This document shows positions 1-64,000 of a DNA stretch of 64,000 nt, piece after piece. The DNA is taken from contig CAKOXP010000006.1 of assembly GCA_934130175.1 (NCBI GenBank), positions 8,868 through 72,867 on the forward strand. The letters are read 5' to 3'. Within the stretch, counting starts at the first letter, position 1; each line of letters begins with the position of its first letter. The notes under the pieces are model-generated. The model made no database searches. It was given only the letters and a program-made list of their open reading frames with translations, and was not told where the DNA came from. Source of the DNA: an uncultured Bacilli bacterium (GTDB lineage: Bacteria; Bacillota_I; Bacilli_A; RF39; UBA660). A program made the position numbers and the translations under genes.

Positions 1-491
1 TAACAGATAATACAAAAATAGAAATAACTGCTAATACAGCAGGAAGTTTTATTTATGGTACAAGAACTATCACTACTCCATTTACAGGTGAATTAACACT
101 TCTTGATGCAAATCCTACAATTAACTTTGCTTTTACTCCTATAAATAATAGTAAAATCTTTCCAAAAGCAAATGAATTAAAAACCAAAATAGTTGATAGT
201 AGATTAACTAGTTCTGACTGGAAATTATATGCTTATATAGACAATCCATTAACCTCAACTAATGGATTTATATTAGACGATGCTTTAGTATTTAAAAAGT
301 TTGATGGCGAAATTATAACTTTAACTACCACCCCTACTCTTGTTTATACAGGAAGTAATAATGAAGGTCTTGTAAGTTTTAAAGAACTAAATTGGTCAAC
401 TGAAAAAGGCCCATTGCTAGACCTTACTGATAATGCCTTAGAAATAAATGAAGAATATTTTGCAACTATTTATTTTAGTATTGAAGAGTAA
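1..491 (+). CDS. WxL-domain surface protein, C-terminal fragment (5' end outside window)
   Basis: Frame open from nt 3 to TAA 489-491 (absent from ORF track, no start). ...INFAFTPI...KIVDSRLTSSDWKLYAY...ATIYFSIEE parallels the C-terminus of 4788..6653 (INFVFSPI...VVTDSRANSTSWKLYAA...LISWSLEE), the two-motif WxL layout. Confidence 0.6.
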   Translation, partial: TDNTKIEITANTAGSFIYGTRTITTPFTGELTLLDANPTINFAFTPINNSKIFPKANELKTKIVDSRLTSSDWKLYAYIDNPLTSTNGFILDDALVFKKFDGEIITLTTTPTLVYTGSNNEGLVSFKELNWSTEKGPLLDLTDNALEINEEYFATIYFSIEE

Positions 492-500
492 ATATAAACA

Positions 501-541
501 AAAAAAGTAGTATTAGACTTAATCTTTTACTACTATTTTTT
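501..541. terminator. Bidirectional intrinsic terminator between convergent genes
   Basis: Inverted repeat AGTAGTA/TACTACT (about 506-512 / 528-534) with A-run on the left and T-run on the right, between stops at 491 (+) and 540 (-). Confidence 0.45.
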
Positions 542-1109
542 ATTTATTTTGAAAACAAGAACCATTATGATCTTTAAAGTAATCTTCAATATGTGCAACT
601 ACTTGATTAGCATCTTCATATTTTTCTACATCAATATGATTTGTAATCCAAGCATCTCCTCCACCATATATAATTTGAAAATTTTTATTATACTCAACTT
701 CATATAAATATTCATCATTATCTAATTTGCATGTTAACGAGTACTTTCCAACTACCTTATTATTGTCTTTATTAATTCTGTTAAAGAAAATAAACATAGC
801 TATACAAATAACAAGAAATATTAATAATAAAATTCCAAACAATTTTAGAATTTTAATTATAATTCCTGCTAATTTCTCGGTATTACTAACTTTTTCTACT
901 AAAATATTATTAATATCATTATTACAAAGTTCATCTAAACTAACTTTAAATATTTTAGAAAGCATTTTTGCTTGATTAATATCTGGCGTAGTTTCTTCAA
1001 GTTCCCACTTTGATATTGTTTGTCGTGTTACTCCAACTTTTTCTGCTAGCTCCTCCTGAGAAAGACTATTCTTCTTTCTCAAACTAGATATTTTATTTCC
1101 TAAGTTCAT
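540..1109 (-). CDS. XRE-family HTH regulator with TM segment and C-terminal extracytoplasmic domain
   Basis: MNLGNKISSLRKKNSLSQEELAEKVGVTRQTISKWELEETTP is a Cro/C1-type HTH; hydrophobic LFGILLLIFLVICIAMFIFF; start moved to ATG 1109 behind GAAAGGAG. Confidence 0.8.
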   Translation of the reverse strand: MNLGNKISSLRKKNSLSQEELAEKVGVTRQTISKWELEETTPDINQAKMLSKIFKVSLDELCNNDINNILVEKVSNTEKLAGIIIKILKLFGILLLIFLVICIAMFIFFNRINKDNNKVVGKYSLTCKLDNDEYLYEVEYNKNFQIIYGGGDAWITNHIDVEKYEDANQVVAHIEDYFKDHNGSCFQNK

Positions 1110-1282
1110 ATTATTTCTCCTTTCAAAAAGAATCATATCATTTTAAGAAGTTAAAATCTATCAATATCAAGTGGAAGTTGCGCAAATTTTCTTAACATTT
1201 GAATATTACTCTTAGTTTAATATTATTATTAACAACTAATAATCATAGTATAATCTTAATTAAAAGACATTATTAAACAAAA

Positions 1283-1312
1283 AAATGATGAATACTTTTA
1301 TTCACCATTTTT
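1283..1312 (-). terminator. Intrinsic terminator after lipoprotein gene
   Basis: Minus strand ATGGTGAATA-AAAG-TATTCATCAT hairpin (10 bp, one G-U) followed by TTTTTTT. Confidence 0.6.
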
Positions 1313-1318
1313 GTCTTT

Positions 1319-1906
1319 CTACTTAAAACCTAGTCCACTAAAGAACTTTAAGTTTCCATCTTTTCCAAAAGAACCTGTAATATAACTACTACCATCTCCT
1401 GCTACCCAAACATATTTATTCCAACTACTAAGTTCAATTAAAGTTCCATCAACACCACCAACAGCTTTTTTGAATTCATCATAACTAATTCCATCATTTA
1501 TTCTAGCCTTAATATCTGATAGATTATCAAGTGTAACTTTACTATTTTTTAATTCTTTTCTATCATACTCAAGCTTAATTGATGATATCTTATCATTATA
1601 TAAAGTAACTGTTATTACTTTATCATCACCGAAATCATATTCATATTTTTCTGATGTAGTACTTGTTGTATCTTCAGGATTAGTAGCTTCAAATCCAACT
1701 ATATCATTTAATTCTTCCATTGTATTATCTAAAGACATCTTTGATAAACACTTATAATAAGAACATTTTGACTTTACAGTCTTTTCCTTTTCTTCTGTTT
1801 TTGTAGTATCATCTTTTGTAGTAGTATTTTCTTTCTTATTTGTACATCCCACAGTACAAACTAGAACTAATAAACATGCTATTCCTGCTAAAAACTTACT
1901 CTTCAT
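1319..1906 (-). CDS. Lipoprotein, unknown function
   Basis: Signal peptide plus lipobox MKSKFLAGIACLLVLVCTVGC; T/K/E-rich linker then globular domain. Confidence 0.7.
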   Translation of the reverse strand: MKSKFLAGIACLLVLVCTVGCTNKKENTTTKDDTTKTEEKEKTVKSKCSYYKCLSKMSLDNTMEELNDIVGFEATNPEDTTSTTSEKYEYDFGDDKVITVTLYNDKISSIKLEYDRKELKNSKVTLDNLSDIKARINDGISYDEFKKAVGGVDGTLIELSSWNKYVWVAGDGSSYITGSFGKDGNLKFFSGLGFK

Positions 1907-1965
1907 ATCTTTCTTCCTCCTAAAGCCATTATATCTTATAATATGTTATTTGTACATAAATTATT

Positions 1966-3153
1966 TTACTTTCTAGATATTACTTTTCCCTGCCTATCCA
2001 CTTTATAACTAAGTTTAAAAAATAAACTTACTGTTATAAATTGGTATATTGATGAAGATACTTGCCCTATTCCAGTACAAAACGGAGTTTTTAGTAGTGA
2101 TATCATCATTCTTAAAATAGATGCAACAACTTTATTTGATGTAGTTTTAAAAGAAGACCACTCTAATTGTAAATAACAAGTTTTTATTCTATATATTGGA
2201 TATATCATAAAATTAACAATTTCAAAACCAAAATAAATCATTGTAATCTTAAAATCTAAATCATAAAATCCATATAAGCAAACAAACATAAATAGACTTG
2301 TTAAAAATAGTATTCCCAATAACTTATAAGCATTATTTCTATGATATTTATAATTAAAATTATTTTTACTAATATCAATTGTTGCGGCTGTAACTATAGC
2401 ATCTGCAGTATCCCATTGTGTATCAGTTATAAGTGCTACAAAAGTAAGTGCCAAGGCATATTTTTCTCCAAAAACTAAAGCATTACTTAAACCAAATAAA
2501 AATATTAAAAGAAAGGCAATATTATTAAATAATTCTACTGAATCATATTTAATACATTTAAATAAATTAAATTTTAATTTAAAACTATCACTGTTTTTCA
2601 ACATTATAAACAAAGTAAAAATCATAAGTGGGATTAATGTTGTTAATACAATAATAGTTTGATTTTTAGTTAATAATGATGTACCAATTAATAGTATGAA
2701 ATTTAGTAAATTAAAAACTATAGAATATTTATTTGCTAATTCATTTTTTTCTTCATAATATAGCTTATTCAGTATAATTGCAAACTCCAAACTTATGTAT
2801 ATTTCAAAAATAGAATAAATTGTAAAGGTTCTATATATAGAAACATCCATATTCATAAAATTTATATAATTATCAACATTAAGTGCTATTAAAGTAAAGG
2901 TGATAGTTGCTAGAATACTACCTATAAAAAGGCCAGACATTACAGCATCTTTATTATTATCTTTTTCTTTACTTATATTTGCACCGGTTGAAAATATTGA
3001 TTTAAATATATAATAAATAAACTGTAATGGATATGTTAATGTAAAGATATTTATAAGATTTTTATCTACTATTATTCCAAGTAAAAACCAAGATATAATT
3101 GGAATAAATGATAACAGGGATAAATCAAAACTTATTCTTAATAGTCTTTTCAT
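1966..3153 (-). CDS. Polytopic membrane protein (about 10-12 TM), possibly flippase/MOP-like
   Basis: 395 aa, almost entirely hydrophobic helices separated by short K/N-rich loops; no diagnostic motif recognised. Confidence 0.5.
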   Translation of the reverse strand: MKRLLRISFDLSLLSFIPIISWFLLGIIVDKNLINIFTLTYPLQFIYYIFKSIFSTGANISKEKDNNKDAVMSGLFIGSILATITFTLIALNVDNYINFMNMDVSIYRTFTIYSIFEIYISLEFAIILNKLYYEEKNELANKYSIVFNLLNFILLIGTSLLTKNQTIIVLTTLIPLMIFTLFIMLKNSDSFKLKFNLFKCIKYDSVELFNNIAFLLIFLFGLSNALVFGEKYALALTFVALITDTQWDTADAIVTAATIDISKNNFNYKYHRNNAYKLLGILFLTSLFMFVCLYGFYDLDFKITMIYFGFEIVNFMIYPIYRIKTCYLQLEWSSFKTTSNKVVASILRMMISLLKTPFCTGIGQVSSSIYQFITVSLFFKLSYKVDRQGKVISRK

Positions 3154-3167
3154 TATTATTTACCTAA

Positions 3168-3638
3168 TTACTCGGTAAACGAACTAGGATGATAAGCAGT
3201 GATTCCAAGTTCCTCGGCCTTTCTTAAAGCATCAAGCCTGTCATCTACAAACACCATTTTATCTAAAGGAATATTATAATATTTTGAATATTCTAGAATA
3301 ACATTTGGTTTTAATGACGTAGAACATATAAAAATAATATTTTCCTGTTTTATATTTAGATAGTTTTCAGCTAGCCACTTATACTTTTGATTTATTTCAT
3401 TATTAGTAACAGTTGAACCTAATACAAAAATTTTATCACTATCTAATTTTTCTACTATTCTCTGCATAGTTTTAAGTGGCCTTGCCTTATAAAATAAATC
3501 ACCAAACAAATAATTTTCTAAAGATTGACAACCAAGTTCAGGACATTTTCCACCGTATAATATATCATTATATCTATACTCTGATAATGTACCATCAACA
3601 TCAAAAAAAACATATTTATCTTTTAATTTTTCTAACAT
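3168..3638 (-). CDS. HAD-superfamily hydrolase
   Basis: Motif I FFDVDGTL near N-terminus, motif IV-like VFVDDRLD near C-terminus. Confidence 0.75.
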   Translation of the reverse strand: MLEKLKDKYVFFDVDGTLSEYRYNDILYGGKCPELGCQSLENYLFGDLFYKARPLKTMQRIVEKLDSDKIFVLGSTVTNNEINQKYKWLAENYLNIKQENIIFICSTSLKPNVILEYSKYYNIPLDKMVFVDDRLDALRKAEELGITAYHPSSFTE

Positions 3639-3702
3639 TTTACTACTCCTAACTTTCTAATACTCATCTAAAATTATACTATAACTACTACTTTTTAACA
3701 AT

Positions 3703-4263
3703 TTATTTCATCCAAAATAAAACATATATTGATAAACATACAAGTATTATCGCAAGTAATAAAATAAGATTTAACCACTTACTTGGTTTCAAAAATCTTT
3801 CTACATAACTTTCTTTAGGCTTTAGTGGATTATAATAAACAAATACTTTGCTTCCTATTGGATATAAATCAAGTAATGGTGAAATTTCATAACTAACTAG
3901 ATTATTTCTTTTCACATTTAACTTTAATATTTCAGGTAACTCTTCCCTTGTTGTTAAGTTACTTTTTATCTCGGTTTTAATTTTATTAAATGGAGAGCTA
4001 AAACTAAATCTCACAACGCCTCTAAAATGCGGACCCACTGCATTATAACTTTTTCCATCTATGAAATATTCAACAACAGGAAGACTGATATCATTATATC
4101 TAACTATTGAATACCTAACTACTTTACCAGTAGTTTTTTCTGTACATCTTACATATTTTTTATTTTTTCTAACATAAAGAAAATACCAAACAATAAATAT
4201 GACGATTGCAAAAACTAATATATATACTCCAAAAAATATATTTAAATTCATAAAAAACCTCAC
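3703..4263 (-). CDS. Two-TM membrane protein, DUF3592-like
   Basis: N-terminal TM (IFFGVYILVFAIVIFIVWYF), beta-rich middle (TGKVVRYSIVRYN...VVEYFIDGKSY), C-terminal TM. Confidence 0.5.
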   Translation of the reverse strand: MRFFMNLNIFFGVYILVFAIVIFIVWYFLYVRKNKKYVRCTEKTTGKVVRYSIVRYNDISLPVVEYFIDGKSYNAVGPHFRGVVRFSFSSPFNKIKTEIKSNLTTREELPEILKLNVKRNNLVSYEISPLLDLYPIGSKVFVYYNPLKPKESYVERFLKPSKWLNLILLLAIILVCLSIYVLFWMK

Positions 4264-4368
4264 TTACTTATTTCTTATATAAATATTATATCATAGCAAT
4301 ACTTCTATTACATGTTTTATAAACAAAAATTAGAAATTTACATACAATAATTTATAAGGGAGGATACT

Positions 4369-4761
4369 ATGGAAAAGGAATTAAATAATACAGTAACTGC
4401 TGTTGGTAATTATAATGATGTTCCAACATCTATTACATCTGCTGTTTCTGTTGTAACAATGATTGATGGTCTTACAATTACTAAAAGCAGTGATAAACAA
4501 AACTGGGCTAGTGGAAATTTAACTTATACAGTAATCATTAATAACCAATCTGAAAAGCCTTACAATAGTCCAGAAGTTAAAGATGTCTTAAATACAACAT
4601 TAGTAGATTTTGTAGAAAATAGCGTTACTATTGATGGACAAGCTGCTGAACAATCTGATTATACTTATGACGATGGTTCTGGAACATTAACTATAAATCT
4701 ATCAGATATTTCCGTTTCTGAATCTAAAACTATTACTTTTCAAGTTAAGAAAAAATCATAG
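4369..4761 (+). CDS. DUF11 (conserved repeat domain) protein, no signal peptide
   Basis: LTITKSSDKQNWASGNLTYTVIINNQSEKPYNSPEVKDVLNTTLVDFVENSVTIDG...GTLTINLSDISVSESKTITFQVKKK fits the DUF11 pattern; strong RBS AAGGGAGG upstream. Confidence 0.65.
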   Translation: MEKELNNTVTAVGNYNDVPTSITSAVSVVTMIDGLTITKSSDKQNWASGNLTYTVIINNQSEKPYNSPEVKDVLNTTLVDFVENSVTIDGQAAEQSDYTYDDGSGTLTINLSDISVSESKTITFQVKKKS

Positions 4762-4789
4762 AAAAAAATCACAGTTTTGTGATTTTTTT
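4762..4789. terminator. Bidirectional intrinsic terminator
   Basis: AAAAAAATCACA-GTTT-TGTGATTTTTTT between convergent stops at 4761 (+) and 4788 (-). Confidence 0.7.
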
Positions 4790-6653
4790 ACTCTTCTAAA
4801 GACCAAGAAATAAGTGATTCATATTCTACTCCGTTAGCAATACTATCTGATATTCTTAGTAATATTCCCCTATTTTTACTAAAACTTACATTAGTAACTT
4901 TAGTACTACCACCATTGCCTTCTCCAGTGTAGACGAGAATTGGCGTAGTAGATAAGTTTGTTATATTTCCATCTTCATCTATAAATACAATAGCGTCTTT
5001 CAAGATTTTTCCATCAGATGATATTAAATCATGATCTAGAGCTGCATACAATTTCCAACTAGTACTATTTGCTCTTGAATCAGTAACTACTACTACTAAA
5101 TCATTTTTTCTAGGACATAGTACAGGGTCAATACTTATTGGAGAAAATACAAAATTAATCAATTTAGAAGCTTCATCTAAAATAAGCTCTCCTGTATATA
5201 TAATTTGAATTACTTTCGTATGATAAATTAAATCATTTTGAGACTTTGCTGTTAAAGTAATAACAGTTCCAATTGGTAAAGCCTCATCATATGAATAAGA
5301 AAAATTACCTGTAGATGAAGCCTTTATAACTGATGATACGTCATTATATTCAATTAATATTGATGCATCATTATCCATTAGACCAACAAGCTCCGTATCA
5401 GTATCTGTTAGAGTATTTACATGAATTTGAAAATCTCCTACAGACATAATCTTTTTATTTGAAAAGATAAAATTACTAAGACTCGGAAGATTTGCCAGCT
5501 CCTCCTCTGTATAATTATTACTACTAATATTAGTAGCGCTATTTGTAAAAGTTCCTTTAATAGTTGTTATTCCACTATTCTTATACCAAGCATACGTTGG
5601 AAGATTTGCTTTTGTTATTTCTTCATTTATTGTAATAGAATTATTAAATAAGTTTAGTCTTGTAAAATTAAATTCAAATGGAATACTTGCAGAAGTATAA
5701 ATAACATTCGCCACTGTATTATATAAAACTACCTTTAGGGGATTATTTAAAATAAATCCTGCATTTGCTCCTGAAAAATATAAATTATAATTTGATGATG
5801 TAATATTTGAATAATTACTAATTATACTTAGAGTTGAATTGTTATTTAAGGTTAATTTTCCATAACTATACCAAGTTGGATAGCTTCCATTACGACTTTG
5901 TTGTTTTAAATAGAATTTAGCATTCTCTTCTATCGTTGTAGTACCAGTTCCAAAAGTACCATAACCCATACCAGAATTAGTAATAACACTAAATTCTGCA
6001 TTTTTTGAAATTGTAAATGTCAAATTATTTGTTCCATAAAATAACTCTCTTTTCTCACTAGTAAAATAAACTAAAGAATCTTTCAAGATAGTAAGAGATG
6101 GATTATCATTTCTAAACCAAAAAGACGAATTACCTGTTGATTTATGAGTAATTATTGTATTTCCACCTATTTCAATTTTATTACATTCACTAACCTCATT
6201 ACCCGATGCATAATTATCCTGAATAATGATATTACAATCCATAAATCTTGTAAGTCCTGTTGGATGATAACTAATTTGAGGACCAACATAATCTACATAG
6301 CTATATTCTACAACTATATCTTTATAGTTATTATTTTCAGGAACATAGATTACTCCATAGTAATTATATCCTGTAATACTCATATTCTTAACAGTAACTT
6401 TTTTTATTGAAGCAGATGACGCCGTTATAACATCAGAAGCACTTGTACTTTTTTTATCCTCAAGTAAGTATTTTACTCCATTATAAGTACCATCTAAAGT
6501 AACCGATGTTTTAGAACTAGAAATATTAATACCAGTAGTTAGAACTATATCACTACCAAAATAAATATATGTATAATTATTGTTTTCTTCTAAGGTTTTT
6601 TTTAATTCTGCACTATCATAGATAACGACAGTAGTATCATTAATAATTGTCAT
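4788..6653 (-). CDS. Beta-helix (pectate-lyase-like adhesive) protein with C-terminal WxL domain, no signal peptide
   Basis: 621 aa; N/I/T/S-rich repetitive beta-strand pattern; C-terminus INFVFSPI...VVVTDSRANSTSWKLYAA...VSFSKNRGILLRIS...YESLISWSLEE = WxL layout; N-terminus MTIINDTTVVIYDSAELKK is hydrophilic. Confidence 0.65.
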   Translation of the reverse strand: MTIINDTTVVIYDSAELKKTLEENNNYTYIYFGSDIVLTTGINISSSKTSVTLDGTYNGVKYLLEDKKSTSASDVITASSASIKKVTVKNMSITGYNYYGVIYVPENNNYKDIVVEYSYVDYVGPQISYHPTGLTRFMDCNIIIQDNYASGNEVSECNKIEIGGNTIITHKSTGNSSFWFRNDNPSLTILKDSLVYFTSEKRELFYGTNNLTFTISKNAEFSVITNSGMGYGTFGTGTTTIEENAKFYLKQQSRNGSYPTWYSYGKLTLNNNSTLSIISNYSNITSSNYNLYFSGANAGFILNNPLKVVLYNTVANVIYTSASIPFEFNFTRLNLFNNSITINEEITKANLPTYAWYKNSGITTIKGTFTNSATNISSNNYTEEELANLPSLSNFIFSNKKIMSVGDFQIHVNTLTDTDTELVGLMDNDASILIEYNDVSSVIKASSTGNFSYSYDEALPIGTVITLTAKSQNDLIYHTKVIQIIYTGELILDEASKLINFVFSPISIDPVLCPRKNDLVVVVTDSRANSTSWKLYAALDHDLISSDGKILKDAIVFIDEDGNITNLSTTPILVYTGEGNGGSTKVTNVSFSKNRGILLRISDSIANGVEYESLISWSLEE

Positions 6654-6660
6654 AAAAACA

Positions 6661-6682
6661 CCTCATATTATATAATATGAGG
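6661..6682 (-). terminator. Perfect 22-nt palindrome: terminator/SD-sequestering hairpin
   Basis: CCTCATATTATATAATATGAGG; on the mRNA its 3' arm carries the GAGG Shine-Dalgarno 8-9 nt before ATG 6653, followed by TGTTTTTATG. Confidence 0.5.
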
Positions 6683-6730
6683 ATTATCTTTTATTGTATC
6701 AACGAATGTATGATATCAATTATATATTTG

Positions 6731-7900
6731 TTATTTAACACTTCTTTTTCTATTGCAAGAATTTACAAATTTGTTAAATTCTTTAAATGTTAAATTTGCT
6801 GGTATTTCTGGTATTTCTGTTAATTCTAAATTCTTATCATCAACTATGTCATCTAAAGCATCATCTATACCAATATATGGATGAATACCTTTTCTTTTAT
6901 GATCCGAATGTTCAAAATGATACCAAATATTATTATTTTTAAAAAGGACAAAACATCGCATTTTATTTTTATCTTCTTCATTTTGTGCTTTTGAACAAAA
7001 TAACTTACTTTCAAAACCATGAGTATCAAAAAAGTTTTTAATAAGTTGTGCTTGTTCTATACACGTTCCAACACCAGAATTTAGAATCTGGCTTATAGAA
7101 CCTGTCTTATAATTTTCTTCTAAATTTGAAAGATTATTTAAATGCATTCCACCATCAACATCAATCCAACCATATGATATATTTTTATCCATAAATTCCA
7201 TCAATTCTTTTGGTGTTTTTAAACTTTGATACTTACTAAGTCTATTGACTTTTTGATTATAAACAACAAAATCTCGATCATCAAAAATATAAAATGGTTT
7301 TGTTCCAATTACCTCATACTTACCATTATCTATGTATATAGTATCTTCATCTGGTAGTACAAGAATTTTTTCATACCTAGAAGTTTTTAATAAATGTAGA
7401 TTATCACTTTCAATATAATGATTTAATAAAGCAAAACCATTTATTTTGTTAAGTCCATCTAAATCTTTTAAACCTACCTCGTTAGTAGTAGCATGAGTAC
7501 AAGTATTAATAGACTTTCCCAATACTTCTGAACCTGCTCCAAAGCCAAACACAACGCCATCTCTATCTATATAGTCACTTAGTTTCTTAAAACATTCTGT
7601 CTTCTTTAATCCATCTAATAGTCTAAACTCATTACCATCATCAAAATATAAAACAGAATAATCATCAAAGTTTTTAGATTCTAATTCTTCAAAACTTTTT
7701 ACAAGCTCAATATTTGGAACATTCACATCTGCAAGTTCCTCTTTAATAAAATCAAAACAACCATCATAAGAATAGTTTTTAGGATTCATAGCCAAAGGAA
7801 TATATAAGATTGGTTTACTATTATCAATAACCTCATCTAATTTTTTATAAACATTTGGTTTTTGTTGTTCACATTCTCCACCACATAAAAACAATTTCAT
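6731..7900 (-). CDS. Fusion: peptidase S51/class-I amidotransferase-like N-domain + transglutaminase/papain-like cysteine-protease C-domain
   Basis: N-term MKLFLCGGE...KPILYIPLAMNP...GFGAGSEVLG (S51-like); C-term GVGTCIEQAQLIKNFF...NIWYHFEHSD (Cys/His core). Confidence 0.5.
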   Translation of the reverse strand: MKLFLCGGECEQQKPNVYKKLDEVIDNSKPILYIPLAMNPKNYSYDGCFDFIKEELADVNVPNIELVKSFEELESKNFDDYSVLYFDDGNEFRLLDGLKKTECFKKLSDYIDRDGVVFGFGAGSEVLGKSINTCTHATTNEVGLKDLDGLNKINGFALLNHYIESDNLHLLKTSRYEKILVLPDEDTIYIDNGKYEVIGTKPFYIFDDRDFVVYNQKVNRLSKYQSLKTPKELMEFMDKNISYGWIDVDGGMHLNNLSNLEENYKTGSISQILNSGVGTCIEQAQLIKNFFDTHGFESKLFCSKAQNEEDKNKMRCFVLFKNNNIWYHFEHSDHKRKGIHPYIGIDDALDDIVDDKNLELTEIPEIPANLTFKEFNKFVNSCNRKRSVK

Positions 7901-8041
7901 ATCGTCACCTACTTTATAAATCCTATCCTTTTACTATCTACATTATACCTTAATTATATATATTTTGTCTAATAATTATTTTTATTAAATAGACTTTGCC
8001 ACATACATAAACTTAAATTTTTCATAAATTATAATGAAAGG

Positions 8042-9058
8042 ATGAACACTATGAATTATGAAGATAAAATAAGACAAGTTCTAGAAAATAGTAATACTAG
8101 AAGAAAATTGATAAAAGCAGGAATTTATCCAAATCAAACTATTGGTCCTACTGGTCCTGCTGGTAAAGGACTTGAAATAATGGGAAGTTATGATTCTTTA
8201 GAAGAGTTAAAGAAGAATCATCCTACTGGTAATAATGGTGATACCTACATAGTTAATGGTGAATTATATATTTGGAATCAAGAATTAAATGATTGGTCTG
8301 ATATTGGTAATGTAAAAGGATCTAAGGGTGATACAGAAACTTTTATTGTTAATAGTACTAAAACAGCAAATCCAAATGAAGATGCTAAAGTCATTGATAA
8401 TAAAGTTGATTTAACACACTATCTAGATTTTGTTATTCCAAAAGGTGATATCGGGCCTAAGGGTGACAAGGGTGAAACTGGGTTACAAGGTCCTCAAGGG
8501 GAAAAAGGTGATATTGGCCCCATCGGTCCTACTGGACCTAAAGGTGAACAAGGGGAAAAAGGTGATATTGGACCAAAGTGTGAAAAAGGAGACATTGGTC
8601 CAACAGGGCCTGAAGCCTCACTAGGAGCTACTAGTTATGATGCTATCTTATTTATAAGTTTTGCTCAAGCTCATTATTCTAAGGTTATGACTTTCCAAGA
8701 AGTAATAAGTATTCCAAATGACAACAACTATTTTAGTACTTTAAGTGATACAGAATTTTTAGTTACTGAAAATGGTTACTATGAAATTACTTTATGTGGT
8801 CAAATATCAGGAGTTGATCAAGATCATGGGGCAATATTTTATCTATCAAATGATAAAGGAAGTGTAGTCCAAGATTTATCTTTCCAACTTAAAGCTGGAA
8901 CAACTTCAAGAATGGATTGCTCAGAAACAACAATTGCCAAAATCGACGGTAATACGACGTTATATGTAAGGTGCGGTATAACTGGTGATAGTTCAACTGC
9001 AAATATAGATTTTGCTAATGTAAATCTTATTATTAAAAAATATAATTTCACACAATAA
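8042..9058 (+). CDS. BclA-like collagen triple-helix repeat protein with globular C-terminal domain
   Basis: GPTGPAGKG then a 57-aa G-X-Y run [44 protein letters not shown]...; likely start is ATG 8051 (AAAGGA 8 nt upstream); no signal peptide. Confidence 0.8.
8444..8611 (+). repeat. Gly-X-Y collagen-like coding repeat
   Basis: Triplet periodicity ggt/gga/ggg every 9 nt; internal near-duplicate GEKGDIGP units. Confidence 0.85.
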
Positions 9059-9075
9059 ATATAGGAGTAATTATA

Positions 9076-9432
9076 ATGAGAAAAATTAAATTAAAATTTT
9101 GTGATTTTCTTAATATTTGTAACTATAAAATATTTATCTATGATGAAAATAATCATCTTTTAAAAAGTATGGAAATAAATAATAGTAACTATATTCCTTT
9201 AGAAATTACATATTGTGGTATATATAAAATTGTTATCATTTCTAAACATTTATATCCTAAAAAAAGATGTTTTGTTTTATATTTAGATAGAAAAACACCA
9301 GATACTTTACTAATACCATATCAAGTAAGGCAAAAAAAATCTCGTAAAATAGAATTCAATTTAACTGATGAGGTTTATAAAGGTCTACCAATAGAGAAAG
9401 GAGAAATAACTTTATGGGAAAAGAACATGTAG
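9076..9432 (+). CDS. Hypothetical protein (118 aa)
   Basis: RBS AGGAG 7 nt upstream; C-terminal IEFNLTDEVYKGLPIEKGEITLWE resembles the C-terminus of the next gene. Confidence 0.5.
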   Translation: MRKIKLKFCDFLNICNYKIFIYDENNHLLKSMEINNSNYIPLEITYCGIYKIVIISKHLYPKKRCFVLYLDRKTPDTLLIPYQVRQKKSRKIEFNLTDEVYKGLPIEKGEITLWEKNM

Positions 9433-9962
9433 TTCCAATTACTAATGGAAAAGGTAGTAAAGAATTAATCAATGGTTCATATGATGTAGTAGCTGATGTT
9501 GAAGGATATGATAATTCAACTATAAATCCTGCTACCCAAGAAATTACGGAGGCAGCTACTTCATATAATTTTACTATTAAAGCATCTGGGACTTTAACAT
9601 TACATGTAACTGATGATGGTACAGATGTTGGAGTTCCTGTAGAAGGAGCAGTATTTTATAGATGTGATTATGTTGGTAATGTTTATGGAGACCCAATAAT
9701 TACAGATGAAGAAGGTAATGCTGTATTAAAAAGTGTTCCCTATTCTACCTCAGGAAATCCACCAACTGTTTATTTTAAACAAACAAAATCTGATGGAGAA
9801 CACACCTTCGATGATGCATTACAAGGTGAAGAGTTAGATACTGATAGTAAAACGGTTGAAATCAGAAATTCAGATGCTACTTTAAGAAGTATTAATTTAA
9901 CTGATGCTACATACGCTAATTTACCAATAGCTGATGGTAATTTAACATTCAAAGAACAATAA
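9414..9962 (+). CDS. Cna-B/prealbumin-like fold protein (182 aa), no signal peptide
   Basis: GTLTLHVTDDGTDVGVPVEGAVFYRCD...GDPIITDEEGNAVLKSVPY...YFKQTKSDGEHT resembles SpaA/Cna-B type domains; AAAGGAG RBS; 19-nt overlap with upstream gene. Confidence 0.5.
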   Translation: MGKEHVVPITNGKGSKELINGSYDVVADVEGYDNSTINPATQEITEAATSYNFTIKASGTLTLHVTDDGTDVGVPVEGAVFYRCDYVGNVYGDPIITDEEGNAVLKSVPYSTSGNPPTVYFKQTKSDGEHTFDDALQGEELDTDSKTVEIRNSDATLRSINLTDATYANLPIADGNLTFKEQ

Positions 9963-9967
9963 TTAAA

Positions 9968-9993
9968 AATCTCAACTAATTTTAGTTGAGATT
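9968..9993. terminator. Bidirectional intrinsic terminator
   Basis: AATCTCAACTA-ATTT-TAGTTGAGATT between convergent genes. Confidence 0.65.
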
Positions 9994-10511
9994 TATTTAT
10001 TTTCAAGTAGTAGTTTTATTATTTCATCTTTATCTTTAAAAATAGAATCTTGAAGAATGAATTTTTGCTTAATATTGAAAAAATACTTTAGAAGTAAAAT
10101 ATCATTTACTCTATATTTAACCCCTTGTTTCTTTAAATATCTGCAAGTAAATAATTTACATGAAATAGATTTAATAGTACAATGCCCATTTTTAAAGTTT
10201 TTACATAGACCTCTTTTAGTACCATAACAACAACCATTTAAAGATTCTCTACAATGACCATTATTTCTTACCGATATACATCTATTATTCTCAAAACAAC
10301 AAATATTTTTATTTTGAAATTCATTATCCAGATATGTACAAACAACATCATAAATATAAGAATATCTTTTTTCTAAATCTTTTTCATTGGAAGCTATTAT
10401 TATTTGTTTTTTTACTAAATCAGTTGTATTACTTTTTAAATAAACACTTTTATTCTTATATTTTTTGATGTTTTTATAAAAATTTTCATCATCTTTAATA
10501 AATATATCCAT
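9993..10511 (-). CDS. Cysteine-rich cytoplasmic protein, YkgJ-like Zn/Fe cysteine-cluster candidate
   Basis: 14 Cys in 70 aa: NICCFENNRCISVRNNGHCRESLNGCCYGTKRGLCKNFKNGHCTIKSISCKLFTC; no signal peptide. Confidence 0.45.
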   Translation of the reverse strand: MDIFIKDDENFYKNIKKYKNKSVYLKSNTTDLVKKQIIIASNEKDLEKRYSYIYDVVCTYLDNEFQNKNICCFENNRCISVRNNGHCRESLNGCCYGTKRGLCKNFKNGHCTIKSISCKLFTCRYLKKQGVKYRVNDILLLKYFFNIKQKFILQDSIFKDKDEIIKLLLENK

Positions 10512-10596
10512 ACTACCCTAACACCATCATTTCTAAAATATCTATTACTATAAATTATATTTTAATTATACCCTATTACCATTATTTATTAAATAT

Positions 10597-11430
10597 TTAT
10601 TTTTTCTTTTGATAGACCATAACTCCACTATCATCAGATTTCTGAAAACTAAAATTATCACTAGTATAGATATTTCTAAAATGTTTATTAACATCATATA
10701 AATAAGAAATAATAATTCCATCATCACTTAGATTAAAACTATCTAAAAGTTTTAAGTAAGTATCTGGATTATTAAGTCTACCATAATATAAAATACTTGA
10801 AAGATTTACTAGGTCATAACAATCTGTAAATTTGACTTTAAAACTTCCTAAATCAGTATTAACATATTTCAAATGTACATCATCTATTTTTCTTTTTAAT
10901 AATTGATAATTTTCTTTTTCTATATAATGGTTTCTCTTCCTAAAGCCATCTAAGGTATAAACTTCTCTCGAAAAAAGTGATGAGTTATATATTTCATCTC
11001 CATCAAAGAAACCAAATAAATGATCCCAGAATTTAGCTGATTTTGAATCTAAATTAACTCTTAATTTATCATAATATTTATCGCTAAATTCTAATTTTTC
11101 TTCATCAGTTAATATAAAGAAATTTAGATATTCCTCTAATGATAGAGATTTTACAGCTGCTATTTTCAAAGCCGAAAAATAATTTGGAAAAGGACTAATA
11201 TCACAAGCTGTTATATCTTTACTTCCGGCTAAAATACTATTTAAAATTTGATCACCTGAAGCAGTTATTGAAAATATCCTTTCTCTATCTTTTAATAAAT
11301 TAAAATATGAACCAACATCTTCATTTGTAATTTTGTAAATAAAAGATGCATCATGATAGGAAGCCTTCCTTAAAGGATTATAACTACCCGTAATAATTCT
11401 TTGAGCTAATATAACATCTCTATTTTTCAT
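10597..11430 (-). CDS. DUF3419/BtaA-like SAM-dependent transferase family protein
   Basis: IFSITASGDQILNSILAGSKDITACDISPFPNYFSALKIAAVKSLSLEEYLNFF fits the DUF3419 N-terminal pattern; start moved to ATG 11430 behind GAGGGGTAAGG. Confidence 0.5.
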   Translation of the reverse strand: MKNRDVILAQRIITGSYNPLRKASYHDASFIYKITNEDVGSYFNLLKDRERIFSITASGDQILNSILAGSKDITACDISPFPNYFSALKIAAVKSLSLEEYLNFFILTDEEKLEFSDKYYDKLRVNLDSKSAKFWDHLFGFFDGDEIYNSSLFSREVYTLDGFRKRNHYIEKENYQLLKRKIDDVHLKYVNTDLGSFKVKFTDCYDLVNLSSILYYGRLNNPDTYLKLLDSFNLSDDGIIISYLYDVNKHFRNIYTSDNFSFQKSDDSGVMVYQKKK

Positions 11431-11493
11431 ATACCTTACCCCTCTCAAACAAGTAAGTATTATAACAGAAAAAAAGAAAAGAAGCAATCTTTT

Positions 11494-12717
11494 CTAGAAA
11501 TTAAACATTAACCATTCCGGTTTAATCAATAATAAAATTCCAATTATTAGCATCAATATTCCTCCAATTAAATGAGAATATTTATTATATTTTGTTGAAA
11601 TAGCATGAATCTTAGTAGTGGACATTGCAATTAAGAATATAATGATATCATCTATTAAAAAGAAGAATATATAAATAAGTGTATAAATAAATGATTCAAA
11701 TGAAGAAACATTATTAATTGCCAAAAGTTGAGTAAATACTAAGGGTAGGCCTGCAGAACAAGCAAGTTCTATGACATTAACGCTAACTGCTAGGAAAATA
11801 ACTCCACCTAAAGCAATAAATAAACTTTTTTCTTTAGTAAAATCTTTTATCTTATTAATTACTTTTTTACGTCTTTTATCATCTACTACTTCACAACCGC
11901 TATCATTACTCTTGAAGAATGCTCTTAAATTTATAATGGCACCAACAATTGCAATGACACTAATAATATTTCTAAAAATAACCGATGCCATTACATTAAC
12001 AACTATATTAAACCAAGAAAGCATAATTGCCATATAGACAAGTGCCGATGATAATAAGAAAGTAAGACCTAATATCCACATTCTTTTTCTATCTTTCATT
12101 CCAAGAAGCATACTTATTAAGAATAATAATACCCACATAGCACAAGGATTAAATCCATCTACTAAACCAATTAAAGTTGCTGCTGTTGGAAGAGAAAAAT
12201 CTTTTAAATTAATCTTACCTAATATTGGTAATTTAATCTTAGTTGATTCATCAGTTTTTTTATCTGCTTCACTAAATGAATCTTTTATTTCATCTTCATC
12301 AAAAGTACCATTTTTTATTTGAGATACATAATTAACATTTTCCTTTGGATTATCTTTATAATATTTGATTGCTCGCTCGATTCTAACTCCTATACTTTCA
12401 GAATACCCTGAAATTGCTGTTCCAGATATTATAGTTAAAGGAACAGAAGATGTCGCAACATCATACCTATTACCAACTCTATCCATAAGCAGAGCATTAC
12501 TTTTATTTTTCCATACTTCATATCTGATGATTTTTACGTATGAATATTTCTTTTCTATTTTAGCAAGAAATTTTTCTTCTTCAGCACAATGAGGACAGCC
12601 ATCACCATGAAAAAAATATAAATTAACTTGTTCTTTAGCAAAAACATTTTCCACTGAACAAATAATTAAAAATAATAATGAAACGAAAAACAATTTTTTC
12701 TTAGTCATCTTCTTCAC
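11494..12717 (-). CDS. Secreted thioredoxin-fold domain fused to CcdA/DsbD-type membrane thiol-disulfide transporter
   Basis: Signal peptide, then YFFHGDGCPHCAEEEKFL (CxxC), then TM core with FNPCAMWVLLFL and ELACSAGLPL. Confidence 0.7.
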   Translation of the reverse strand: MKKMTKKKLFFVSLLFLIICSVENVFAKEQVNLYFFHGDGCPHCAEEEKFLAKIEKKYSYVKIIRYEVWKNKSNALLMDRVGNRYDVATSSVPLTIISGTAISGYSESIGVRIERAIKYYKDNPKENVNYVSQIKNGTFDEDEIKDSFSEADKKTDESTKIKLPILGKINLKDFSLPTAATLIGLVDGFNPCAMWVLLFLISMLLGMKDRKRMWILGLTFLLSSALVYMAIMLSWFNIVVNVMASVIFRNIISVIAIVGAIINLRAFFKSNDSGCEVVDDKRRKKVINKIKDFTKEKSLFIALGGVIFLAVSVNVIELACSAGLPLVFTQLLAINNVSSFESFIYTLIYIFFFLIDDIIIFLIAMSTTKIHAISTKYNKYSHLIGGILMLIIGILLLIKPEWLMFNF

Positions 12718-12970
12718 CTACTTCATTAATTATATTAAGCATTTCTTCTACACTTTTTTCTCCTATTACTCTTCTTATTTCTTTATCATTATTCATAAAA
12801 ATAAAAACAGGTAATATTTTTCCAGGATTATATTCTTTTACTAGTTCTTCATCCATATCATAATCAAGACTTATAGTTTCTATATCTTTCCTCTTTAAAA
12901 CTTCATTCCAAGTATTATTCATTATTAGACAGCCACTACACCATAGGGCTGTTATTTTAATTACTTTCAT
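12701..12970 (-). CDS. Small thioredoxin-like protein
   Basis: 89 aa, KITALWCSGCLIMN (WCxxC); overlaps both neighbours (14 and 17 nt). Confidence 0.75.
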   Translation of the reverse strand: MKVIKITALWCSGCLIMNNTWNEVLKRKDIETISLDYDMDEELVKEYNPGKILPVFIFMNNDKEIRRVIGEKSVEEMLNIINEVGEEDD

Positions 12971-14090
12971 TAAATAAATCCAACTTTCTCATTTGTTCTT
13001 TAAATACTTTTAAAAATACATCTAGTTCTTCTTTTGTAGTTAAATAACTAAGACTAATTCTTAAACTATGAAGGGCATAATCTTCATTTTTAGTAATTTC
13101 AAATACCCCTATTGAACTTCCACCTTTGGAACAAGCTGTTTGTGTAGAAATATAAATATCTTCACTTTCTAAGGCATGAAGCATAACTTCTGATTTAATA
13201 TTTTTAATACTAATATTTAAAATGTAAGGACTAGATTCTAAACTACTATTAATATGAACACCATCTATTTTAGAAAGTTCTTCTCTTAAATAAGAATTTA
13301 AGCTTTTTACATAATTATATCTATTATCAAAATCCTCGTAAACAAGACGTAATGCTTTAGCAAGGGATGCAATTAACGCTACTGCTGGAGTACCACTACG
13401 ATAAATAGTAGTTGATTTTCCACCATATATTAATGGTTCTATTTTAATATTTTTGTTCTTTATTAAACAACCTACTCCTTTTAACCCATAAAACTTTTGA
13501 GCAGAAAAAGATGCTAAATCAACATTATCTAAATTAAGTTTTATTTTTCCAATAGCTTGAGTTACATCACTATGAAAAATTAGTTTTGGATAATCTTTTA
13601 AAAACTTACCAAGTCTATCAATATCTTGAATAATACCAAGCTCACTATTAACACATCCAATACTTACTAAAACAGTGTCATCTCTAATTAGTTTTTTCAA
13701 GTTTTCGATAGTCACTAATCCATTTTCGTCTAAATCAACAAATGAGACTTCATAGCCTTCATTTTGTAAAGCAGATATTGGTGCAATAATAGAAGAATGT
13801 TCTAATCTCGTTGTAATGATATGATGTCCTCTATTAGGATATTTTTTAACTACTCCTATAATAGCTGTATTATTAGCTTCACTTGCTCCACTTGTATAAA
13901 TAACTTCTTTATCATGTAATTTCAAAATATCCTCGATTTGTCTTGTTGAAGCATCAATTAATTCTTTAGCTTCAACTCCAAGTTTGTGTAATGAATTAGG
14001 ATTACCAACAAAATTTCTACTTACCTTACAAAATGTATCAAGGACTTCATCATTTACCGGTGTTGTTGCTGAATAATCAAGATATATCAT
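12957..14090 (-). CDS. nifS: Cysteine desulfurase (NifS/IscS class V aminotransferase)
   Basis: IYLDYSATTP, HSDVTQAIGK, SFSAQKFYGLKGVG (PLP lysine), TQTACSKG (catalytic Cys); start moved to ATG 14090 behind AGGAG. Confidence 0.85.
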   Translation of the reverse strand: MIYLDYSATTPVNDEVLDTFCKVSRNFVGNPNSLHKLGVEAKELIDASTRQIEDILKLHDKEVIYTSGASEANNTAIIGVVKKYPNRGHHIITTRLEHSSIIAPISALQNEGYEVSFVDLDENGLVTIENLKKLIRDDTVLVSIGCVNSELGIIQDIDRLGKFLKDYPKLIFHSDVTQAIGKIKLNLDNVDLASFSAQKFYGLKGVGCLIKNKNIKIEPLIYGGKSTTIYRSGTPAVALIASLAKALRLVYEDFDNRYNYVKSLNSYLREELSKIDGVHINSSLESSPYILNISIKNIKSEVMLHALESEDIYISTQTACSKGGSSIGVFEITKNEDYALHSLRISLSYLTTKEELDVFLKVFKEQMRKLDLFNESN

Positions 14091-14350
14091 ATACTTCACA
14101 CTCCTATTAATCATTATAACACACTATGATACTAATTTAAAATAAAGAAAAATAATAACATCATCTGTGTTAACTCATAAATTTTTAGAATGTATTTAAC
14201 TCAACTTATTTTACAATAATATTAAGTAAGTTCTTCATATAGTATTTTATCTTTTAATCACAAAAAAAACGACTAAAGTCATTTTTAAATAAATGTTCAA
14301 TAATCGTTTTAGTTTTATTATGTATTATGGTAACTTCACTCTTGAAAATA

Positions 14351-17300
14351 TTAATCTACCTTTTTTACTTTTATGACTGGTCTTATCCCAATATTTTTGC
14401 TAGAATTTGAAAGGTTGTAGACTGTTTTCTTAGAACATGTACCAGTCGCATAATATCTTGTTGTACTATTTTTTGAAACAGTATGTTTTATATTTTCATT
14501 TGAACCACTAAAGCTACCAAAATTAAATTGATATACAGTAGTGTTTTGCGTTGGATAACAATAACCACTACCAAATGTTCCTGACGTGTTATTACTAATA
14601 TTTTGGATTAATGCCTCTCTAGCTGTAGTTGTTGCTACATAAACACTATCTCCACCACAAACTGCCTTAACTCTTCTTAAATAATTATATGCATTTGGAC
14701 TACCATCAGCATAATCTGTAGAACCACAATTATTATTAAAATAGTTTGTGTAAAATCCTATGTCATTAGTTGAAGTAAATACTACATTACCATCAATAAC
14801 GGAAACAATATTACCAGTCGAATAACTACTAGTATAATTTTGACTATCAGAAACACTGTAACTAAATGTTGAAGAGCCACTAGATGAATTGCAATAATTT
14901 AACGTTCCACTACTTGTACTTCCAACAGTATAATTTCTCTTGCAGGTAATAGCAGTTCCACCTATAGATACACTCCAACTTGAATATGCTTGTGTTCCTG
15001 GTGATGTTATAGTTTTTGAAGAAGAGGTTGTACCATAATATGAACCTGTAGTAGAAGATGAATAACTTGAACCAGGTATTGATAAAGAACTAGAAGATGA
15101 TGATAAAGAATCTATGGTTGAACTAGCAGATTTTAATGTTGTTGCCAATGATGTAGTAGATAAAGATCTTGCGCTATACCCTGCATAGTAATTCTGGGAT
15201 GAGGTTGAATATTTAGTATACGTATATCCTTTGGTTCCTTCAGGATTAGCTATATACATACTATTTCCAGATGAAATTGTCCCTGTCCAAAAAGGTGTAG
15301 AACTAGAGTTACTTATATTAGTTGATAATTCTGAACTTAACGGTAACCTTGTATAATCTGTATAATTTGATGAACCATTTGTAAATGTCATTTTAAATAA
15401 GCCACCGTTAGTTTTATCATTATTTATTACACCATTGTTTGTTATCAAATTATTTGCTTTAGTATATGCATTATTGCTGTTTGACCAGGAAGAATTAGAA
15501 CCGTATTCACCAGTTGCATAATTTCCATCATATATTAATGTTACACTATCTGTATCACTGGATAAAACTTTCCAATTACTAGCTGCGTATGTAATTATAT
15601 CTCCTGCATTATATGTTACTGATGAAGGTACTCCTGTTATTGTAGTAGTGTTTTCAATATTGCTACATGTAGACAATCCAACACCATTTATTGAACATAT
15701 TTGATAATAATAAGTAGTATATTTGTTTGTTGGTATTGTACAGCTAGTACTACTACTTGATAATGAAATTGAAGAACCTAATGTTTCATCAGTACCATAA
15801 TTACATGTATATTTTGATATTCCACTTTCAGCATCAAAGCCCCCTGTGTAGTCAATAACTAAGCTTGTACCATTATTTGAAACACTAGAAATGCTAACAG
15901 CGTTTGGTGGAGTATTATCTTGTGCTTTTGCAATTAGTGTAACATCACTATTCAAAGTATAATTAGATAATTTTTCGCCTGAATTTCCTATTTTTGTCCC
16001 TGTTGAATTATACCAGCCAGTTGGAATATATCCATTATTAGCCACTATAGTTGGTAATGTTACATAAGTAGGTATACATGTTGAAATTCCTGATGAATCA
16101 AATGTACAGCTTGTTGCTGATCCCGTAGTTGTAAATGATGTTGAGTTAGAGCTTATTGATGATACCTGTGAACCTTTTACATATGTTATTGTATAAACTC
16201 TTCCCTTTACCTCTATATTTCCTGTAGTTATTTTATCATTTTTATTTCCTGAATTATCACTTATTATTCCTTGTTTTAGACTTACATTAAAGCTTCCTAC
16301 ACTTTCTCCCTTCAACGTTAATACATAACTATAGCCATTTGTTACTGCTACTTTATTTCCTATACTTACTATACTTCCTGATACATTTGATACTTCAAAG
16401 TCTGTTCTTGTCAAATCCTTTTGGACTATCTTACTTCCTGAATCTGTACATGTCATTGTTATGGTTGTTGTGTTCCCTGTAGTTATACTTCCACTTGTTG
16501 TATAACTGCATTTTGGTTTTGTTTCATCTTTCCATACCGCATAAAGATTTACTACCCCTAAATCTTTCTTTGTTAAATCTTTTACTGTTTGTTTATCATT
16601 ATATTCTACTGTTGTACTTTCTTTTGTTGTTGTCCATCCTTTAAATGTATATCCTTCTTTACTTACTAAGCTACTTGCTTCTGTTAATTCATAACTTGAT
16701 CCTACAATTGCATTCGTTGTTCCTTTTTTTGTATCTCCATCATAATAGTTTATTGTATATGAATTTCCTGTTAAAGCTCTTGCATAATATATTTTATTAT
16801 TACTTGTTACTTTTTCACCACTACTACTCCCCGTTGTTGCATCACTACTTACTCCAAAGAATCCTTTCTTATATCCTTCCTCTACCTCTATTGTTGGACT
16901 TTCTACCATACAACTTGTTGCTTGCACTTCTCCATTATATGTTTCATTTATAAAACAGCTCGTCTTTATACTTTCTTTTTCACTTGTTATACTATTACTT
17001 CCAAGACTTAGTTTTGTTACATGACTATTTTCTACTATCTTGAACTCTACTTCTTTTTCTACCTTATCCTTTTTTGTTTGAGCATAATATTTACCATTTT
17101 CTCCTACTTCTTTTGCATCATTACTACTCCAATCATTTACGTATCTACTACTTTCTGTTGAATATCCTATTACCGTTGGTGTTTCTGTACTAGCTCCTAT
17201 TATTGGAGATGTTATACTACATGTTTTATTTTGACTTTCTCCATTATATGTTATTGGTATTGTGCAACTTTTCTCTATTATGTCATCCTCTTTGCCTGAC

Positions 17301-19810
17301 TGCGTTTTTGCTCCATTTTTATTAAACTGTATTGTTACTGTTTTTGGTGTGTTTTTTGTTAATGCATAATATGTAATATCATTTGATATTTCTATATTTT
17401 CGTTAGATTTTACTATTCCTGCTGTTGCATCTTTGCTTTCACCATATCCTATCACTATCGGTGTTGCACTACTTGCCTCTATTATTGGAGTTGTTACATA
17501 ACAACTTGTTTCTTGGATACTGTCATTATATACTGCAGCTATTATACATGTCTTTTTTAATTCTTCTACTTCTTTTCCATCTAGTGATGCTGCACCATTT
17601 CTTTTGAATGTCGTTGTTAGTTCTATCTCATTCTTTTTACTTATTGTAAAAAACTCTGTATCTTTTTCTATGTCTACTTCTTCTAATTCTTTATAACCTT
17701 CTTTTGCTTCTTTATCTGCATTCCATCCTACCTTTGAATATCCTTCTTTTACCTTCATACTTGGCATTTTTACTTTACACTTTAATGTTTGATCTTTTAT
17801 TTCACAACTTGCTGTTGTATTTGATATTTTTTCTACGCCTTGACCATTTCTTGTAAATGTAACTGTTATTGTTTTTATTACTTTTACTTTTACCTCTTTT
17901 GTTATTTTTCCATTCGCTTCTGTTACTGTTATGGTTGTAACCCCTGGTGATACTGCTCTTACTATTCCTTTTTCTGTTACGATTGCTATTTCTTTATTAT
18001 TACTTTTATAGCTTAGCTTTCCTATATTTGTTCCACTTATTTCTATTTGTTTTTCTGTTGTTCCTGTTAAATCTAATTCTATCTCTGGTGTATTAACATT
18101 CATACTCACTACTTTTGCAGTAGTTGACTCTACTTCTTCATTTTTATTTCCTACTTTATCTAAAACACTATTTCCTTTTAATTTTATTGTGAAGTTTCCT
18201 GAAGTCTTTCCTCTTACTGTTATCTTATATTTATATCCTTTATTTATCTTCTCTCCTATACTTATACTTTCTACTTCTCCTACTTCACTATCACTTACTT
18301 CTATTCTTTCTGTTTCTATTTTTGTTGTCGCTATATCTGCTGGATCTGTACATGTTAATTCTATCTCTTTTGTTTTGCCCTTTTCTACATATCCTCCATC
18401 TTCAAAACTACAACTTGGTTTTGTTTCATCTATATTTGTTATATCTACTGTCTTTTTGACTACGTTTCCTTTACTATCTTTTACGAAGATATAATATCTT
18501 CCATTCTTTACTATATTTAAACTTACTTTTTTATTTACTAATTCTTTATATTCACTATCTCCTGGTTTCTTATCTGTTGTTGTTACCGCATAATATGCTT
18601 TCTCTGATTCTGAGTCTGCTTCTATTGTTACTGTTGTACTTATATTTTCCTCTTCCTCTTTTTTTACTGTCGCTGTTAAACCTTGACTCTTTCCATTTAC
18701 TATTACTTTTCTTACTACACTCGCTGTATTTCCTTCACTATCTATTACTATATATTTTATTATGTAAGTTCCTGCTACTTCACTATTTACTACTCCTTCT
18801 ACTACTACTTTATCTGTTAATTCTCCATCTTCTACATCTCTTGCTTCATATCCTGCTTCTACATACTTTTCTTTATAGTCTAGACTTATTTCTTCTTCTC
18901 CCTTTAACACTATTGTTGGAGTATTTGTCCCTTTCTTTACTACATTTACTACTCTTGTTGAAATTCCCTTTATTCCTTTACTATCTTCTACTTCATAATA
19001 TATATAGTATATCCCTACTTTACTTGTATCTATTTTTTCTACACTCTCTGTTGTTTCTCCATTATTATATTCATATCTTACTTTTACTTTATCTAGGCTT
19101 ATTTCTTCACGTGATGAGACACTACTTACTCCTGCATCTACATATTCTTCATTTTGATTTATTTTTACTACACTTTCTCCATTTAGTTTTATTACTGGAT
19201 TTGTTGTTACTATATTTTCTGTATTTGTTTGGACTACATTTACTACTACTTTTGCTTTATATGTTTGTCCTTGTACTTCATTTGTTGCATCTTCTTTTAA
19301 CCACATCTTTATTTGATATGTTTCTTCTTCTCCCTTTTCTAAAATCCTATTTTCTTTTAGTACTAATCCACTTGATAATAACACTGGACTACTCCAGTCT
19401 CCTTCTCCTTCTTTTATGGAATATTTTATATTACTTTTATCTAGTGTATTTCCTTCCTTTTCTTCTAGATAGATTGTATATTTTCCATTTAATGTTCCTA
19501 TGTTTCTTACTGTGAATGTATATGGTTCTTGATTTAGTCCTTCTACATCTGTTAGAGGTGATGCATTATTTAGACTTATTGTATTTTTATCTTCATATTC
19601 TACTTTTAATGTCCCTGCCACTACTTCTGTTTGTTTATTTCCTTTTATTGTTGTTTGAAATAACGCATAGCTTCCTCCTATGGTTATTACAAGCAAAAAA
19701 ACTGCCAAAACTATTATTTTCGCATATTCTTTTTTATTTCTTTGTCTTATCTTCTCGTTAGATATTTTTACTTTTTTATATCTATCTCCTATGCGTCCTT
19801 TCTTTGGCAT
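14351..19810 (-). CDS. Giant (1819 aa) surface protein: TasA/camelysin-like N-domain, DUF5011/Ig-like, Big_2-like, Cys-pair Listeria-Bacteroides-type repeats, FN3, Ser-rich C-terminal domain
   Basis: Signal anchor ending IGGSYALFQ...AGTLKVEY (TasA-like); PVIKLNGES.../PTIVLKGEE... (DUF5011-like); YTFKGWTTTKE...LYAVW; C-terminus ...NIGIRPVIKVKKVD. Confidence 0.85.
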   Translation of the reverse strand: MPKKGRIGDRYKKVKISNEKIRQRNKKEYAKIIVLAVFLLVITIGGSYALFQTTIKGNKQTEVVAGTLKVEYEDKNTISLNNASPLTDVEGLNQEPYTFTVRNIGTLNGKYTIYLEEKEGNTLDKSNIKYSIKEGEGDWSSPVLLSSGLVLKENRILEKGEEETYQIKMWLKEDATNEVQGQTYKAKVVVNVVQTNTENIVTTNPVIKLNGESVVKINQNEEYVDAGVSSVSSREEISLDKVKVRYEYNNGETTESVEKIDTSKVGIYYIYYEVEDSKGIKGISTRVVNVVKKGTNTPTIVLKGEEEISLDYKEKYVEAGYEARDVEDGELTDKVVVEGVVNSEVAGTYIIKYIVIDSEGNTASVVRKVIVNGKSQGLTATVKKEEEENISTTVTIEADSESEKAYYAVTTTDKKPGDSEYKELVNKKVSLNIVKNGRYYIFVKDSKGNVVKKTVDITNIDETKPSCSFEDGGYVEKGKTKEIELTCTDPADIATTKIETERIEVSDSEVGEVESISIGEKINKGYKYKITVRGKTSGNFTIKLKGNSVLDKVGNKNEEVESTTAKVVSMNVNTPEIELDLTGTTEKQIEISGTNIGKLSYKSNNKEIAIVTEKGIVRAVSPGVTTITVTEANGKITKEVKVKVIKTITVTFTRNGQGVEKISNTTASCEIKDQTLKCKVKMPSMKVKEGYSKVGWNADKEAKEGYKELEEVDIEKDTEFFTISKKNEIELTTTFKRNGAASLDGKEVEELKKTCIIAAVYNDSIQETSCYVTTPIIEASSATPIVIGYGESKDATAGIVKSNENIEISNDITYYALTKNTPKTVTIQFNKNGAKTQSGKEDDIIEKSCTIPITYNGESQNKTCSITSPIIGASTETPTVIGYSTESSRYVNDWSSNDAKEVGENGKYYAQTKKDKVEKEVEFKIVENSHVTKLSLGSNSITSEKESIKTSCFINETYNGEVQATSCMVESPTIEVEEGYKKGFFGVSSDATTGSSSGEKVTSNNKIYYARALTGNSYTINYYDGDTKKGTTNAIVGSSYELTEASSLVSKEGYTFKGWTTTKESTTVEYNDKQTVKDLTKKDLGVVNLYAVWKDETKPKCSYTTSGSITTGNTTTITMTCTDSGSKIVQKDLTRTDFEVSNVSGSIVSIGNKVAVTNGYSYVLTLKGESVGSFNVSLKQGIISDNSGNKNDKITTGNIEVKGRVYTITYVKGSQVSSISSNSTSFTTTGSATSCTFDSSGISTCIPTYVTLPTIVANNGYIPTGWYNSTGTKIGNSGEKLSNYTLNSDVTLIAKAQDNTPPNAVSISSVSNNGTSLVIDYTGGFDAESGISKYTCNYGTDETLGSSISLSSSSTSCTIPTNKYTTYYYQICSINGVGLSTCSNIENTTTITGVPSSVTYNAGDIITYAASNWKVLSSDTDSVTLIYDGNYATGEYGSNSSWSNSNNAYTKANNLITNNGVINNDKTNGGLFKMTFTNGSSNYTDYTRLPLSSELSTNISNSSSTPFWTGTISSGNSMYIANPEGTKGYTYTKYSTSSQNYYAGYSARSLSTTSLATTLKSASSTIDSLSSSSSSLSIPGSSYSSSTTGSYYGTTSSSKTITSPGTQAYSSWSVSIGGTAITCKRNYTVGSTSSGTLNYCNSSSGSSTFSYSVSDSQNYTSSYSTGNIVSVIDGNVVFTSTNDIGFYTNYFNNNCGSTDYADGSPNAYNYLRRVKAVCGGDSVYVATTTAREALIQNISNNTSGTFGSGYCYPTQNTTVYQFNFGSFSGSNENIKHTVSKNSTTRYYATGTCSKKTVYNLSNSSKNIGIRPVIKVKKVD
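15930..17880 (-). repeat. Array of about 6 diverged 80-95-aa coding repeat modules (Listeria-Bacteroides-repeat-like, most with a conserved Cys pair)
   Basis: Recurring F-x-x-NG...C-x-I-x-x-x-YNGE-x-Q-x-x-x-C-x-(I/V)T-x-P-x-I...GY...YYA-x-TK pattern; approximate borders. Confidence 0.6.
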
Positions 19811-19891
19811 TTTTATTCTCCTATTTTTTTGTTATTTTCTAGTTCAAATTATACCATATTTACTCATCAAAAAAAAGATAGATATTTTTAT

Positions 19892-20581
19892 TTATCTACC
19901 TTTTCTTAACAGTTCAACAACTATATTTTGTTCTACTCCGTCTTTAGACTCCGAGTCGTTGGTTAACATATCTATCAAGAATTTTCTACCTTGACCTATA
20001 TCACCACCGCGATCTAAAACAATTGCTATAACGTTAGAACCTAAGGAAGAATTTTTTATTCTTACTATTGAGTATCTTGCTATTTCTGGCCCTGCAGCAA
20101 TTATTCTAACATCTCCATAAGTATTATCATGATAGTATAATCTTCCATCACCTACATAGTATCCAGAAGCATAACCACTACAACCATTACAATTTGCTGT
20201 ATAATAACTTAACTTGCCACTAAAAGTTTCTAAAACATCAGTTTTTTGAACAGGTGTTACCTCAGGCTCTTGCTTTATATCAGTTTGAACTGTTTCTTTA
20301 ACCTCTTCCTTAATCTCAACAACACTACTTTTTTCTTTTTCCTCTACTTTATCTATATCCTCATCTTGAGTTAAACTTTTTTCAATATCATCTTCAGAGT
20401 TTTCCTTTTCATCTATTTTTTTTGACACATCTAAGGTTTTCAAAAATAGATTTGTCTTCAGCTTTTTTATGTCAGTAGAAGCAGCAATTTCTTCAGTTTT
20501 CACATTAGTTGTTGCTAAAATAACTGGTATTGCAAATACTAAAAGCCAATTTATATAATATAGAAATTTACACTTTTTCAT
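19892..20581 (-). CDS. 3D-domain (MltA/RlpA-like double-psi beta-barrel) secreted protein
   Basis: C-terminus LSYYTANCNGCSG...DVRIIAAGPEIARYSIVRIKN...IAIVLDRGGDIG...IDML; start moved to ATG 20581 (MKKCKF..., RBS AAGGAG). Confidence 0.7.
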   Translation of the reverse strand: MKKCKFLYYINWLLVFAIPVILATTNVKTEEIAASTDIKKLKTNLFLKTLDVSKKIDEKENSEDDIEKSLTQDEDIDKVEEKEKSSVVEIKEEVKETVQTDIKQEPEVTPVQKTDVLETFSGKLSYYTANCNGCSGYASGYYVGDGRLYYHDNTYGDVRIIAAGPEIARYSIVRIKNSSLGSNVIAIVLDRGGDIGQGRKFLIDMLTNDSESKDGVEQNIVVELLRKGR

Positions 20582-20676
20582 AACAATCTCCTTATTACAA
20601 TATAATACTACATATGTGTAAATTTTACAATTACTTGACAAAAATTACCATTTTATTTACGTAAACAAAAAACAGG

Positions 20677-21576
20677 CTAAGCACCTGTTTTATCACATGT
20701 ATATCCTGAAGTTAACATTTTAGATTCTACCTTGTCTATGTTATCTTTATACTTAAATTGTGGAAATACTCCGCCTGCTTCACTGAAAGCAGAATCAACT
20801 TTAGTAGTATCAAGATTTGCATAATCAAATATCTGTTTAACAGAATTAACGCCATTATTCAAACTACATATTACTCTAATTCCTTCTAAATTTTTAACTT
20901 CAGTTTCTAATGTTTTGCAATCCTTATTTAATTGTTCTAATTCAGTTTTATCTTTCTGCTTATCACCAGTTGAAGTAACAGTATAAACTAAATTAGTTAT
21001 TTCTTTATTTTCAAAAGTGAAAGATGCCGTATATTTTAAATCTAAATTTTTTGAACTCTTATCTGCAATACAAAGTAGCTTTCCATTAGATATTTCAGCT
21101 ATTTGTTGTTGTTCCTTTTTCAAATTAATATATTCTGTAATATCTCCTAAAAAATAAACAAATAGAAATAAAAATATGAATAATAAAATTGTAGTAATTT
21201 TTCTAAAAGTACTTGGACCTTTATAATCTTCCTCTTCTTTTTTATTTTGTTCTTCTTTTTTATGATTATTGTCATTACCAGTATTATTATTTTGTGGCAT
21301 CACAGTTTGAGTTGGTTTTTGGTTTTCAACTTTTAATATATTTTCAGTTTGTTTTACAACTGTTGTATTGCTAACGGGCTGAACAGGTTGAACAGGTTGA
21401 ACGGGTTGGACAGGCTGTATATTTTGTTGTTCATTAATTACTTGATTATTTAATTTTTCTTGTTCAACATTACCAATTTCTGTTTCAATATTTGTAGGAT
21501 TTTCTACTGAATTGCTATTTATAACTGTTGTATTATTAAGTTGTGATACTACTTTTTTATCATCTTCATTATTCAT
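20677..21576 (-). CDS. Membrane-anchored protein with Q/N/P-rich N-terminus
   Basis: IQPVQPVQPVQPVQPV repeat (9-bp units at about 21376..21420), single TM ITTILLFIFLFLFVYFLG, Cys-containing C-domain; terminator hairpin AAACAGG/CCTGTTT overlaps the stop. Confidence 0.55.
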   Translation of the reverse strand: MNNEDDKKVVSQLNNTTVINSNSVENPTNIETEIGNVEQEKLNNQVINEQQNIQPVQPVQPVQPVQPVSNTTVVKQTENILKVENQKPTQTVMPQNNNTGNDNNHKKEEQNKKEEEDYKGPSTFRKITTILLFIFLFLFVYFLGDITEYINLKKEQQQIAEISNGKLLCIADKSSKNLDLKYTASFTFENKEITNLVYTVTSTGDKQKDKTELEQLNKDCKTLETEVKNLEGIRVICSLNNGVNSVKQIFDYANLDTTKVDSAFSEAGGVFPQFKYKDNIDKVESKMLTSGYTCDKTGA

Positions 21577-21596
21577 AATATTATCTCCTTTTATTC

Positions 21597-22223
21597 TTAT
21601 CTTAGTGAATTTATTTTCTCTTCAAAATTACTACTATTTATAATATAACTACCTGAAACTAAAATATCACATTTTTTACACAATTTTGAAGTTTTTTCAT
21701 TGATTCCACCATCTACACTTACTACTATATTGCTCTTGTACTCTTTTAATAAAACTTTTATCTCATCTATCTTTTTTGGAGTATCTTCAATAAATTTTTG
21801 TCCACCCTGCCCAGGTTCTACTGACATTACTAATATTAAGTCTATAAATGGTAAATAAGGAACTAAATTACTTACTTTAGTATCAGGTTTTATTGCTAAA
21901 CCTGATTTTATTCCATAAGATTTAATTTGTTTTAAATAGTTTTCCACATTATCTGTTAATTCTTCATGAATTGTAATATATTCAGTATTTAAAGTAGCAT
22001 AATCATCAATATATTTTTTAGGAACTTTTACCATTAAATGAACATCTAATCTTTTTGAAGTATATTTATAGATGTTTTTCATTTCTCTAAATGGCATTGT
22101 TTTATTAGGAACAAATTTACCATCCATTACATCTACATGTATATAGTCTGTAGAAGTTTCATTTAACTTTTTCAAGTCTTTTGGTATATTATCGCTACTC
22201 AAAAACGATGTTGATATAAGCAT
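21597..22223 (-). CDS. rpe: Ribulose-phosphate 3-epimerase
   Basis: HVDVMDGKFVPN, MSVEPGQGGQKF, VDGGIN motifs; canonical position after rsgA. Confidence 0.9.
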   Translation of the reverse strand: MLISTSFLSSDNIPKDLKKLNETSTDYIHVDVMDGKFVPNKTMPFREMKNIYKYTSKRLDVHLMVKVPKKYIDDYATLNTEYITIHEELTDNVENYLKQIKSYGIKSGLAIKPDTKVSNLVPYLPFIDLILVMSVEPGQGGQKFIEDTPKKIDEIKVLLKEYKSNIVVSVDGGINEKTSKLCKKCDILVSGSYIINSSNFEEKINSLR

Positions 22224-22227
22224 TCTA

Positions 22228-23055
22228 TCACTTTCTTTCAATAAATTTTAAATAATTTTCATATCTGCTCTTCATTATATTATTGTCATTAACTGCAATT
22301 TTTACCCTACATTCTTCTTCATTTTTATGCATACAATCTTTATAAATACAAGGATAGTCTTTAAATTCAATAAATCCATCTCTTATTTGTTCATTGCTGT
22401 ATTCATAAAAATCTAATGCTGAAAATCCTGGAGTATCTAGAACTTTTCCGTTTTCTATTTCAAAAAGCTCTACAACTCTTGTTGTATGTCTACCTCTGCC
22501 AAGAGCAGTTGATACCTCGCCTGTATCTAAATTCCAATCAGGATTAAGTTTATTAAGTAATGTTGATTTACCAGCACCAGTTTGTCCTGTAAAAACACTA
22601 GTTTTATTACTTAAAAGTTTTTTAATTTTATCAATGTCAGTATTATATATTACTTGATAACCTAATTTTTTATAATACGCTAAAGCTTCATCTATTTTTT
22701 CTAATTCATTAGTTAAAAGCAAATCACGTTTAGTAATACATATAATAGGTTCTACATTATGTAACTCCATTAAAACAAGTAATTTATCTAATAAATTTAA
22801 AGAGAAATCTGGAAGGCGTAAACTAGTTATTAAAAATGCTTGATCTATATTAGCAACACTTGGTCTTTGAAAAGAATTCTTACGAGGTAAGATTTTTTCA
22901 ATGACTTTTTTACCTGAATCGAAGATAACGTAATCTCCTACTTTTGGGATTATTTTATCTTTTCGAAATTTTCCTCGACATTTACAGTCATAATTCTTTC
23001 CATTATAACTAACTATATGTAAATCACTAACAATTTTAATAATTTGACCTTCCAT
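22228..23055 (-). CDS. rsgA: Ribosome small-subunit-dependent GTPase A
   Basis: GQTGAGKSTLLN P-loop, circularly permuted GTPase order, C-terminal Cys/His zinc motif CIYKDCMHKNEEEC. Confidence 0.9.
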   Translation of the reverse strand: MEGQIIKIVSDLHIVSYNGKNYDCKCRGKFRKDKIIPKVGDYVIFDSGKKVIEKILPRKNSFQRPSVANIDQAFLITSLRLPDFSLNLLDKLLVLMELHNVEPIICITKRDLLLTNELEKIDEALAYYKKLGYQVIYNTDIDKIKKLLSNKTSVFTGQTGAGKSTLLNKLNPDWNLDTGEVSTALGRGRHTTRVVELFEIENGKVLDTPGFSALDFYEYSNEQIRDGFIEFKDYPCIYKDCMHKNEEECRVKIAVNDNNIMKSRYENYLKFIERK

Positions 23056-23076
23056 ATTTCTCCTTCTAATCTAATG

Positions 23077-24873
23077 TTATTGTGTCTTACTTTCCTCTGT
23101 TTTTGTATCGGTAGATGTTTTATCATCTGTTGTTTTATCAGATTTTGTATCAGTTGTTTTATCATCAGTTTTCTTTTCTGTTGGCTTAGTTGCAATATCA
23201 ACAGTTAAAGTTGTTCCCTCAACTATTTCAGTACCAGCTACTCTTGATTGACTAATTATTTTTCCTTGAGCATACTCAGTAGTTTCTACATAATTTGTCT
23301 TTAACTCCAATTTATATTTTTTACAGAAAGCTGTTACATCATCATAACTATATCCTGCTGCTACCATATCTGGGAACTTTTCAATTAAATTAGGAATATA
23401 TAGAGTAATTGAATCTCCAGCCTTTACTTCTGATTTAGCTGCTAGAGATTGACCAATAATTTCTTGTTCATCATATTCACTATTTTCAACATCTTTCTTT
23501 TCTATAGTAACAACTAATTTATACTTAGATTCTAGAATTGTTTGAACCTCAATATAGTTCTTACCTGTGTAATCATCTAAAGTAAATGTTTCTTCTCCAC
23601 TAGATTTATAAATAGTAATCTTACTACCTTTTTTTACACTTTCACCCTTAGGTGGATCTGTTTTTACAACTCTACCCTTTTCAATTTTTTTGCTTTCAAC
23701 CTTTTTTATCTTAGTATTTACAACAAAACCTTTATCTTCTAATTTCTCTGTTGCCTTACTTACAGTTAAACCTGATACACTTGGAACTGTAACCATTTTA
23801 GGTTTAGTAAGCTTTGGTACTAAAAATATTACTACTAGGAAAATTACTACTAATAGTGCAAAAACTGCTGATAAAATTATGATTATTTTTTTATTTTTCT
23901 TATCAATTTTATCTTCTGGATCAATTTTTTCAGCTATTTCTTCGGCTTCTTCATCTTCTTTTTCTAATTCTTCTAGCTTCTTTAATCTTTTAGTATTTTC
24001 TGTTTCATGTTCTGGATATTTATAAATTAATGGTTCTTCATTCATTCTATCATCATCTAAAGCTGTTAATAAATCATCATGCATACTTCTAACATCATCA
24101 TAACGATTCTTAGGATTCTTAGCTGTTGCTTTCAAAATGATATTTTCAATACTTTGAGGAATACTTTCATTATCTTCTCTAATATTAGGAAGTGGATCTC
24201 TCATATGTTTTAAAGCAATTTCTACTGCATTATCACCTTTAAAAGGAAGCTTACCAGTTAGTAATTCATAAAAGATTATTCCCATTGAGTAAATATCACT
24301 TTTTGTAGTTGAGCCTTTTCCTGCGGCTTGTTCTGGTGGTAGATAATGAACACTTCCCATTACAGAGTTTGTTTGTGTAAGTTGTGTTGAATTAAGTGCC
24401 ATAGCAATACCAAAGTCAGTAATTTTTATTTGACCATCATCTTGAATCATAATATTTTGTGGTTTTAAATCTCTATGAATAATATAAGAATCATGAGCAT
24501 GAGCCATACCATCAGTTAACTGCAACATAATATCTATTGCTTCTGATAAAGTAAGACTTCCTCTTCTTTTTAGCAATTGCTTTAAAGTAATACCATCAAC
24601 ATATTCCATTACAATATAGTAAAGTCCATTGTCTTCACCAACATCATACATTTCAACTATATTTGGATGTGAAAGACTAGATGCTGATAAAGCTTCTCTT
24701 TGAAATCTTCTAACAAATTTTTCATCATTAGATAAATCTCCTCTTAGTATCTTAATAGCCACATTTCGATCTAATATTTCATCATAACCAAGATAAACAT
24801 TAGCCATTCCACCTTCGCCAATGCTTTTAATTATTTCATATCGATCATTAATTTTTTGCCCCTTTGAAATCAT
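23077..24873 (-). CDS. prkC: Ser/Thr protein kinase with PASTA repeats
   Basis: GEGGMANVY, VAIK, HRDLKPQN, DFG catalytic motifs; TM; three PASTA-like repeats; T/K/D-rich tail. Confidence 0.92.
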   Translation of the reverse strand: MISKGQKINDRYEIIKSIGEGGMANVYLGYDEILDRNVAIKILRGDLSNDEKFVRRFQREALSASSLSHPNIVEMYDVGEDNGLYYIVMEYVDGITLKQLLKRRGSLTLSEAIDIMLQLTDGMAHAHDSYIIHRDLKPQNIMIQDDGQIKITDFGIAMALNSTQLTQTNSVMGSVHYLPPEQAAGKGSTTKSDIYSMGIIFYELLTGKLPFKGDNAVEIALKHMRDPLPNIREDNESIPQSIENIILKATAKNPKNRYDDVRSMHDDLLTALDDDRMNEEPLIYKYPEHETENTKRLKKLEELEKEDEEAEEIAEKIDPEDKIDKKNKKIIIILSAVFALLVVIFLVVIFLVPKLTKPKMVTVPSVSGLTVSKATEKLEDKGFVVNTKIKKVESKKIEKGRVVKTDPPKGESVKKGSKITIYKSSGEETFTLDDYTGKNYIEVQTILESKYKLVVTIEKKDVENSEYDEQEIIGQSLAAKSEVKAGDSITLYIPNLIEKFPDMVAAGYSYDDVTAFCKKYKLELKTNYVETTEYAQGKIISQSRVAGTEIVEGTTLTVDIATKPTEKKTDDKTTDTKSDKTTDDKTSTDTKTEESKTQ

Positions 24874-25617
24874 CTATACTTCACCTTCCATATCACGAAT
24901 TAGGTATGCTACTGAAATATTATCAGTACCACCTCTATTATTAGCTTTTTGAATTAGCTTAATTACTTTTTCTTCTATCTCAATATCTTCTAATAAAACT
25001 TTTTCTATTTGGTCTTTATCTAACATATTAGTAAGTCCATCACTTGATAAAAGTATTTCTTTAACATCCATATCACAATCAAAGATATCAACATCAACTT
25101 TTAATGAAGCGCCTAATGCTTTCATCAAGACATTTTTCTTTGGATGAACACTAGCTTCTTCTTTTGTGAGTTCTCCTGCTGATACTAGTAAATTAACTAA
25201 CGTATGATCATAAGTAACTTTATGAAGTTTATCATCTTTCATAACAAATCCGGATGAATCTCCAATATTTCCAAATAATAAATATTCTTTTGTTAAAATT
25301 GCCATTACTAACGTTGTTCCCATACCTTTACTTTCAGGATGAGTTTTTTCATGTTGAAAAATTAATGTATTTATTTCATTAACACAGTCTCTTATCCAGT
25401 TAACTGCATCTATTTTACTCATATTTAAAAATGTTTCATTAAAGTGTTTACCAAGATATGTGATAGCAATAGATGAAGCAACCTCACCTGCAGAATGTCC
25501 TCCCATTCCATCAGCTATGGCCATTAAATATTCACCATCTTGATTTTTTGAAATAATTACACTGTCTTCATTATGGTCTCTTACTTTTCCTGCATCAGTT
25601 AAATAAAATGACTCCAT
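24874..25617 (-). CDS. stp: PP2C-family Ser/Thr phosphatase
   Basis: DGMGGHSAGEVAS, GGTDNISV; abuts prkC. Confidence 0.9.
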   Translation of the reverse strand: MESFYLTDAGKVRDHNEDSVIISKNQDGEYLMAIADGMGGHSAGEVASSIAITYLGKHFNETFLNMSKIDAVNWIRDCVNEINTLIFQHEKTHPESKGMGTTLVMAILTKEYLLFGNIGDSSGFVMKDDKLHKVTYDHTLVNLLVSAGELTKEEASVHPKKNVLMKALGASLKVDVDIFDCDMDVKEILLSSDGLTNMLDKDQIEKVLLEDIEIEEKVIKLIQKANNRGGTDNISVAYLIRDMEGEV

Positions 25618-26645
25618 TAACTTTCCTCCTTACTTCTTAGTTGTCCACAAGCTGCACTAATATTGCCACCAAACTCACGCCTTATTGTCACACTAATCTT
25701 ATTCTTCTTTAGTATATCATAAAACTTCATAATTTGCATAGCATTACTACGATTAAATTGAATATTTTCTGTAGTGTTATAAGGAATTAAATTGACATAA
25801 GCATTCATCCCTTTAATTAGATTAGCTAAAGAAATAGCATCACTTTCGCTATCATTAACCCCGTCTAATAAAATATATTCAAAAGTTAATCTTCTACCAG
25901 TCTTTTCAATGTATTTTTTCAAAACTTTTATTAAATCTTCTAAAGGATAAACCTTATTAATAGGCATTATTTTATTTCTTAGTTCATTTGTAGGTGCATG
26001 AAGAGAAATTGCTAAATTAACTTGTAATGAAAAATTCATAAACTCTTCAATCTTGGGAATGATTCCACAAGTTGATACTGTAATATGTCTACTTCCAATC
26101 GCAAGTCCTTTAGGATCATTTATTATTTTAAATAAGTTAATAACGTTATCGTAATTATCAAACGGTTCACCTATACCCATAATAACCACATGCGAAATAC
26201 GAGATTTTATGTCTTCTTCTACTTGAAGAATTTGTAAAACCATTTCACTAGTTTCCAAATTTCTTACTTTTTTCCTTCTTCCACTTTCACAAAAACGACA
26301 TCCCATATTACAACCAACTTGACTTGAAATACAAATACTATTTCCATAGTCATGTCTCATAAGTACTGCTTCAATATGTTCACCATCACTAAGCTTAAAT
26401 AAATATTTATTTACATCTGTATCTCTTTCAACCAAAATTAAATCTAATTTTTTAATATCAAAATCTTCTCTTAACTTTAAAATAGTTTCCTTCTTTATAT
26501 TACTCATCTCTTCAAATGAAGAAACACGTTTTTTATATAACCATTCAAATACTTGTAAAGCATGAAATTTCTTATCGTTATTATTAATAAAATAGTCTTG
26601 CAATTGCTCTAAATTATAATTATATATACTTTTCATATAGATCAC
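25617..26645 (-). CDS. rlmN: 23S rRNA/tRNA (adenine-C2)-methyltransferase, radical SAM
   Basis: SSQVGCNMGCRFCESG (CxxxCxxC), GIGEP, C-terminal AACGQL. Confidence 0.9.
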   Translation of the reverse strand: MIYMKSIYNYNLEQLQDYFINNNDKKFHALQVFEWLYKKRVSSFEEMSNIKKETILKLREDFDIKKLDLILVERDTDVNKYLFKLSDGEHIEAVLMRHDYGNSICISSQVGCNMGCRFCESGRRKKVRNLETSEMVLQILQVEEDIKSRISHVVIMGIGEPFDNYDNVINLFKIINDPKGLAIGSRHITVSTCGIIPKIEEFMNFSLQVNLAISLHAPTNELRNKIMPINKVYPLEDLIKVLKKYIEKTGRRLTFEYILLDGVNDSESDAISLANLIKGMNAYVNLIPYNTTENIQFNRSNAMQIMKFYDILKKNKISVTIRREFGGNISAACGQLRSKEES

Positions 26646-26690
26646 CTACTACATAGAGTATTATACTATTTTCTATATTCTTTAGTAAAG

Positions 26691-26721
26691 AAAAAAAAGC
26701 ACACTTTTAATGTGCTTTTTT
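26691..26721 (-). terminator. Intrinsic terminator after the Rpn-family gene
   Basis: AAAAAAAAGCACA-CTTTTAA-TGTGCTTTTTT (symmetrical A/T runs). Confidence 0.65.
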
Positions 26722-26740
26722 AATCTAGTTAAATAGGAAA

Positions 26741-27712
26741 TCACTTTAATGTCATTATTTCTTCTTCACTTAAACCTGTGTATTTAGAAATAGTGTTAAC
26801 ATCTAAATTATCATTTAACATTGCTTTAGCAATATTTTGTTTTTCAGCTAGGCTTCCTTGCTCTAACCCTTGTTTCAAACCTTGTTCTAAACCTTGCTCT
26901 AATCCTTGAGCCATTCCTTGTTCTAAACCTTGCTCTAATCCTTGAGCCATTCCTTGTTCTATTCCTTTTTCCAATCCTTCAGCTAATCCTTCAGCTAACC
27001 CTTTTTCTATTGCTTCTCTTCTTAAGGAATTCTCTATTTTTCGGTTGTCCTCTTCCGCACTCATAAATTCTCTAAAATCTGGATCTTGATTTACTTCTTC
27101 TAATGTTTTCATATACTTATCAACACTCCTATCCTGAGATAGTTCTTCTAAAGTTTTTAATTCTTCTTGATTTAAATCTAACATTATTAAGTATTTATAT
27201 TTCTCTATCTCATTTCTAGACTTAGAATACCATATATCTTTTATCTTATCCATATTTATATCATATATTATTAAATTTTTGATATACTCATTTCCTTCTT
27301 CATCTCTTACTTTATAAATCCTTACTAACTCTTCTATACTTAAAGAATAACTTAAGTTAATTTGAATTACTAAAGTATCTTCATTATATTCATCTCCTTT
27401 CTTTACTTCATGGGAATATGTATCAAAGATGAATGAGGCATTTCTCGGATGAAGATAATTCGGTTTTTCTGCGTTTACTTCTACTTGAATTTTTCCTATA
27501 TTGGTTTGTAAAAATAAATCAAAATGTTTTCTTCTAACATGAATGTTATCAACATTTCTTTCTAGATTTAAAAACTTAATATCTTCTATCTTTACATCTA
27601 GAATTGATTCTAATAATTTAGTTAGAATATCTTTACTTTCTTCTTTCATGAACACTTCCTTAAAGGCTCGATCATTCCTACAAGTATAAAATTTGCTTAT
27701 TGTTTCAGACAT
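26741..27712 (-). CDS. Rpn-family recombination-promoting nuclease / putative transposase (PD-(D/E)XK, YhgA-like)
   Basis: N-term FKEVFMKEE...DLFLQTNIGKIQVEVNAEK core; C-terminal periodic GLAEGLAEGLEKGIEQGMAQGLEQGLEQG tail typical of this family. Confidence 0.7.
   Translation of the reverse strand: MSETISKFYTCRNDRAFKEVFMKEESKDILTKLLESILDVKIEDIKFLNLERNVDNIHVRRKHFDLFLQTNIGKIQVEVNAEKPNYLHPRNASFIFDTYSHEVKKGDEYNEDTLVIQINLSYSLSIEELVRIYKVRDEEGNEYIKNLIIYDINMDKIKDIWYSKSRNEIEKYKYLIMLDLNQEELKTLEELSQDRSVDKYMKTLEEVNQDPDFREFMSAEEDNRKIENSLRREAIEKGLAEGLAEGLEKGIEQGMAQGLEQGLEQGMAQGLEQGLEQGLKQGLEQGSLAEKQNIAKAMLNDNLDVNTISKYTGLSEEEIMTLK
26880..26951 (-). repeat. Perfect 36-bp tandem duplication inside the Rpn gene
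   Basis: ccttgttctaaaccttgctctaatccttgagccatt occurs twice back to back (26880-26915, 26916-26951), encoding MAQGLEQGLEQG twice. Confidence 0.85.
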
Positions 27713-27741
27713 ATCACCACTTCCTTTCTCTTATCTAAAAC

Positions 27742-27773
27742 AAAAAAATAGAAGGAAAGCATTTTTCCTTCTA
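27742..27773 (-). terminator. Intrinsic terminator after the 552-aa surface-protein gene
   Basis: 10-bp stem TAGAAGGAAA/TTTCCTTCTA followed on the minus strand by TTTTTTT. Confidence 0.7.
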
Positions 27774-27825
27774 TAATATTATTGTCTTTTAATTGGAGTT
27801 TTCCTGAGACATTTTATCTAATTTT

Positions 27826-29484
27826 TTAATCTATACTAATTAAAGTTATTTTAGCATAACCATTTCCTTGTTTTGCACATTTCTCAGTTGGAGTTGAACT
27901 AGTACATGTTGCGATATTTGTTTTTAATTCACTTTTTGTTATCGCATAATATTCTTTGTCACTACTTAAAGTTATTTCTGTTTTAGAACCAACACTTCCT
28001 GAGGTTGCATCTTTATTTTCATTATATCCTACTACATTTGGTGTTGCACTACTCGCCTTTATTTCTGGTGTAGTTATACTACATTCAGTATCTTGTACTT
28101 CACCATTATATTTTTCTTCTAAGATACATGTTTTTGTTATTACTTCATCTTGGACTCCATCAAGGGAAGATGCCCCATTTTTATAAAATTTTGCACTCAA
28201 AGTAATTGCATCTTTTTTTATTATAGGATAATATTCCTCATCACTTTTTAACTCTATTTCTGTTTTAGGTTTTATTCCTGTTATTGCTGTTTTATCCTTA
28301 TTCCAACCAATTGCACTATATCCTTGTTCTGTTACTATTTCTGGTGTGGTTATCTTACAACCTTCTTCTTGTTTTTCTTCATTATAAACTGATGGTATTG
28401 TACAACTTACTGTTGTTGATCCTATTTGGCTCACTCCTGAAACTTGCTTATTAAATGTTGCTGTATAAACTATTTCATCTTTCTTTACTATAGTGTATAC
28501 ATTTGTATCTTCACTTATATCTATTCGTGAAATTGCTCCTACATGTGATCCTTTTTCTGTACTCCATCCTACTTTTGTATAACCCTGTTCTGGCGTTATT
28601 TCAGGTAGTGTTATACTACAACTTTTCTCTTCTTTTTCCTTTAACAAGCAAGTTTCTTCATTTTTTGATATTTTATCTACTCCTGCTTGTTTTACGAAAG
28701 TCACTTTAAGTTTTTTTGTTATCGTTACTGTTATATCTTTTTTTGCTCCTGTTATCTTATTTCTTACTTTAAACACTACCGTTCCATAATGTTTTCCTAC
28801 TATATTTCCTAAACTATCTATTTCTGCTACTTCTTCATCGCTGCTTTCTATTTCATAATTTTCTATTTTATCTTCTAGTCCCAATGTTTTTGTATTATCA
28901 TTTATATCAAGGCTTATTTCACTTTTATCCGTTTTAATATTTTCTTGTTCTACTTCAACATTTAATCTTGCTGCAAAAGTCTTATTCATTCCTTCATTTG
29001 TTGTATCATAATCCATCCATAATTTTAATGTATATGTATTTGTTGTTTTGGCATTAATTACTCCTCTATCGACTATTCTTCTTTTATTTTCTTTTATAGA
29101 AGGTAAAAAGACAGTTTCTTTCTTTTCACCATTTTTTTCTAAGCTATACTTTAGAATATCATCACTCATTCTTTCTTCTTCCTGAGGTATATCTATATCA
29201 TCTAACGTTATAATATAGCTTGCTTTGACACTCCCATTATTTACTAATCTAAATGTATACCCTTCTTGAGCAAGTCCCTTTTCATCACTTATTGGTACAG
29301 CATCCTCTAAGTTTATTCCTTCTGATGTTGACTCATCTAATACTAATGATAAATTTCCTGCTCTTAATGCATTTATTTTTTCACTTTTCTTTGTTATATT
29401 TAACCACGCAAAAGATGAAGATATTAATAAAAATAAAGATATTGTAAGTATTATTAAACCCCTATTCTTATTCATCCTCATCAC
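27826..29484 (-). CDS. Surface protein (552 aa), short paralogue of the giant protein
   Basis: Signal anchor ...SSSFAWLNITKK...AGNLSLVLDE (TasA-like N-domain), Big_2-like segment, three Cys-pair repeat modules; the last (...CSITTPEIKASSATPNVVGYNENKDATSG) is close to the giant's ...CYVTTPIIEASSATPIVIGYGESKDATAG. Confidence 0.8.
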   Translation of the reverse strand: MMRMNKNRGLIILTISLFLLISSSFAWLNITKKSEKINALRAGNLSLVLDESTSEGINLEDAVPISDEKGLAQEGYTFRLVNNGSVKASYIITLDDIDIPQEEERMSDDILKYSLEKNGEKKETVFLPSIKENKRRIVDRGVINAKTTNTYTLKLWMDYDTTNEGMNKTFAARLNVEVEQENIKTDKSEISLDINDNTKTLGLEDKIENYEIESSDEEVAEIDSLGNIVGKHYGTVVFKVRNKITGAKKDITVTITKKLKVTFVKQAGVDKISKNEETCLLKEKEEKSCSITLPEITPEQGYTKVGWSTEKGSHVGAISRIDISEDTNVYTIVKKDEIVYTATFNKQVSGVSQIGSTTVSCTIPSVYNEEKQEEGCKITTPEIVTEQGYSAIGWNKDKTAITGIKPKTEIELKSDEEYYPIIKKDAITLSAKFYKNGASSLDGVQDEVITKTCILEEKYNGEVQDTECSITTPEIKASSATPNVVGYNENKDATSGSVGSKTEITLSSDKEYYAITKSELKTNIATCTSSTPTEKCAKQGNGYAKITLISID

Positions 29485-29577
29485 CTTACTTTTCCTATAA
29501 TTAGGATATCTTATATTATAAGTTTTTTCAATTGAAAAAAAAGAAGTTAAGTTGTTGATATAATACGTATCGAATTA

Positions 29578-30303
29578 CTAACTAACTTCTTCTTTTATTT
29601 TATTATTACCTAAAAAATTGGAGTATGTAGATTCTATTATTCCTTCATCAATAGTGTATTTTTTATAATTTGTATAAGACGAGAAATCAAAATTGAATTT
29701 ATATGCTTCTTTATTATTATCAACAAATACTGTAATTTTGTTGATAGCCAAATCTGTATCTATATCTCTATTATTAAAGATTTTTTCTAAAGTATCAGTT
29801 GTTATTTGATAATTATAACTTTTAGTAGAATCTTCATATATTGTATGTGACTCTAACTTTGCTTGATTAAGTATTTTTTCTATAACATCTATATTTCTAA
29901 GCTCACCAAATTTATATGGATTATCACTATTTACAAATACTTGATTTTCTTTTTTAAAATAAGCTTCTCCATCTTTATAATAGGTATCTAGATTATTTAC
30001 AGTAAATAAAGAATTATTTTGATAATTTTTTCCTTCGTAGGTTATAATATTATTATCAAAATTTACTGTATATTTAAAATCATAATTATTAGTCTTTATA
30101 CTACTAATACTAAATGGTAAATTAGAATTACTCTTATTTTGATTATTACTTTTTGCTTGGTTAGATCTAATAGAAAAAATTATAACTGCAAAAAATATAA
30201 AATAAATGCTTAAAATTATCCAAGCTTTTTTTTGAGAATCACTTGAAATATCTTTATAAGTATTTTTTAAATCAATTTGCTTCTTATTGTTTTTTTCTTT
30301 CAT
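29578..30303 (-). CDS. Membrane-anchored hypothetical protein
   Basis: Basic N-terminus, one TM (WIILSIYFIFFAVIIFSI), N/Y/K-rich external domain. Confidence 0.5.
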   Translation of the reverse strand: MKEKNNKKQIDLKNTYKDISSDSQKKAWIILSIYFIFFAVIIFSIRSNQAKSNNQNKSNSNLPFSISSIKTNNYDFKYTVNFDNNIITYEGKNYQNNSLFTVNNLDTYYKDGEAYFKKENQVFVNSDNPYKFGELRNIDVIEKILNQAKLESHTIYEDSTKSYNYQITTDTLEKIFNNRDIDTDLAINKITVFVDNNKEAYKFNFDFSSYTNYKKYTIDEGIIESTYSNFLGNNKIKEEVS

Positions 30304-30312
30304 AAAAATCTC

Positions 30313-31245
30313 CTATTTTATAACTTTACCAAGCAAGCTATTTTTATCAATACCATTTAAATAATCCCTTACTAACATTTTCTTTTTACCAGCCGGTTTT
30401 ATCTCTGTTAAAATTAGCTCTCCATCTAATGTTGAAACTCCAATTCCATCTTTATATATATTGATAATTTTACCAGGAGTTTCATTTTTTGAAGTACCAA
30501 TTCTACTATTATAAACTTTAAATTCTTCACTATCTAAAATAAAATTAGCTGCTGGTGCTGGATTAAGTCCTCTGATTAAATTAAATACTTGCCTACTTGT
30601 TTTATTAAAATCGATATGTTCTTCTTCTCTTTTTATATTATAGGCAAATGTTACTTTGTCTATATCCTGTTTAACTCTTTTATTTGTTTTCTTAAAAATA
30701 CTTGGTAAAGTTTTTAATAAAAGTTCTCCTCCCATCAGACTTAATCTATCATGTAATATTTCTAAATTATCACTATCTAAAATTTTCGTTTCTTCTTGAC
30801 TAATAATATCTCCACTATCCATCTTTACATCCATATACATAATAGTAATTCCTGTCTTATCATATCCATCTATTATAGCCTTATGAATTGGTGCGCCTCC
30901 TCTTAGTTTTGGAAGAAGTGAAGCGTGAACATTAATACATCCATATTCTGGATAATCCAAAAGTACTTTAGGAATGATTTGCCCATAGGCACAAGTAATA
31001 ATAATGTCAGGTTTAGTATCAATTATTTTTTGGTAATCTTCTTTTATATTTACTGGTTGAAATACATTGATTCCATATTCTAAAGCTTTACTTTTTACAG
31101 GAGTTGGAGTAAGGATTTGTTTTCTTCCTACTTTTTTATCAGGTTGACTAACAACTAAAACAACTTCATAATTTTTAATTAATCCTTCTAAAATTGGTAC
31201 TGCAAAATCGGGTGTTCCCATAAATACAATTTTCAAAAAAATCAC
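30313..31245 (-). CDS. fmt: Methionyl-tRNA formyltransferase
   Basis: KIVFMGTPDFAVPIL, HASLLPKLRGGAPI; 4-nt overlap with the upstream ORF. Confidence 0.9.
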   Translation of the reverse strand: MIFLKIVFMGTPDFAVPILEGLIKNYEVVLVVSQPDKKVGRKQILTPTPVKSKALEYGINVFQPVNIKEDYQKIIDTKPDIIITCAYGQIIPKVLLDYPEYGCINVHASLLPKLRGGAPIHKAIIDGYDKTGITIMYMDVKMDSGDIISQEETKILDSDNLEILHDRLSLMGGELLLKTLPSIFKKTNKRVKQDIDKVTFAYNIKREEEHIDFNKTSRQVFNLIRGLNPAPAANFILDSEEFKVYNSRIGTSKNETPGKIINIYKDGIGVSTLDGELILTEIKPAGKKKMLVRDYLNGIDKNSLLGKVIK

Positions 31246-32468
31246 CTTCCTAACATAATAATCATAACTGTCACACCTATTGTTATTAAAAGTACCCCAA
31301 TAAGCGCTACTATAGTTGTATTTCCATAGTTGTTTACAAAATCATTAACCAAATTGTTATCTAAATCATCAGATTTATCTTCTGTTAATATCTCTATTTG
31401 TTCATCTTCTACAAAACTGTTCTCAATTATTTCTTCTTTTTGCACATTAAATCCTAATTCTTCTAAAGATGGCAAAGATATAATTTCAAATGATAATCTT
31501 GAAATATCTCTTTTTACTATTTCATTATTAAATCTTGTTTCTAAAACTTTATTAACACTAACTATCAAATCACTTTCATCTATACCATTCATTATTTGAT
31601 TAAAATCACTCAAACTATTATTTTCTACTGTGCTTCTTTTAATAAAACATATAACAGGTTTTAAATTTTCTACTTTAAATAGGTTCCATTCTTTATCAAA
31701 AAATTCTAAAATCCTCAAAGTATCATTAAGAAGAATATCACTTTTTCTTAAATAAAAGCTTAAATTTTTACGGCATTTCTTATAATTTTTTAAAAAGAAA
31801 GCATCTATTTCATAATTATTATCTTTTGGTAAGAGATTAACTGCTAACTCATTTAAAAAATAAGGACAGTGGTATGCATAATAACTTGCCATAAATGGGG
31901 AATCTGTTAAAGTTAAAAATGGGGACTCTGCATTTAAATCTTTTGAAAAAACATTCTTAATATTATACTTTTCAAATACTTTGTTAACTTCTTTAACAGA
32001 GTTAATTTCATAATTATAATTACTAACAGCTAAACCATTACTATTAACTTCATCTAAAAATATAGATGGAAAACTATGATAAAAATAACCATTAACAATG
32101 TATTTATTATAAATGTGTTTCAAAATAATTTCTTTATTTTCATAAGTTGTAATATTTTTTAAATTAAGTAGTTTTTGACAATAATTAACTATCAATTTAT
32201 TAATACCTGTTTTTAACTCATTATGGTTATCTACTTTTCTAAGTAATAATTGAACCTCTTGCAAATAGCTATCAAAAAAATCTTCTTTTTCAATTATAAT
32301 TTCATATTTGATAATTGCATCTAAGCCCATTAAAATAGCATAATAAGTAGTATCCATTTTTTCATCACTTATAGTATAAGGAATATCTTTCTTTCTATAA
32401 ACAATTCCATTAACCAGGTCATTAAAAAACTTCTTAACGCTATCTTTTTTGAAAATGGTATCTAGCAT
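31242..32468 (-). CDS. Hypothetical C-tail-anchored protein (408 aa)
   Basis: Soluble 370-aa domain without recognised motifs, acidic linker, C-terminal TM TIVALIGVLLITIGVTVMIIML; translationally coupled to fmt. Confidence 0.5.
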   Translation of the reverse strand: MLDTIFKKDSVKKFFNDLVNGIVYRKKDIPYTISDEKMDTTYYAILMGLDAIIKYEIIIEKEDFFDSYLQEVQLLLRKVDNHNELKTGINKLIVNYCQKLLNLKNITTYENKEIILKHIYNKYIVNGYFYHSFPSIFLDEVNSNGLAVSNYNYEINSVKEVNKVFEKYNIKNVFSKDLNAESPFLTLTDSPFMASYYAYHCPYFLNELAVNLLPKDNNYEIDAFFLKNYKKCRKNLSFYLRKSDILLNDTLRILEFFDKEWNLFKVENLKPVICFIKRSTVENNSLSDFNQIMNGIDESDLIVSVNKVLETRFNNEIVKRDISRLSFEIISLPSLEELGFNVQKEEIIENSFVEDEQIEILTEDKSDDLDNNLVNDFVNNYGNTTIVALIGVLLITIGVTVMIIMLGR

Positions 32469-32486
32469 TTACCTCACCACCTTTAT

Positions 32487-32747
32487 TTAAATAACACCAA
32501 GACCTGACAAAATATAATACAAGCTTCCAATTAAAACAAATAATCCTAAAACTATTAAAATTGTTTTTACAATTGGGTTATTACGATCATATAATTGTTC
32601 TTTGCTTTTACTTTCTTCTACATAAATGTGATCAGAATATTCACTGTGTTGGTCACTGGAACTATTAGAAGATATTCCTTTCTCAAAATTATAGATATCT
32701 TCAGTTGAATCATTTTCTATATTTTCATTAAAGAACTTCTTTTTCAT
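32487..32747 (-). CDS. Small C-tail-anchored membrane protein (86 aa)
   Basis: Acidic/Ser-rich N-half, C-terminal TM ILIVLGLFVLIGSLYYIL. Confidence 0.4.
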   Translation of the reverse strand: MKKKFFNENIENDSTEDIYNFEKGISSNSSSDQHSEYSDHIYVEESKSKEQLYDRNNPIVKTILIVLGLFVLIGSLYYILSGLGVI

Positions 32748-32820
32748 ATCTAAGCCTCCATTATCACTCTAATTATATAATAAATGATAAAAAAAAGAAA
32801 GAATTATATCGTAATTCTCT

Positions 32821-34983
32821 CTAAAAATGAATGGGATTAAAATCTATATCAATAACTACTTTATTATTACTTTGATAATGATTCATAATTCTTGTTAAAA
32901 CGTCATATAAGTCTTTGCTATTCTTATATTTCATAATAATACCATAACGATAAATGTTATTTATTTTAAATACTGTAGCAGGACTTGGTCCTAGAATAAT
33001 TGTTGAAAATAAATTTCTTTCTAAAGATCTTTTAATTTTGTTTGCTTCATTTAAAATGTAATTGTCATCTTTACCACTTATTTTCAAGTAACAAAGAAAG
33101 TAATATGGTGGATATTTTAATTTCCTTCTAATATCCATTTCTTTTTTGAAAAAACCTATATAATCATGTTCTTTTGAATATTTAATAGCGTAATGATCCT
33201 TATTAAAAGTTTGGATAATTACTTTTCCTTGATTTTTGCTTCTTCCGCTTCTACCAGATGTTTGACAAAGTAAATCAAAAGTATTTTCACTACTTCTAAA
33301 ATCAGGAATATTTAAAGAGGTATCAGCATTAATCACTCCTACTAAAGTAACAAGTGGAAAATCAAGCCCTTTTGCGACTATTTGGGTTCCAAGTAAAATA
33401 TCATATTCATGATTTTTAAAAGCTGTAATCATTTTCTTATGCATACCCTTTTTACTTGTTGTATCAACATCCATTCTTAAAATTTTAGCATCTTCAATTA
33501 AAGAGTTTAACTCTTCTTCTATTTTTTCTGTACCAACTCCAAGTGTAGAAATAGATCTTTCTCCACATGAGGGACAAGTATGTAATAAATTAGTACCATA
33601 ACCACAATAATGACATCTAAGCATATTAGAACTTTTGTGATAAGTAAGACTGATATCACAATTAGGACATTTCATTGTATAAGAACAATTTTTACAACTG
33701 ACGAAAGAAGAATAGCCTCTTCTATTTAAAAGTAGGATTACCTGTTCTTTATTTTTTACAGTTTTCTTTATTTCATCAAGTAAACTTTTTGAAAAATGTC
33801 CCTTACTATATTTCATCTCTTCATTCATATCAACAATATCAATATGAGGAAGATCTTTACCATTAACCCTGTTTGGTAAGTTTAATAGTTTATAAACTTT
33901 TTTAACAGCTCTTGCATATGTATCCAAACTTGGTGTAGCACTTCCCATCAAAACTGGACAGTTATAATTTTTTGCTCTTTCTATAGCTATATCTTTAGCA
34001 TTATATCTTGGATTATTATCTTGTTTATAAGAATCACTATGCTCTTCATCTATAATAATAATTCCTATATTTGTAAGTGGCGCAAAAACAGCACTTCTAG
34101 CACCTATAACAATAGAAACTTCTCCTCTTACAATTCTTCTCCACTCATCATACTTTTCACCATCGGATAAGGCCGAATGAAGAGCCGCTATTTTATTACC
34201 AAAAACCTGTTCAAAACGACTTACCATTTGAGGAGTTAAACTTATTTCTGGAACTAACATAATAGCAGTTTTTCCAAGATTTAAAACTTTTTCAATTAGT
34301 TTGATATAAACTTCTGTTTTACCACTACCAGTAACTCCATGTAATAAATAAACATCATTACTAAATAAATTAACACTATCAACAACTTTTTGTTGTTCTA
34401 AAGTCAATTCTTTTACCCTATCAGATTTATCTAAATAATCAGTTCTATATTTTTCAACTAAGCACTTTACCAAAATATTTTTCTTAACTAATGTATTTAA
34501 GCTACTTGAAGAAATATCTAAAATTTCTTTTCTACTTACCATTTCTCTAGTTTTAAACATATCAACTATTTCTTGTTGACCACTATTTAATTTAACATCA
34601 ACAACATTTTTATTTAATTTATAGAAAGTTTCATACTTTTTATTAATAACTACATTATTTTTAGCTTTAAGTGCTTTAGGAAGCATTACTTGATAACAAG
34701 AAATTAAAGGCGCTAAAGTTTTTTCTTTCATAAACTTACCAAGCTTTATCAACTCATCATTTAAAACAATATCTTCATCTATAACTCTAATAATTTCTTT
34801 TAAAGAATCTAGATTACTATTTTCTTTTATTTCTAAAACAAAGCCCTCTAATTTCTGATGACCGAAAGGTACCTCTACTCTTAATCCTATTTTAATAAAT
34901 TTTTCTTTTTCTTGAGGAACTTTATAATCAAAAATACGATCAACACTTTTATTAGATATTTCTACTAAAACACCGACTATCAT
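32821..34983 (-). CDS. priA: Primosomal protein N' (replication restart helicase)
   Basis: GVTGSGKTEVY Walker A, IIIDEEHS, Cys-rich zinc region CKNCSYTMKCPNC...CHYCGY...CPSCG. Confidence 0.92.
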   Translation of the reverse strand: MIVGVLVEISNKSVDRIFDYKVPQEKEKFIKIGLRVEVPFGHQKLEGFVLEIKENSNLDSLKEIIRVIDEDIVLNDELIKLGKFMKEKTLAPLISCYQVMLPKALKAKNNVVINKKYETFYKLNKNVVDVKLNSGQQEIVDMFKTREMVSRKEILDISSSSLNTLVKKNILVKCLVEKYRTDYLDKSDRVKELTLEQQKVVDSVNLFSNDVYLLHGVTGSGKTEVYIKLIEKVLNLGKTAIMLVPEISLTPQMVSRFEQVFGNKIAALHSALSDGEKYDEWRRIVRGEVSIVIGARSAVFAPLTNIGIIIIDEEHSDSYKQDNNPRYNAKDIAIERAKNYNCPVLMGSATPSLDTYARAVKKVYKLLNLPNRVNGKDLPHIDIVDMNEEMKYSKGHFSKSLLDEIKKTVKNKEQVILLLNRRGYSSFVSCKNCSYTMKCPNCDISLTYHKSSNMLRCHYCGYGTNLLHTCPSCGERSISTLGVGTEKIEEELNSLIEDAKILRMDVDTTSKKGMHKKMITAFKNHEYDILLGTQIVAKGLDFPLVTLVGVINADTSLNIPDFRSSENTFDLLCQTSGRSGRSKNQGKVIIQTFNKDHYAIKYSKEHDYIGFFKKEMDIRRKLKYPPYYFLCYLKISGKDDNYILNEANKIKRSLERNLFSTIILGPSPATVFKINNIYRYGIIMKYKNSKDLYDVLTRIMNHYQSNNKVVIDIDFNPIHF

Positions 34984-35012
34984 AAAATCCCTCCTTTCTT
35001 ATATTATAGCAC

Positions 35013-35160
35013 AAAGAAAAAAAGTTCCGAACAAGAACTCTTATTTTTCATTTTCTATTGGAACAACTGCCTTAGCTTTCTTATCTTTTAAGATAGTTTG
35101 AACTATAACCATTATTCCTAGAACTAAAATACCTAATCCTATTGAAATGCCTATTTTTGT
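35013..35160. repeat. 148-bp direct repeat, copy 1 (3' end plus terminator of 35041..36288)
   Basis: About 96% identical to 36339..36486 (about 6 mismatches by eye); includes AGTTC-N7-GAACT hairpin plus T-run. Confidence 0.85.
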
Positions 35161-36288
35161 AACATTAAATCCAGTATCTTCAACTTTAACAATCTCTTTT
35201 GTTTCTTTGTCCTCAGTAATAATATAATCACTGAAATGATTAGTATTAAATGTCACTACATTATTAATAACCTCCATATCTAATTTTTGTTTATTAAAAC
35301 TATCATCTACATACCAAACACTTATTTTAGTACTATCATAATCATCAGAATCATTAGGTATTTTTAAACTAACTTCTACATTTTGATCAAATTTAACGAC
35401 ATTGCCAGATTTATCAAGAGCCTCTATATTATAAGCAATGAATTTATTATAGTCTGAAAATAATTCTTTAAACTTATTATATTTAGTATTGCTTGCATCA
35501 TACATAGTTGCAGAAAACTTATTTATTTTATCTATTTCTTGATAGTTTGCTTTTATATAAACACCATTACTAGTAAGTGAAATATCATCACTTAAATTCT
35601 CATTATCTATAGTAACAACAGGTCTTATTCCTGATTTAGTATAATTTAAGTAAGAAGCAGTCAAATATGTTCCATTTCCTAAAGTAAAATAATTTGCCCT
35701 GTCATTACTTGTACCAGTACTAGTCCAAAATCCTTTTGAATAATCAACAGTTGAAGTTAACCAACTTGGACATGAACCTCTTTCAATATTTGCAGAACCA
35801 CCACATAGTTTTAAAATTTCTTCTGCTGTTATTATTCTTGCCTTATAGCTTGTATAATCAATTGTATATGTCGATGTTGTATTTGAGTGATTTGGAAGAG
35901 TAACACTAACATTTTTAGTTGCAGAAACATAATCTGTATTCCAATTCTCTGTTACTTGTTTCAATACTGGAAGTAAACTAACAGGTCCGTAGTATGAACA
36001 ACCAAAATCTTGAGAAGTACAACCTAATTTTTTAACATCTTCATATGAAGCCCAATAAACATCATCAACAATATTTTCTTTCATCATAATATCCATCGAA
36101 GAGTTTTCTTTAGAAATAACATAAAAATCATAACATGTATCTCCAGTAGAGCAAATATTATTATAAATTGGATTAAATTTAATAAGATCCCCTACTTGGT
36201 AATCATTTATAGTTTTAGCATTAACATTAGCAATAGATAATATAAATATTCCAAATAATACTACTATAAAAAAATCAAATCTTCTCAC
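35041..36288 (-). CDS. Surface protein with signal peptide, DUF6273-like domain and C-terminal TM anchor
   Basis: MRRFDFFIVVLFGIFILSIANVNA; ...GFWTSTGTSNDRANYF...YTKSGIRPVVTID (same FWT...GIRPV signature as the giant protein C-terminus); anchor GISIGLGILVLGIMVIVQTIL. Confidence 0.7.
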   Translation of the reverse strand: MRRFDFFIVVLFGIFILSIANVNAKTINDYQVGDLIKFNPIYNNICSTGDTCYDFYVISKENSSMDIMMKENIVDDVYWASYEDVKKLGCTSQDFGCSYYGPVSLLPVLKQVTENWNTDYVSATKNVSVTLPNHSNTTSTYTIDYTSYKARIITAEEILKLCGGSANIERGSCPSWLTSTVDYSKGFWTSTGTSNDRANYFTLGNGTYLTASYLNYTKSGIRPVVTIDNENLSDDISLTSNGVYIKANYQEIDKINKFSATMYDASNTKYNKFKELFSDYNKFIAYNIEALDKSGNVVKFDQNVEVSLKIPNDSDDYDSTKISVWYVDDSFNKQKLDMEVINNVVTFNTNHFSDYIITEDKETKEIVKVEDTGFNVTKIGISIGLGILVLGIMVIVQTILKDKKAKAVVPIENEK

Positions 36289-36338
36289 TGGTAATCCATA
36301 CCTTTCAAATCTATAATAATCTATTTAAAAATAAAAGT

Positions 36339-36486
36339 AAAGAAAAAAAGTTCCGAACAAGAACTCTTATTTTTCATTTTCTATTGGAACTACTGCTTTA
36401 GCTTTTTTATCTTTTAAGATAGTTTGAACTATAACCATTATTCCTAGAACTAAAATACCTAATCCTATTGAAACTCCTATTTTTGT
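36339..36486. repeat. 148-bp direct repeat, copy 2
   Basis: See copy 1; lies immediately upstream of the 415-aa gene and forms the 3' two-thirds of the mini-ORF plus its terminator. Confidence 0.85.
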
Positions 36487-36519
36487 TGCAGCAAAAGCTG
36501 CTTGTACTGTACCATTCAT
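36367..36519 (-). CDS. 50-aa anchor-only mini-protein (not in ORF track)
   Basis: GGAGGATATTATA-ATG; MNGTVQAAFAATKIGVSIGLGILVLGIMVIVQTILKDKKAKAVVPIENEK, last 38 aa nearly identical to the C-terminus of 35041..36288. Confidence 0.5.
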   Translation of the reverse strand: MNGTVQAAFAATKIGVSIGLGILVLGIMVIVQTILKDKKAKAVVPIENEK

Positions 36520-36531
36520 TATAATATCCTC

Positions 36532-37569
36532 CTAAAATAATTTTAAAATATCATTAAATGTAATATATACCATTAAAAGCATTAATAAAAATAATCCTAT
36601 TGTATGAATCATATTTTCAGTTCTTTGATTTACTGGAGAACCTTTGATTTTTTCAATAATTATAAATAGAATATGTCCTCCATCAAAGGCTGGTAAAGGA
36701 AGTAAATTCAAAAATCCTACATTAATACTTAAAAATGCCATCAAATACATTATTGAAGCAAATCCTGCCCTACTTTGTTCACCAACTATTGAATATATTC
36801 CAACAGGACCTGATAATTGATTAACCTTAACTCCACCTGTAAATAAACTTTCAACTGTAATAAACATTTGTTTAAATAAAGAACCCGTTTTTACAACAGT
36901 ATATTTAACTGAATTAACAAAACCATACTTTTTAGTACTTTGTAGTCCAATACCATATCTATATGCAACTTCACCTTTTTCTTTTACCTTTTTAGGTTTA
37001 AGTTTATAAGTTATGACATTACCATCTTTCTTTTCTACTTTGATAACAGTATTTTTAGTTTTATCAGAAATAGTTAAATAAACAGATACATCGTCTAAAG
37101 TTTTTACTTTTTTATGATTAATTTCTAATATTTCATCACCTTTTTGTAATCCAACTTCACTTGCAGGATATGATTTTTCTACTGATGAAATAATTGGTTC
37201 ATAACTAGAACTTCCACAAAATAACGCTATAAAAAATAATACTAGAATTGCAAAGATAAAATTAAATCCTGGACCAAAGAACATAATCAAGAATCTTTGC
37301 CAAGCTTTCTTTGCTTGTAATCTTTTTTCCTTTGGTACTTTTATATCTTCTTCATCAACTTCTTCTCCTGCCATTGAACAAAATCCACCAATTGGAATCA
37401 GTCTTAAACAGTATTCAGTTTCCTTACCTTTTTTTCCAATTAACTTAGGTCCCATACCTATTGAAAATTCATAAACATAAACACCCATTAATTTAGCAAA
37501 AACAAAGTGTCCTAATTCATGAACAAATACGATTCCACCTAGAACTAGAATAAATATAATAATTGTCAT
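36532..37569 (-). CDS. rseP: RIP site-2 metalloprotease
   Basis: HELGHF zinc motif in TM1, PDZ segment, NLLPLPAFDGGH. Confidence 0.9.
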   Translation of the reverse strand: MTIIIFILVLGGIVFVHELGHFVFAKLMGVYVYEFSIGMGPKLIGKKGKETEYCLRLIPIGGFCSMAGEEVDEEDIKVPKEKRLQAKKAWQRFLIMFFGPGFNFIFAILVLFFIALFCGSSSYEPIISSVEKSYPASEVGLQKGDEILEINHKKVKTLDDVSVYLTISDKTKNTVIKVEKKDGNVITYKLKPKKVKEKGEVAYRYGIGLQSTKKYGFVNSVKYTVVKTGSLFKQMFITVESLFTGGVKVNQLSGPVGIYSIVGEQSRAGFASIMYLMAFLSINVGFLNLLPLPAFDGGHILFIIIEKIKGSPVNQRTENMIHTIGLFLLMLLMVYITFNDILKLF

Positions 37570-37577
37570 AATTCCTC

Positions 37578-38378
37578 CTATATAATTCCTAAAAATAACA
37601 CTGATGCTAGAACAACAAAGATAATACTGTCTAGTCTATCTAGAATTCCACCATGACCTGGAATTAAATTAGAGAAATCTTTTTTCCCATAATATCTTTT
37701 AATAGAAGAAAATACTAGATCTCCAATTTGACCAACACCTGCTAATAACAAAGTGATTAATACTAGAATAGAAAGTGGTAACTTAGGGTTTATTCCAACA
37801 TGATAGAAAACGACAGCTATAACTGTTCCCATAAACAATCCACCAAGTAGTCCTTCAACAGTTTTCTTTGGTGAAATATCTTTTGCTAGAGGATGTTTAC
37901 CAATTAACATTCCGGTAAATAAAGCAAAAGTATCAGTAATAGTTGTTATTAATAACATATATACAATATATAATATGTCATAATTACGAGTAATAATTAT
38001 TAAATTAAAACTTAATCCAATAAATAAAGTTGAACCAATTAAGAATAAAGCATCATTTAAATTGTATCTTTTATTATCATTAATAAATACTAAAGGCATT
38101 AAAAATGCAAAAATGATAAATGACATTACTCTATAGTCTATATTTGTTATAAACTCAATTGATGTAAAGTTTCTTAATGAAAAGAAAACTACTAAAATAT
38201 AAGCAAAGACCTTCATTAAAAATGGAAATTTCTTTTTAGTTTCACGTATATTTAAAATTTCATATAAACCCATTACTGCAAGTAATGACATAAATACTGC
38301 AAAAGCTTTACCACCAATTAACAACAATGGTATAAAAACTAATAGCATAACGATAGCACTAAGTACTCTTTTTTTCAT
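37578..38378 (-). CDS. cdsA: Phosphatidate cytidylyltransferase
   Basis: [28 protein letters not shown] signature. Confidence 0.9.
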
Positions 38379-38436
38379 ATTTATATCCTCCTTCTAACTA
38401 TAACAAGTATAATACTAAAGTTAGTTTAAAGGCAAG

Positions 38437-38457
38437 AAAAAAAGCAACAAATGTTGC
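38437..38457 (-). terminator. Intrinsic terminator after khpA
   Basis: Minus strand GGCAACATTTGTTGC followed by TTTTTTT. Confidence 0.55.
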
Positions 38458-38460
38458 CTA

Positions 38461-38709
38461 TTAAAACTTGTCAATATCAATTTTTACATATTTATTGTCT
38501 TTCAATGAACTACTAGCTTGGACTAAAGTTCTAATTGCATTAGAAACTCTTCCACCCTTACCAATAACTCTTGCCATATCATCTTCACTAACCATTACTT
38601 GGATTAAGATGACATTATCTTCATCAGTTGGAAACTCTTTTACACTAACAGAGTCTTCATCTTTGACTATTGATTTAACAATTTTTTCTGTTAAAGCTAC
38701 TAAATCCAT
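38461..38709 (-). CDS. khpA: KH-domain RNA-binding protein (YlqC/KhpA)
   Basis: MDLVALTEKIVKSIV...VIGKGGRVSNAIRTLV (GxxG KH motif); directly after rpsP. Confidence 0.85.
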   Translation of the reverse strand: MDLVALTEKIVKSIVKDEDSVSVKEFPTDEDNVILIQVMVSEDDMARVIGKGGRVSNAIRTLVQASSSLKDNKYVKIDIDKF

Positions 38710-38710
38710 A

Positions 38711-38986
38711 CTATGCTTCCTTCTTATCTTTAGCTTCAGCAAACTTTTTCATGATTCCTGCTTTACTAAATAAGCTTCTAACAGTATCTGTTGGAATAGC
38801 TCCATTGTTTAACCATTTTAATGCTACTTCTTCATTAATTTTAACACTTGAAGTTCCAACTGGACTATAAGTTCCAACTAATTCTAAATATTGACCATCA
38901 CGGCTTCTTCTTGAATCTGTTGCAACAATTCTATATGTTGGATGTTTTTTAGCACCCATTCTTGTTAATCTTAGTTTAACTGCCAT
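38711..38986 (-). CDS. rpsP: 30S ribosomal protein S16
   Basis: [31 protein letters not shown]. Confidence 0.95.
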
Positions 38987-39016
38987 AATTAGCACCTACC
39001 TTTCCTCAGTGCTTTA

Positions 39017-39045
39017 ATTATATTATATTTTTACGTATCTGTCAA
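39017..39045 (-). promoter_or_regulatory. Consensus sigmaA promoter for rpsP
   Basis: Minus strand TTGACA-17 nt-TATAAT, about 30 nt upstream of the rpsP RBS. Confidence 0.6.
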
Positions 39046-39062
39046 CATTTTTTTGATAACAG

Positions 39063-39623
39063 CTAAATTACTTCATTATTGTCTTTGATAACATTTTCAT
39101 CAATGAAATCTTCTTTAACTTCATTATCTATTTCTTTATCCATTACTTCTTGTGATTCTACTATTTCATCCCAAGGATCTTCTTCTTCATCTATTTGGAT
39201 TTTTACTTTTAAATCGCCAACTAATTCGATACCTAATTCTTTTTCAATTACATAATTAATGTTATTTCCATCAATATCTACCTTAACACAATTAGGCTGT
39301 TTTAAGCTTCTTACAATAATTTCTTCTTGATCACTATCGGCATCTTCTCTTCTTCTAACATTAACTATTTCTTGATATGTATTATGTTCTTTTAATACCT
39401 CAGTTTTAGTATCATTATCATATGAATACCAAATATTTACATCATATGATCCATCAATTATAACAGAATCATTTTGTTTTGTTCCCTTAAATTGATGATT
39501 AATAACCCAACACCCTAAAATAGTAGACGGACTATTTTCTACACTCTTTGTATTTTTTGTAGTAAAAGTCTTTTTACCTTTTCCTATAACTGCTTTTGTA
39601 ACAATCTCTTTATAACTAGACAT
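39063..39623 (-). CDS. cotE: Outer spore coat morphogenetic protein CotE
   Basis: MSSYKEIVTKAVIGKGKK...STILGCWVINHQF...YDVNIWYSYDNDTKTEV...LKQPNCVKV...acidic tail; collinear with my recollection of B. subtilis CotE. Confidence 0.85.
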   Translation of the reverse strand: MSSYKEIVTKAVIGKGKKTFTTKNTKSVENSPSTILGCWVINHQFKGTKQNDSVIIDGSYDVNIWYSYDNDTKTEVLKEHNTYQEIVNVRRREDADSDQEEIIVRSLKQPNCVKVDIDGNNINYVIEKELGIELVGDLKVKIQIDEEEDPWDEIVESQEVMDKEIDNEVKEDFIDENVIKDNNEVI

Positions 39624-39684
39624 ATTACTCCTCCTCTAGTCTAATGTATGCGACTACTTTCTAAAAATTACTATATTTAATAAG

Positions 39685-39711
39685 AAAAAAGACAATCACC
39701 AAGTAATTGTC
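39685..39711 (-). terminator. Intrinsic terminator (GACAAT...ATTGTC)
   Basis: Hairpin abutting the TGA at 39712-14, then T-run; about 80% identical to the terminator at 41235..41262. Confidence 0.6.
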
Positions 39712-40416
39712 TCACTCAACTCTTTTATACATATAAACAACAGTGTATGGATCATGACCACTAATAGTAACACTTGTCTTTGTTCCAGAAAAGGTATGAC
39801 TATGATTCATAGTATGGCTGTGTCCTACTCCATAATCTCCATATCCTGTTTGATCCGCCATTGTTACAACATATCCATCTCCATGTGCTCCCCATAGTCC
39901 AAGTGACCAAGCACCACCAGTAACATAGGCACTTCTTGCTAATCCTTTCGGTGTTTGAGCTAATGTTAAAGCTGTACTTCCTGTAGAACCAGTATATCCA
40001 GAAATTGTACCACTAGGTGTAAATGTTGCGGTTTTAGTTGTTAAATTAACTGCACCATCAACAGTTGTATATGAACCACCTTTACCAACCAAAGTTGCAC
40101 CAGATGCAAATGCTTTCCATTTTCCAACACCAAGTGTTGTTGCAACATCATTAGGATTTGAGATAGAAGTTGACATATAAATACTTCCTTTTGGATAAAG
40201 TGCTTCCATTAATGTCTTTAATTTTTTTTCAAAATTAGTACAAGTTCCATCAAGTGCAGCTTGAACATTAGTTGCTCCTAAAGAAATTTTATCATCATAC
40301 TTTATATAACTACCTGATATTGATGCCTGAACATAAGAACTAGTATAACCAATGACTATAGTAATTAACAATACAACAATGTATATTCTAATTTCTTGTT
40401 TTAACTCTTTTTTCAT
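39712..40416 (-). CDS. Membrane-anchored phage-tail-collar-like HxH-motif protein (paralogue B)
   Basis: N-terminal TM; NVQAALDG; LYPKGSIYMS...GKWKAF; TALTLAQTPKGLARS; GGAWSLGLWGAHGDG; GHSHTMNHSHTFSGT. Confidence 0.6.
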   Translation of the reverse strand: MKKELKQEIRIYIVVLLITIVIGYTSSYVQASISGSYIKYDDKISLGATNVQAALDGTCTNFEKKLKTLMEALYPKGSIYMSTSISNPNDVATTLGVGKWKAFASGATLVGKGGSYTTVDGAVNLTTKTATFTPSGTISGYTGSTGSTALTLAQTPKGLARSAYVTGGAWSLGLWGAHGDGYVVTMADQTGYGDYGVGHSHTMNHSHTFSGTKTSVTISGHDPYTVVYMYKRVE

Positions 40417-40431
40417 AATTTACTACTCCCA

Positions 40432-41157
40432 TCATTTTGTTCTTTTATACATGTAAACTACTACATAATCATCTTGGATATCTTGATTCAAAGTAACAGC
40501 TGTTCCACTAAAAGTATGACCATGATTTATAGTATGTGAATGTGCCTGGCCATAAGTTCCATACCCATTCTGATCTGACATTGTAACAACATTACCGTCT
40601 CCATGGCCTCCCCATGAACCAAGTGACCAAGCACCACCAGAGACAATTGTATGACGAGCCAATCCCTTTGGTGTTTGGTCAAGACTAATAGCTGTTCCAC
40701 CACTATTTCCACTATAATTAGAAACAGTTCCCTTAACATTTGAAGCAGAAATTTCGATTTTTTTGTTTAGACTTCCGCCACTTTTATTAACTACATATGT
40801 TGTTCCATCTGCGCCGACTAATTCCTTTCCAGTAGAATATTCTTCCCATTCTGTGTCAAGACCAAGCTTAGAAAATTTTTCTTTTACACTATTACTGCTA
40901 CTTTCAGCAGTAGTAATATAAATACTATCTACTGGATAAAGTGCATTTATTTTATCTGATAATTGATTATCAAATTTAATACATATTTTATCTAAAGCAT
41001 CCTGAACATTAAAAGCACCTAAATTAGAGTTATCTGTATATTCAACATTAAAAGCACTAATATAAGTTTGAGCTGATGAACTTGCACAACCAAAAACAAC
41101 AACAATCAAAGAAACTATTGTATATATTCGAATTTTTCTTTTTTTATCTTGCTCCAC
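40432..41157 (-). CDS. Membrane-anchored phage-tail-collar-like HxH-motif protein (paralogue A)
   Basis: Same layout: NVQDALDK, LYPVDSIYIT, TAISLDQTPKGLARH, GGAWSLGSWGGHGDG, AHSHTINHGHTFSGT, shared C-terminus VVYMYKR. Confidence 0.6.
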   Translation of the reverse strand: MEQDKKRKIRIYTIVSLIVVVFGCASSSAQTYISAFNVEYTDNSNLGAFNVQDALDKICIKFDNQLSDKINALYPVDSIYITTAESSSNSVKEKFSKLGLDTEWEEYSTGKELVGADGTTYVVNKSGGSLNKKIEISASNVKGTVSNYSGNSGGTAISLDQTPKGLARHTIVSGGAWSLGSWGGHGDGNVVTMSDQNGYGTYGQAHSHTINHGHTFSGTAVTLNQDIQDDYVVVYMYKRTK

Positions 41158-41234
41158 TTTACCGCCTCATCATCATATCTTATACAACTAATTATATATT
41201 AAAAGAAAATAATTTTCAATATTTATAAATCGTC

Positions 41235-41262
41235 AAAAAAAGACAACTACTAAGTAATTGTC
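41235..41262 (-). terminator. Intrinsic terminator (GACAAC...ATTGTC)
   Basis: Hairpin overlapping the TAG of the deacetylase gene, then T-run. Confidence 0.6.
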
Positions 41263-42953
41263 TAACTAACCATATTTATAAATTGTTCCATCGAATGACT
41301 CTTATGAATTGGATATCTTGGAACTAGGTATTTGTTATCACTTCTTTTAGCTTTTCTGCTGCCTCCTACAAAAGCAAGTTTAAATCCTGCTTCTTTAACA
41401 GTTTCTAAAGCTTGAGCACTATAACTATAAAATGGGAAACAGAAGGAATTATTATTATCAACAATAGATAAAGATTTCTTTAAATCTTCCATTAATTGTT
41501 CTTTGCTAGCACAAACAACCTGTCCTCTTCCACAATCCCCATATTGATGCATATCATAAGTATGAGATTGAATATCTAAATTTTTAGAACGATAATTATT
41601 AACATCCCACCAACCACTTATTAAGAATAAAGTAGCATTCATATTATACTCTTCCAAAATAGGAATTAGCTTATTACCATTATGTTTACCTGTTCCCATC
41701 GCACCATCATCAACGGTAATTAAAACACTTTTTTCTGGAAGTTCTATTTCACCATACATCCATTTTGTAAATTCATCCATCTTTAAAGTTCTATAGCCAT
41801 TATTCTTTAAATAATCCAAGTGTTGTCTAAATACTTTTACATCTAGACAAATATTTTCATTACAAGATTCACCTTGACTAGAATCATAGAAGAAATGATA
41901 ATTTAAAACAGGAATTGATTGTTCATTTGCTTTTGCTTTGAAAATAACTTCTTCTACTACATCTTCACCATTAACCATCTTTTTAAAATTATCTAGACTT
42001 GTAATATTTTTAATAGAATACCTATCTATAGATTCAATATTACTATCCCTAGTTGATTTTTTATTAGTATTATTAAATTTTAATCCTGTATTATCATCAA
42101 GTAAATTTATTTTATACTCACTCTTATTATTCCAGTTTGTTAAAGTATCATTACTATTAGTTGTAGTTAATAAGATAGCATTCTTCTTTAGTCTTATTCT
42201 TTTATTTAAATACGCCTTATATTCATCAATAGAAATACTATAGTATCCTGCTTCTTTCAAATAATTAGTTTCTTCTTCTACTTTAGATAGTGGAATACAG
42301 TTAATTGTAGAACATGCCTCATTACTATAGATAGTGTCATAATTAATAACACTTATATAATTAGATTCTTCTTCTTTCGTATTTTCTTTATCTGTTAAAA
42401 TATCCTTAGATGTTATTTTTAACTTCATTAAATGATCTAGATATAAAACATAATAATAATTATCATCCATATATTCTATTGGCAAACTTAAGTTTTTCTT
42501 TATACTAAACGCTTCTTTATCATTATAATAAAATTTAGTATTTTTAACTACTTCTATATTTTTATTAAATATTAAATAATTAGAATTTATTTTATCATCA
42601 ACTACTATTTTACTAGGTTTAACATCTAAATAATAAATATAATAATTGGTATTCTTAATTTTATAATATTTATTTTTGGTATCTTTAAATTTTTGTTTTT
42701 CAAGTGTTAAAGTAAAATCTTTAGAAAGTTTTCCAATAATTTTTTCATTCTTATCATAAATATTAATCTTTTTTGTTGTAATAACATTTGTATCATAATG
42801 TTTCTTTATATTTTTTAATAAATCATTATCAAATTTAACATAAAGTATTAAACCAATTCCTAACAATAAAATTGAACTAATAAGACAAAAAATCATTACT
42901 TTTCTTCTGTTCTTATCCTTTTTTTGTTCACCTATTCTCTTTTTCATATTCAC
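41262..42953 (-). CDS. Membrane-anchored polysaccharide deacetylase (NodB homology domain)
   Basis: N-terminal TM; C-terminal VLITVDDGAMGTG...ATLFLISG...DIQSHTYDMH. Confidence 0.75.
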   Translation of the reverse strand: MNMKKRIGEQKKDKNRRKVMIFCLISSILLLGIGLILYVKFDNDLLKNIKKHYDTNVITTKKINIYDKNEKIIGKLSKDFTLTLEKQKFKDTKNKYYKIKNTNYYIYYLDVKPSKIVVDDKINSNYLIFNKNIEVVKNTKFYYNDKEAFSIKKNLSLPIEYMDDNYYYVLYLDHLMKLKITSKDILTDKENTKEEESNYISVINYDTIYSNEACSTINCIPLSKVEEETNYLKEAGYYSISIDEYKAYLNKRIRLKKNAILLTTTNSNDTLTNWNNKSEYKINLLDDNTGLKFNNTNKKSTRDSNIESIDRYSIKNITSLDNFKKMVNGEDVVEEVIFKAKANEQSIPVLNYHFFYDSSQGESCNENICLDVKVFRQHLDYLKNNGYRTLKMDEFTKWMYGEIELPEKSVLITVDDGAMGTGKHNGNKLIPILEEYNMNATLFLISGWWDVNNYRSKNLDIQSHTYDMHQYGDCGRGQVVCASKEQLMEDLKKSLSIVDNNNSFCFPFYSYSAQALETVKEAGFKLAFVGGSRKAKRSDNKYLVPRYPIHKSHSMEQFINMVS

Positions 42954-43024
42954 CCACTCTTATCTTACTTCAAATTAATTATATTATAATAATTAATAAT
43001 TAACAATCAAAAAAGAGGTAAATT

Positions 43025-43372
43025 TCAAACTTTCATATCATTATTCATCTTCTTACCAAAATAATCATTTAAATAATCTTTAATGATATTAATATTTCTA
43101 TTTACTTCTTCTAAGTTTTCTTTATAGATAGAATAAATTGGAATCTCTTCTAATACTTTATTTTTCTCATCTAATCTTTGTTTTATACCTGTATCAAAAC
43201 CACTTCTAACATATTTTTTTTGTAACAATTTTATATCAGTTACCAACTTTGTTAGTTCTTGATTTTTTTTCATCTTTTCTTTTAGTTCAAGACAAGTTTT
43301 ATATTCATTTGAATCCTTTATATAAGAAATTAAATCATCCAAGCTTTCATCTAATTTATTTAAGTTTTCCAT
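43025..43372 (-). CDS. ymcA: YlbF/YmcA-family regulator (RicA-like)
   Basis: 115-aa helical protein with ...LEEIPIYSIYKENLEEVNRNINIIKDYL; sits right after miaB as in B. subtilis. Confidence 0.6.
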   Translation of the reverse strand: MENLNKLDESLDDLISYIKDSNEYKTCLELKEKMKKNQELTKLVTDIKLLQKKYVRSGFDTGIKQRLDEKNKVLEEIPIYSIYKENLEEVNRNINIIKDYLNDYFGKKMNNDMKV

Positions 43373-44783
43373 CTAAGCTCCATGTCTTTGCTTCTGTTAT
43401 TTCTACGGAAACTATATCGCCAACTTTTTTACCAGTACCTGTAAAATTAACTAGTTTATTTGTCTTTGTATATCCATAATACATATCTTTTTTAGATGAT
43501 ACTCCTTCAAGTAACACTTCAACTGTTTTTCCAACTAATTCTTGATTTTTTTCTAAAAAATATTTATTAACAATATTATTTAGTCTTTGTAATCTTTCCT
43601 CTTTTTCTTCTTTGGTTGTATTATCTTTTAATTTAGCAGCAGGAGTATTTTCACGAGGTGAAAAAATAAAAGTGAAAGCATTATCAAATTTACAGTACTC
43701 TGCTATTTCTAAAGTCTCTAAAAAGTCAGATTCTTCTTCACCTGGGAAACCTACAATGATATCTGTTGAAATACTTACATTAGGAATTGTCTTTTTAATT
43801 TTATCAAATAAAGTTAAATAACTTTCTTTAGTATAACGTCTTCCCATTAATTTTAAAACTCTACTACTTCCAGATTGAATTGGTAAATGAATACTAGGCA
43901 TAATATTTTCATATTTAGCTATTTTTTCAATCATACTATCGGTAAAATCCCATGGATGTGAAGTCATAAATCTAATTCTTGGAATATTTGTTTTACTTAC
44001 ATCTTCTAATAACTCACCAAGTCCATAATCATCATATAAATCTTTACCATAAGCATTAACATTTTGTCCAAGTAAAGTTACTTCTTTATAACCTTCTTCA
44101 ACTAAAGTATTTATCTCTTTTAAAATATCTTCTTTTTTTCTACTTCTTTGTCCACCCCTAGTATATGGAACTATACAGTAAGTACAAAATTTATCACAAC
44201 CATAAATAATATTAACATATGCTTTATAATTTTTATCCCTCTTAACAGGCATATCTTCAATTAGATCTCCCTCTTTTGAAAATACTTCTATTGTTTGAAC
44301 TTTACTTTCAATAGCTTTATCTAAAATTTCTGGTAATTGATATAAATTATGAGTTCCAAAGACGAAATTAACAAATTTATAATCTTTTAATATTTCATCA
44401 ATAACTCCTTGTTCTTGAGCCATACATCCACATAACCCAACAATTAAATCAGGGTTAGTAGTTTCTTTTATATGTTTTAATCTTCCAAGCATTCCAAAGG
44501 CTTTATTATGAGCATTTTCTCTAATAGAACATGTATTTAATAATACTAGATCAGCATCATCATACCTTTCACATTTACTAAAACCTAGACTCTCTATCAT
44601 CGCACTAATATTTTCACTATCATGCTCATTCATTTGGCAACCATAAGTTTTAATAAAGTATTTCTTACCCTTGTATTTATTTAAATATTTTTCATCTATA
44701 TTATAATTAACAGTTTTATACTCTTTAGCTTTTCTCAATCTTGCTTCTTTATAATTTGGTAAATTCATAAATCTCACATCCAC
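43356..44783 (-). CDS. miaB: tRNA-i6A37 methylthiotransferase
   Basis: FIKTYGCQMNEHD, radical-SAM YGCDKFCTYCIVP, C-terminal TRAM domain. Confidence 0.9.
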   Translation of the reverse strand: MDVRFMNLPNYKEARLRKAKEYKTVNYNIDEKYLNKYKGKKYFIKTYGCQMNEHDSENISAMIESLGFSKCERYDDADLVLLNTCSIRENAHNKAFGMLGRLKHIKETTNPDLIVGLCGCMAQEQGVIDEILKDYKFVNFVFGTHNLYQLPEILDKAIESKVQTIEVFSKEGDLIEDMPVKRDKNYKAYVNIIYGCDKFCTYCIVPYTRGGQRSRKKEDILKEINTLVEEGYKEVTLLGQNVNAYGKDLYDDYGLGELLEDVSKTNIPRIRFMTSHPWDFTDSMIEKIAKYENIMPSIHLPIQSGSSRVLKLMGRRYTKESYLTLFDKIKKTIPNVSISTDIIVGFPGEEESDFLETLEIAEYCKFDNAFTFIFSPRENTPAAKLKDNTTKEEKEERLQRLNNIVNKYFLEKNQELVGKTVEVLLEGVSSKKDMYYGYTKTNKLVNFTGTGKKVGDIVSVEITEAKTWSLDGKLK

Positions 44784-44834
44784 TTCTTTTAGTATTATAT
44801 AAATAGAAAGAAAAAAAGTAAAGAGAACATTTTC

Positions 44835-45407
44835 TTATTTCTTTACTTTTACATTTGCTTTTTCTTTAACTAAATCACTGAAGAAATATTTATCATCTTC
44901 ATAAACCACATATTTTTTTGGCTGTTCCACCTTACCATCAAGATTATCTAAATACTTATCAAAATCACCATTATTCAAGATAAAGTCTAAGACTCTTAAA
45001 TCACAAATATCAGCTAATTCTTCTTTTCTTCCACTTACTCTTCCTTTAAACAAAGGTAATATTTTATTAGCCATCTTTGTGTTATCTTCAAATGTTGCGA
45101 CACTGTAAGCATTAACTATTTTTTTATAAGTAACATCTGTATCTTCATCAATAAAATTTTCAGGATGTGAAAGAATAAAACGTCCTAAAATACTATCTTT
45201 TCTTAAAGCAACATCATCATTTATAAATATTCCTTGTTTCTTTGCAAAAGTAAAAAGGCCAAAATAAACAGATTGTAATTCTTCATATACCGCCAAATCT
45301 ATTCTTTCATCATCAACTAAAAATAATGATAATCCATTTATTTTGACTGGAATAGTAATATATTCATCATTAGTCTTAATACTTTTATAACGTACCTTAC
45401 TTTGCAT
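44835..45407 (-). CDS. Hypothetical protein (190 aa)
   Basis: Soluble, no motif recognised. Confidence 0.45.
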   Translation of the reverse strand: MQSKVRYKSIKTNDEYITIPVKINGLSLFLVDDERIDLAVYEELQSVYFGLFTFAKKQGIFINDDVALRKDSILGRFILSHPENFIDEDTDVTYKKIVNAYSVATFEDNTKMANKILPLFKGRVSGRKEELADICDLRVLDFILNNGDFDKYLDNLDGKVEQPKKYVVYEDDKYFFSDLVKEKANVKVKK

Positions 45408-45489
45408 ATGAACCCTCCTTGTTACAAATATTATAATAATTATTATTTATTTTTACAAGAAAAAAGCAACAATTATTAAAATTATTGCT

Positions 45490-46179
45490 TTAAACAAATT
45501 CACTTATCATCACTTCTAGGCTTTGATATTTATTTTTCATTAGTTCATTTTTTATAATATCCATATTCTTAACTATTTCTTTGATTAATTCTTGAAGGTT
45601 CGGTAATAATGATTCTTTCTTCTCTAAACTTGAAATAATTGATTTTAAATTATCTAGTTTTGAATACTTTCCATAACTACTATTAGTAATATATGTATCA
45701 AATATCTTTTTAAATGACATTACATCTATATTATTAAATCTTTTATCTTCTAAAATTTTTAAAGTTGTATAAATATAATTTTCATTAATTGCTTTATCAA
45801 GTAATGTTTCCCCTTTTTTGTTTTTAATATTAGGAGAAAATTCTTTATTTTTTTTCAATTGTTTAATTATATCTAGTACGTATACATAATTAATACCTGC
45901 TAAATAATGTCCAAATGTATTACCATCGTAATTTTGATGATTTACATTCCAATTTTTATTTTTCATATATTTTAAAACTAAATCATATTGTCTAGCCTTT
46001 AATAATCTTGTTATAACATCATTAGAAGCATTATCAACTTCATTAACACTGACAATTTTTTTTGAAAGTAATTTATCTACTAATTCAAAATGTCCTTCCT
46101 TAATTAAATCAAAAATCAGGGATGGATCTTCTTCACATGCTTTTATTGCTTTTAATTCATTATAAAACATAATTAACAC
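45490..46179 (-). CDS. Ankyrin-repeat-like protein
   Basis: NYDGNTFGHYLAGIN...IKQLKKNKEFSPNIKNKKGETLLDKAINEN fits the ANK consensus (D-G-x-T-x-LH-x-A ... G-x-T-LL-x-A). Confidence 0.5.
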   Translation of the reverse strand: MLIMFYNELKAIKACEEDPSLIFDLIKEGHFELVDKLLSKKIVSVNEVDNASNDVITRLLKARQYDLVLKYMKNKNWNVNHQNYDGNTFGHYLAGINYVYVLDIIKQLKKNKEFSPNIKNKKGETLLDKAINENYIYTTLKILEDKRFNNIDVMSFKKIFDTYITNSSYGKYSKLDNLKSIISSLEKKESLLPNLQELIKEIVKNMDIIKNELMKNKYQSLEVMISEFV

Positions 46180-46350
46180 CTCTTATTTCACGTGACAGTT
46201 TCATATTATACCAAAAAATACTCATTCTGTCAATTTTTAATAGTGATACACCTACTAATATTATTGTGATAAAGAAGGATAAATAATATACAAAATTATA
46301 GTATTTTAGATATTTTTTTGATATACTAAAATCTATAAAGGAGAGTGTAT

Positions 46351-46872
46351 ATGAAAAAATTTATATTAGTTTTAATGTGTATTTTAGTTTTGACAGGATG
46401 TAGTTTGAAATCAACAAAAACAGGTAGTAAGAAAATAAATAGTTATGATAATAAATTTCAAGTAACAGTACCAGGAGATTGGACTACTTCCAAAAATAAA
46501 GGTGATTTAAATTCTTCTGCTAGCATTGAAGTACAAGATTCTGAAAAACAAAAATATATGATTGCAATCACTGAAGCTAAAGCCGATTTAGCAATGGACT
46601 TTCAAAAATATCAAGAAACTATCTTTAGTCAAAATGCAAAAAATTATGATACTGAATTTAAAGACATAAAAGATATTAATATTAACGGAAAAGCTTGTAA
46701 ATATGTTGATTTTAAAACAACACAAGAAACAGCAAATATTTATATGAGAATATATGCAGTTGAAACAAATAATTATTATAGTCAAATATTAATATGGACA
46801 ACTTATAGTCAAAAAGATGATGTACAAAAAGAATTTGATAATATCATCTCATCATTTAAAGAAGTTAAATAA
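46351..46872 (+). CDS. Lipoprotein, unknown function
   Basis: MKKFILVLMCILVLTGCS lipobox; AAAGGAG RBS; ATG 46351 preferred over GTG 46345. Confidence 0.7.
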   Translation: MKKFILVLMCILVLTGCSLKSTKTGSKKINSYDNKFQVTVPGDWTTSKNKGDLNSSASIEVQDSEKQKYMIAITEAKADLAMDFQKYQETIFSQNAKNYDTEFKDIKDININGKACKYVDFKTTQETANIYMRIYAVETNNYYSQILIWTTYSQKDDVQKEFDNIISSFKEVK

Positions 46873-46877
46873 CAATT

Positions 46878-46902
46878 AGGCATCAATATATGCCTTTTTT
46901 TT
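46878..46902 (+). terminator. Intrinsic terminator
   Basis: AGGCAT-CAATAT-ATGCCT followed by TTTTTTTT. Confidence 0.7.
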
Positions 46903-46926
46903 GCGCAAATAAAAATGTTATTATTT

Positions 46927-48180
46927 CTAGGAAATAATAACAGATCTTTTGCCAGTCGCATTATATATTTTCTCAACAGTATTCTTTGAAACAATCCATT
47001 TTGTTCTACCATCATCATGAGTCCATGGGTCAGTTATAATTTGTTCTTTAGTAATACTATTATACCCTGTTAGTAATAGAACATGAATATTTTTAGGTGC
47101 ATTTTCAATATATGGTTTTGGAGTCTTAATTTTAGCCGTCAAATAAATAACTACAGGATTACCAGCCTGTATTTGAGCATCTAATTCATCTAATGATTTA
47201 CCTGTCCCATCAATAACCCCATTATTCGAAGATGAATCACGACCATATTTAGCTAGAGGTTGTGGTGCAATCCAATGAGGAACATTAGTAGGCTCAATTC
47301 CATATATATCATATGTAAATCCACTAAATGGATCAGAACTTTTTGGAACATTTTCAGCATAAGTTTTTAAATCCATATTTCTTAAATAACCCTTATATTG
47401 TAATCCCATTAATAATGAAGCTACTTCACATCCATTTAAAACATTATTTTTATTCTGACTGATATATGGTACATCAAGAATAGTCCATGCTGCAGCAATC
47501 TGCCTTTTTCTTTCCTCTTCTTGTCTTTTTCTTTCTAATTCTTCCCTTCTAGAAAGTTCTGAATTAACTTTATCCAAATAAACTTGTTGTTCAGAAAAAA
47601 TATCTTTTTGTTTTAATCCCTGTTGTTTTACAACTGCACTATTATACATATCTCTTGTCACTTCAGGTTTTACCTCATTAAAAGTGGCATCAGTAAATAA
47701 TAAACTTATTGTTTGTTTCACATCATTAATCTGAAGAATTTGGTTATTCATTTCTTCTATTTTAGGACTTAATAACTTCTGATATTTTCTTGGAATTTTT
47801 TTATTTTTACTTTTTATCTCATCAAGTATAACAACAGTAGTATCTGAATTTAAAATATCATTAGTAAAGCTACTATTTATTTTATCCCTTAATAATACAA
47901 AATCTGTCAAACTACTTAATTCATTATCCATTTTCACTTTTTTATCATCATAAGCAATATTTGAAACTTGTTTTTTAACACTTTTGATTTCTTCCATAGT
48001 TAAATCAGAACGTGGTACAGATTTATTAGCAGTAGAAAATAATTTACGATATGATTTATATGTCATTTCATACTGTTTTTGTTGCATATTAATGACTTTT
48101 TTAGCACAAATAAAACAAGTAACCGAAAGTACTATACATAAAGAACCTAAAACTATACCTATTACTCTTTTCTTTTTCAT
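46927..48180 (-). CDS. Membrane-anchored peptidase C39-like (YvpB-like) cysteine protease
   Basis: N-terminal TM, coiled-coil EELERKRQEEERKRQ, then ILDVPYISQNKNNVLNGCEVASLLMGLQYKGY. Confidence 0.65.
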   Translation of the reverse strand: MKKKRVIGIVLGSLCIVLSVTCFICAKKVINMQQKQYEMTYKSYRKLFSTANKSVPRSDLTMEEIKSVKKQVSNIAYDDKKVKMDNELSSLTDFVLLRDKINSSFTNDILNSDTTVVILDEIKSKNKKIPRKYQKLLSPKIEEMNNQILQINDVKQTISLLFTDATFNEVKPEVTRDMYNSAVVKQQGLKQKDIFSEQQVYLDKVNSELSRREELERKRQEEERKRQIAAAWTILDVPYISQNKNNVLNGCEVASLLMGLQYKGYLRNMDLKTYAENVPKSSDPFSGFTYDIYGIEPTNVPHWIAPQPLAKYGRDSSSNNGVIDGTGKSLDELDAQIQAGNPVVIYLTAKIKTPKPYIENAPKNIHVLLLTGYNSITKEQIITDPWTHDDGRTKWIVSKNTVEKIYNATGKRSVIIS

Positions 48181-48276
48181 TTAAAACCTCTATACTCTCT
48201 ATTATCAGAATAATAAATACATATATTGATGTCAATAATTTTGAATAGTAATTAATAAAATTTACATTATGTTTAC

Positions 48277-48303
48277 AAAAAAAGAAATGTACATATACAT
48301 TTC
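48277..48303 (-). terminator. Intrinsic terminator after serS
   Basis: 8-bp stem GAAATGTA/TACATTTC followed by TTTTTTT on the minus strand. Confidence 0.7.
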
Positions 48304-48313
48304 AAAATTTATC

Positions 48314-49603
48314 CTATTTTTCTTTAGGTTTAATTACTTCTAATCCACCCATATATGGTTGTAAAACTTTTGGTACTTTAATAGAACCATCTTTTTGGTA
48401 GTTGTTTTCTATCACTCCAATTAATCCTCTTGGAGAAGCAACTACTGTGTTGTTTAAAGTTGAAACTAAATAATTTCCAGTTTTTCCTTTAGCACGAATT
48501 GATAAACGTCTTGCTTGAGCATCACCTAATGTTGAACATGAACCAACTTCAAAGTATGTTTTTTGTCTTGGACTCCAAGCTTCTACATCACATGATTTTA
48601 CCTTTAAATCAGCTAAATCACCTGAACAACATTCAAGAGTTCTGACAGGTACATCTAAGCTTCTAAAATATTCAACAGTATATTTCCACATTTTGTTATA
48701 CCAATCCATTGCATCTTCGCTCTTACATAAAACTACCATTTCTTCTTTTTCAAATTGATGAACACGGTAAAGTCCTCTTTCTTCAATTCCATGAGCACCA
48801 ACTTCTTTTCTGAAGCATGGAGAATATGATGTCATTGCGATTGGTAAGTCTTTCTCATCAATTAATTGTCCTTTAAATTTACCAATCATTGAATGTTCAC
48901 TTGTTCCAATTAAATATAAATCTTCATTTTCAATTTTATACATCATAGCATCCATCTCATCAAAAGACATAACACCATCAACAACATCACTACGAATCAT
49001 AAATGGTGGAATACAATAAGTAAAGCCTTTATCAATCATAAAATCTCTAGCATAAGCTATCATAGCTTCATGAAGTCTAGCAATATCTCCCATTAAATAG
49101 TAGAAACCATTACCAGATACTCTTCCTGCAGATTCTTTGTCTAATCCTCCCAATCTTTCAATGATATCAGCGTGATATGGAATCTCATAATCAGGAACAA
49201 CTGGCTCTCCAAATCTTTCATTTTCAACGTTGAAACTATCATCTCTTCCAATTGGAACAGATGGATCTAAAATATTTGGAATAACCATCATCTTTTCTTT
49301 CAAAGATTTTGTAAGTTCTTTTTCTTCTTCTTCTATTTTTTCTAACTTTTCATTTATTTCCACTACCTGTTGTTTTTTTAGATTTGCTTCTTCTTGCTTT
49401 TTTTCTCTAAATAGAACACCTATTTCATCACTAGTTTTATTTCTTTCTTGTCTTAAGCTGTCCCCCGTTTGTTTTAAGTTTCTAATCTTTTCGTCTAACT
49501 CAACAACCTCATCTACTAAAGGTAGTTTTTGATCTTGAAATTTTTTCTTAATATTTTCTTTTACTAATTCTTTATTTTCTCTTACAAATTTTATATCTAA
49601 CAT
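48314..49603 (-). CDS. serS: Seryl-tRNA synthetase
   Basis: N-terminal coiled-coil arm; class II motifs ...SPCFRKEVGAHG..., GSCSTLGDAQARRL. Confidence 0.92.
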   Translation of the reverse strand: MLDIKFVRENKELVKENIKKKFQDQKLPLVDEVVELDEKIRNLKQTGDSLRQERNKTSDEIGVLFREKKQEEANLKKQQVVEINEKLEKIEEEEKELTKSLKEKMMVIPNILDPSVPIGRDDSFNVENERFGEPVVPDYEIPYHADIIERLGGLDKESAGRVSGNGFYYLMGDIARLHEAMIAYARDFMIDKGFTYCIPPFMIRSDVVDGVMSFDEMDAMMYKIENEDLYLIGTSEHSMIGKFKGQLIDEKDLPIAMTSYSPCFRKEVGAHGIEERGLYRVHQFEKEEMVVLCKSEDAMDWYNKMWKYTVEYFRSLDVPVRTLECCSGDLADLKVKSCDVEAWSPRQKTYFEVGSCSTLGDAQARRLSIRAKGKTGNYLVSTLNNTVVASPRGLIGVIENNYQKDGSIKVPKVLQPYMGGLEVIKPKEK

Positions 49604-49605
49604 TA

Positions 49606-50532
49606 CTATCTCTCCTCTATTAATCTTTCTCCATTAACTCTAATTATTTTATTAATTTCTTCTTCATTATAATAATTTTTTAATATATTAGTCAAATCTT
49701 TCTTAATACTTTTATGATTTAATAAACTAATATCTTCATCTATATTAAATAATACTGTCGCAAACTCCATATTATCAGTAGCAATCATAACATTGTCAAT
49801 TCCAACAATACTTTCTACATGTTTAATATGATTCAAATAATTTTCTTCTAAATTTTTTTCATCTACATTTATAAAAGGACCATAACCAACCAAACCTATC
49901 ATCCCCGACAAATCTTTTATTGCCCTAATTTGTTCATCATCTAAATTTCTTTTATTTTGACATAATAAATAACTATTCGAGTGACTTGCGATTACCTTTA
50001 TCTTATAACCATCATTTTTTAACACATTAAGTAATTCTATACTATCCCAAAATGTATTTTTATTCATATGAGATAAATCTATTGAAATACCTAAACTAAC
50101 AGCCTTCTTAATAAAACTTTTACCTAAATCAGTTAAACCTTTACAAGATCTATTACCCGATCCATACTTATTTTCATTATTCCAAACAAGTAAAATATTT
50201 CTAAGACCCAAATCATAAAGTTTTTCTAACTCATCTTCATCTTTTATATAGTCACAACCCTCAATACTATAAATAACCAACTTATCAGGAAAGTACTTTT
50301 CAAATAAGTTGGTACTTATTTTGAACATTTCTAAAACATCAATACTTTCTATTTGTAACTCTTCTTTCATTTCAGCTTTACTCATGAAATAGAGATTGGC
50401 TATCAAAGAAGATACATCAGCTAAATCATCTTGTAATTTTTCAATATATGAAAAATCATTTTTTAAATAACAACAATAAAGAATTGTTAATAAATCATAA
50501 TGTGCATCAAACAAAATATCATCTCCTAACAA
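49606..50532 (-). CDS. Membrane-dipeptidase (peptidase M19)-like amidohydrolase
   Basis: FDAHYDLL, IDLSHMNKNTFWD, IASHSNS, GIDNVMIATDNMEF; TTG 50514 (8 nt after AGGAG) is a more likely start than TTG 50532. Confidence 0.6.
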   Translation of the reverse strand: MLGDDILFDAHYDLLTILYCCYLKNDFSYIEKLQDDLADVSSLIANLYFMSKAEMKEELQIESIDVLEMFKISTNLFEKYFPDKLVIYSIEGCDYIKDEDELEKLYDLGLRNILLVWNNENKYGSGNRSCKGLTDLGKSFIKKAVSLGISIDLSHMNKNTFWDSIELLNVLKNDGYKIKVIASHSNSYLLCQNKRNLDDEQIRAIKDLSGMIGLVGYGPFINVDEKNLEENYLNHIKHVESIVGIDNVMIATDNMEFATVLFNIDEDISLLNHKSIKKDLTNILKNYYNEEEINKIIRVNGERLIEER

Positions 50533-50722
50533 AAAAAGAATAGTACACCAAGGAGTGCTTACAGCACGGTACCATCCTTTTATTTTCTTAATTTAAATAA
50601 CGGAAATCATCCGGGAATTAATCCATCTATAGAGTAGACAAATAAGATTTTATAATTATTTTCACCAACCATAATCTCTCTTAAATAAAATTACTTATTA
50701 TTATCTCTAATTATTGATTTGT
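50531..50722 (-). promoter_or_regulatory. T-box riboswitch leader, probable Ser (UCU) specifier
   Basis: Minus strand AAAGGATGGTACCGTG (T-box, 50565-50580), then a helix and TTTTTTT (50531-37). Stem I has an AGAGA bulge and a GGTTGGTGAAA distal loop; the specifier loop UG-UCU-A has UCU at 50636-38. Confidence 0.75.
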
Positions 50723-50729
50723 CTTTATT

Positions 50730-50758
50730 ATTATATGCCTATTTTTAAATTTTAGCAA
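50730..50758 (-). promoter_or_regulatory. SigmaA-type promoter of the T-box leader
   Basis: Minus strand TTGCTA-17 nt-TATAAT immediately after the spoVS stop. Confidence 0.5.
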
Positions 50759-50761
50759 TAA

Positions 50762-51022
50762 TTATTTAGATTCTATTATAAGTTTTATGGCAGTACGTTC
50801 TTCTCCATCGATTGCAATATCAGAAAATGCTGGTATACATACTAAGTTTTTTCCAGAAGGTGCAACAAAACCCCTTGCGATTGCAATTGCCTTTATAGCC
50901 TGATTTAGGGCTCCTGCTCCTACTGCCTGAATCTCGACAGTTCCTTTTTCACGAAAGACATTTGCAAGAGCTCCTGCAACGCTATTTGGATTAGATTTAC
51001 TGCTTACTTTAAGTGTTTCCAT
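50762..51022 (-). CDS. spoVS: Stage V sporulation protein S
   Basis: METLKVSSKSNPNSVAGALANVFREKGTVEIQAVGAGALNQAIKAIAIARGF, 86 aa. Confidence 0.92.
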   Translation of the reverse strand: METLKVSSKSNPNSVAGALANVFREKGTVEIQAVGAGALNQAIKAIAIARGFVAPSGKNLVCIPAFSDIAIDGEERTAIKLIIESK

Positions 51023-51089
51023 ATATATTATTCATTCCTTTCTATGTTTAATATATATGTTTGTCACTTTTAGAAAATAACTAAAATAA

Positions 51090-52043
51090 TTAAACTGTCT
51101 TAGAAGATTTATTCATTTTTACTACTTCTTCTTTGATTTTTGGAATAAAAAGTTTTGCTTTTTCTTCATCGCTAATTCTAAAAGTATTAGAAAATAAATA
51201 TTTAGGATCTTCATCACCGTATTTATGTAGTTTTGCACACATTAGTATATTTATATCAAGAGGATGAAGATTATTATTTTTAAAATTATCCCTTACACCA
51301 TTTCTATTGGTAAAGCCTGTAGCCTCACCCGTTTTCATATACAAATCAATTGCATATACAGTATGATCATCGTTTCTTAGTAAATCATATTTTCTAACAG
51401 TTTGATAACAAGCATCATAAAATGAAGATGCCTTTTCATATAATCCACGCTTCTCTATTAAATTACAGAAATAGTCCATAGTCAAATTATCAGTATTACT
51501 TTCCATAATATTTTTTCTATTTTGATAAATAATTTCCTTGATTTTATTTTCACCAAGTTCTTGAGCTTTTTTTCTGGCTCCATTTTCACTTGTTATATAT
51601 GAAAATTCATTTCTAGCTGCATTTTGTAAAGCCATATAGCCTTGGTAAAAACCATATTTATAAATAGTAGTTTCAATAGCAGATTCTAACTTTTTAGAAT
51701 CAATTCCATCAAATTTTTCTACATTATTGGTTTTATCTTTTTTTTGTTTCAACTTATAATCATAATTCTCCTTTTCTCTTGCACTAGAAAATACGCCCTT
51801 GGCTTTTATAAATAAATTAGAACATTCTATAAATGTATTTTTAAATTCTTCATCAACAAAAACAATTTGATCAGGGTGCAAATATTTTTCTTTTTGTTTC
51901 ATTTCTTTTCTTATAGCATCAACTTTTAAGTTTGGATTTATATCATACAATTCATAATAATCTATATAATCACTATGTTCTTGTTTTTGATGAATATATT
52001 TCTGTAAATATTCATATATTTCTTTTTTAGTTTTCTCGCTCAT
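51090..52043 (-). CDS. J-domain-containing protein with uncharacterised C-terminal domain
   Basis: DYYELYDINPNLKVDAIRKEMKQKEKYLHPDQ (HPD tripeptide); start moved to MSEKTKK (ATG 52043). Confidence 0.55.
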   Translation of the reverse strand: MSEKTKKEIYEYLQKYIHQKQEHSDYIDYYELYDINPNLKVDAIRKEMKQKEKYLHPDQIVFVDEEFKNTFIECSNLFIKAKGVFSSAREKENYDYKLKQKKDKTNNVEKFDGIDSKKLESAIETTIYKYGFYQGYMALQNAARNEFSYITSENGARKKAQELGENKIKEIIYQNRKNIMESNTDNLTMDYFCNLIEKRGLYEKASSFYDACYQTVRKYDLLRNDDHTVYAIDLYMKTGEATGFTNRNGVRDNFKNNNLHPLDINILMCAKLHKYGDEDPKYLFSNTFRISDEEKAKLFIPKIKEEVVKMNKSSKTV

Positions 52044-52059
52044 TACTACACCACCATTA

Positions 52060-52971
52060 TTATTTATCTTGACTTTCAACAGCTGACTTAATTATATCTA
52101 CAGAATTCTGAAGTTTTTTTGTTTCCTCTTCTGTTAGGTTAATGTAAATTCTTTGCTTAATTCCTTCTCTTCCTACAACAGCAGGAGTACCCATATATAT
52201 ACCATTTTCACTATCATAATTTGAAACAGTAATTACTCTATTTTCATCTTCTAAAATAGCATTCGTAATCATCGCTAAAGTCATACCTATTCCATAATAA
52301 GTTGCACCTTTTTTATTAATTATTTCATAGGCTGCATTTTTAACTTCTTTTTCTATTTGTTCTAATTCATCTTTTTCAATGAATCCATCTATATCCTGTA
52401 AAGCAATGTCAGCACTAGACCATGGAACAAATTCTGAGTCACCATGTTCTCCAATTACATATGCATGAACACTTTTAGGATTAACATTTAACCTACTACC
52501 AACTAAATATTTAAGTCTTGCAGTATCAAGACTAGTTCCAGTACCAAATACTTTGTTTGTTTCAAAACCAGAATATTTCCACGTTAAATATGTCATTACA
52601 TCAAGTGGATTTGTTGCTACTAAAAAGACACCATTAAATCCACTTTCAACTATTGGAGTAACAATTGACTTAAAAATCTTACTATTTTTGTTAATTAAGT
52701 CCATTCTAGTTTCACCAGGTTTTTGATTAGCACCTGCTGCTATAACAACTAACGTTGCATCACCACAATCACTATATTCACCTGATTTTATATCAATCTT
52801 ACTTGGGGCAAAAGCAAGACAATGATTTAAATCCATTACTTCCCCCTCTACTCTATCTTTATCAATATCAATTAAAACTAGTTCATTAACATTAGTTCTT
52901 TGATTTAATAATGCATAAGCATAACTCATACCTACATTACCACATCCAACTAAAACAACTTTATTTTTCAT
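52060..52971 (-). CDS. ldh: L-lactate dehydrogenase
   Basis: KVVLVGCGNVGMSYAYAL, AAGANQKPGETRMDL, GTSLDTARL, IGEHGDSE. Confidence 0.9.
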   Translation of the reverse strand: MKNKVVLVGCGNVGMSYAYALLNQRTNVNELVLIDIDKDRVEGEVMDLNHCLAFAPSKIDIKSGEYSDCGDATLVVIAAGANQKPGETRMDLINKNSKIFKSIVTPIVESGFNGVFLVATNPLDVMTYLTWKYSGFETNKVFGTGTSLDTARLKYLVGSRLNVNPKSVHAYVIGEHGDSEFVPWSSADIALQDIDGFIEKDELEQIEKEVKNAAYEIINKKGATYYGIGMTLAMITNAILEDENRVITVSNYDSENGIYMGTPAVVGREGIKQRIYINLTEEETKKLQNSVDIIKSAVESQDK

Positions 52972-53068
52972 ATTTAATCCTCCCTATATTTTCTATCTAT
53001 ATATATTTTATACCTTTTTATCATTTTCAAACAAGAAAACAACATAAAAAAAAGAAGATTTTACTCTT

Positions 53069-54118
53069 CTAGACATTATTTGGATTAACTGGTTCAACTA
53101 CTGGTTGTGCTACATCAACAACGGCAACTTGAGCTTGAGGTTCAACACTAGGAACTGTAGGATTAACAACAGGTGTAACTTCTGGTTGAACTGGTGCAAC
53201 AACTTGCTCGATTTGTGGTTCATTTCCAGCTGCAATTTGGCTAGCTGCAGCTTGATTTATATCATTAATTGAAATAGATTGTGTGTTTTCTAAAGGATTT
53301 GCTCCTCCATATATTTGGTGTTGCTCAGTATCAACTATATCACTTTTTGCCACACTTGGACTTACTCCTCCATAAATTGAAACTGTCTGATTTACAGGTT
53401 CGGATACTACATTTGGTACTACTTGAGGCATTTCTGGTTCCACAGGTGTAACTTCTGGCATTGGTTGAGCAACTTCCGGTTGTACTGGTGCAACTTCTGG
53501 TACTGGTTGAGACATTTCTGATTGAACTGGTGCAACTTCTGGCACTGTTTGAGCCATTTCTGGTTGAACTGGTGCAACTTCTGGCATTGGTTGAGCCATT
53601 TCAGGTTGAACTGGTGCAACTTCTGGCATTGGTTGAGCCATTTCAGGTTGTACTGGTGCAGCCTCTGGCATTGGTTGAGCGATTTCTGGTTGTACTGGTG
53701 CAGCCTCTGGCATTGGTTGAGCAATTTCTGATTGTACTGGTGCAACTTCTGGCATTGGTTGAGCCATCTCTGGTTGAACTGGTGCAGCCTCTGGCATTGG
53801 TTGAGCTATTCCAGGCTCTACCGGTGTAGGTGTTGCAAACGCTACATTTGGCATCCCATCAGCTACAGGTTGTGTTGTAGGCATTGTATTAGGTATAGCT
53901 GTTGGAACTGCATTAGGATCAACTGCTACTGGACTAGGTTGACTAGACTCATTAACCATCTCTTTAGCACCCTCTATAGATTTTTCTTCTGCTTTACCTT
54001 TACCTGTTTTATTTTTCTTTCCAATTGTCGTTATAAAAATAATTAAAGCTATTATTAATAGTAATATACCACCAGTAATCAACATTCCCGGTATTGTACC
54101 AAACCAACTTAAGTCCAT
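53069..54118 (-). CDS. Membrane-anchored proline-rich repeat protein
   Basis: N-terminal TM GMLITGGILLLIIALIIFI; about 9.5 copies of AQPMPE(A/V)APVQPE(M/I). Confidence 0.7.
   Translation of the reverse strand: MDLSWFGTIPGMLITGGILLLIIALIIFITTIGKKNKTGKGKAEEKSIEGAKEMVNESSQPSPVAVDPNAVPTAIPNTMPTTQPVADGMPNVAFATPTPVEPGIAQPMPEAAPVQPEMAQPMPEVAPVQSEIAQPMPEAAPVQPEIAQPMPEAAPVQPEMAQPMPEVAPVQPEMAQPMPEVAPVQPEMAQTVPEVAPVQSEMSQPVPEVAPVQPEVAQPMPEVTPVEPEMPQVVPNVVSEPVNQTVSIYGGVSPSVAKSDIVDTEQHQIYGGANPLENTQSISINDINQAAASQIAAGNEPQIEQVVAPVQPEVTPVVNPTVPSVEPQAQVAVVDVAQPVVEPVNPNNV
53425..53825 (-). repeat. 42-bp in-frame tandem repeat array (about 9.5 units)
   Basis: Unit ggcattggttgagccatttctggttgaactggtgcaacttct with a few substitutions per copy. 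Confidence 0.9.
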
Positions 54119-54160
54119 ATTTATCTACTCCCTCTATCTTTATTCTATTAACATGATAAC

Positions 54161-54207
54161 AAAAAAAAGTGTCGATTACAAGATAATATTATCTTTTGAC
54201 ACTTTTT
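54161..54207 (-). terminator. Long intrinsic terminator after the rluA-family gene
   Basis: AAAAGTGTC...(inner palindrome AAGATAATATTATCTT)...GACACTTTT followed by T-run on the minus strand. Confidence 0.65.
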
Positions 54208-54872
54208 TACAATGTAAACTTTGACAAATATAAGTTACTTATCTTCCTATTTTCAAAAACCATGTTTTCTTTAGTAACAGGATGAATAAATTCTAATTTA
54301 TAGGCATATAAAGCTATTTGAGTTTTATCTTCCCTACCATATCTTTGATCTCCACATAAAGGATAACCACGAGAGGAAAATTGAACTCTTATTTGATGAT
54401 GCCTTCCTGTTATTAAATTTATTTCAACGAGCGTTTGTTTATCTTTTTTGTTATAAGCCAACACTTTATAATGTAGTTCTGAATATTTCCCATCGTCTTT
54501 TGTCGTTACAACTGTATTTCCATTATCTAGCTTTTTTAAATAATCAGAAAAAGTTCCATCACTTTTTTCTAAAATCCCATGAACTACTGCTAAATAAGTT
54601 TTCTTTAAAGTATGATTTCTAACTTCTTCTGAAAGTCTCGATGCAGCTTTAGAAGTTTTGGCAAAAACCATAATTCCACCAACTGGTCTATCTAATCTAT
54701 GGACAAGTCCCAAATAAACATTACCTGGTTTATTATATTTTTCCTTTATATACTTCTTTATAATTGTAAGCATATCAATATCTTTGGTACTATCTGCTTG
54801 ACTTAAAATATTAGCTTTTTTCTCTACAACTATAATATGGTTATCTTCGTAAAATATCTTTAAATTATTCAT
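54207..54872 (-). CDS. RluA-family pseudouridine synthase
   Basis: HRLDRPVGGIMVFAKT, GRHHQIRVQF; ATG 54872 overlaps the upstream stop (ATGAATAA), so that start is preferred over 54899. Confidence 0.85.
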   Translation of the reverse strand: MNNLKIFYEDNHIIVVEKKANILSQADSTKDIDMLTIIKKYIKEKYNKPGNVYLGLVHRLDRPVGGIMVFAKTSKAASRLSEEVRNHTLKKTYLAVVHGILEKSDGTFSDYLKKLDNGNTVVTTKDDGKYSELHYKVLAYNKKDKQTLVEINLITGRHHQIRVQFSSRGYPLCGDQRYGREDKTQIALYAYKLEFIHPVTKENMVFENRKISNLYLSKFTL

Positions 54873-55737
54873 TTTCTTCCCATCTTCCATAAATTCCACA
54901 TGGAAGAGTTAAATTATTATTTTTAATAGGAAGACCTATTTCTCCACAACTAATCTTACCATGATGCTTTTTTTCCACATGAATTGTTAATAAATTTCTC
55001 AAAACTTCAGAAGACAAACCAGTAGTATAAGAATTAATCAAAAAGAATAGTGGCTTATCACTTAAAATTTCACTGCAAAGTTCAATCAAATTATTTAAAT
55101 CTTTTTCAATATCCCAAACTTCACCATTGCTTCCCCTACCATAACTTGGAGGATCCATTATAATTGCATCATACTTATTTCCACGTCTAATTTCTCTCTT
55201 GACAAACTTTACAACATCATCAATTAAATATCTAATATTTTCACCTTGAAAATTATTAGACTTAACATTTTCTTTACACCAATCAACCATTCCACGTGAT
55301 GAGTCAACATGTGTTACAAATGCGTTTTCAGACAAACAAGCAATAGTTGCTCCTCCCGTATAAGCAAATAAATTTAGAACTTTAATCTTACGATTACTAT
55401 TTTTAATTTTATTTCTCATAAAATCCCAATTATAAGCTTGTTCAGGGAAAAGTCCTGTATGTTTAAATCCCATTTGCTTAATATTGAATTTTAAATCATT
55501 GTAATTAATCAACCAATTATTAGGTAAGGTCTTTAAATTCTCCCAATGTCCTCCACCTTTATTATTTCTATGATAAATAGCATGTATCTTACCTTTATAC
55601 TTTTCTTCTAAGTTTCCATTATCCCAAATTATTTGTGGATCTGGTCTCAGTAAGTAAATATTTTTCCATCTTTCATATTTCATCCCATTAGATGCATCTA
55701 TTATTTCATAATCTTTCCAATTATTTGCGATAACCAT
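54865..55737 (-). CDS. Class I SAM-dependent rRNA methyltransferase (RlmI/RlmK-like)
   Basis: VLNLFAYTGGATIA, THVDSS, IIMDPPSYGRG. Confidence 0.8.
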   Translation of the reverse strand: MVIANNWKDYEIIDASNGMKYERWKNIYLLRPDPQIIWDNGNLEEKYKGKIHAIYHRNNKGGGHWENLKTLPNNWLINYNDLKFNIKQMGFKHTGLFPEQAYNWDFMRNKIKNSNRKIKVLNLFAYTGGATIACLSENAFVTHVDSSRGMVDWCKENVKSNNFQGENIRYLIDDVVKFVKREIRRGNKYDAIIMDPPSYGRGSNGEVWDIEKDLNNLIELCSEILSDKPLFFLINSYTTGLSSEVLRNLLTIHVEKKHHGKISCGEIGLPIKNNNLTLPCGIYGRWEENE

Positions 55738-55742
55738 ATAAT

Positions 55743-56204
55743 CTACTCCTTATTATTACTTTCAAAAATCAAAGCCTCATATAGTAAATCAACTATATAA
55801 TTACTAGGCTCCAACTTATATTTATCTATAACTTTTTCTATAACATCATCTGAAAAATCCATCTTCAAATACTTAAAAATAGATTCTTTTTTATTTACAA
55901 TATCTTCTAAATAATTAGCTGTATATTCATTATCTATTATTAATAAATCATAATCTTCTATAAAATTTTGAAACTTTGTAAGAATTTCTTCTTTTGAATC
56001 AACATAATTAAAGCTTTCCTTATCATATGAAATCATATTTTTAATATCTTCAATTTTTATTTTATCATCGTTTAATCTATAATCAAATCTATCTATAAGA
56101 TTTAATCCATTCAATTTTAAAGCAGATAACTGAGCAATTTCACCTTTTTTAGGATCAAGTGCTGTTGGAATAATTTCTAAAATTACATATTTTTTTTCAT
56201 CCAT
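55743..56204 (-). CDS. Hypothetical protein with degenerate DnaQ/DEDD exonuclease-like pattern
   Basis: VILEIIPTALDPKKGEIAQLSALKLNG aligns by eye with fDxETTGLDP...IIeigavk; later catalytic positions substituted. Confidence 0.35.
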   Translation of the reverse strand: MDEKKYVILEIIPTALDPKKGEIAQLSALKLNGLNLIDRFDYRLNDDKIKIEDIKNMISYDKESFNYVDSKEEILTKFQNFIEDYDLLIIDNEYTANYLEDIVNKKESIFKYLKMDFSDDVIEKVIDKYKLEPSNYIVDLLYEALIFESNNKE

Positions 56205-56247
56205 AAAACTTCACCAAGCCTATTATATCAAAAAAAGTTATGAAATA

Positions 56248-57006
56248 CTAACAAATGTTAGAAAGTATTTCATAACTTCTATCTATTAAATCTTCACTCT
56301 TACTATTTTCAATAATAACATTACCATTTTTAACACTATCACTTAATAAATTATTTATAATTAGTTGATGTTTAACTTCACAAGAAACACCTAAAGCTCC
56401 ATCTAGTATTTCACAATTAGTCAGGATTTTTTTAAAACTTTCTTTAACCAAAGGATAATGAGTACATCCTAAAACAATAGAATCTATTTTATTTTTATAC
56501 GGAGTAAGAATCTCCTTTAATAATTTCTCTATTCCTTTAGTATCACCTAGCTCTATTAAATGAGCTAAATTCCTACCTGACTCTAAATAGATATTTTGAT
56601 TACTGTGTTTAAAATCATTAATTAATTCTTCTACTCTAGTTGACTTTATAGTATAAGGTGTCGCTAAAAGAAGAGTATTTTTAAAATCATGATCAAATGA
56701 AACTTTTAAAGCTGGTACAGTACCGACAAAAATAGTATTAGGATAAATTTCTCTTAGTTTTTTTAGACAAGATGTTGTAGCAGTATTACAAGCAAGAACA
56801 ATTATCTTACATCCTTTTTCAAGTAAATAATCAACAATCTTTGATACTATTTCAAGTATTTCTTCATCACACTTTTCACCATAAGGATTATTTATACTAT
56901 CCTCATAAAACAAATAATCTTCATTTGGAAGTATTTTTAAAAGCTCCTTTAAAACAGATAATCCTCCAAGTCCTGAATCAAGTATTCCTATTCTGTTGTT
57001 GTTCAT
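56248..57006 (-). CDS. murI: Glutamate racemase
   Basis: IGILDSGLGGLSVL, LACNTATT, LGCTHYPL. Confidence 0.9.
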   Translation of the reverse strand: MNNNRIGILDSGLGGLSVLKELLKILPNEDYLFYEDSINNPYGEKCDEEILEIVSKIVDYLLEKGCKIIVLACNTATTSCLKKLREIYPNTIFVGTVPALKVSFDHDFKNTLLLATPYTIKSTRVEELINDFKHSNQNIYLESGRNLAHLIELGDTKGIEKLLKEILTPYKNKIDSIVLGCTHYPLVKESFKKILTNCEILDGALGVSCEVKHQLIINNLLSDSVKNGNVIIENSKSEDLIDRSYEILSNIC

Positions 57007-57043
57007 AGCTATATCACCTAATCTAATTATACACTATTAATAA

Positions 57044-57655
57044 CTATTTTACTAACTTATTATAAATATTGTTAGCATTAGTAAAATCCGCTATTAACAT
57101 AAAATTATCAAAGTAATTAGACTTATTATTTTCATAGTTTATATAATAAGCATGTTCCCATAAATCAATGTTAAATAATGGGATATATCCAAATAATACA
57201 GGTAACTCCTGATTAGAAAAATTTTTAATTTCAAGCATTCCATCATTTCTTAAAACTAAAAAAGTATAACCAGATCCTTTTAGTTTCATAACATTTTCCT
57301 TTAATTTAGCAAAAAAATTATCTAAAGATCCAAATTGATTTTCTATTTTCTTTCTAAGCTTACCATTTGGAAAACTATTCTTCTTAGGACTAATACTATT
57401 AAAATATAAATTATGATTTAAGACTCCTCCTAAGTTAAATAATATATCTTCCTGAATATTCTTAGGAAATTCCATAATATGAAATGGTAACTCTTCTATA
57501 GTATATCTGTAATCATAATTACTCTTCATAAGTAAATCATTTAATTTATTTAAATATCCTTGTTGATGTTTATGATAATGTAATCCCATGGTATGTGTAT
57601 CTATATAAGGTTCTAAATCTTGAAACAAGTATGGTAATTTTGGTAATTCATACAT
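57044..57655 (-). CDS. sodA: Fe/Mn superoxide dismutase
   Basis: YELPKLPY...LEPYIDTHTMGLHYHKHQQGY, DLWEHAYY; start ATG 57655 behind GGGAGGA. Confidence 0.88.
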   Translation of the reverse strand: MYELPKLPYLFQDLEPYIDTHTMGLHYHKHQQGYLNKLNDLLMKSNYDYRYTIEELPFHIMEFPKNIQEDILFNLGGVLNHNLYFNSISPKKNSFPNGKLRKKIENQFGSLDNFFAKLKENVMKLKGSGYTFLVLRNDGMLEIKNFSNQELPVLFGYIPLFNIDLWEHAYYINYENNKSNYFDNFMLIADFTNANNIYNKLVK

Positions 57656-57688
57656 AACAATTCCTCCCATACAAGTCTATGATTAAAA

Positions 57689-58606
57689 TTAGTTATTTAT
57701 GCCTAATTCCAAATGATTAGCATCTCCAACTAAAGGGCTATTCAAAACTCTATATTTTTTATTATTATCAAATATATTTTTCAATTTATAAAAATTTTTA
57801 TCAGGATCTAACATTAAATTTGCAAGTTCATCTAGTTCAATCAAGTCATTTTCTGTTAGTTTATTAAATTTATCATTACTGTCTATAAATGGTGGAAAAA
57901 ATCTATAACTTATCTCATCATTCATTAGGGCATGAAAATCATAGAATAAACTCCTTGCCAACATCCATAAACTATGTTCACCACTACCATGAATATAATA
58001 ATCTTCATTATATTTACCATTTCTTACATTAATCCATGCTTCAGCACAGGATGTAAAATAATTATCCTCAAAATCAAAATACTTTAAATCTAAAGCCAAA
58101 TCACTAATCAGATTAGTATCAACATTAATCCACCTATCTTTATTATTATCAAAATATTGAATAATCCAATGATCTCCACATCTTGGTTCACTATATCTAT
58201 TATGTATCAAACAAAAACCAGATCTGCATCTTGTTGGTATTCCTTTAGCCTTCAAAATAGAAGCCATCAAAACAGAAACATATCTACATGTTACTACAAT
58301 CTTATCTTCTATTTTTCTATTCATTGAAATTCCATTTGAATCCAACCTAAATAATTCAGCCATCATTGAAGTTGCAGTCAATAAAATATCATCTTCACAC
58401 CTTAACCTATACCAAGGATATTTTTTTGATACTTCATCATTATTTTTATAACTTTTGAATAATGTATTCCTATGTATAGTTTGATAATTAACAAATTTTG
58501 CTAATTCATAAATATTATCAGTCAAAGAATTAAAGTACTCTTTATATGGACCATAATTAGTATATACACTAACTTCTTTATAAAAATCTAATATATCTTT
58601 TTTCAT
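57689..58606 (-). CDS. Transglutaminase-like domain protein
   Basis: CRYVSVLMASILKAKGIPTRCRSGF...GDHWIIQYF...WINVD (Cys-His-Asp core). Confidence 0.7.
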   Translation of the reverse strand: MKKDILDFYKEVSVYTNYGPYKEYFNSLTDNIYELAKFVNYQTIHRNTLFKSYKNNDEVSKKYPWYRLRCEDDILLTATSMMAELFRLDSNGISMNRKIEDKIVVTCRYVSVLMASILKAKGIPTRCRSGFCLIHNRYSEPRCGDHWIIQYFDNNKDRWINVDTNLISDLALDLKYFDFEDNYFTSCAEAWINVRNGKYNEDYYIHGSGEHSLWMLARSLFYDFHALMNDEISYRFFPPFIDSNDKFNKLTENDLIELDELANLMLDPDKNFYKLKNIFDNNKKYRVLNSPLVGDANHLELGINN

Positions 58607-58677
58607 AATTATCTCCTCCTAAACTAATTATAGTTTAATTAAAAAAAAAAGATAAACTTATCTAAAACCAGTTTTGT

Positions 58678-59460
58678 TTATCTTATAGGTATATATACAT
58701 AACAATTATCTTCACAATAATACTCAAATTCAAACATATCATCTCTTAATTTGTGATTAGTAGAACTTAACCATTCATTATAAATAAGGTGATACATTTT
58801 TATGATATCTTCTTGATTACGAGTTAAAACATCAAAAACAGCATATTTACCCTTTTTTATAATTATTTTTTTAGTATTATTAAATCTTTCTGTTATTCCC
58901 AGTAAATACCTATGTTTATTATTATCATTTAAATAAATTCCATATCTGTTTATTTTCGGTAATTCAACATCATATTTTTTATATAAATCCCTAATTTTAT
59001 AAAGTAAATCATCATGTCTTAATGCAGCAACCTCATAACAATAAATATTAACCTCATCAATTGATTTTATTTCGTAACTTACTTCATCATATATATTATT
59101 ATCTTCATTGAATTTAATAACCGGAAATATTTTATATTTTTTATTATTTTTTCTACACTCACTTGGTGTTACTCCAAAGTATTGTTTAAAAGCTCTTGAA
59201 AATGAAATTGATGAATTATAATTATACTTAAATGCTATATCAATAATTTTCATATTAGAATTTTTTAAATCTTCTAGAGCTTTACTTAATCTTCTTTTTC
59301 TAATATATTCAGTTAAAGACATGTTCGTTAAAAACATAAATATCCTTTGTAGTGAATATTCAGATAAACCAATTATTTTTGACATTTTTTTACAATCTAT
59401 CTTAGTATCTAAATGTGCTTCAATATAATTAATCACTTCATTCAAATTTTTATAATTCAT
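58678..59460 (-). CDS. AraC-family regulator with GyrI-like effector domain
   Basis: MSKIIGLSEYSLQRIF...IAFKYNYNSSISFSRAFKQYFGVTPSECR; start moved to MNYKNL (ATG 59460). Confidence 0.8.
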   Translation of the reverse strand: MNYKNLNEVINYIEAHLDTKIDCKKMSKIIGLSEYSLQRIFMFLTNMSLTEYIRKRRLSKALEDLKNSNMKIIDIAFKYNYNSSISFSRAFKQYFGVTPSECRKNNKKYKIFPVIKFNEDNNIYDEVSYEIKSIDEVNIYCYEVAALRHDDLLYKIRDLYKKYDVELPKINRYGIYLNDNNKHRYLLGITERFNNTKKIIIKKGKYAVFDVLTRNQEDIIKMYHLIYNEWLSSTNHKLRDDMFEFEYYCEDNCYVYIPIR

Positions 59461-59539
59461 ACTTACCACCCAATAATCATAATAACAATTATAATAATAA
59501 ATTTGCCATACTTTTTCACATAATCTTCTTAACAAAAAT

Positions 59540-59986
59540 TTATCTTTCTAATCTCATATATAATATCGGATATGGATTTTTTTGCTCATCTACTTCTTCT
59601 CTTTTATATACTTTAAACCCCATATGTTCATAAAATCCTCTCGCTTTAGGATTTTGTTCATTAACTATTAGTTCATTAACACTATAATTTTCTATGCCAT
59701 AGTTTAATAATTTTTTACCCAATCCTTTTCTTCTTTCACTATTTTTAATGAATAACATTTCAAGTTTTTGATTTTCTATACCCATAAAAGCAATAGGTTT
59801 ATTATTTTCATTTTCAATAATTATCAAATGAGATACTTCATTTAATGCTTGTGGTACATATTTTTTTATATTTTCAATCTCATTGTTTGATAAAAATAAA
59901 TGTGTTGCTTTTACAGAATCTTCCCATACATCTAATAATTCATCTATTAGTAATTTATCTCTATTTTTAACTTCAAAAAGCTTCAT
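59540..59986 (-). CDS. GNAT-family N-acetyltransferase
   Basis: RRKGLGKKLLNYGIE (Q/RxxGxG/A), ...NPKARGFYEHMGFKV. Confidence 0.8.
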   Translation of the reverse strand: MKLFEVKNRDKLLIDELLDVWEDSVKATHLFLSNNEIENIKKYVPQALNEVSHLIIIENENNKPIAFMGIENQKLEMLFIKNSERRKGLGKKLLNYGIENYSVNELIVNEQNPKARGFYEHMGFKVYKREEVDEQKNPYPILYMRLER

Positions 59987-60202
59987 ATCACACCTCTATA
60001 AATCAATTTTATTCTATATAATCTAACATATAATAATTGTAATTATCCCTACAATTACTGATACAATAAGTCCAGTTGTTAAGCTTCTCGGTGTACTATC
60101 TATATAAAATTATGATTAATATATAGAAAATCAAACATAAATTATTACATTAAATTAATAATATTCTACATATTTCTTATTTTACTACTAAGATGTTTTT
60201 TA

Positions 60203-61228
60203 TTATTTGATAAATATTTTTCCCACTTCTACACCAGAAAGAAAATAAATTTTTATACTACTATTGTTTTTCAAATATACTTTTTTTGGGACTTCAAGCC
60301 ATTCATTTAGAATATAATTTCCATCTGTAATTTTCACATAATAGTACTGATGGGTTGCACCAGCCATCTTAGAAAATACCGCTTGCTTTTTATCATATAT
60401 TTTACACTCTATAAAATACATATCTTCATTTAAAATTCTTTTTACTAAATTTTTGCTCATAAAAATAGCTTGATTAGATTTTTTCCCAAAAATATAAGAA
60501 AATACCATCATTCCTATAGAGACTACAGCAAAGGAAACATAAACGTCTTTATCTATTATACTAAAAAATAATCCTAATGACCAAAAAACAAAATTCGACC
60601 ATAACAGAACTGAAGTAATAATAAAAAATAATTTTATTTTATTATCTATGCCATAGGTATTCATAAAATTATATTTCTCCTCATTAGACATTTTCCTTGT
60701 ATTTGTAAACTTAGTTACTACTTCAGATTTTGATATTACTTTTGATTCATCTAACTGCCTTTCTAAAAACTTTTTATAATACATATTAACATAATTATAT
60801 ATTCGATATCCTCGTGTTACTGAAACAAAATGATTGTTTTTATCTTTGTAGAAAAAAGATTGTGGTTGGAGATTTTCTTTTTCAATCAAAAACTCATTTT
60901 TTCGAAATCTTATATAAACAGAATCGCCTTTGCTTTCTACAGTATAATCAGAATCCTCCTGAGCATATGGAGAATTTGAAGGTAATGAAATATAAACTAG
61001 AAAAATTCCAACTATGGTCATTACTATATCAGTAGTTCCTAATTCGTCATTATATATAAAGTTACTTCTACTAATATTTCTAATAATCACATCAAAAAAA
61101 TTAAAGTAAATAATACATATACCCAAAGAAAATAAAATCAAATAGAATAATAAAATTTTATATTTCTTTCGTTTTAATAGGTTTATATAATATTTCATTT
61201 TTAATTCATCCTTTCTTATATATAACAT
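60203..61228 (-). CDS. Hypothetical membrane protein
   Basis: Four predicted TM helices in two pairs separated by soluble segments; no motif recognised. Confidence 0.45.
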   Translation of the reverse strand: MLYIRKDELKMKYYINLLKRKKYKILLFYLILFSLGICIIYFNFFDVIIRNISRSNFIYNDELGTTDIVMTIVGIFLVYISLPSNSPYAQEDSDYTVESKGDSVYIRFRKNEFLIEKENLQPQSFFYKDKNNHFVSVTRGYRIYNYVNMYYKKFLERQLDESKVISKSEVVTKFTNTRKMSNEEKYNFMNTYGIDNKIKLFFIITSVLLWSNFVFWSLGLFFSIIDKDVYVSFAVVSIGMMVFSYIFGKKSNQAIFMSKNLVKRILNEDMYFIECKIYDKKQAVFSKMAGATHQYYYVKITDGNYILNEWLEVPKKVYLKNNSSIKIYFLSGVEVGKIFIK

Positions 61229-61517
61229 TTGAAAAACTTATATTAACTAATTACCACAACAAACTATTTGAAAATTAAATCTATATCATTTTAGCAAAAA
61301 AGTTGAGATTTAACAACTATATTTATATTATCTATTATCCTAAGAAGTAAATGAAATTTATATATTTCTAACAACAATTATATTTTAGACGTCATTTAAA
61401 TATATGTAAATAAATCTTTGAAAATATTTGCTTATCTCATGTCAATTTGCAAGTGTGTTTCCAAATTGACAAAAACAATTTAATTTTATAAAAAATAGCA
61501 TAAAATTAAGTATCTTA

Positions 61518-61545
61518 AAACTCGAACTATGAAAAGTTCGAGTTT
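61518..61545. terminator. Symmetrical hairpin, possible bidirectional terminator
   Basis: AAACTCGAAC-TATGAAAA-GTTCGAGTTT in a 515-bp gene-free region. Confidence 0.4.
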
Positions 61546-61743
61546 ACTATCAATCTGGTGCGAGTGCCGTAGATATCTACAACTTTTCACAAAGGCGATT
61601 AATATTTGAATCAATCACTATAAATATAGTAACATAAATTACAACGAAATTCATTGTTTTTGTAAACTTTTTTGAAAATTATAATTATTATTAGAAGACT
61701 ACATTTTAAATGTTTAAATTTTGCATTTCATCGATAATAGAAT

Positions 61744-62270
61744 TCATTCTTTATCAAATACTTCTCTTAATCTATTACCCGGATCAATTATTATTTTAAA
61801 ATCTGTAGTTAAATTAATAGGAGTTGTACACTTAGATGACCATACTTCAAAATCTGTATATTCTTCATTATCAATGACGCTACCTATTATCCATGAATTA
61901 TTTTCTACATACATAGGAACATAATAATACATTCCTTTAGTAAAACCATAATTTGTTTCACCATTGTATTGAATGATACTCCATAAATCTTTATTATTCA
62001 TTTTTATTATAGAATGTTTGTATTCTATAATTTCTTGTTCAAAGTTTGGAAATTTATTAATCCAATTATCTATTTCTTCTAAAAATTCTTCATATGATTA
62101 TAACGTTGATATGGGCAAACCATATGATCAGTCATATTAGTTAATTTTTGTATTTTTTTCAATAACGCATTATCCCAAACAAATATTTCAACATTATATT
62201 TTCTACAAGTTGGTAAAATATTATATTTTTCATGTGTTTTTGGTATATATGGCATATAATTACCTATCAT
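61744..62270 (-). pseudogene. Hypothetical gene split by a frameshift (ORFs 62079..62270 and 61744..62001)
   Basis: The downstream frame is open from 62096 (SYEEFLEEIDNWINKF...) well upstream of its first ATG (62001), which has no RBS. It overlaps the end of the upstream ORF (...QRYNHMKNF*) by about 18 nt in the -1 frame. Confidence 0.5.
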
Positions 62271-62297
62271 TTCTATATTAAATTAATTACAACAGTT

Positions 62298-63449
62298 TTA
62301 TTTTTGTAAATTTTCTTTTTTTATATTAAAATTAATTCCAATGGTTGAAATCATAGATAATATAAATATTATATAGAATATCTTCTCTCCAACAAAAATA
62401 CTTAATATCGAAAGGATAGTAAATATAATCACTTCTGTAAAACATAAACTCATTTGTCCTACTGCTGATAAAAGGTCACTATCTTCTTTTAAATTTTTTA
62501 TAATATTTTGTATTGATGTTTGAATAGATGTTTCATATACTTTTGCAAAATTATCACTTAATGTACTATTCAGAGATATAATCACTTTATTTCTAGCAAC
62601 TAAATATACACCTGTTATTGTAGCTTTAATAAAAGTTACTAAATTATTTGCTTTCGATAAATTTTTATCTGAATATTTACCTATTAATATTATAGTAACT
62701 ATTTGTAATAATAGTGATGCTATAACTATTGAAGAAAATACTGAAAAGTTTTTTAAAACAATATATAAATAAAGTGGTGCAAATTGTTTTTCTATTATCT
62801 GATTTGTAGTTAAAGCATAAATTATTTTATATCTACTTTTACTTTTAAAAATATATTTCATAGTTGCTTTAAATGCACTTGTTTTATTTTCCACTTTATA
62901 ATCTATTTTTTTGATAAATATATATTGCAATACAAAAAATATAGTAATTATTGAAAATAATATTATATTATTCTCTGTTATTACACACCATGCAACTAAA
63001 CAGCTAGCCAATGCAGTTCCTATTATCTTACTTATGTTTATAAAACTATTATATCTTCCTCTGTATTCTGTATCTACATATTTACTAGATAATGAATCAT
63101 TTAATGGATTAGAAAGTCCCATAAATCCCATTGCTAATATAAATATAACTATATTTTGGTATAAATTTGTTCCATCTAGCATAATATATGCACAAATAAT
63201 ACTGAAAATATTAGATGTTAGGATGCATTTTGCTATCCCTAATTTTGAAGATATTGTTACAAACAGTGGTGTAGTGAATCCTGTTAATCCAAATCTTAAT
63301 CCATATATTAATAGTATAAGCCATATTGGAATTCCATTTTTGTATAACATAACTGTTCCAAATGTTCCTATCAAAGTATTTGCAAAACTATATGATATAG
63401 TACTCAAATACATATATTTATATTCCTTTTTACAAAAATATTCTTTCAT
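62298..63449 (-). CDS. MFS-type transporter (about 10-12 TM)
   Basis: 383 aa polytopic; RBS AGGAGG 7 nt upstream; family call from topology only. Confidence 0.55.
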   Translation of the reverse strand: MKEYFCKKEYKYMYLSTISYSFANTLIGTFGTVMLYKNGIPIWLILLIYGLRFGLTGFTTPLFVTISSKLGIAKCILTSNIFSIICAYIMLDGTNLYQNIVIFILAMGFMGLSNPLNDSLSSKYVDTEYRGRYNSFINISKIIGTALASCLVAWCVITENNIILFSIITIFFVLQYIFIKKIDYKVENKTSAFKATMKYIFKSKSRYKIIYALTTNQIIEKQFAPLYLYIVLKNFSVFSSIVIASLLLQIVTIILIGKYSDKNLSKANNLVTFIKATITGVYLVARNKVIISLNSTLSDNFAKVYETSIQTSIQNIIKNLKEDSDLLSAVGQMSLCFTEVIIFTILSILSIFVGEKIFYIIFILSMISTIGINFNIKKENLQK

Positions 63450-63538
63450 TTTTTGACCTCCTAAAAAATCATAAATAATATAACATATTTATGTTGATAT
63501 AGAACATATTATATATTGTAGCAATTATAAACCATGGA

Positions 63539-63567
63539 TTGACTTTACTAGTAAAATATGCTACAAT
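63539..63567 (+). promoter_or_regulatory. Near-consensus extended -10 sigmaA promoter
   Basis: TTGACT-17 nt-TACAAT with TGC immediately upstream of the -10. Confidence 0.4.
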
Positions 63568-63573
63568 TTATTT

Positions 63574-63645
63574 AGTTCAGTTGCCAAGTTGCAATTAGAG
63601 CACTAAAACCGTTATGAATATTTCATAGCGGTTTTTGCTTTTTTT
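63574..63645 (+). ncRNA. Candidate about 70-nt small RNA (promoter-to-terminator unit, no ORF)
   Basis: Begins about 7 nt after the -10 and ends at the 63605..63645 hairpin plus T-run; contains tandem AGTTGC(C)AA; longest ORF is 4 codons. Confidence 0.25.
63605..63645. terminator. Bidirectional intrinsic terminator
   Basis: 14-bp stem AAAACCGTTATGAA/TTCATAGCGGTTTT, A-run to the left, TTTTTGCTTTTTTT to the right; also ends the minus-strand gene 63644..64000. Confidence 0.7.
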
Positions 63646-64000
63646 ATACTTCTATTTTAAATCTTTCATAATCTTTTAATTTAGAATATAAATATCTATT
63701 ACCACTAATATAAAAACCAGTAATCAATAACATATAACTACCTTTATCTTTAATTACTACAATATATCTTTCTTTTTCCAATAACAAATGATACGCACCA
63801 TCTTTAAAATAAATTTTTATTTCAGATTTATGTGGACCATTATTTTTAACTTCATCTATTATAACCTTTGGCCATTTTACTCTAGCACACCTATCAAAAT
63901 CGGGCGATTTTCTTTCATGACCAAAAACTAAATGATTAAAACCATCAATTTTATTATTTAGTAATGGCTTTTTCGTTACTTCTAATCTTTTTCCTAAAAA
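63644..64000 (-). CDS. Hypothetical protein, C-terminal 118 aa (5' end outside window)
   Basis: Open frame from the window edge to TAA at 63644-46: ...FGHERKSPDFDRCARVKWPKVIIDEV...YHLLLEKERYIVVIKDKGSYMLLITGFYI...; loosely reminiscent of small phage/toxin nuclease domains, not assignable. Confidence 0.4.
   Translation of the reverse strand, partial: FLGKRLEVTKKPLLNNKIDGFNHLVFGHERKSPDFDRCARVKWPKVIIDEVKNNGPHKSEIKIYFKDGAYHLLLEKERYIVVIKDKGSYMLLITGFYISGNRYLYSKLKDYERFKIEV

What the first reader, a model, noticed from the sequence alone, without database searches (positions are those of the whole stretch)
4369..9962. Run of 'extracellular-fold' genes without signal peptides (DUF11, beta-helix+WxL, BclA-like collagen, Cna-B-like, TGase-like fusion): candidate spore-surface assembly locus
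Seen: six neighbouring genes (4369..4761, 4788..6653, 6731..7900, 8042..9058, 9076..9432, 9414..9962) are involved. Four (DUF11, beta-helix+WxL, BclA-like collagen, Cna-B-like) encode folds normally found outside the cell. Every N-terminus is hydrophilic with no Sec or lipoprotein leader (MEKELNNTVTAVGNYND; MTIINDTTVVIYDSAELKK; [17 protein letters not shown]; MGKEHVVPITNGKGSKE). Established: BclA-type collagen glycoproteins of Bacillus and Clostridioides are laid onto the exosporium from the mother-cell cytoplasm without signal peptides. This window also carries cotE and spoVS, so the host sporulates. Inference: this is a mother-cell-expressed spore-surface (exosporium or appendage) module. 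In it a WxL-tailed beta-helix protein, a DUF11 protein and a transglutaminase-like fusion enzyme accompany the collagen filament protein. I do not know this combination to be described.
Basis: partly seen in the sequence, partly recalled or inferred. Interest (0 to 1): 0.7.

Follow-up and report, generated by a model that had tools for sequence, protein, structure and literature searches.

The report
Spore-surface fibre and adhesin gene cluster
An uncultured gut bacterium carries a cluster of genes for surface-type proteins that lack export signals and sit behind sporulation-type promoters, so they are most likely built onto the spore from inside the mother cell, and they include protein families not yet described on spores.

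Summary
The six ORFs exist as described. None has a signal peptide, a membrane segment or a possible upstream start. The host is an uncultured, low-GC human-gut member of the Bacilli with a true cotE.

Three transcription units (ORF1; ORF2; ORF4-5-6) each start behind an exact AC-N16-CATAnnnTA box, the sigmaK consensus. These are the only promoter-positioned copies in 64 kb. The box is conserved upstream of 46/50 ORF1 and 38/55 ORF2 orthologues. In relatives it also precedes cotE and spoVD, and amidase and SleB-type cortex-hydrolase-like genes.

It is not one six-gene unit. ORF1+ORF2 and ORF5+ORF6 are separate conserved pairs. Even so, ORF2-like, ORF5-like and ORF6-like genes recur together with collagen (BclA_C) genes elsewhere, next to Coat_F and A_ENA genes. 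ORF3 (S51 peptidase with a weak transglutaminase-like tail) has a sigmaA-like promoter and does not belong.

- **ORF2:** an SRRP-like beta-solenoid adhesin, then an Ig domain, then a WxL domain.
- **ORF1:** a split DUF11/CLIPPER domain. Its missing last strand, with an invariant Asn, sits at the N-terminus, which suggests polymerisation by strand donation and isopeptide locking (inferred).

Verdict: the spore-surface reading is largely supported. This is a new variant of a known kind.

The parts
4323..4349 (+). sigmaK-type promoter of ORF1: AC-N16-CATACAATA, with the C of the box 28 nt before the start codon
   Evidence: Exact pattern match. The box is conserved in 46/50 orthologue upstream regions, with A/C enrichment at -18/-17.
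4369..4761 (+). ORF1, 130 aa. A single split DUF11/CLIPPER unit with no signal peptide. The N-terminal hairpin (about residues 5-32) carries invariant N7; the core carries K39 and D72.
4762..4789 (.). Bidirectional terminator hairpin (ATCACA-GTTT-TGTGAT) flanked by an A-run and a T-run, between the convergent ORF1 and ORF2
   Evidence: Read directly from the sequence. The scan did not flag it because it has fewer than 3 G-C pairs.
4788..6653 (-). ORF2, 621 aa. SRRP-like right-handed beta-solenoid (about 1-395), then an Ig-like domain (about 400-490), then a WxL domain (about 490-621). No signal peptide.
   Evidence: AlphaFold2 model pLDDT 94; Foldseek hit 5ny0; Pfam; hydropathy
6671..6697 (-). 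sigmaK-type promoter of ORF2: AC-N16-CATATTATA, with the box 26 nt before the start
6661..6682 (.). 9-bp-stem hairpin between ORF3 and ORF2. It contains the ORF2 -10 box, and its 3' arm is the ORF2 RBS (GAGG). It is the probable terminator of ORF3 and would mask the ORF2 RBS on read-through RNA.
   Evidence: the function is inferred
6731..7900 (-). ORF3, 389 aa. Peptidase_S51 (7-195) with a weak transglutaminase-like C-terminal domain. It lies inside the cluster but is probably not part of it.
   Evidence: sigmaA-like promoter TAGACA-N18-TATAAT at 7971-7942; no conserved linkage
8005..8031 (+). sigmaK-type promoter of the ORF4-5-6 operon: AC-N16-CATAAATTA, with the box 28 nt before the 8051 start
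8051..9058 (+). ORF4, 335 aa. A collagen-like protein with a conserved N-terminal motif, a short GXY run, a small domain shared with phage fibres, about 21 GXY triplets (about 134-198) and a 140-aa C-terminal globular domain of unassigned family.
9076..9432 (+). ORF5, 118 aa. Homologous to the C-terminal half of ORF6, with the same C-terminal tail motif LTDxxYxxLPIxxGxxxLW. Its 3' end overlaps ORF6.
9414..9962 (+). ORF6, 182 aa. A transthyretin/CarboxypepD_reg-like protein whose C-terminal tail and N-terminal head together resemble one complete domain.
9967..9994 (.). Bidirectional intrinsic terminator (12-bp stem) that ends the ORF4-5-6 operon

Best explanation
**What it is.** A cluster of late-sporulation, mother-cell-expressed structural genes for the outermost spore layer (coat surface, exosporium or appendages). 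The host is an uncultured, low-GC human-gut member of the class Bacilli.

**Shown.**
- Three units (ORF1; ORF2; ORF4-ORF5-ORF6) each sit behind an AC-N16-CATAnnnTA promoter.
- None of the products has an export signal.
- The families recur together in other genomes, next to known spore-surface genes.

**Inferred mechanism.**
1. SigmaK RNA polymerase transcribes the three units in the mother cell.
2. The proteins fold in the mother-cell cytoplasm and assemble directly onto the engulfed forespore, as BclA and the ENA fibres do. This is why surface-type folds need no leader.
3. ORF2 is the distal adhesin. Its SRRP-like beta-solenoid head would bind host or dietary glycans, and it is held through its C-terminal WxL domain.
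4. ORF1 is its obligatory partner. It is one DUF11/CLIPPER unit whose last strand or hairpin (with Asn7) has moved to the N-terminus. It cannot complete its own fold, so it completes the neighbouring subunit instead. This chains subunits head to tail, and Asp72 then catalyses a Lys39-Asn7 isopeptide that locks each joint. The result would be a sortase-independent, covalent stalk.
5. ORF4 trimerises through its collagen repeats into a BclA-like filament.
6. ORF6 chains by inserting its C-terminal tail into the incomplete N-terminal half-domain of the next copy. ORF5 has only the tail and acts as a cap or adaptor.
7. Mother-cell lysis releases the decorated spore. The likely role is adhesion or aggregation during gut transmission.

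ORF3 is an unrelated cytoplasmic peptidase.
For: **Promoters**
- The 64-kb window holds 7 matches to AC-N16-CATANNNTA. Three of them lie 26-28 nt upstream of the ORF1, ORF2 and ORF4 starts on the correct strand. The other four lie inside or antisense to coding sequence.
- CATAnnnT lies 22-30 nt upstream of the start in 46/50 ORF1 orthologues and 38/55 ORF2 orthologues, against 7% expected from background. The strict CATAnnnTA form is found in 34/50 and 23/55, against 28/740 (3.8%) of other RBS-bearing ORFs in the same loci.
- 14 of those 28 other ORFs are collagen-like proteins (3), amidases with a CwlD-like N-terminal domain (9) or SleB/CwlJ-like hydrolases (2); one member of each of the last two groups was scanned and scored below the family cut-offs. 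A further one, 173 aa in L017, reaches Pfam CotE at 173.6 bits.
- The looser CATAnnnT box also precedes a SpoVD equivalog in L007 (707.7 against 688 bits).
- The window's own cotE has CATACATTA at -27.

**No export signals:**

**Sporulating host**
- CotE scores 163.8 bits.
- Relatives carry YlmC/YmxH and CotZ/ExsY-like genes.

**Gene linkage**
- ORF1 and ORF2 are a convergent pair in about 50 of 69 species-level loci whose flanks otherwise vary.
- An ORF5-like gene overlaps the start of ORF6-like in all 48 distinct cases, and 30 of them carry the box.
- The order BclA_C collagen, ORF2-like, ORF5-like, ORF6-like recurs in at least 39 metagenome loci, which fall into 5 of 18 clusters at 90% identity. 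Other gene orders also occur. Coat_F and A_ENA genes are neighbours.

**ORF2 fold**
- pLDDT 94. Best PDB match is the L. reuteri SRRP binding region 5ny0 (E 1.7e-5, TM 0.65 on the target).

**ORF1 as a split domain**
- Pfam DUF11 covers only HMM positions 2-83 of 114.
- Moving residues 2-32 to the C-terminus raises the score in 4/4 family members (25.4 to 30.9, 29.5 to 31.8, 32.3 to 40.2 and 30.5 to 34.9 bits) and extends coverage to position 98-102.
- K39 and D72 are 33 residues apart, as are K715 and D748 in the solved CLIPPER domain 9IFR (PMC12617251).
- N7, K39 and D72 are present in 149, 145 and 151 of 153 single-unit members.
- In giant tandem DUF11 proteins the family profile aligns contiguously across repeat junctions, and fused two-unit forms of 255-258 aa exist.

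**Precedents**
- Strand donation with an intermolecular isopeptide: C. perfringens BsaA (bioRxiv 10.1101/2024.11.04.621531).
- DUF11, collagen and sigmaK promoters together in spore appendages: PMC5749712.
Against: - There are no expression, proteomic or imaging data. Everything rests on sequence.
- The CATA box cannot separate sigmaK from sigmaE, and it overlaps the TAnnnT core of sigmaA -10 elements.
- The ORF1-ORF2 pair is intact in 'Coprobacillus sp. CAG:826' (L040) and in UBA7581 (L038). The RFN20 family named CAG-826 is predicted to lack spo0A and peptidoglycan (PMC10868615). I could not check whether those two genomes hold sporulation genes.
- The AlphaFold2 monomer of ORF1 folds residues 8-15 and 18-26 as a hairpin at lower confidence (pLDDT 66-84). 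No multimer model could be run, and Foldseek gave only weak, generic beta-sandwich hits for ORF1.
- About 5% of family members, all distant ones, replace K39 with I, L, M or T while keeping N7. The isopeptide is therefore not universal.
- The ORF6 split-domain evidence is weak. The composite sequences score E 0.0014-0.03 in 3 of 4 homologues, and the window's own composite gives no hit.
- Most ORF1-ORF2 pairs and most ORF5-ORF6 pairs occur apart from each other.
- The ORF4 modules also match phage tail-fibre families.
Confidence: 0.7

Rival explanations
1. The genes are all mother-cell-expressed spore coat or exosporium components, but they act independently. There is no joint assembly: no ORF1 polymer, no ORF1-ORF2 complex and no ORF5/6 fibre. 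Their adjacency in this genome is incidental.
For: - The ORF1-ORF2 and ORF5-ORF6 pairs mostly occur at separate places in other genomes.
- Only 5 of 18 non-redundant ORF6 lineages have an ORF2-like gene within 5 kb.
- The polymerisation models are inference only.
Against: - The tight pairwise conservation (about 50 of 69 loci for ORF1-ORF2; 48 of 48 for ORF5-ORF6) argues for physical partnership within each pair.
- The same four families recur together in shuffled gene orders, which is a classical sign of functional coupling.
- The split-domain architecture of ORF1 is hard to explain for a monomer.
Confidence: 0.17
2. This is a vegetative cell-surface complex, related to the WxL/DUF11 adhesin systems, that leaves the cell by a non-classical route such as lysis, a holin or an unrecognised secretion signal.
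For: - WxL, DUF11, SRRP-like and collagen-like proteins are normally displayed on the surface of growing cells.
- The pair persists in CAG:826-type genomes whose family is predicted not to sporulate.
Against: - There is no signal peptide, LPXTG motif or membrane anchor, and no secretion or WxLIP (DUF916/DUF3324) genes lie nearby.
- The promoters are of the CATA type shared with cotE and spoVD and with amidase and SleB-type hydrolase-like genes, with no TTGACA -35 element.
- The neighbours are BclA_C, Coat_F and A_ENA genes.
Confidence: 0.08
3. These are remnants of a prophage or a tailocin: a tail fibre (ORF4), its assembly proteins (ORF5/6) and a tailspike (ORF2).
For: - ORF4 matches many phage tail-fibre PHROGs (best E 2e-23, extending into the C-terminal domain) and phage side tail fibres by tblastn.
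- Beta-helix tailspikes appear among the weak Foldseek hits.
Against: - ORF1, 2, 3, 5 and 6 have no PHROG hit.
- No capsid, portal, terminase, tail or integrase genes lie nearby.
- All viral structure matches to ORF2 have TM-scores of 0.29 or less, against 0.65 for the SRRP adhesin.
- The genes are conserved as chromosomal one- or two-gene modules at 43-70% identity across many species.
Confidence: 0.05

Closest known systems
Clostridium taeniosporum spore-appendage gene cluster (P29a/b, GP85, CL2, CRD1/2)
   Same: - DUF11-containing proteins and collagen-like proteins are encoded side by side.
- They sit behind consensus sigmaK promoters (mACm-N16-CATA-N3-TA), lack signal peptides and are assembled late on the spore (PMC5749712).
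   Different: - That cluster has no beta-solenoid/WxL protein and no ORF5/6-type proteins.
- Its DUF11 proteins are multi-repeat or 29-kDa proteins, not a 130-aa split single unit.
- Sequence orthology was not tested, and the host lineage differs (Clostridia rather than uncultured Bacilli).
Bacillus endospore appendages (S-/L-ENA, F-ENA, A-ENA) with their collagen-like tip or anchor proteins (L-BclA, F-BclA, F-Anchor)
   Same: - Small beta-rich subunits without leaders self-assemble in the mother cell into very stable fibres.
- The subunit genes lie next to collagen-like tip or anchor genes. DUF11 domains occur in the clostridial F-Anchor-3 (PMC12357932).
- An A_ENA gene lies next to an ORF5-6 pair in L082.
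   Different: - No DUF3992 or DUF4183 domain is detected here.
- The proposed coupling chemistry is an isopeptide with strand donation, rather than disulfides (S-/L-ENA) or N-terminal hooks (F-ENA).
- Fibre formation is unproven here.
Clostridium perfringens BsaA (TasA family) 'exchange-and-lock' fibres; archaeal thread filaments
   Same: The N-terminal strand of one subunit inserts into the next subunit's sheet and is fixed by an Asn-Lys isopeptide catalysed by an acidic residue. This is the mechanism proposed for ORF1 (N7-K39-D72).
   Different: - BsaA has a different fold (TasA/camelysin) and is secreted through a SipW-type signal.
- ORF1 has a CLIPPER/DUF11 fold and no signal, and would assemble in the cytoplasm of the mother cell.
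CLIPPER (DUF11) stalk domains of fibrillar adhesins (structure 9IFR)
   Same: - ORF1 reaches the Pfam threshold for the family.
- The Lys-Asp spacing (33 residues) is identical to that of the solved isopeptide triad.
   Different: - Canonical CLIPPER domains are tandem repeats inside long secreted adhesins, with an intramolecular bond.
- ORF1 is a single unit whose Asn strand is permuted to the N-terminus, which implies a bond between chains.
WxL-domain surface proteins of Enterococcus/Lactobacillus with their WxL-interacting partners; Limosilactobacillus reuteri SRRP binding region
   Same: - ORF2 has a C-terminal WxL domain and is paired with a small Ig-like partner gene.
- Its N-terminal beta-solenoid resembles the SRRP adhesin head of a gut commensal.
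   Different: - All known WxL proteins and SRRPs are exported, by Sec or by accessory Sec.
- Their partners are DUF916/DUF3324 proteins, not DUF11 proteins.
- ORF2 has no leader and has a sporulation-type promoter.
BclA of Bacillus anthracis / Clostridioides difficile
   Same: - ORF4 has the same layout: a short N-terminal domain, GXY repeats and a C-terminal globular domain.
- It has no signal peptide and a sigmaK-type promoter.
- True BclA_C proteins are neighbours of ORF2-like genes elsewhere.
   Different: - The C-terminal domain of ORF4 is not detectably BclA_C.
- No exosporium-leader match (TIGR03720) was found.
- An extra N-proximal domain is shared with phage fibres.

Membership tests
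DUF11 / CLIPPER (PF01345) | Profile match at or above Pfam's gathering score | tested here: met
   ORF1 scores 25.4 against 24.6 bits. Most of the top-listed homologues (264 found in all) carry PF01345.
DUF11 / CLIPPER (PF01345) | Lys (first strand), Asp (catalytic) and Asn (last strand) triad within one domain | tested here: inconclusive
   K39 and D72 have the same 33-residue spacing as in 9IFR. The Asn strand is absent from the C-terminus and is found at the N-terminus (N7), as the permutation test shows. No bond chemistry was tested.
DUF11 / CLIPPER (PF01345) | Tandem repeats inside a long secreted adhesin with a signal peptide | tested here: not met
   ORF1 is a single 130-aa unit with no leader.
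WxL domain proteins (PF13731) | C-terminal WxL domain with two WxL motifs | tested here: inconclusive
   The score is 19.2 bits, below the 25-bit threshold. 10/29 homologues match (best E 1.2e-5). The motifs SWKLY and SWSLEE are present.
WxL domain proteins (PF13731) | N-terminal signal peptide, and a locus with DUF916/DUF3324 (WxLIP) and LPXTG partners | tested here: not met
   There is no leader. The partner is a DUF11 unit, and no DUF916/DUF3324 gene is found in the flanks.
SRRP-type pectate-lyase-like adhesive domain (PF20585) | Right-handed beta-solenoid resembling the SRRP binding region | tested here: met
   Foldseek hit 5ny0: E 1.7e-5, probability 1.00, TM 0.65 on the target. PF20585 matches 3/29 homologues, best E 3e-9.
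BclA family | Collagen GXY repeat region | tested here: met
   PF01391 scores 34 bits over residues 135-190.
BclA family | C-terminal BclA_C (C1q/TNF-like) domain | tested here: not met
   No PF18573 hit for seven ORF4-type C-terminal domains. The profile search against PDB found nothing. hhalign against a true BclA_C domain gave probability 18.7%. The fold itself was not modelled.
BclA family | N-terminal exosporium leader (TIGR03720) | tested here: not met
   No NCBIfam hit at E up to 0.1. A different conserved N-terminal motif exists in the orthologues.
Cna-B / prealbumin-like (transthyretin clan) | Profile match to a Cna_B, SpaA or CarboxypepD_reg model | tested here: inconclusive
   The window protein has no hit. 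17/29 homologues match CarboxypepD_reg and 16/29 match SpaA, all below threshold.
Cna-B / prealbumin-like (transthyretin clan) | Isopeptide Lys/Asn pair | tested here: not met
   The ORF6 family alignment has no invariant Lys or Asn at the strand positions.
Transglutaminase-like core (PF01841) | Profile match and a Cys-His-Asp core | tested here: inconclusive
   The C-terminal half of ORF3 scores 14.8 against 23 bits, over profile positions 35-107 of 108. The GTC...HFEH...D motif is seen by eye only.
Peptidase_S51 (PF03575) | Profile match | tested here: met
   ORF3 residues 7-195 score 48.7 against 23.9 bits.
sigmaK (mother-cell late) regulon | Promoter AC-N16/17-CATAnnnTA at a suitable distance from the start codon | tested here: met
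   Exact matches lie before ORF1, ORF2 and ORF4, and the box is conserved in orthologues.
sigmaK (mother-cell late) regulon | sigmaK-dependent transcription during sporulation | not testable with these tools
   The organism is uncultured and no transcriptome is at hand.
Endospore appendages (ENA families) | Subunit domain DUF3992 (S-/L-ENA), DUF4183 (F-ENA) or A_ENA | tested here: not met
   No such Pfam hit in any of the six proteins. An A_ENA gene is only a neighbour, in L082.
Endospore appendages (ENA families) | Fibres visible on spores | not testable with these tools
   This needs electron microscopy of spores or of recombinant protein.

The most novel reading that the evidence does not exclude
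ORF1 defines a new class of spore fibre. It would be a 130-aa 'split CLIPPER' pilin that polymerises in the mother-cell cytoplasm by donating its N-terminal hairpin to the next subunit. It then locks each joint with a self-catalysed Lys39-Asn7 isopeptide, like a natural SpyTag/SpyCatcher chain that needs neither sortase nor secretion. The fibre would be tipped or anchored by a leaderless SRRP-like, WxL-tailed adhesin (ORF2). ORF5/ORF6 would form a second fibre by the same split-domain logic. Together they would be the first spore appendages and adhesins described for the uncultured gut Bacilli (RFN20/RF39-like lineages).
Probability: 0.3. Interest if true: 0.85.

Novelty: new variant of a known kind. 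Interest (0 to 1): 0.66.

Why it matters
- **Transmission of uncultured gut bacteria.** Spore surfaces decide how anaerobic gut bacteria persist, aggregate and attach when they pass between hosts. Almost everything known comes from Bacillus and a few clostridia. These genes give concrete, testable candidates for spore-surface adhesins and fibres in abundant but uncultured human-gut Bacilli, whose ability to sporulate is itself debated.
- **A promoter marker.** The conserved CATA-box promoter could be used to chart the mother-cell regulon in these lineages from metagenomes alone.
- **A possible new assembly principle.** If the split-CLIPPER mechanism holds, it would be a second, independent example of 'strand exchange and isopeptide lock' polymerisation. 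It would also be a compact, self-ligating protein module of possible use in protein engineering.

Tried and rejected
- **PDB sequence searches.** ORF1, ORF6, the ORF1 family profile, a permuted ORF1 and the ORF4 C-terminal-domain profile gave nothing informative. The solved CLIPPER structure 9IFR was never retrieved, so the triad mapping rests on the Pfam model and on residue numbers quoted from the paper.
- **Foldseek for ORF1.** Only weak, generic beta-sandwich matches came back. The split RrgA Jo.In domain appears at E 0.016. This is not decisive.
- **Foldseek of ORF2 against viral models.** There was no close match (TM 0.29 or less). A phage-tailspike origin was rejected.
- **PHROGs.** Only the collagen protein hits phage families.
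- **PADLOC.** Not searched, because nothing suggested a defence system.
- **Exact look-up of ORF4 from the 8042 start.** It failed, which was later explained by the 8051 start.
- **Donor strand elsewhere.** I tested whether the N-terminal strand of ORF1 has a counterpart in ORF2-6 that could act as an alternative donor. No alignment is significant.
- **SpoVM.** I searched the window for a SpoVM-like peptide as an extra sporulation marker and found none.
- **BclA_C membership of the ORF4 C-terminal domain.** Not supported.
- **Six genes as one conserved operon.** Rejected after tblastn on 69 genome loci. A weaker linkage of four of the families was then recovered from metagenome loci.
- **Checks I could not make.**
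  - Structure-model coordinates are not exposed, so the N7-K39 distance in the monomer model could not be measured.

Full report
**1. What is there**

The window has about 27% G+C. Identical or near-identical stretches occur only in human-gut metagenome assemblies, including Hadza samples.

The six ORFs are real but lie on both strands. I read four transcription units from the sequence.

- **ORF1 (4369-4761, +).** It stands alone, has a strong RBS and ends at a bidirectional hairpin that it shares with the convergent ORF2.
- **ORF2 (4788-6653, -).**
- **ORF3 (6731-7900, -).** It lies upstream of ORF2 and is separated from it by a hairpin (6661-6682).
- **ORF4-ORF5-ORF6 (+).** ORF4 most likely starts at 8051. 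A 17-nt gap and then a 19-nt overlap join the three genes, and a 12-bp-stem terminator at 9967-9994 ends the operon.

None of the six proteins has a hydrophobic N-terminus or a membrane segment. Secreted and membrane proteins of the same window score far higher. No in-frame start codon exists upstream of any of them.

**2. Domain content**

- **ORF1.** It reaches the DUF11 threshold.
- **ORF2.**
  - It gives a confident AlphaFold2 model (pLDDT 94, pTM 0.91).
  - Its first roughly 375 residues superpose best on the beta-solenoid binding region of the Limosilactobacillus reuteri serine-rich-repeat adhesin (5ny0; E 1.7e-5; TM 0.65 on the target).
  - An Ig-like domain follows (Big_6 in 19/29 homologues).
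  - A C-terminal WxL domain ends the protein (10/29 homologues; both WxL motifs present).
  - Viral structure models match only at TM 0.29 or less.
- **ORF3.** It is a Peptidase_S51 domain with a weak transglutaminase-core-like C-terminal half.
- **ORF4.**
  - It has about 21 GXY triplets.
  - A small N-proximal domain is shared with phage fibre families.
  - Its 140-aa C-terminal domain shows no detectable relation to BclA_C or to any solved structure.
- **ORF6.** It belongs to a large family (432 homologues of about 180 aa) with sub-threshold CarboxypepD_reg and SpaA (transthyretin-clan) similarity.
- **ORF5.** It is homologous to the C-terminal 100 residues of ORF6 (E 2e-7).

**3. The host and its sporulation genes**

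CotE is unambiguous (163.8 bits) and spoVS is present.

Relatives found through ORF2 are MAGs labelled uncultured Bacilli or Tenericutes, Mycoplasma sp. CAG:776, Coprobacillus sp. CAG:826 and Firmicutes bacterium CAG:460. From my own recollection of GTDB placements, which I did not test, these belong to the RFN20/RF39-type orders. A published survey predicts that these orders mix sporulating and non-sporulating families (PMC10868615).

Their loci contain several sporulation genes:
- a SpoVD equivalog (707.7 against 688 bits);
- a YlmC/YmxH sporulation protein;
- a CotZ/ExsY-family protein;
- another CotE;
- LysM-containing amidases with a sub-threshold CwlD-like N-terminal domain;
- hydrolases with a sub-threshold SleB-type domain.

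**4. Promoters: the strongest new evidence**

I aligned the upstream regions of ORF1 and ORF2 orthologues from 50-55 species-level loci, whose proteins are only 43-71% identical to the window's.

- A CATAnnnT(A) box lies 22-30 nt before the start codon in 46/50 ORF1 and 38/55 ORF2 orthologues, against about 7% expected.
- For ORF1, A and C are enriched at -18/-17. This gives AC-N16-CATAnnnTA, the Bacillus subtilis sigmaK consensus. The same consensus was used to call sigmaK promoters in the C. taeniosporum appendage cluster.
- In the 64-kb window the full pattern occurs seven times. Three of these are exactly the promoters of ORF1, ORF2 and ORF4. The other four lie in coding or antisense positions.
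- Only five window genes carry the box at -26 to -28: these three, cotE and an Fe/Mn superoxide dismutase.
- Among 740 other RBS-bearing ORFs in the relatives' loci, 28 carry the strict box. Fourteen of them are collagen-like proteins, CwlD-like amidases or SleB/CwlJ-like hydrolases, and one more is CotE. The looser box also precedes the SpoVD equivalog of L007.
- ORF3 has no box. It has a sigmaA-like TAGACA-N18-TATAAT instead.

I conclude that ORF1, ORF2 and the ORF4-5-6 operon are very probably transcribed by a mother-cell sigma factor. I favour sigmaK but cannot exclude sigmaE.

**5. Is it one module?**

- On 69 genome loci found with ORF2, only ORF1 is a constant neighbour (about 50 loci, convergent). 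The flanks are otherwise unrelated, and an ORF4-type collagen gene adjoins the pair in only a few loci.
- ORF6 homologues are always preceded by an overlapping ORF5-like gene. This holds in all 48 distinct cases, 30 of which carry the CATA box, and again the wider contexts vary.
- The families do find each other repeatedly. In at least 39 metagenome loci (5 of 18 ORF6 clusters at 90% identity) the order is BclA_C collagen, ORF2-like, ORF5-like, ORF6-like.
- The ORF2-like genes in those loci form a second subfamily. They are 34-37% identical to ORF2 and 42-45% identical to a paralogue that lies just outside the window start.
- Other permutations occur. One is ORF5-ORF6-ORF4-like next to a BclA-like gene and a Coat_F gene (L084). 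Another is ORF5-ORF6-ORF2-like-ORF6-like with a collagen gene (L096). An A_ENA gene lies next to the pair in L082.
- ORF3 never takes part, apart from one S51-only gene in L007.

The window therefore holds an unusually complete collection of families that are functionally linked but separately mobile.

**6. ORF1 as a split CLIPPER unit**

Steps a to d are shown. Step e is inferred.

- **a.** Pfam's DUF11 model aligns only over positions 2-83 of 114, so the end of the domain is missing.
- **b.** The family's N-terminus (LxN7TVxAVG...) is nearly invariant. When it is moved to the C-terminus it extends the DUF11 match to position 98-102 and raises the score in all four members tested.
- **c.**
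  - K39 and D72 are 33 residues apart, as are the isopeptide Lys715 and catalytic Asp748 of the solved CLIPPER domain. The Asn partner there lies 91 residues after the Lys, which in ORF1 would fall past the C-terminus.
  - N7, K39 and D72 are present in 149, 145 and 151 of 153 single-unit members.
- **d.** A profile search of 1.84 billion representatives shows that the unit aligns contiguously across repeat junctions of giant tandem DUF11 proteins. It also finds about 45 single-unit clusters and a few fused two-unit proteins.
- **e.** Only 2-3 residues link the N-terminal hairpin to the first core strand. The hairpin should therefore complete a neighbouring subunit rather than its own. This would reproduce a tandem DUF11 stalk from separate chains, with the K39-N7 bond sealing each joint.

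The mechanism has precedent in C. perfringens BsaA and in archaeal threads.

Caveats:
- the monomer model is less confident at the N-terminus;
- no multimer model could be made;
- some distant members lack K39.

**7. ORF5/ORF6**

Joining the C-terminal tail of ORF6 to its own N-terminal head produces a CarboxypepD_reg match across the junction in 3 of 4 homologues (E 0.0014-0.03), but not in the window's own protein. The head also matches the second half of such a domain in carboxypeptidase D. ORF5 has the tail but no head.

This fits either a discontinuous domain closed within one chain, or head-to-tail chaining of ORF6 with ORF5 as a cap. I favour chaining but hold it weakly.

**8. Counter-evidence**

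The ORF1-ORF2 pair is intact in Coprobacillus sp. CAG:826 and in UBA7581. The RFN20 family named CAG-826 is predicted to lack spo0A. I could not test those two genomes. This is the main open threat to the spore reading.

**9. Verdict**

- **Observation:** confirmed.
- **Interpretation:** partly supported. A spore-surface, mother-cell origin is well supported for five genes. The claim of a six-gene module, the inclusion of the transglutaminase fusion and the claim that the combination is undescribed need correction.
- **Novelty:** a new variant of a known kind. It belongs with sigmaK-driven, leaderless spore-surface and appendage loci, but its component families are undescribed and it carries a plausible new assembly mechanism.

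Noticed in passing
window 14351-19810 (-): A 1819-aa protein with a basic N-terminus followed by one hydrophobic anchor that ends in '...GGSYALFQ'. This resembles TasA/SipW-type signals. Shorter relatives (about 576 aa, '...VGVSYSLF') sit beside ORF2 in L010 and L029.
   Followed up: no
window 57044-57655 (-): An Fe/Mn superoxide dismutase carries a CATAGACT box 26 nt before its start, in the same position as in cotE and the cluster genes. It may be a sporulation-expressed, spore-associated SOD.
   Followed up: partly
window 39712-40416 and 40432-41157 (-): Two paralogous proteins with a phage baseplate Gp10 C-terminal domain (PF21939) lie immediately upstream of cotE, between a 563-aa polysaccharide deacetylase and cotE.
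   Followed up: no
window 6661-6682: A perfect 9-bp-stem hairpin contains both the ORF2 -10 box and its RBS arm. It would terminate ORF3 transcripts and hide the ORF2 RBS on any read-through RNA. Similar CATA...TATG palindromes occur upstream of some ORF2 orthologues (L005, L006, L018).
   Followed up: partly
L001 17410-19281 (just beyond the window's left end): A second ORF2 paralogue (623 aa, 36% identical) with its own CATATATTA box at -29. It belongs to the subfamily that elsewhere sits directly upstream of ORF5-ORF6 pairs.
   Followed up: partly
window 9993-10511 (-): A 172-aa Cys-rich protein (CCFENNRC...CCYG...C...C) with no family match, convergent with the ORF4-6 operon.
   Followed up: no
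L063, L069, L152: ORF2-family genes are broken into 2-4 fragments in some genomes or metagenome contigs. They could be pseudogenes in lineages that are losing the system, or they could be assembly errors.
   Followed up: no
L069 9687-10778 and L009 1525-2622: A 363-365-aa gene with TPR-like repeats, which looks like a glycosyltransferase by eye, lies directly downstream of BclA-like collagen genes. The L069 copy has a CATA box. This recalls the bclA-glycosyltransferase pairing in C. difficile and B. anthracis.
   Followed up: partly
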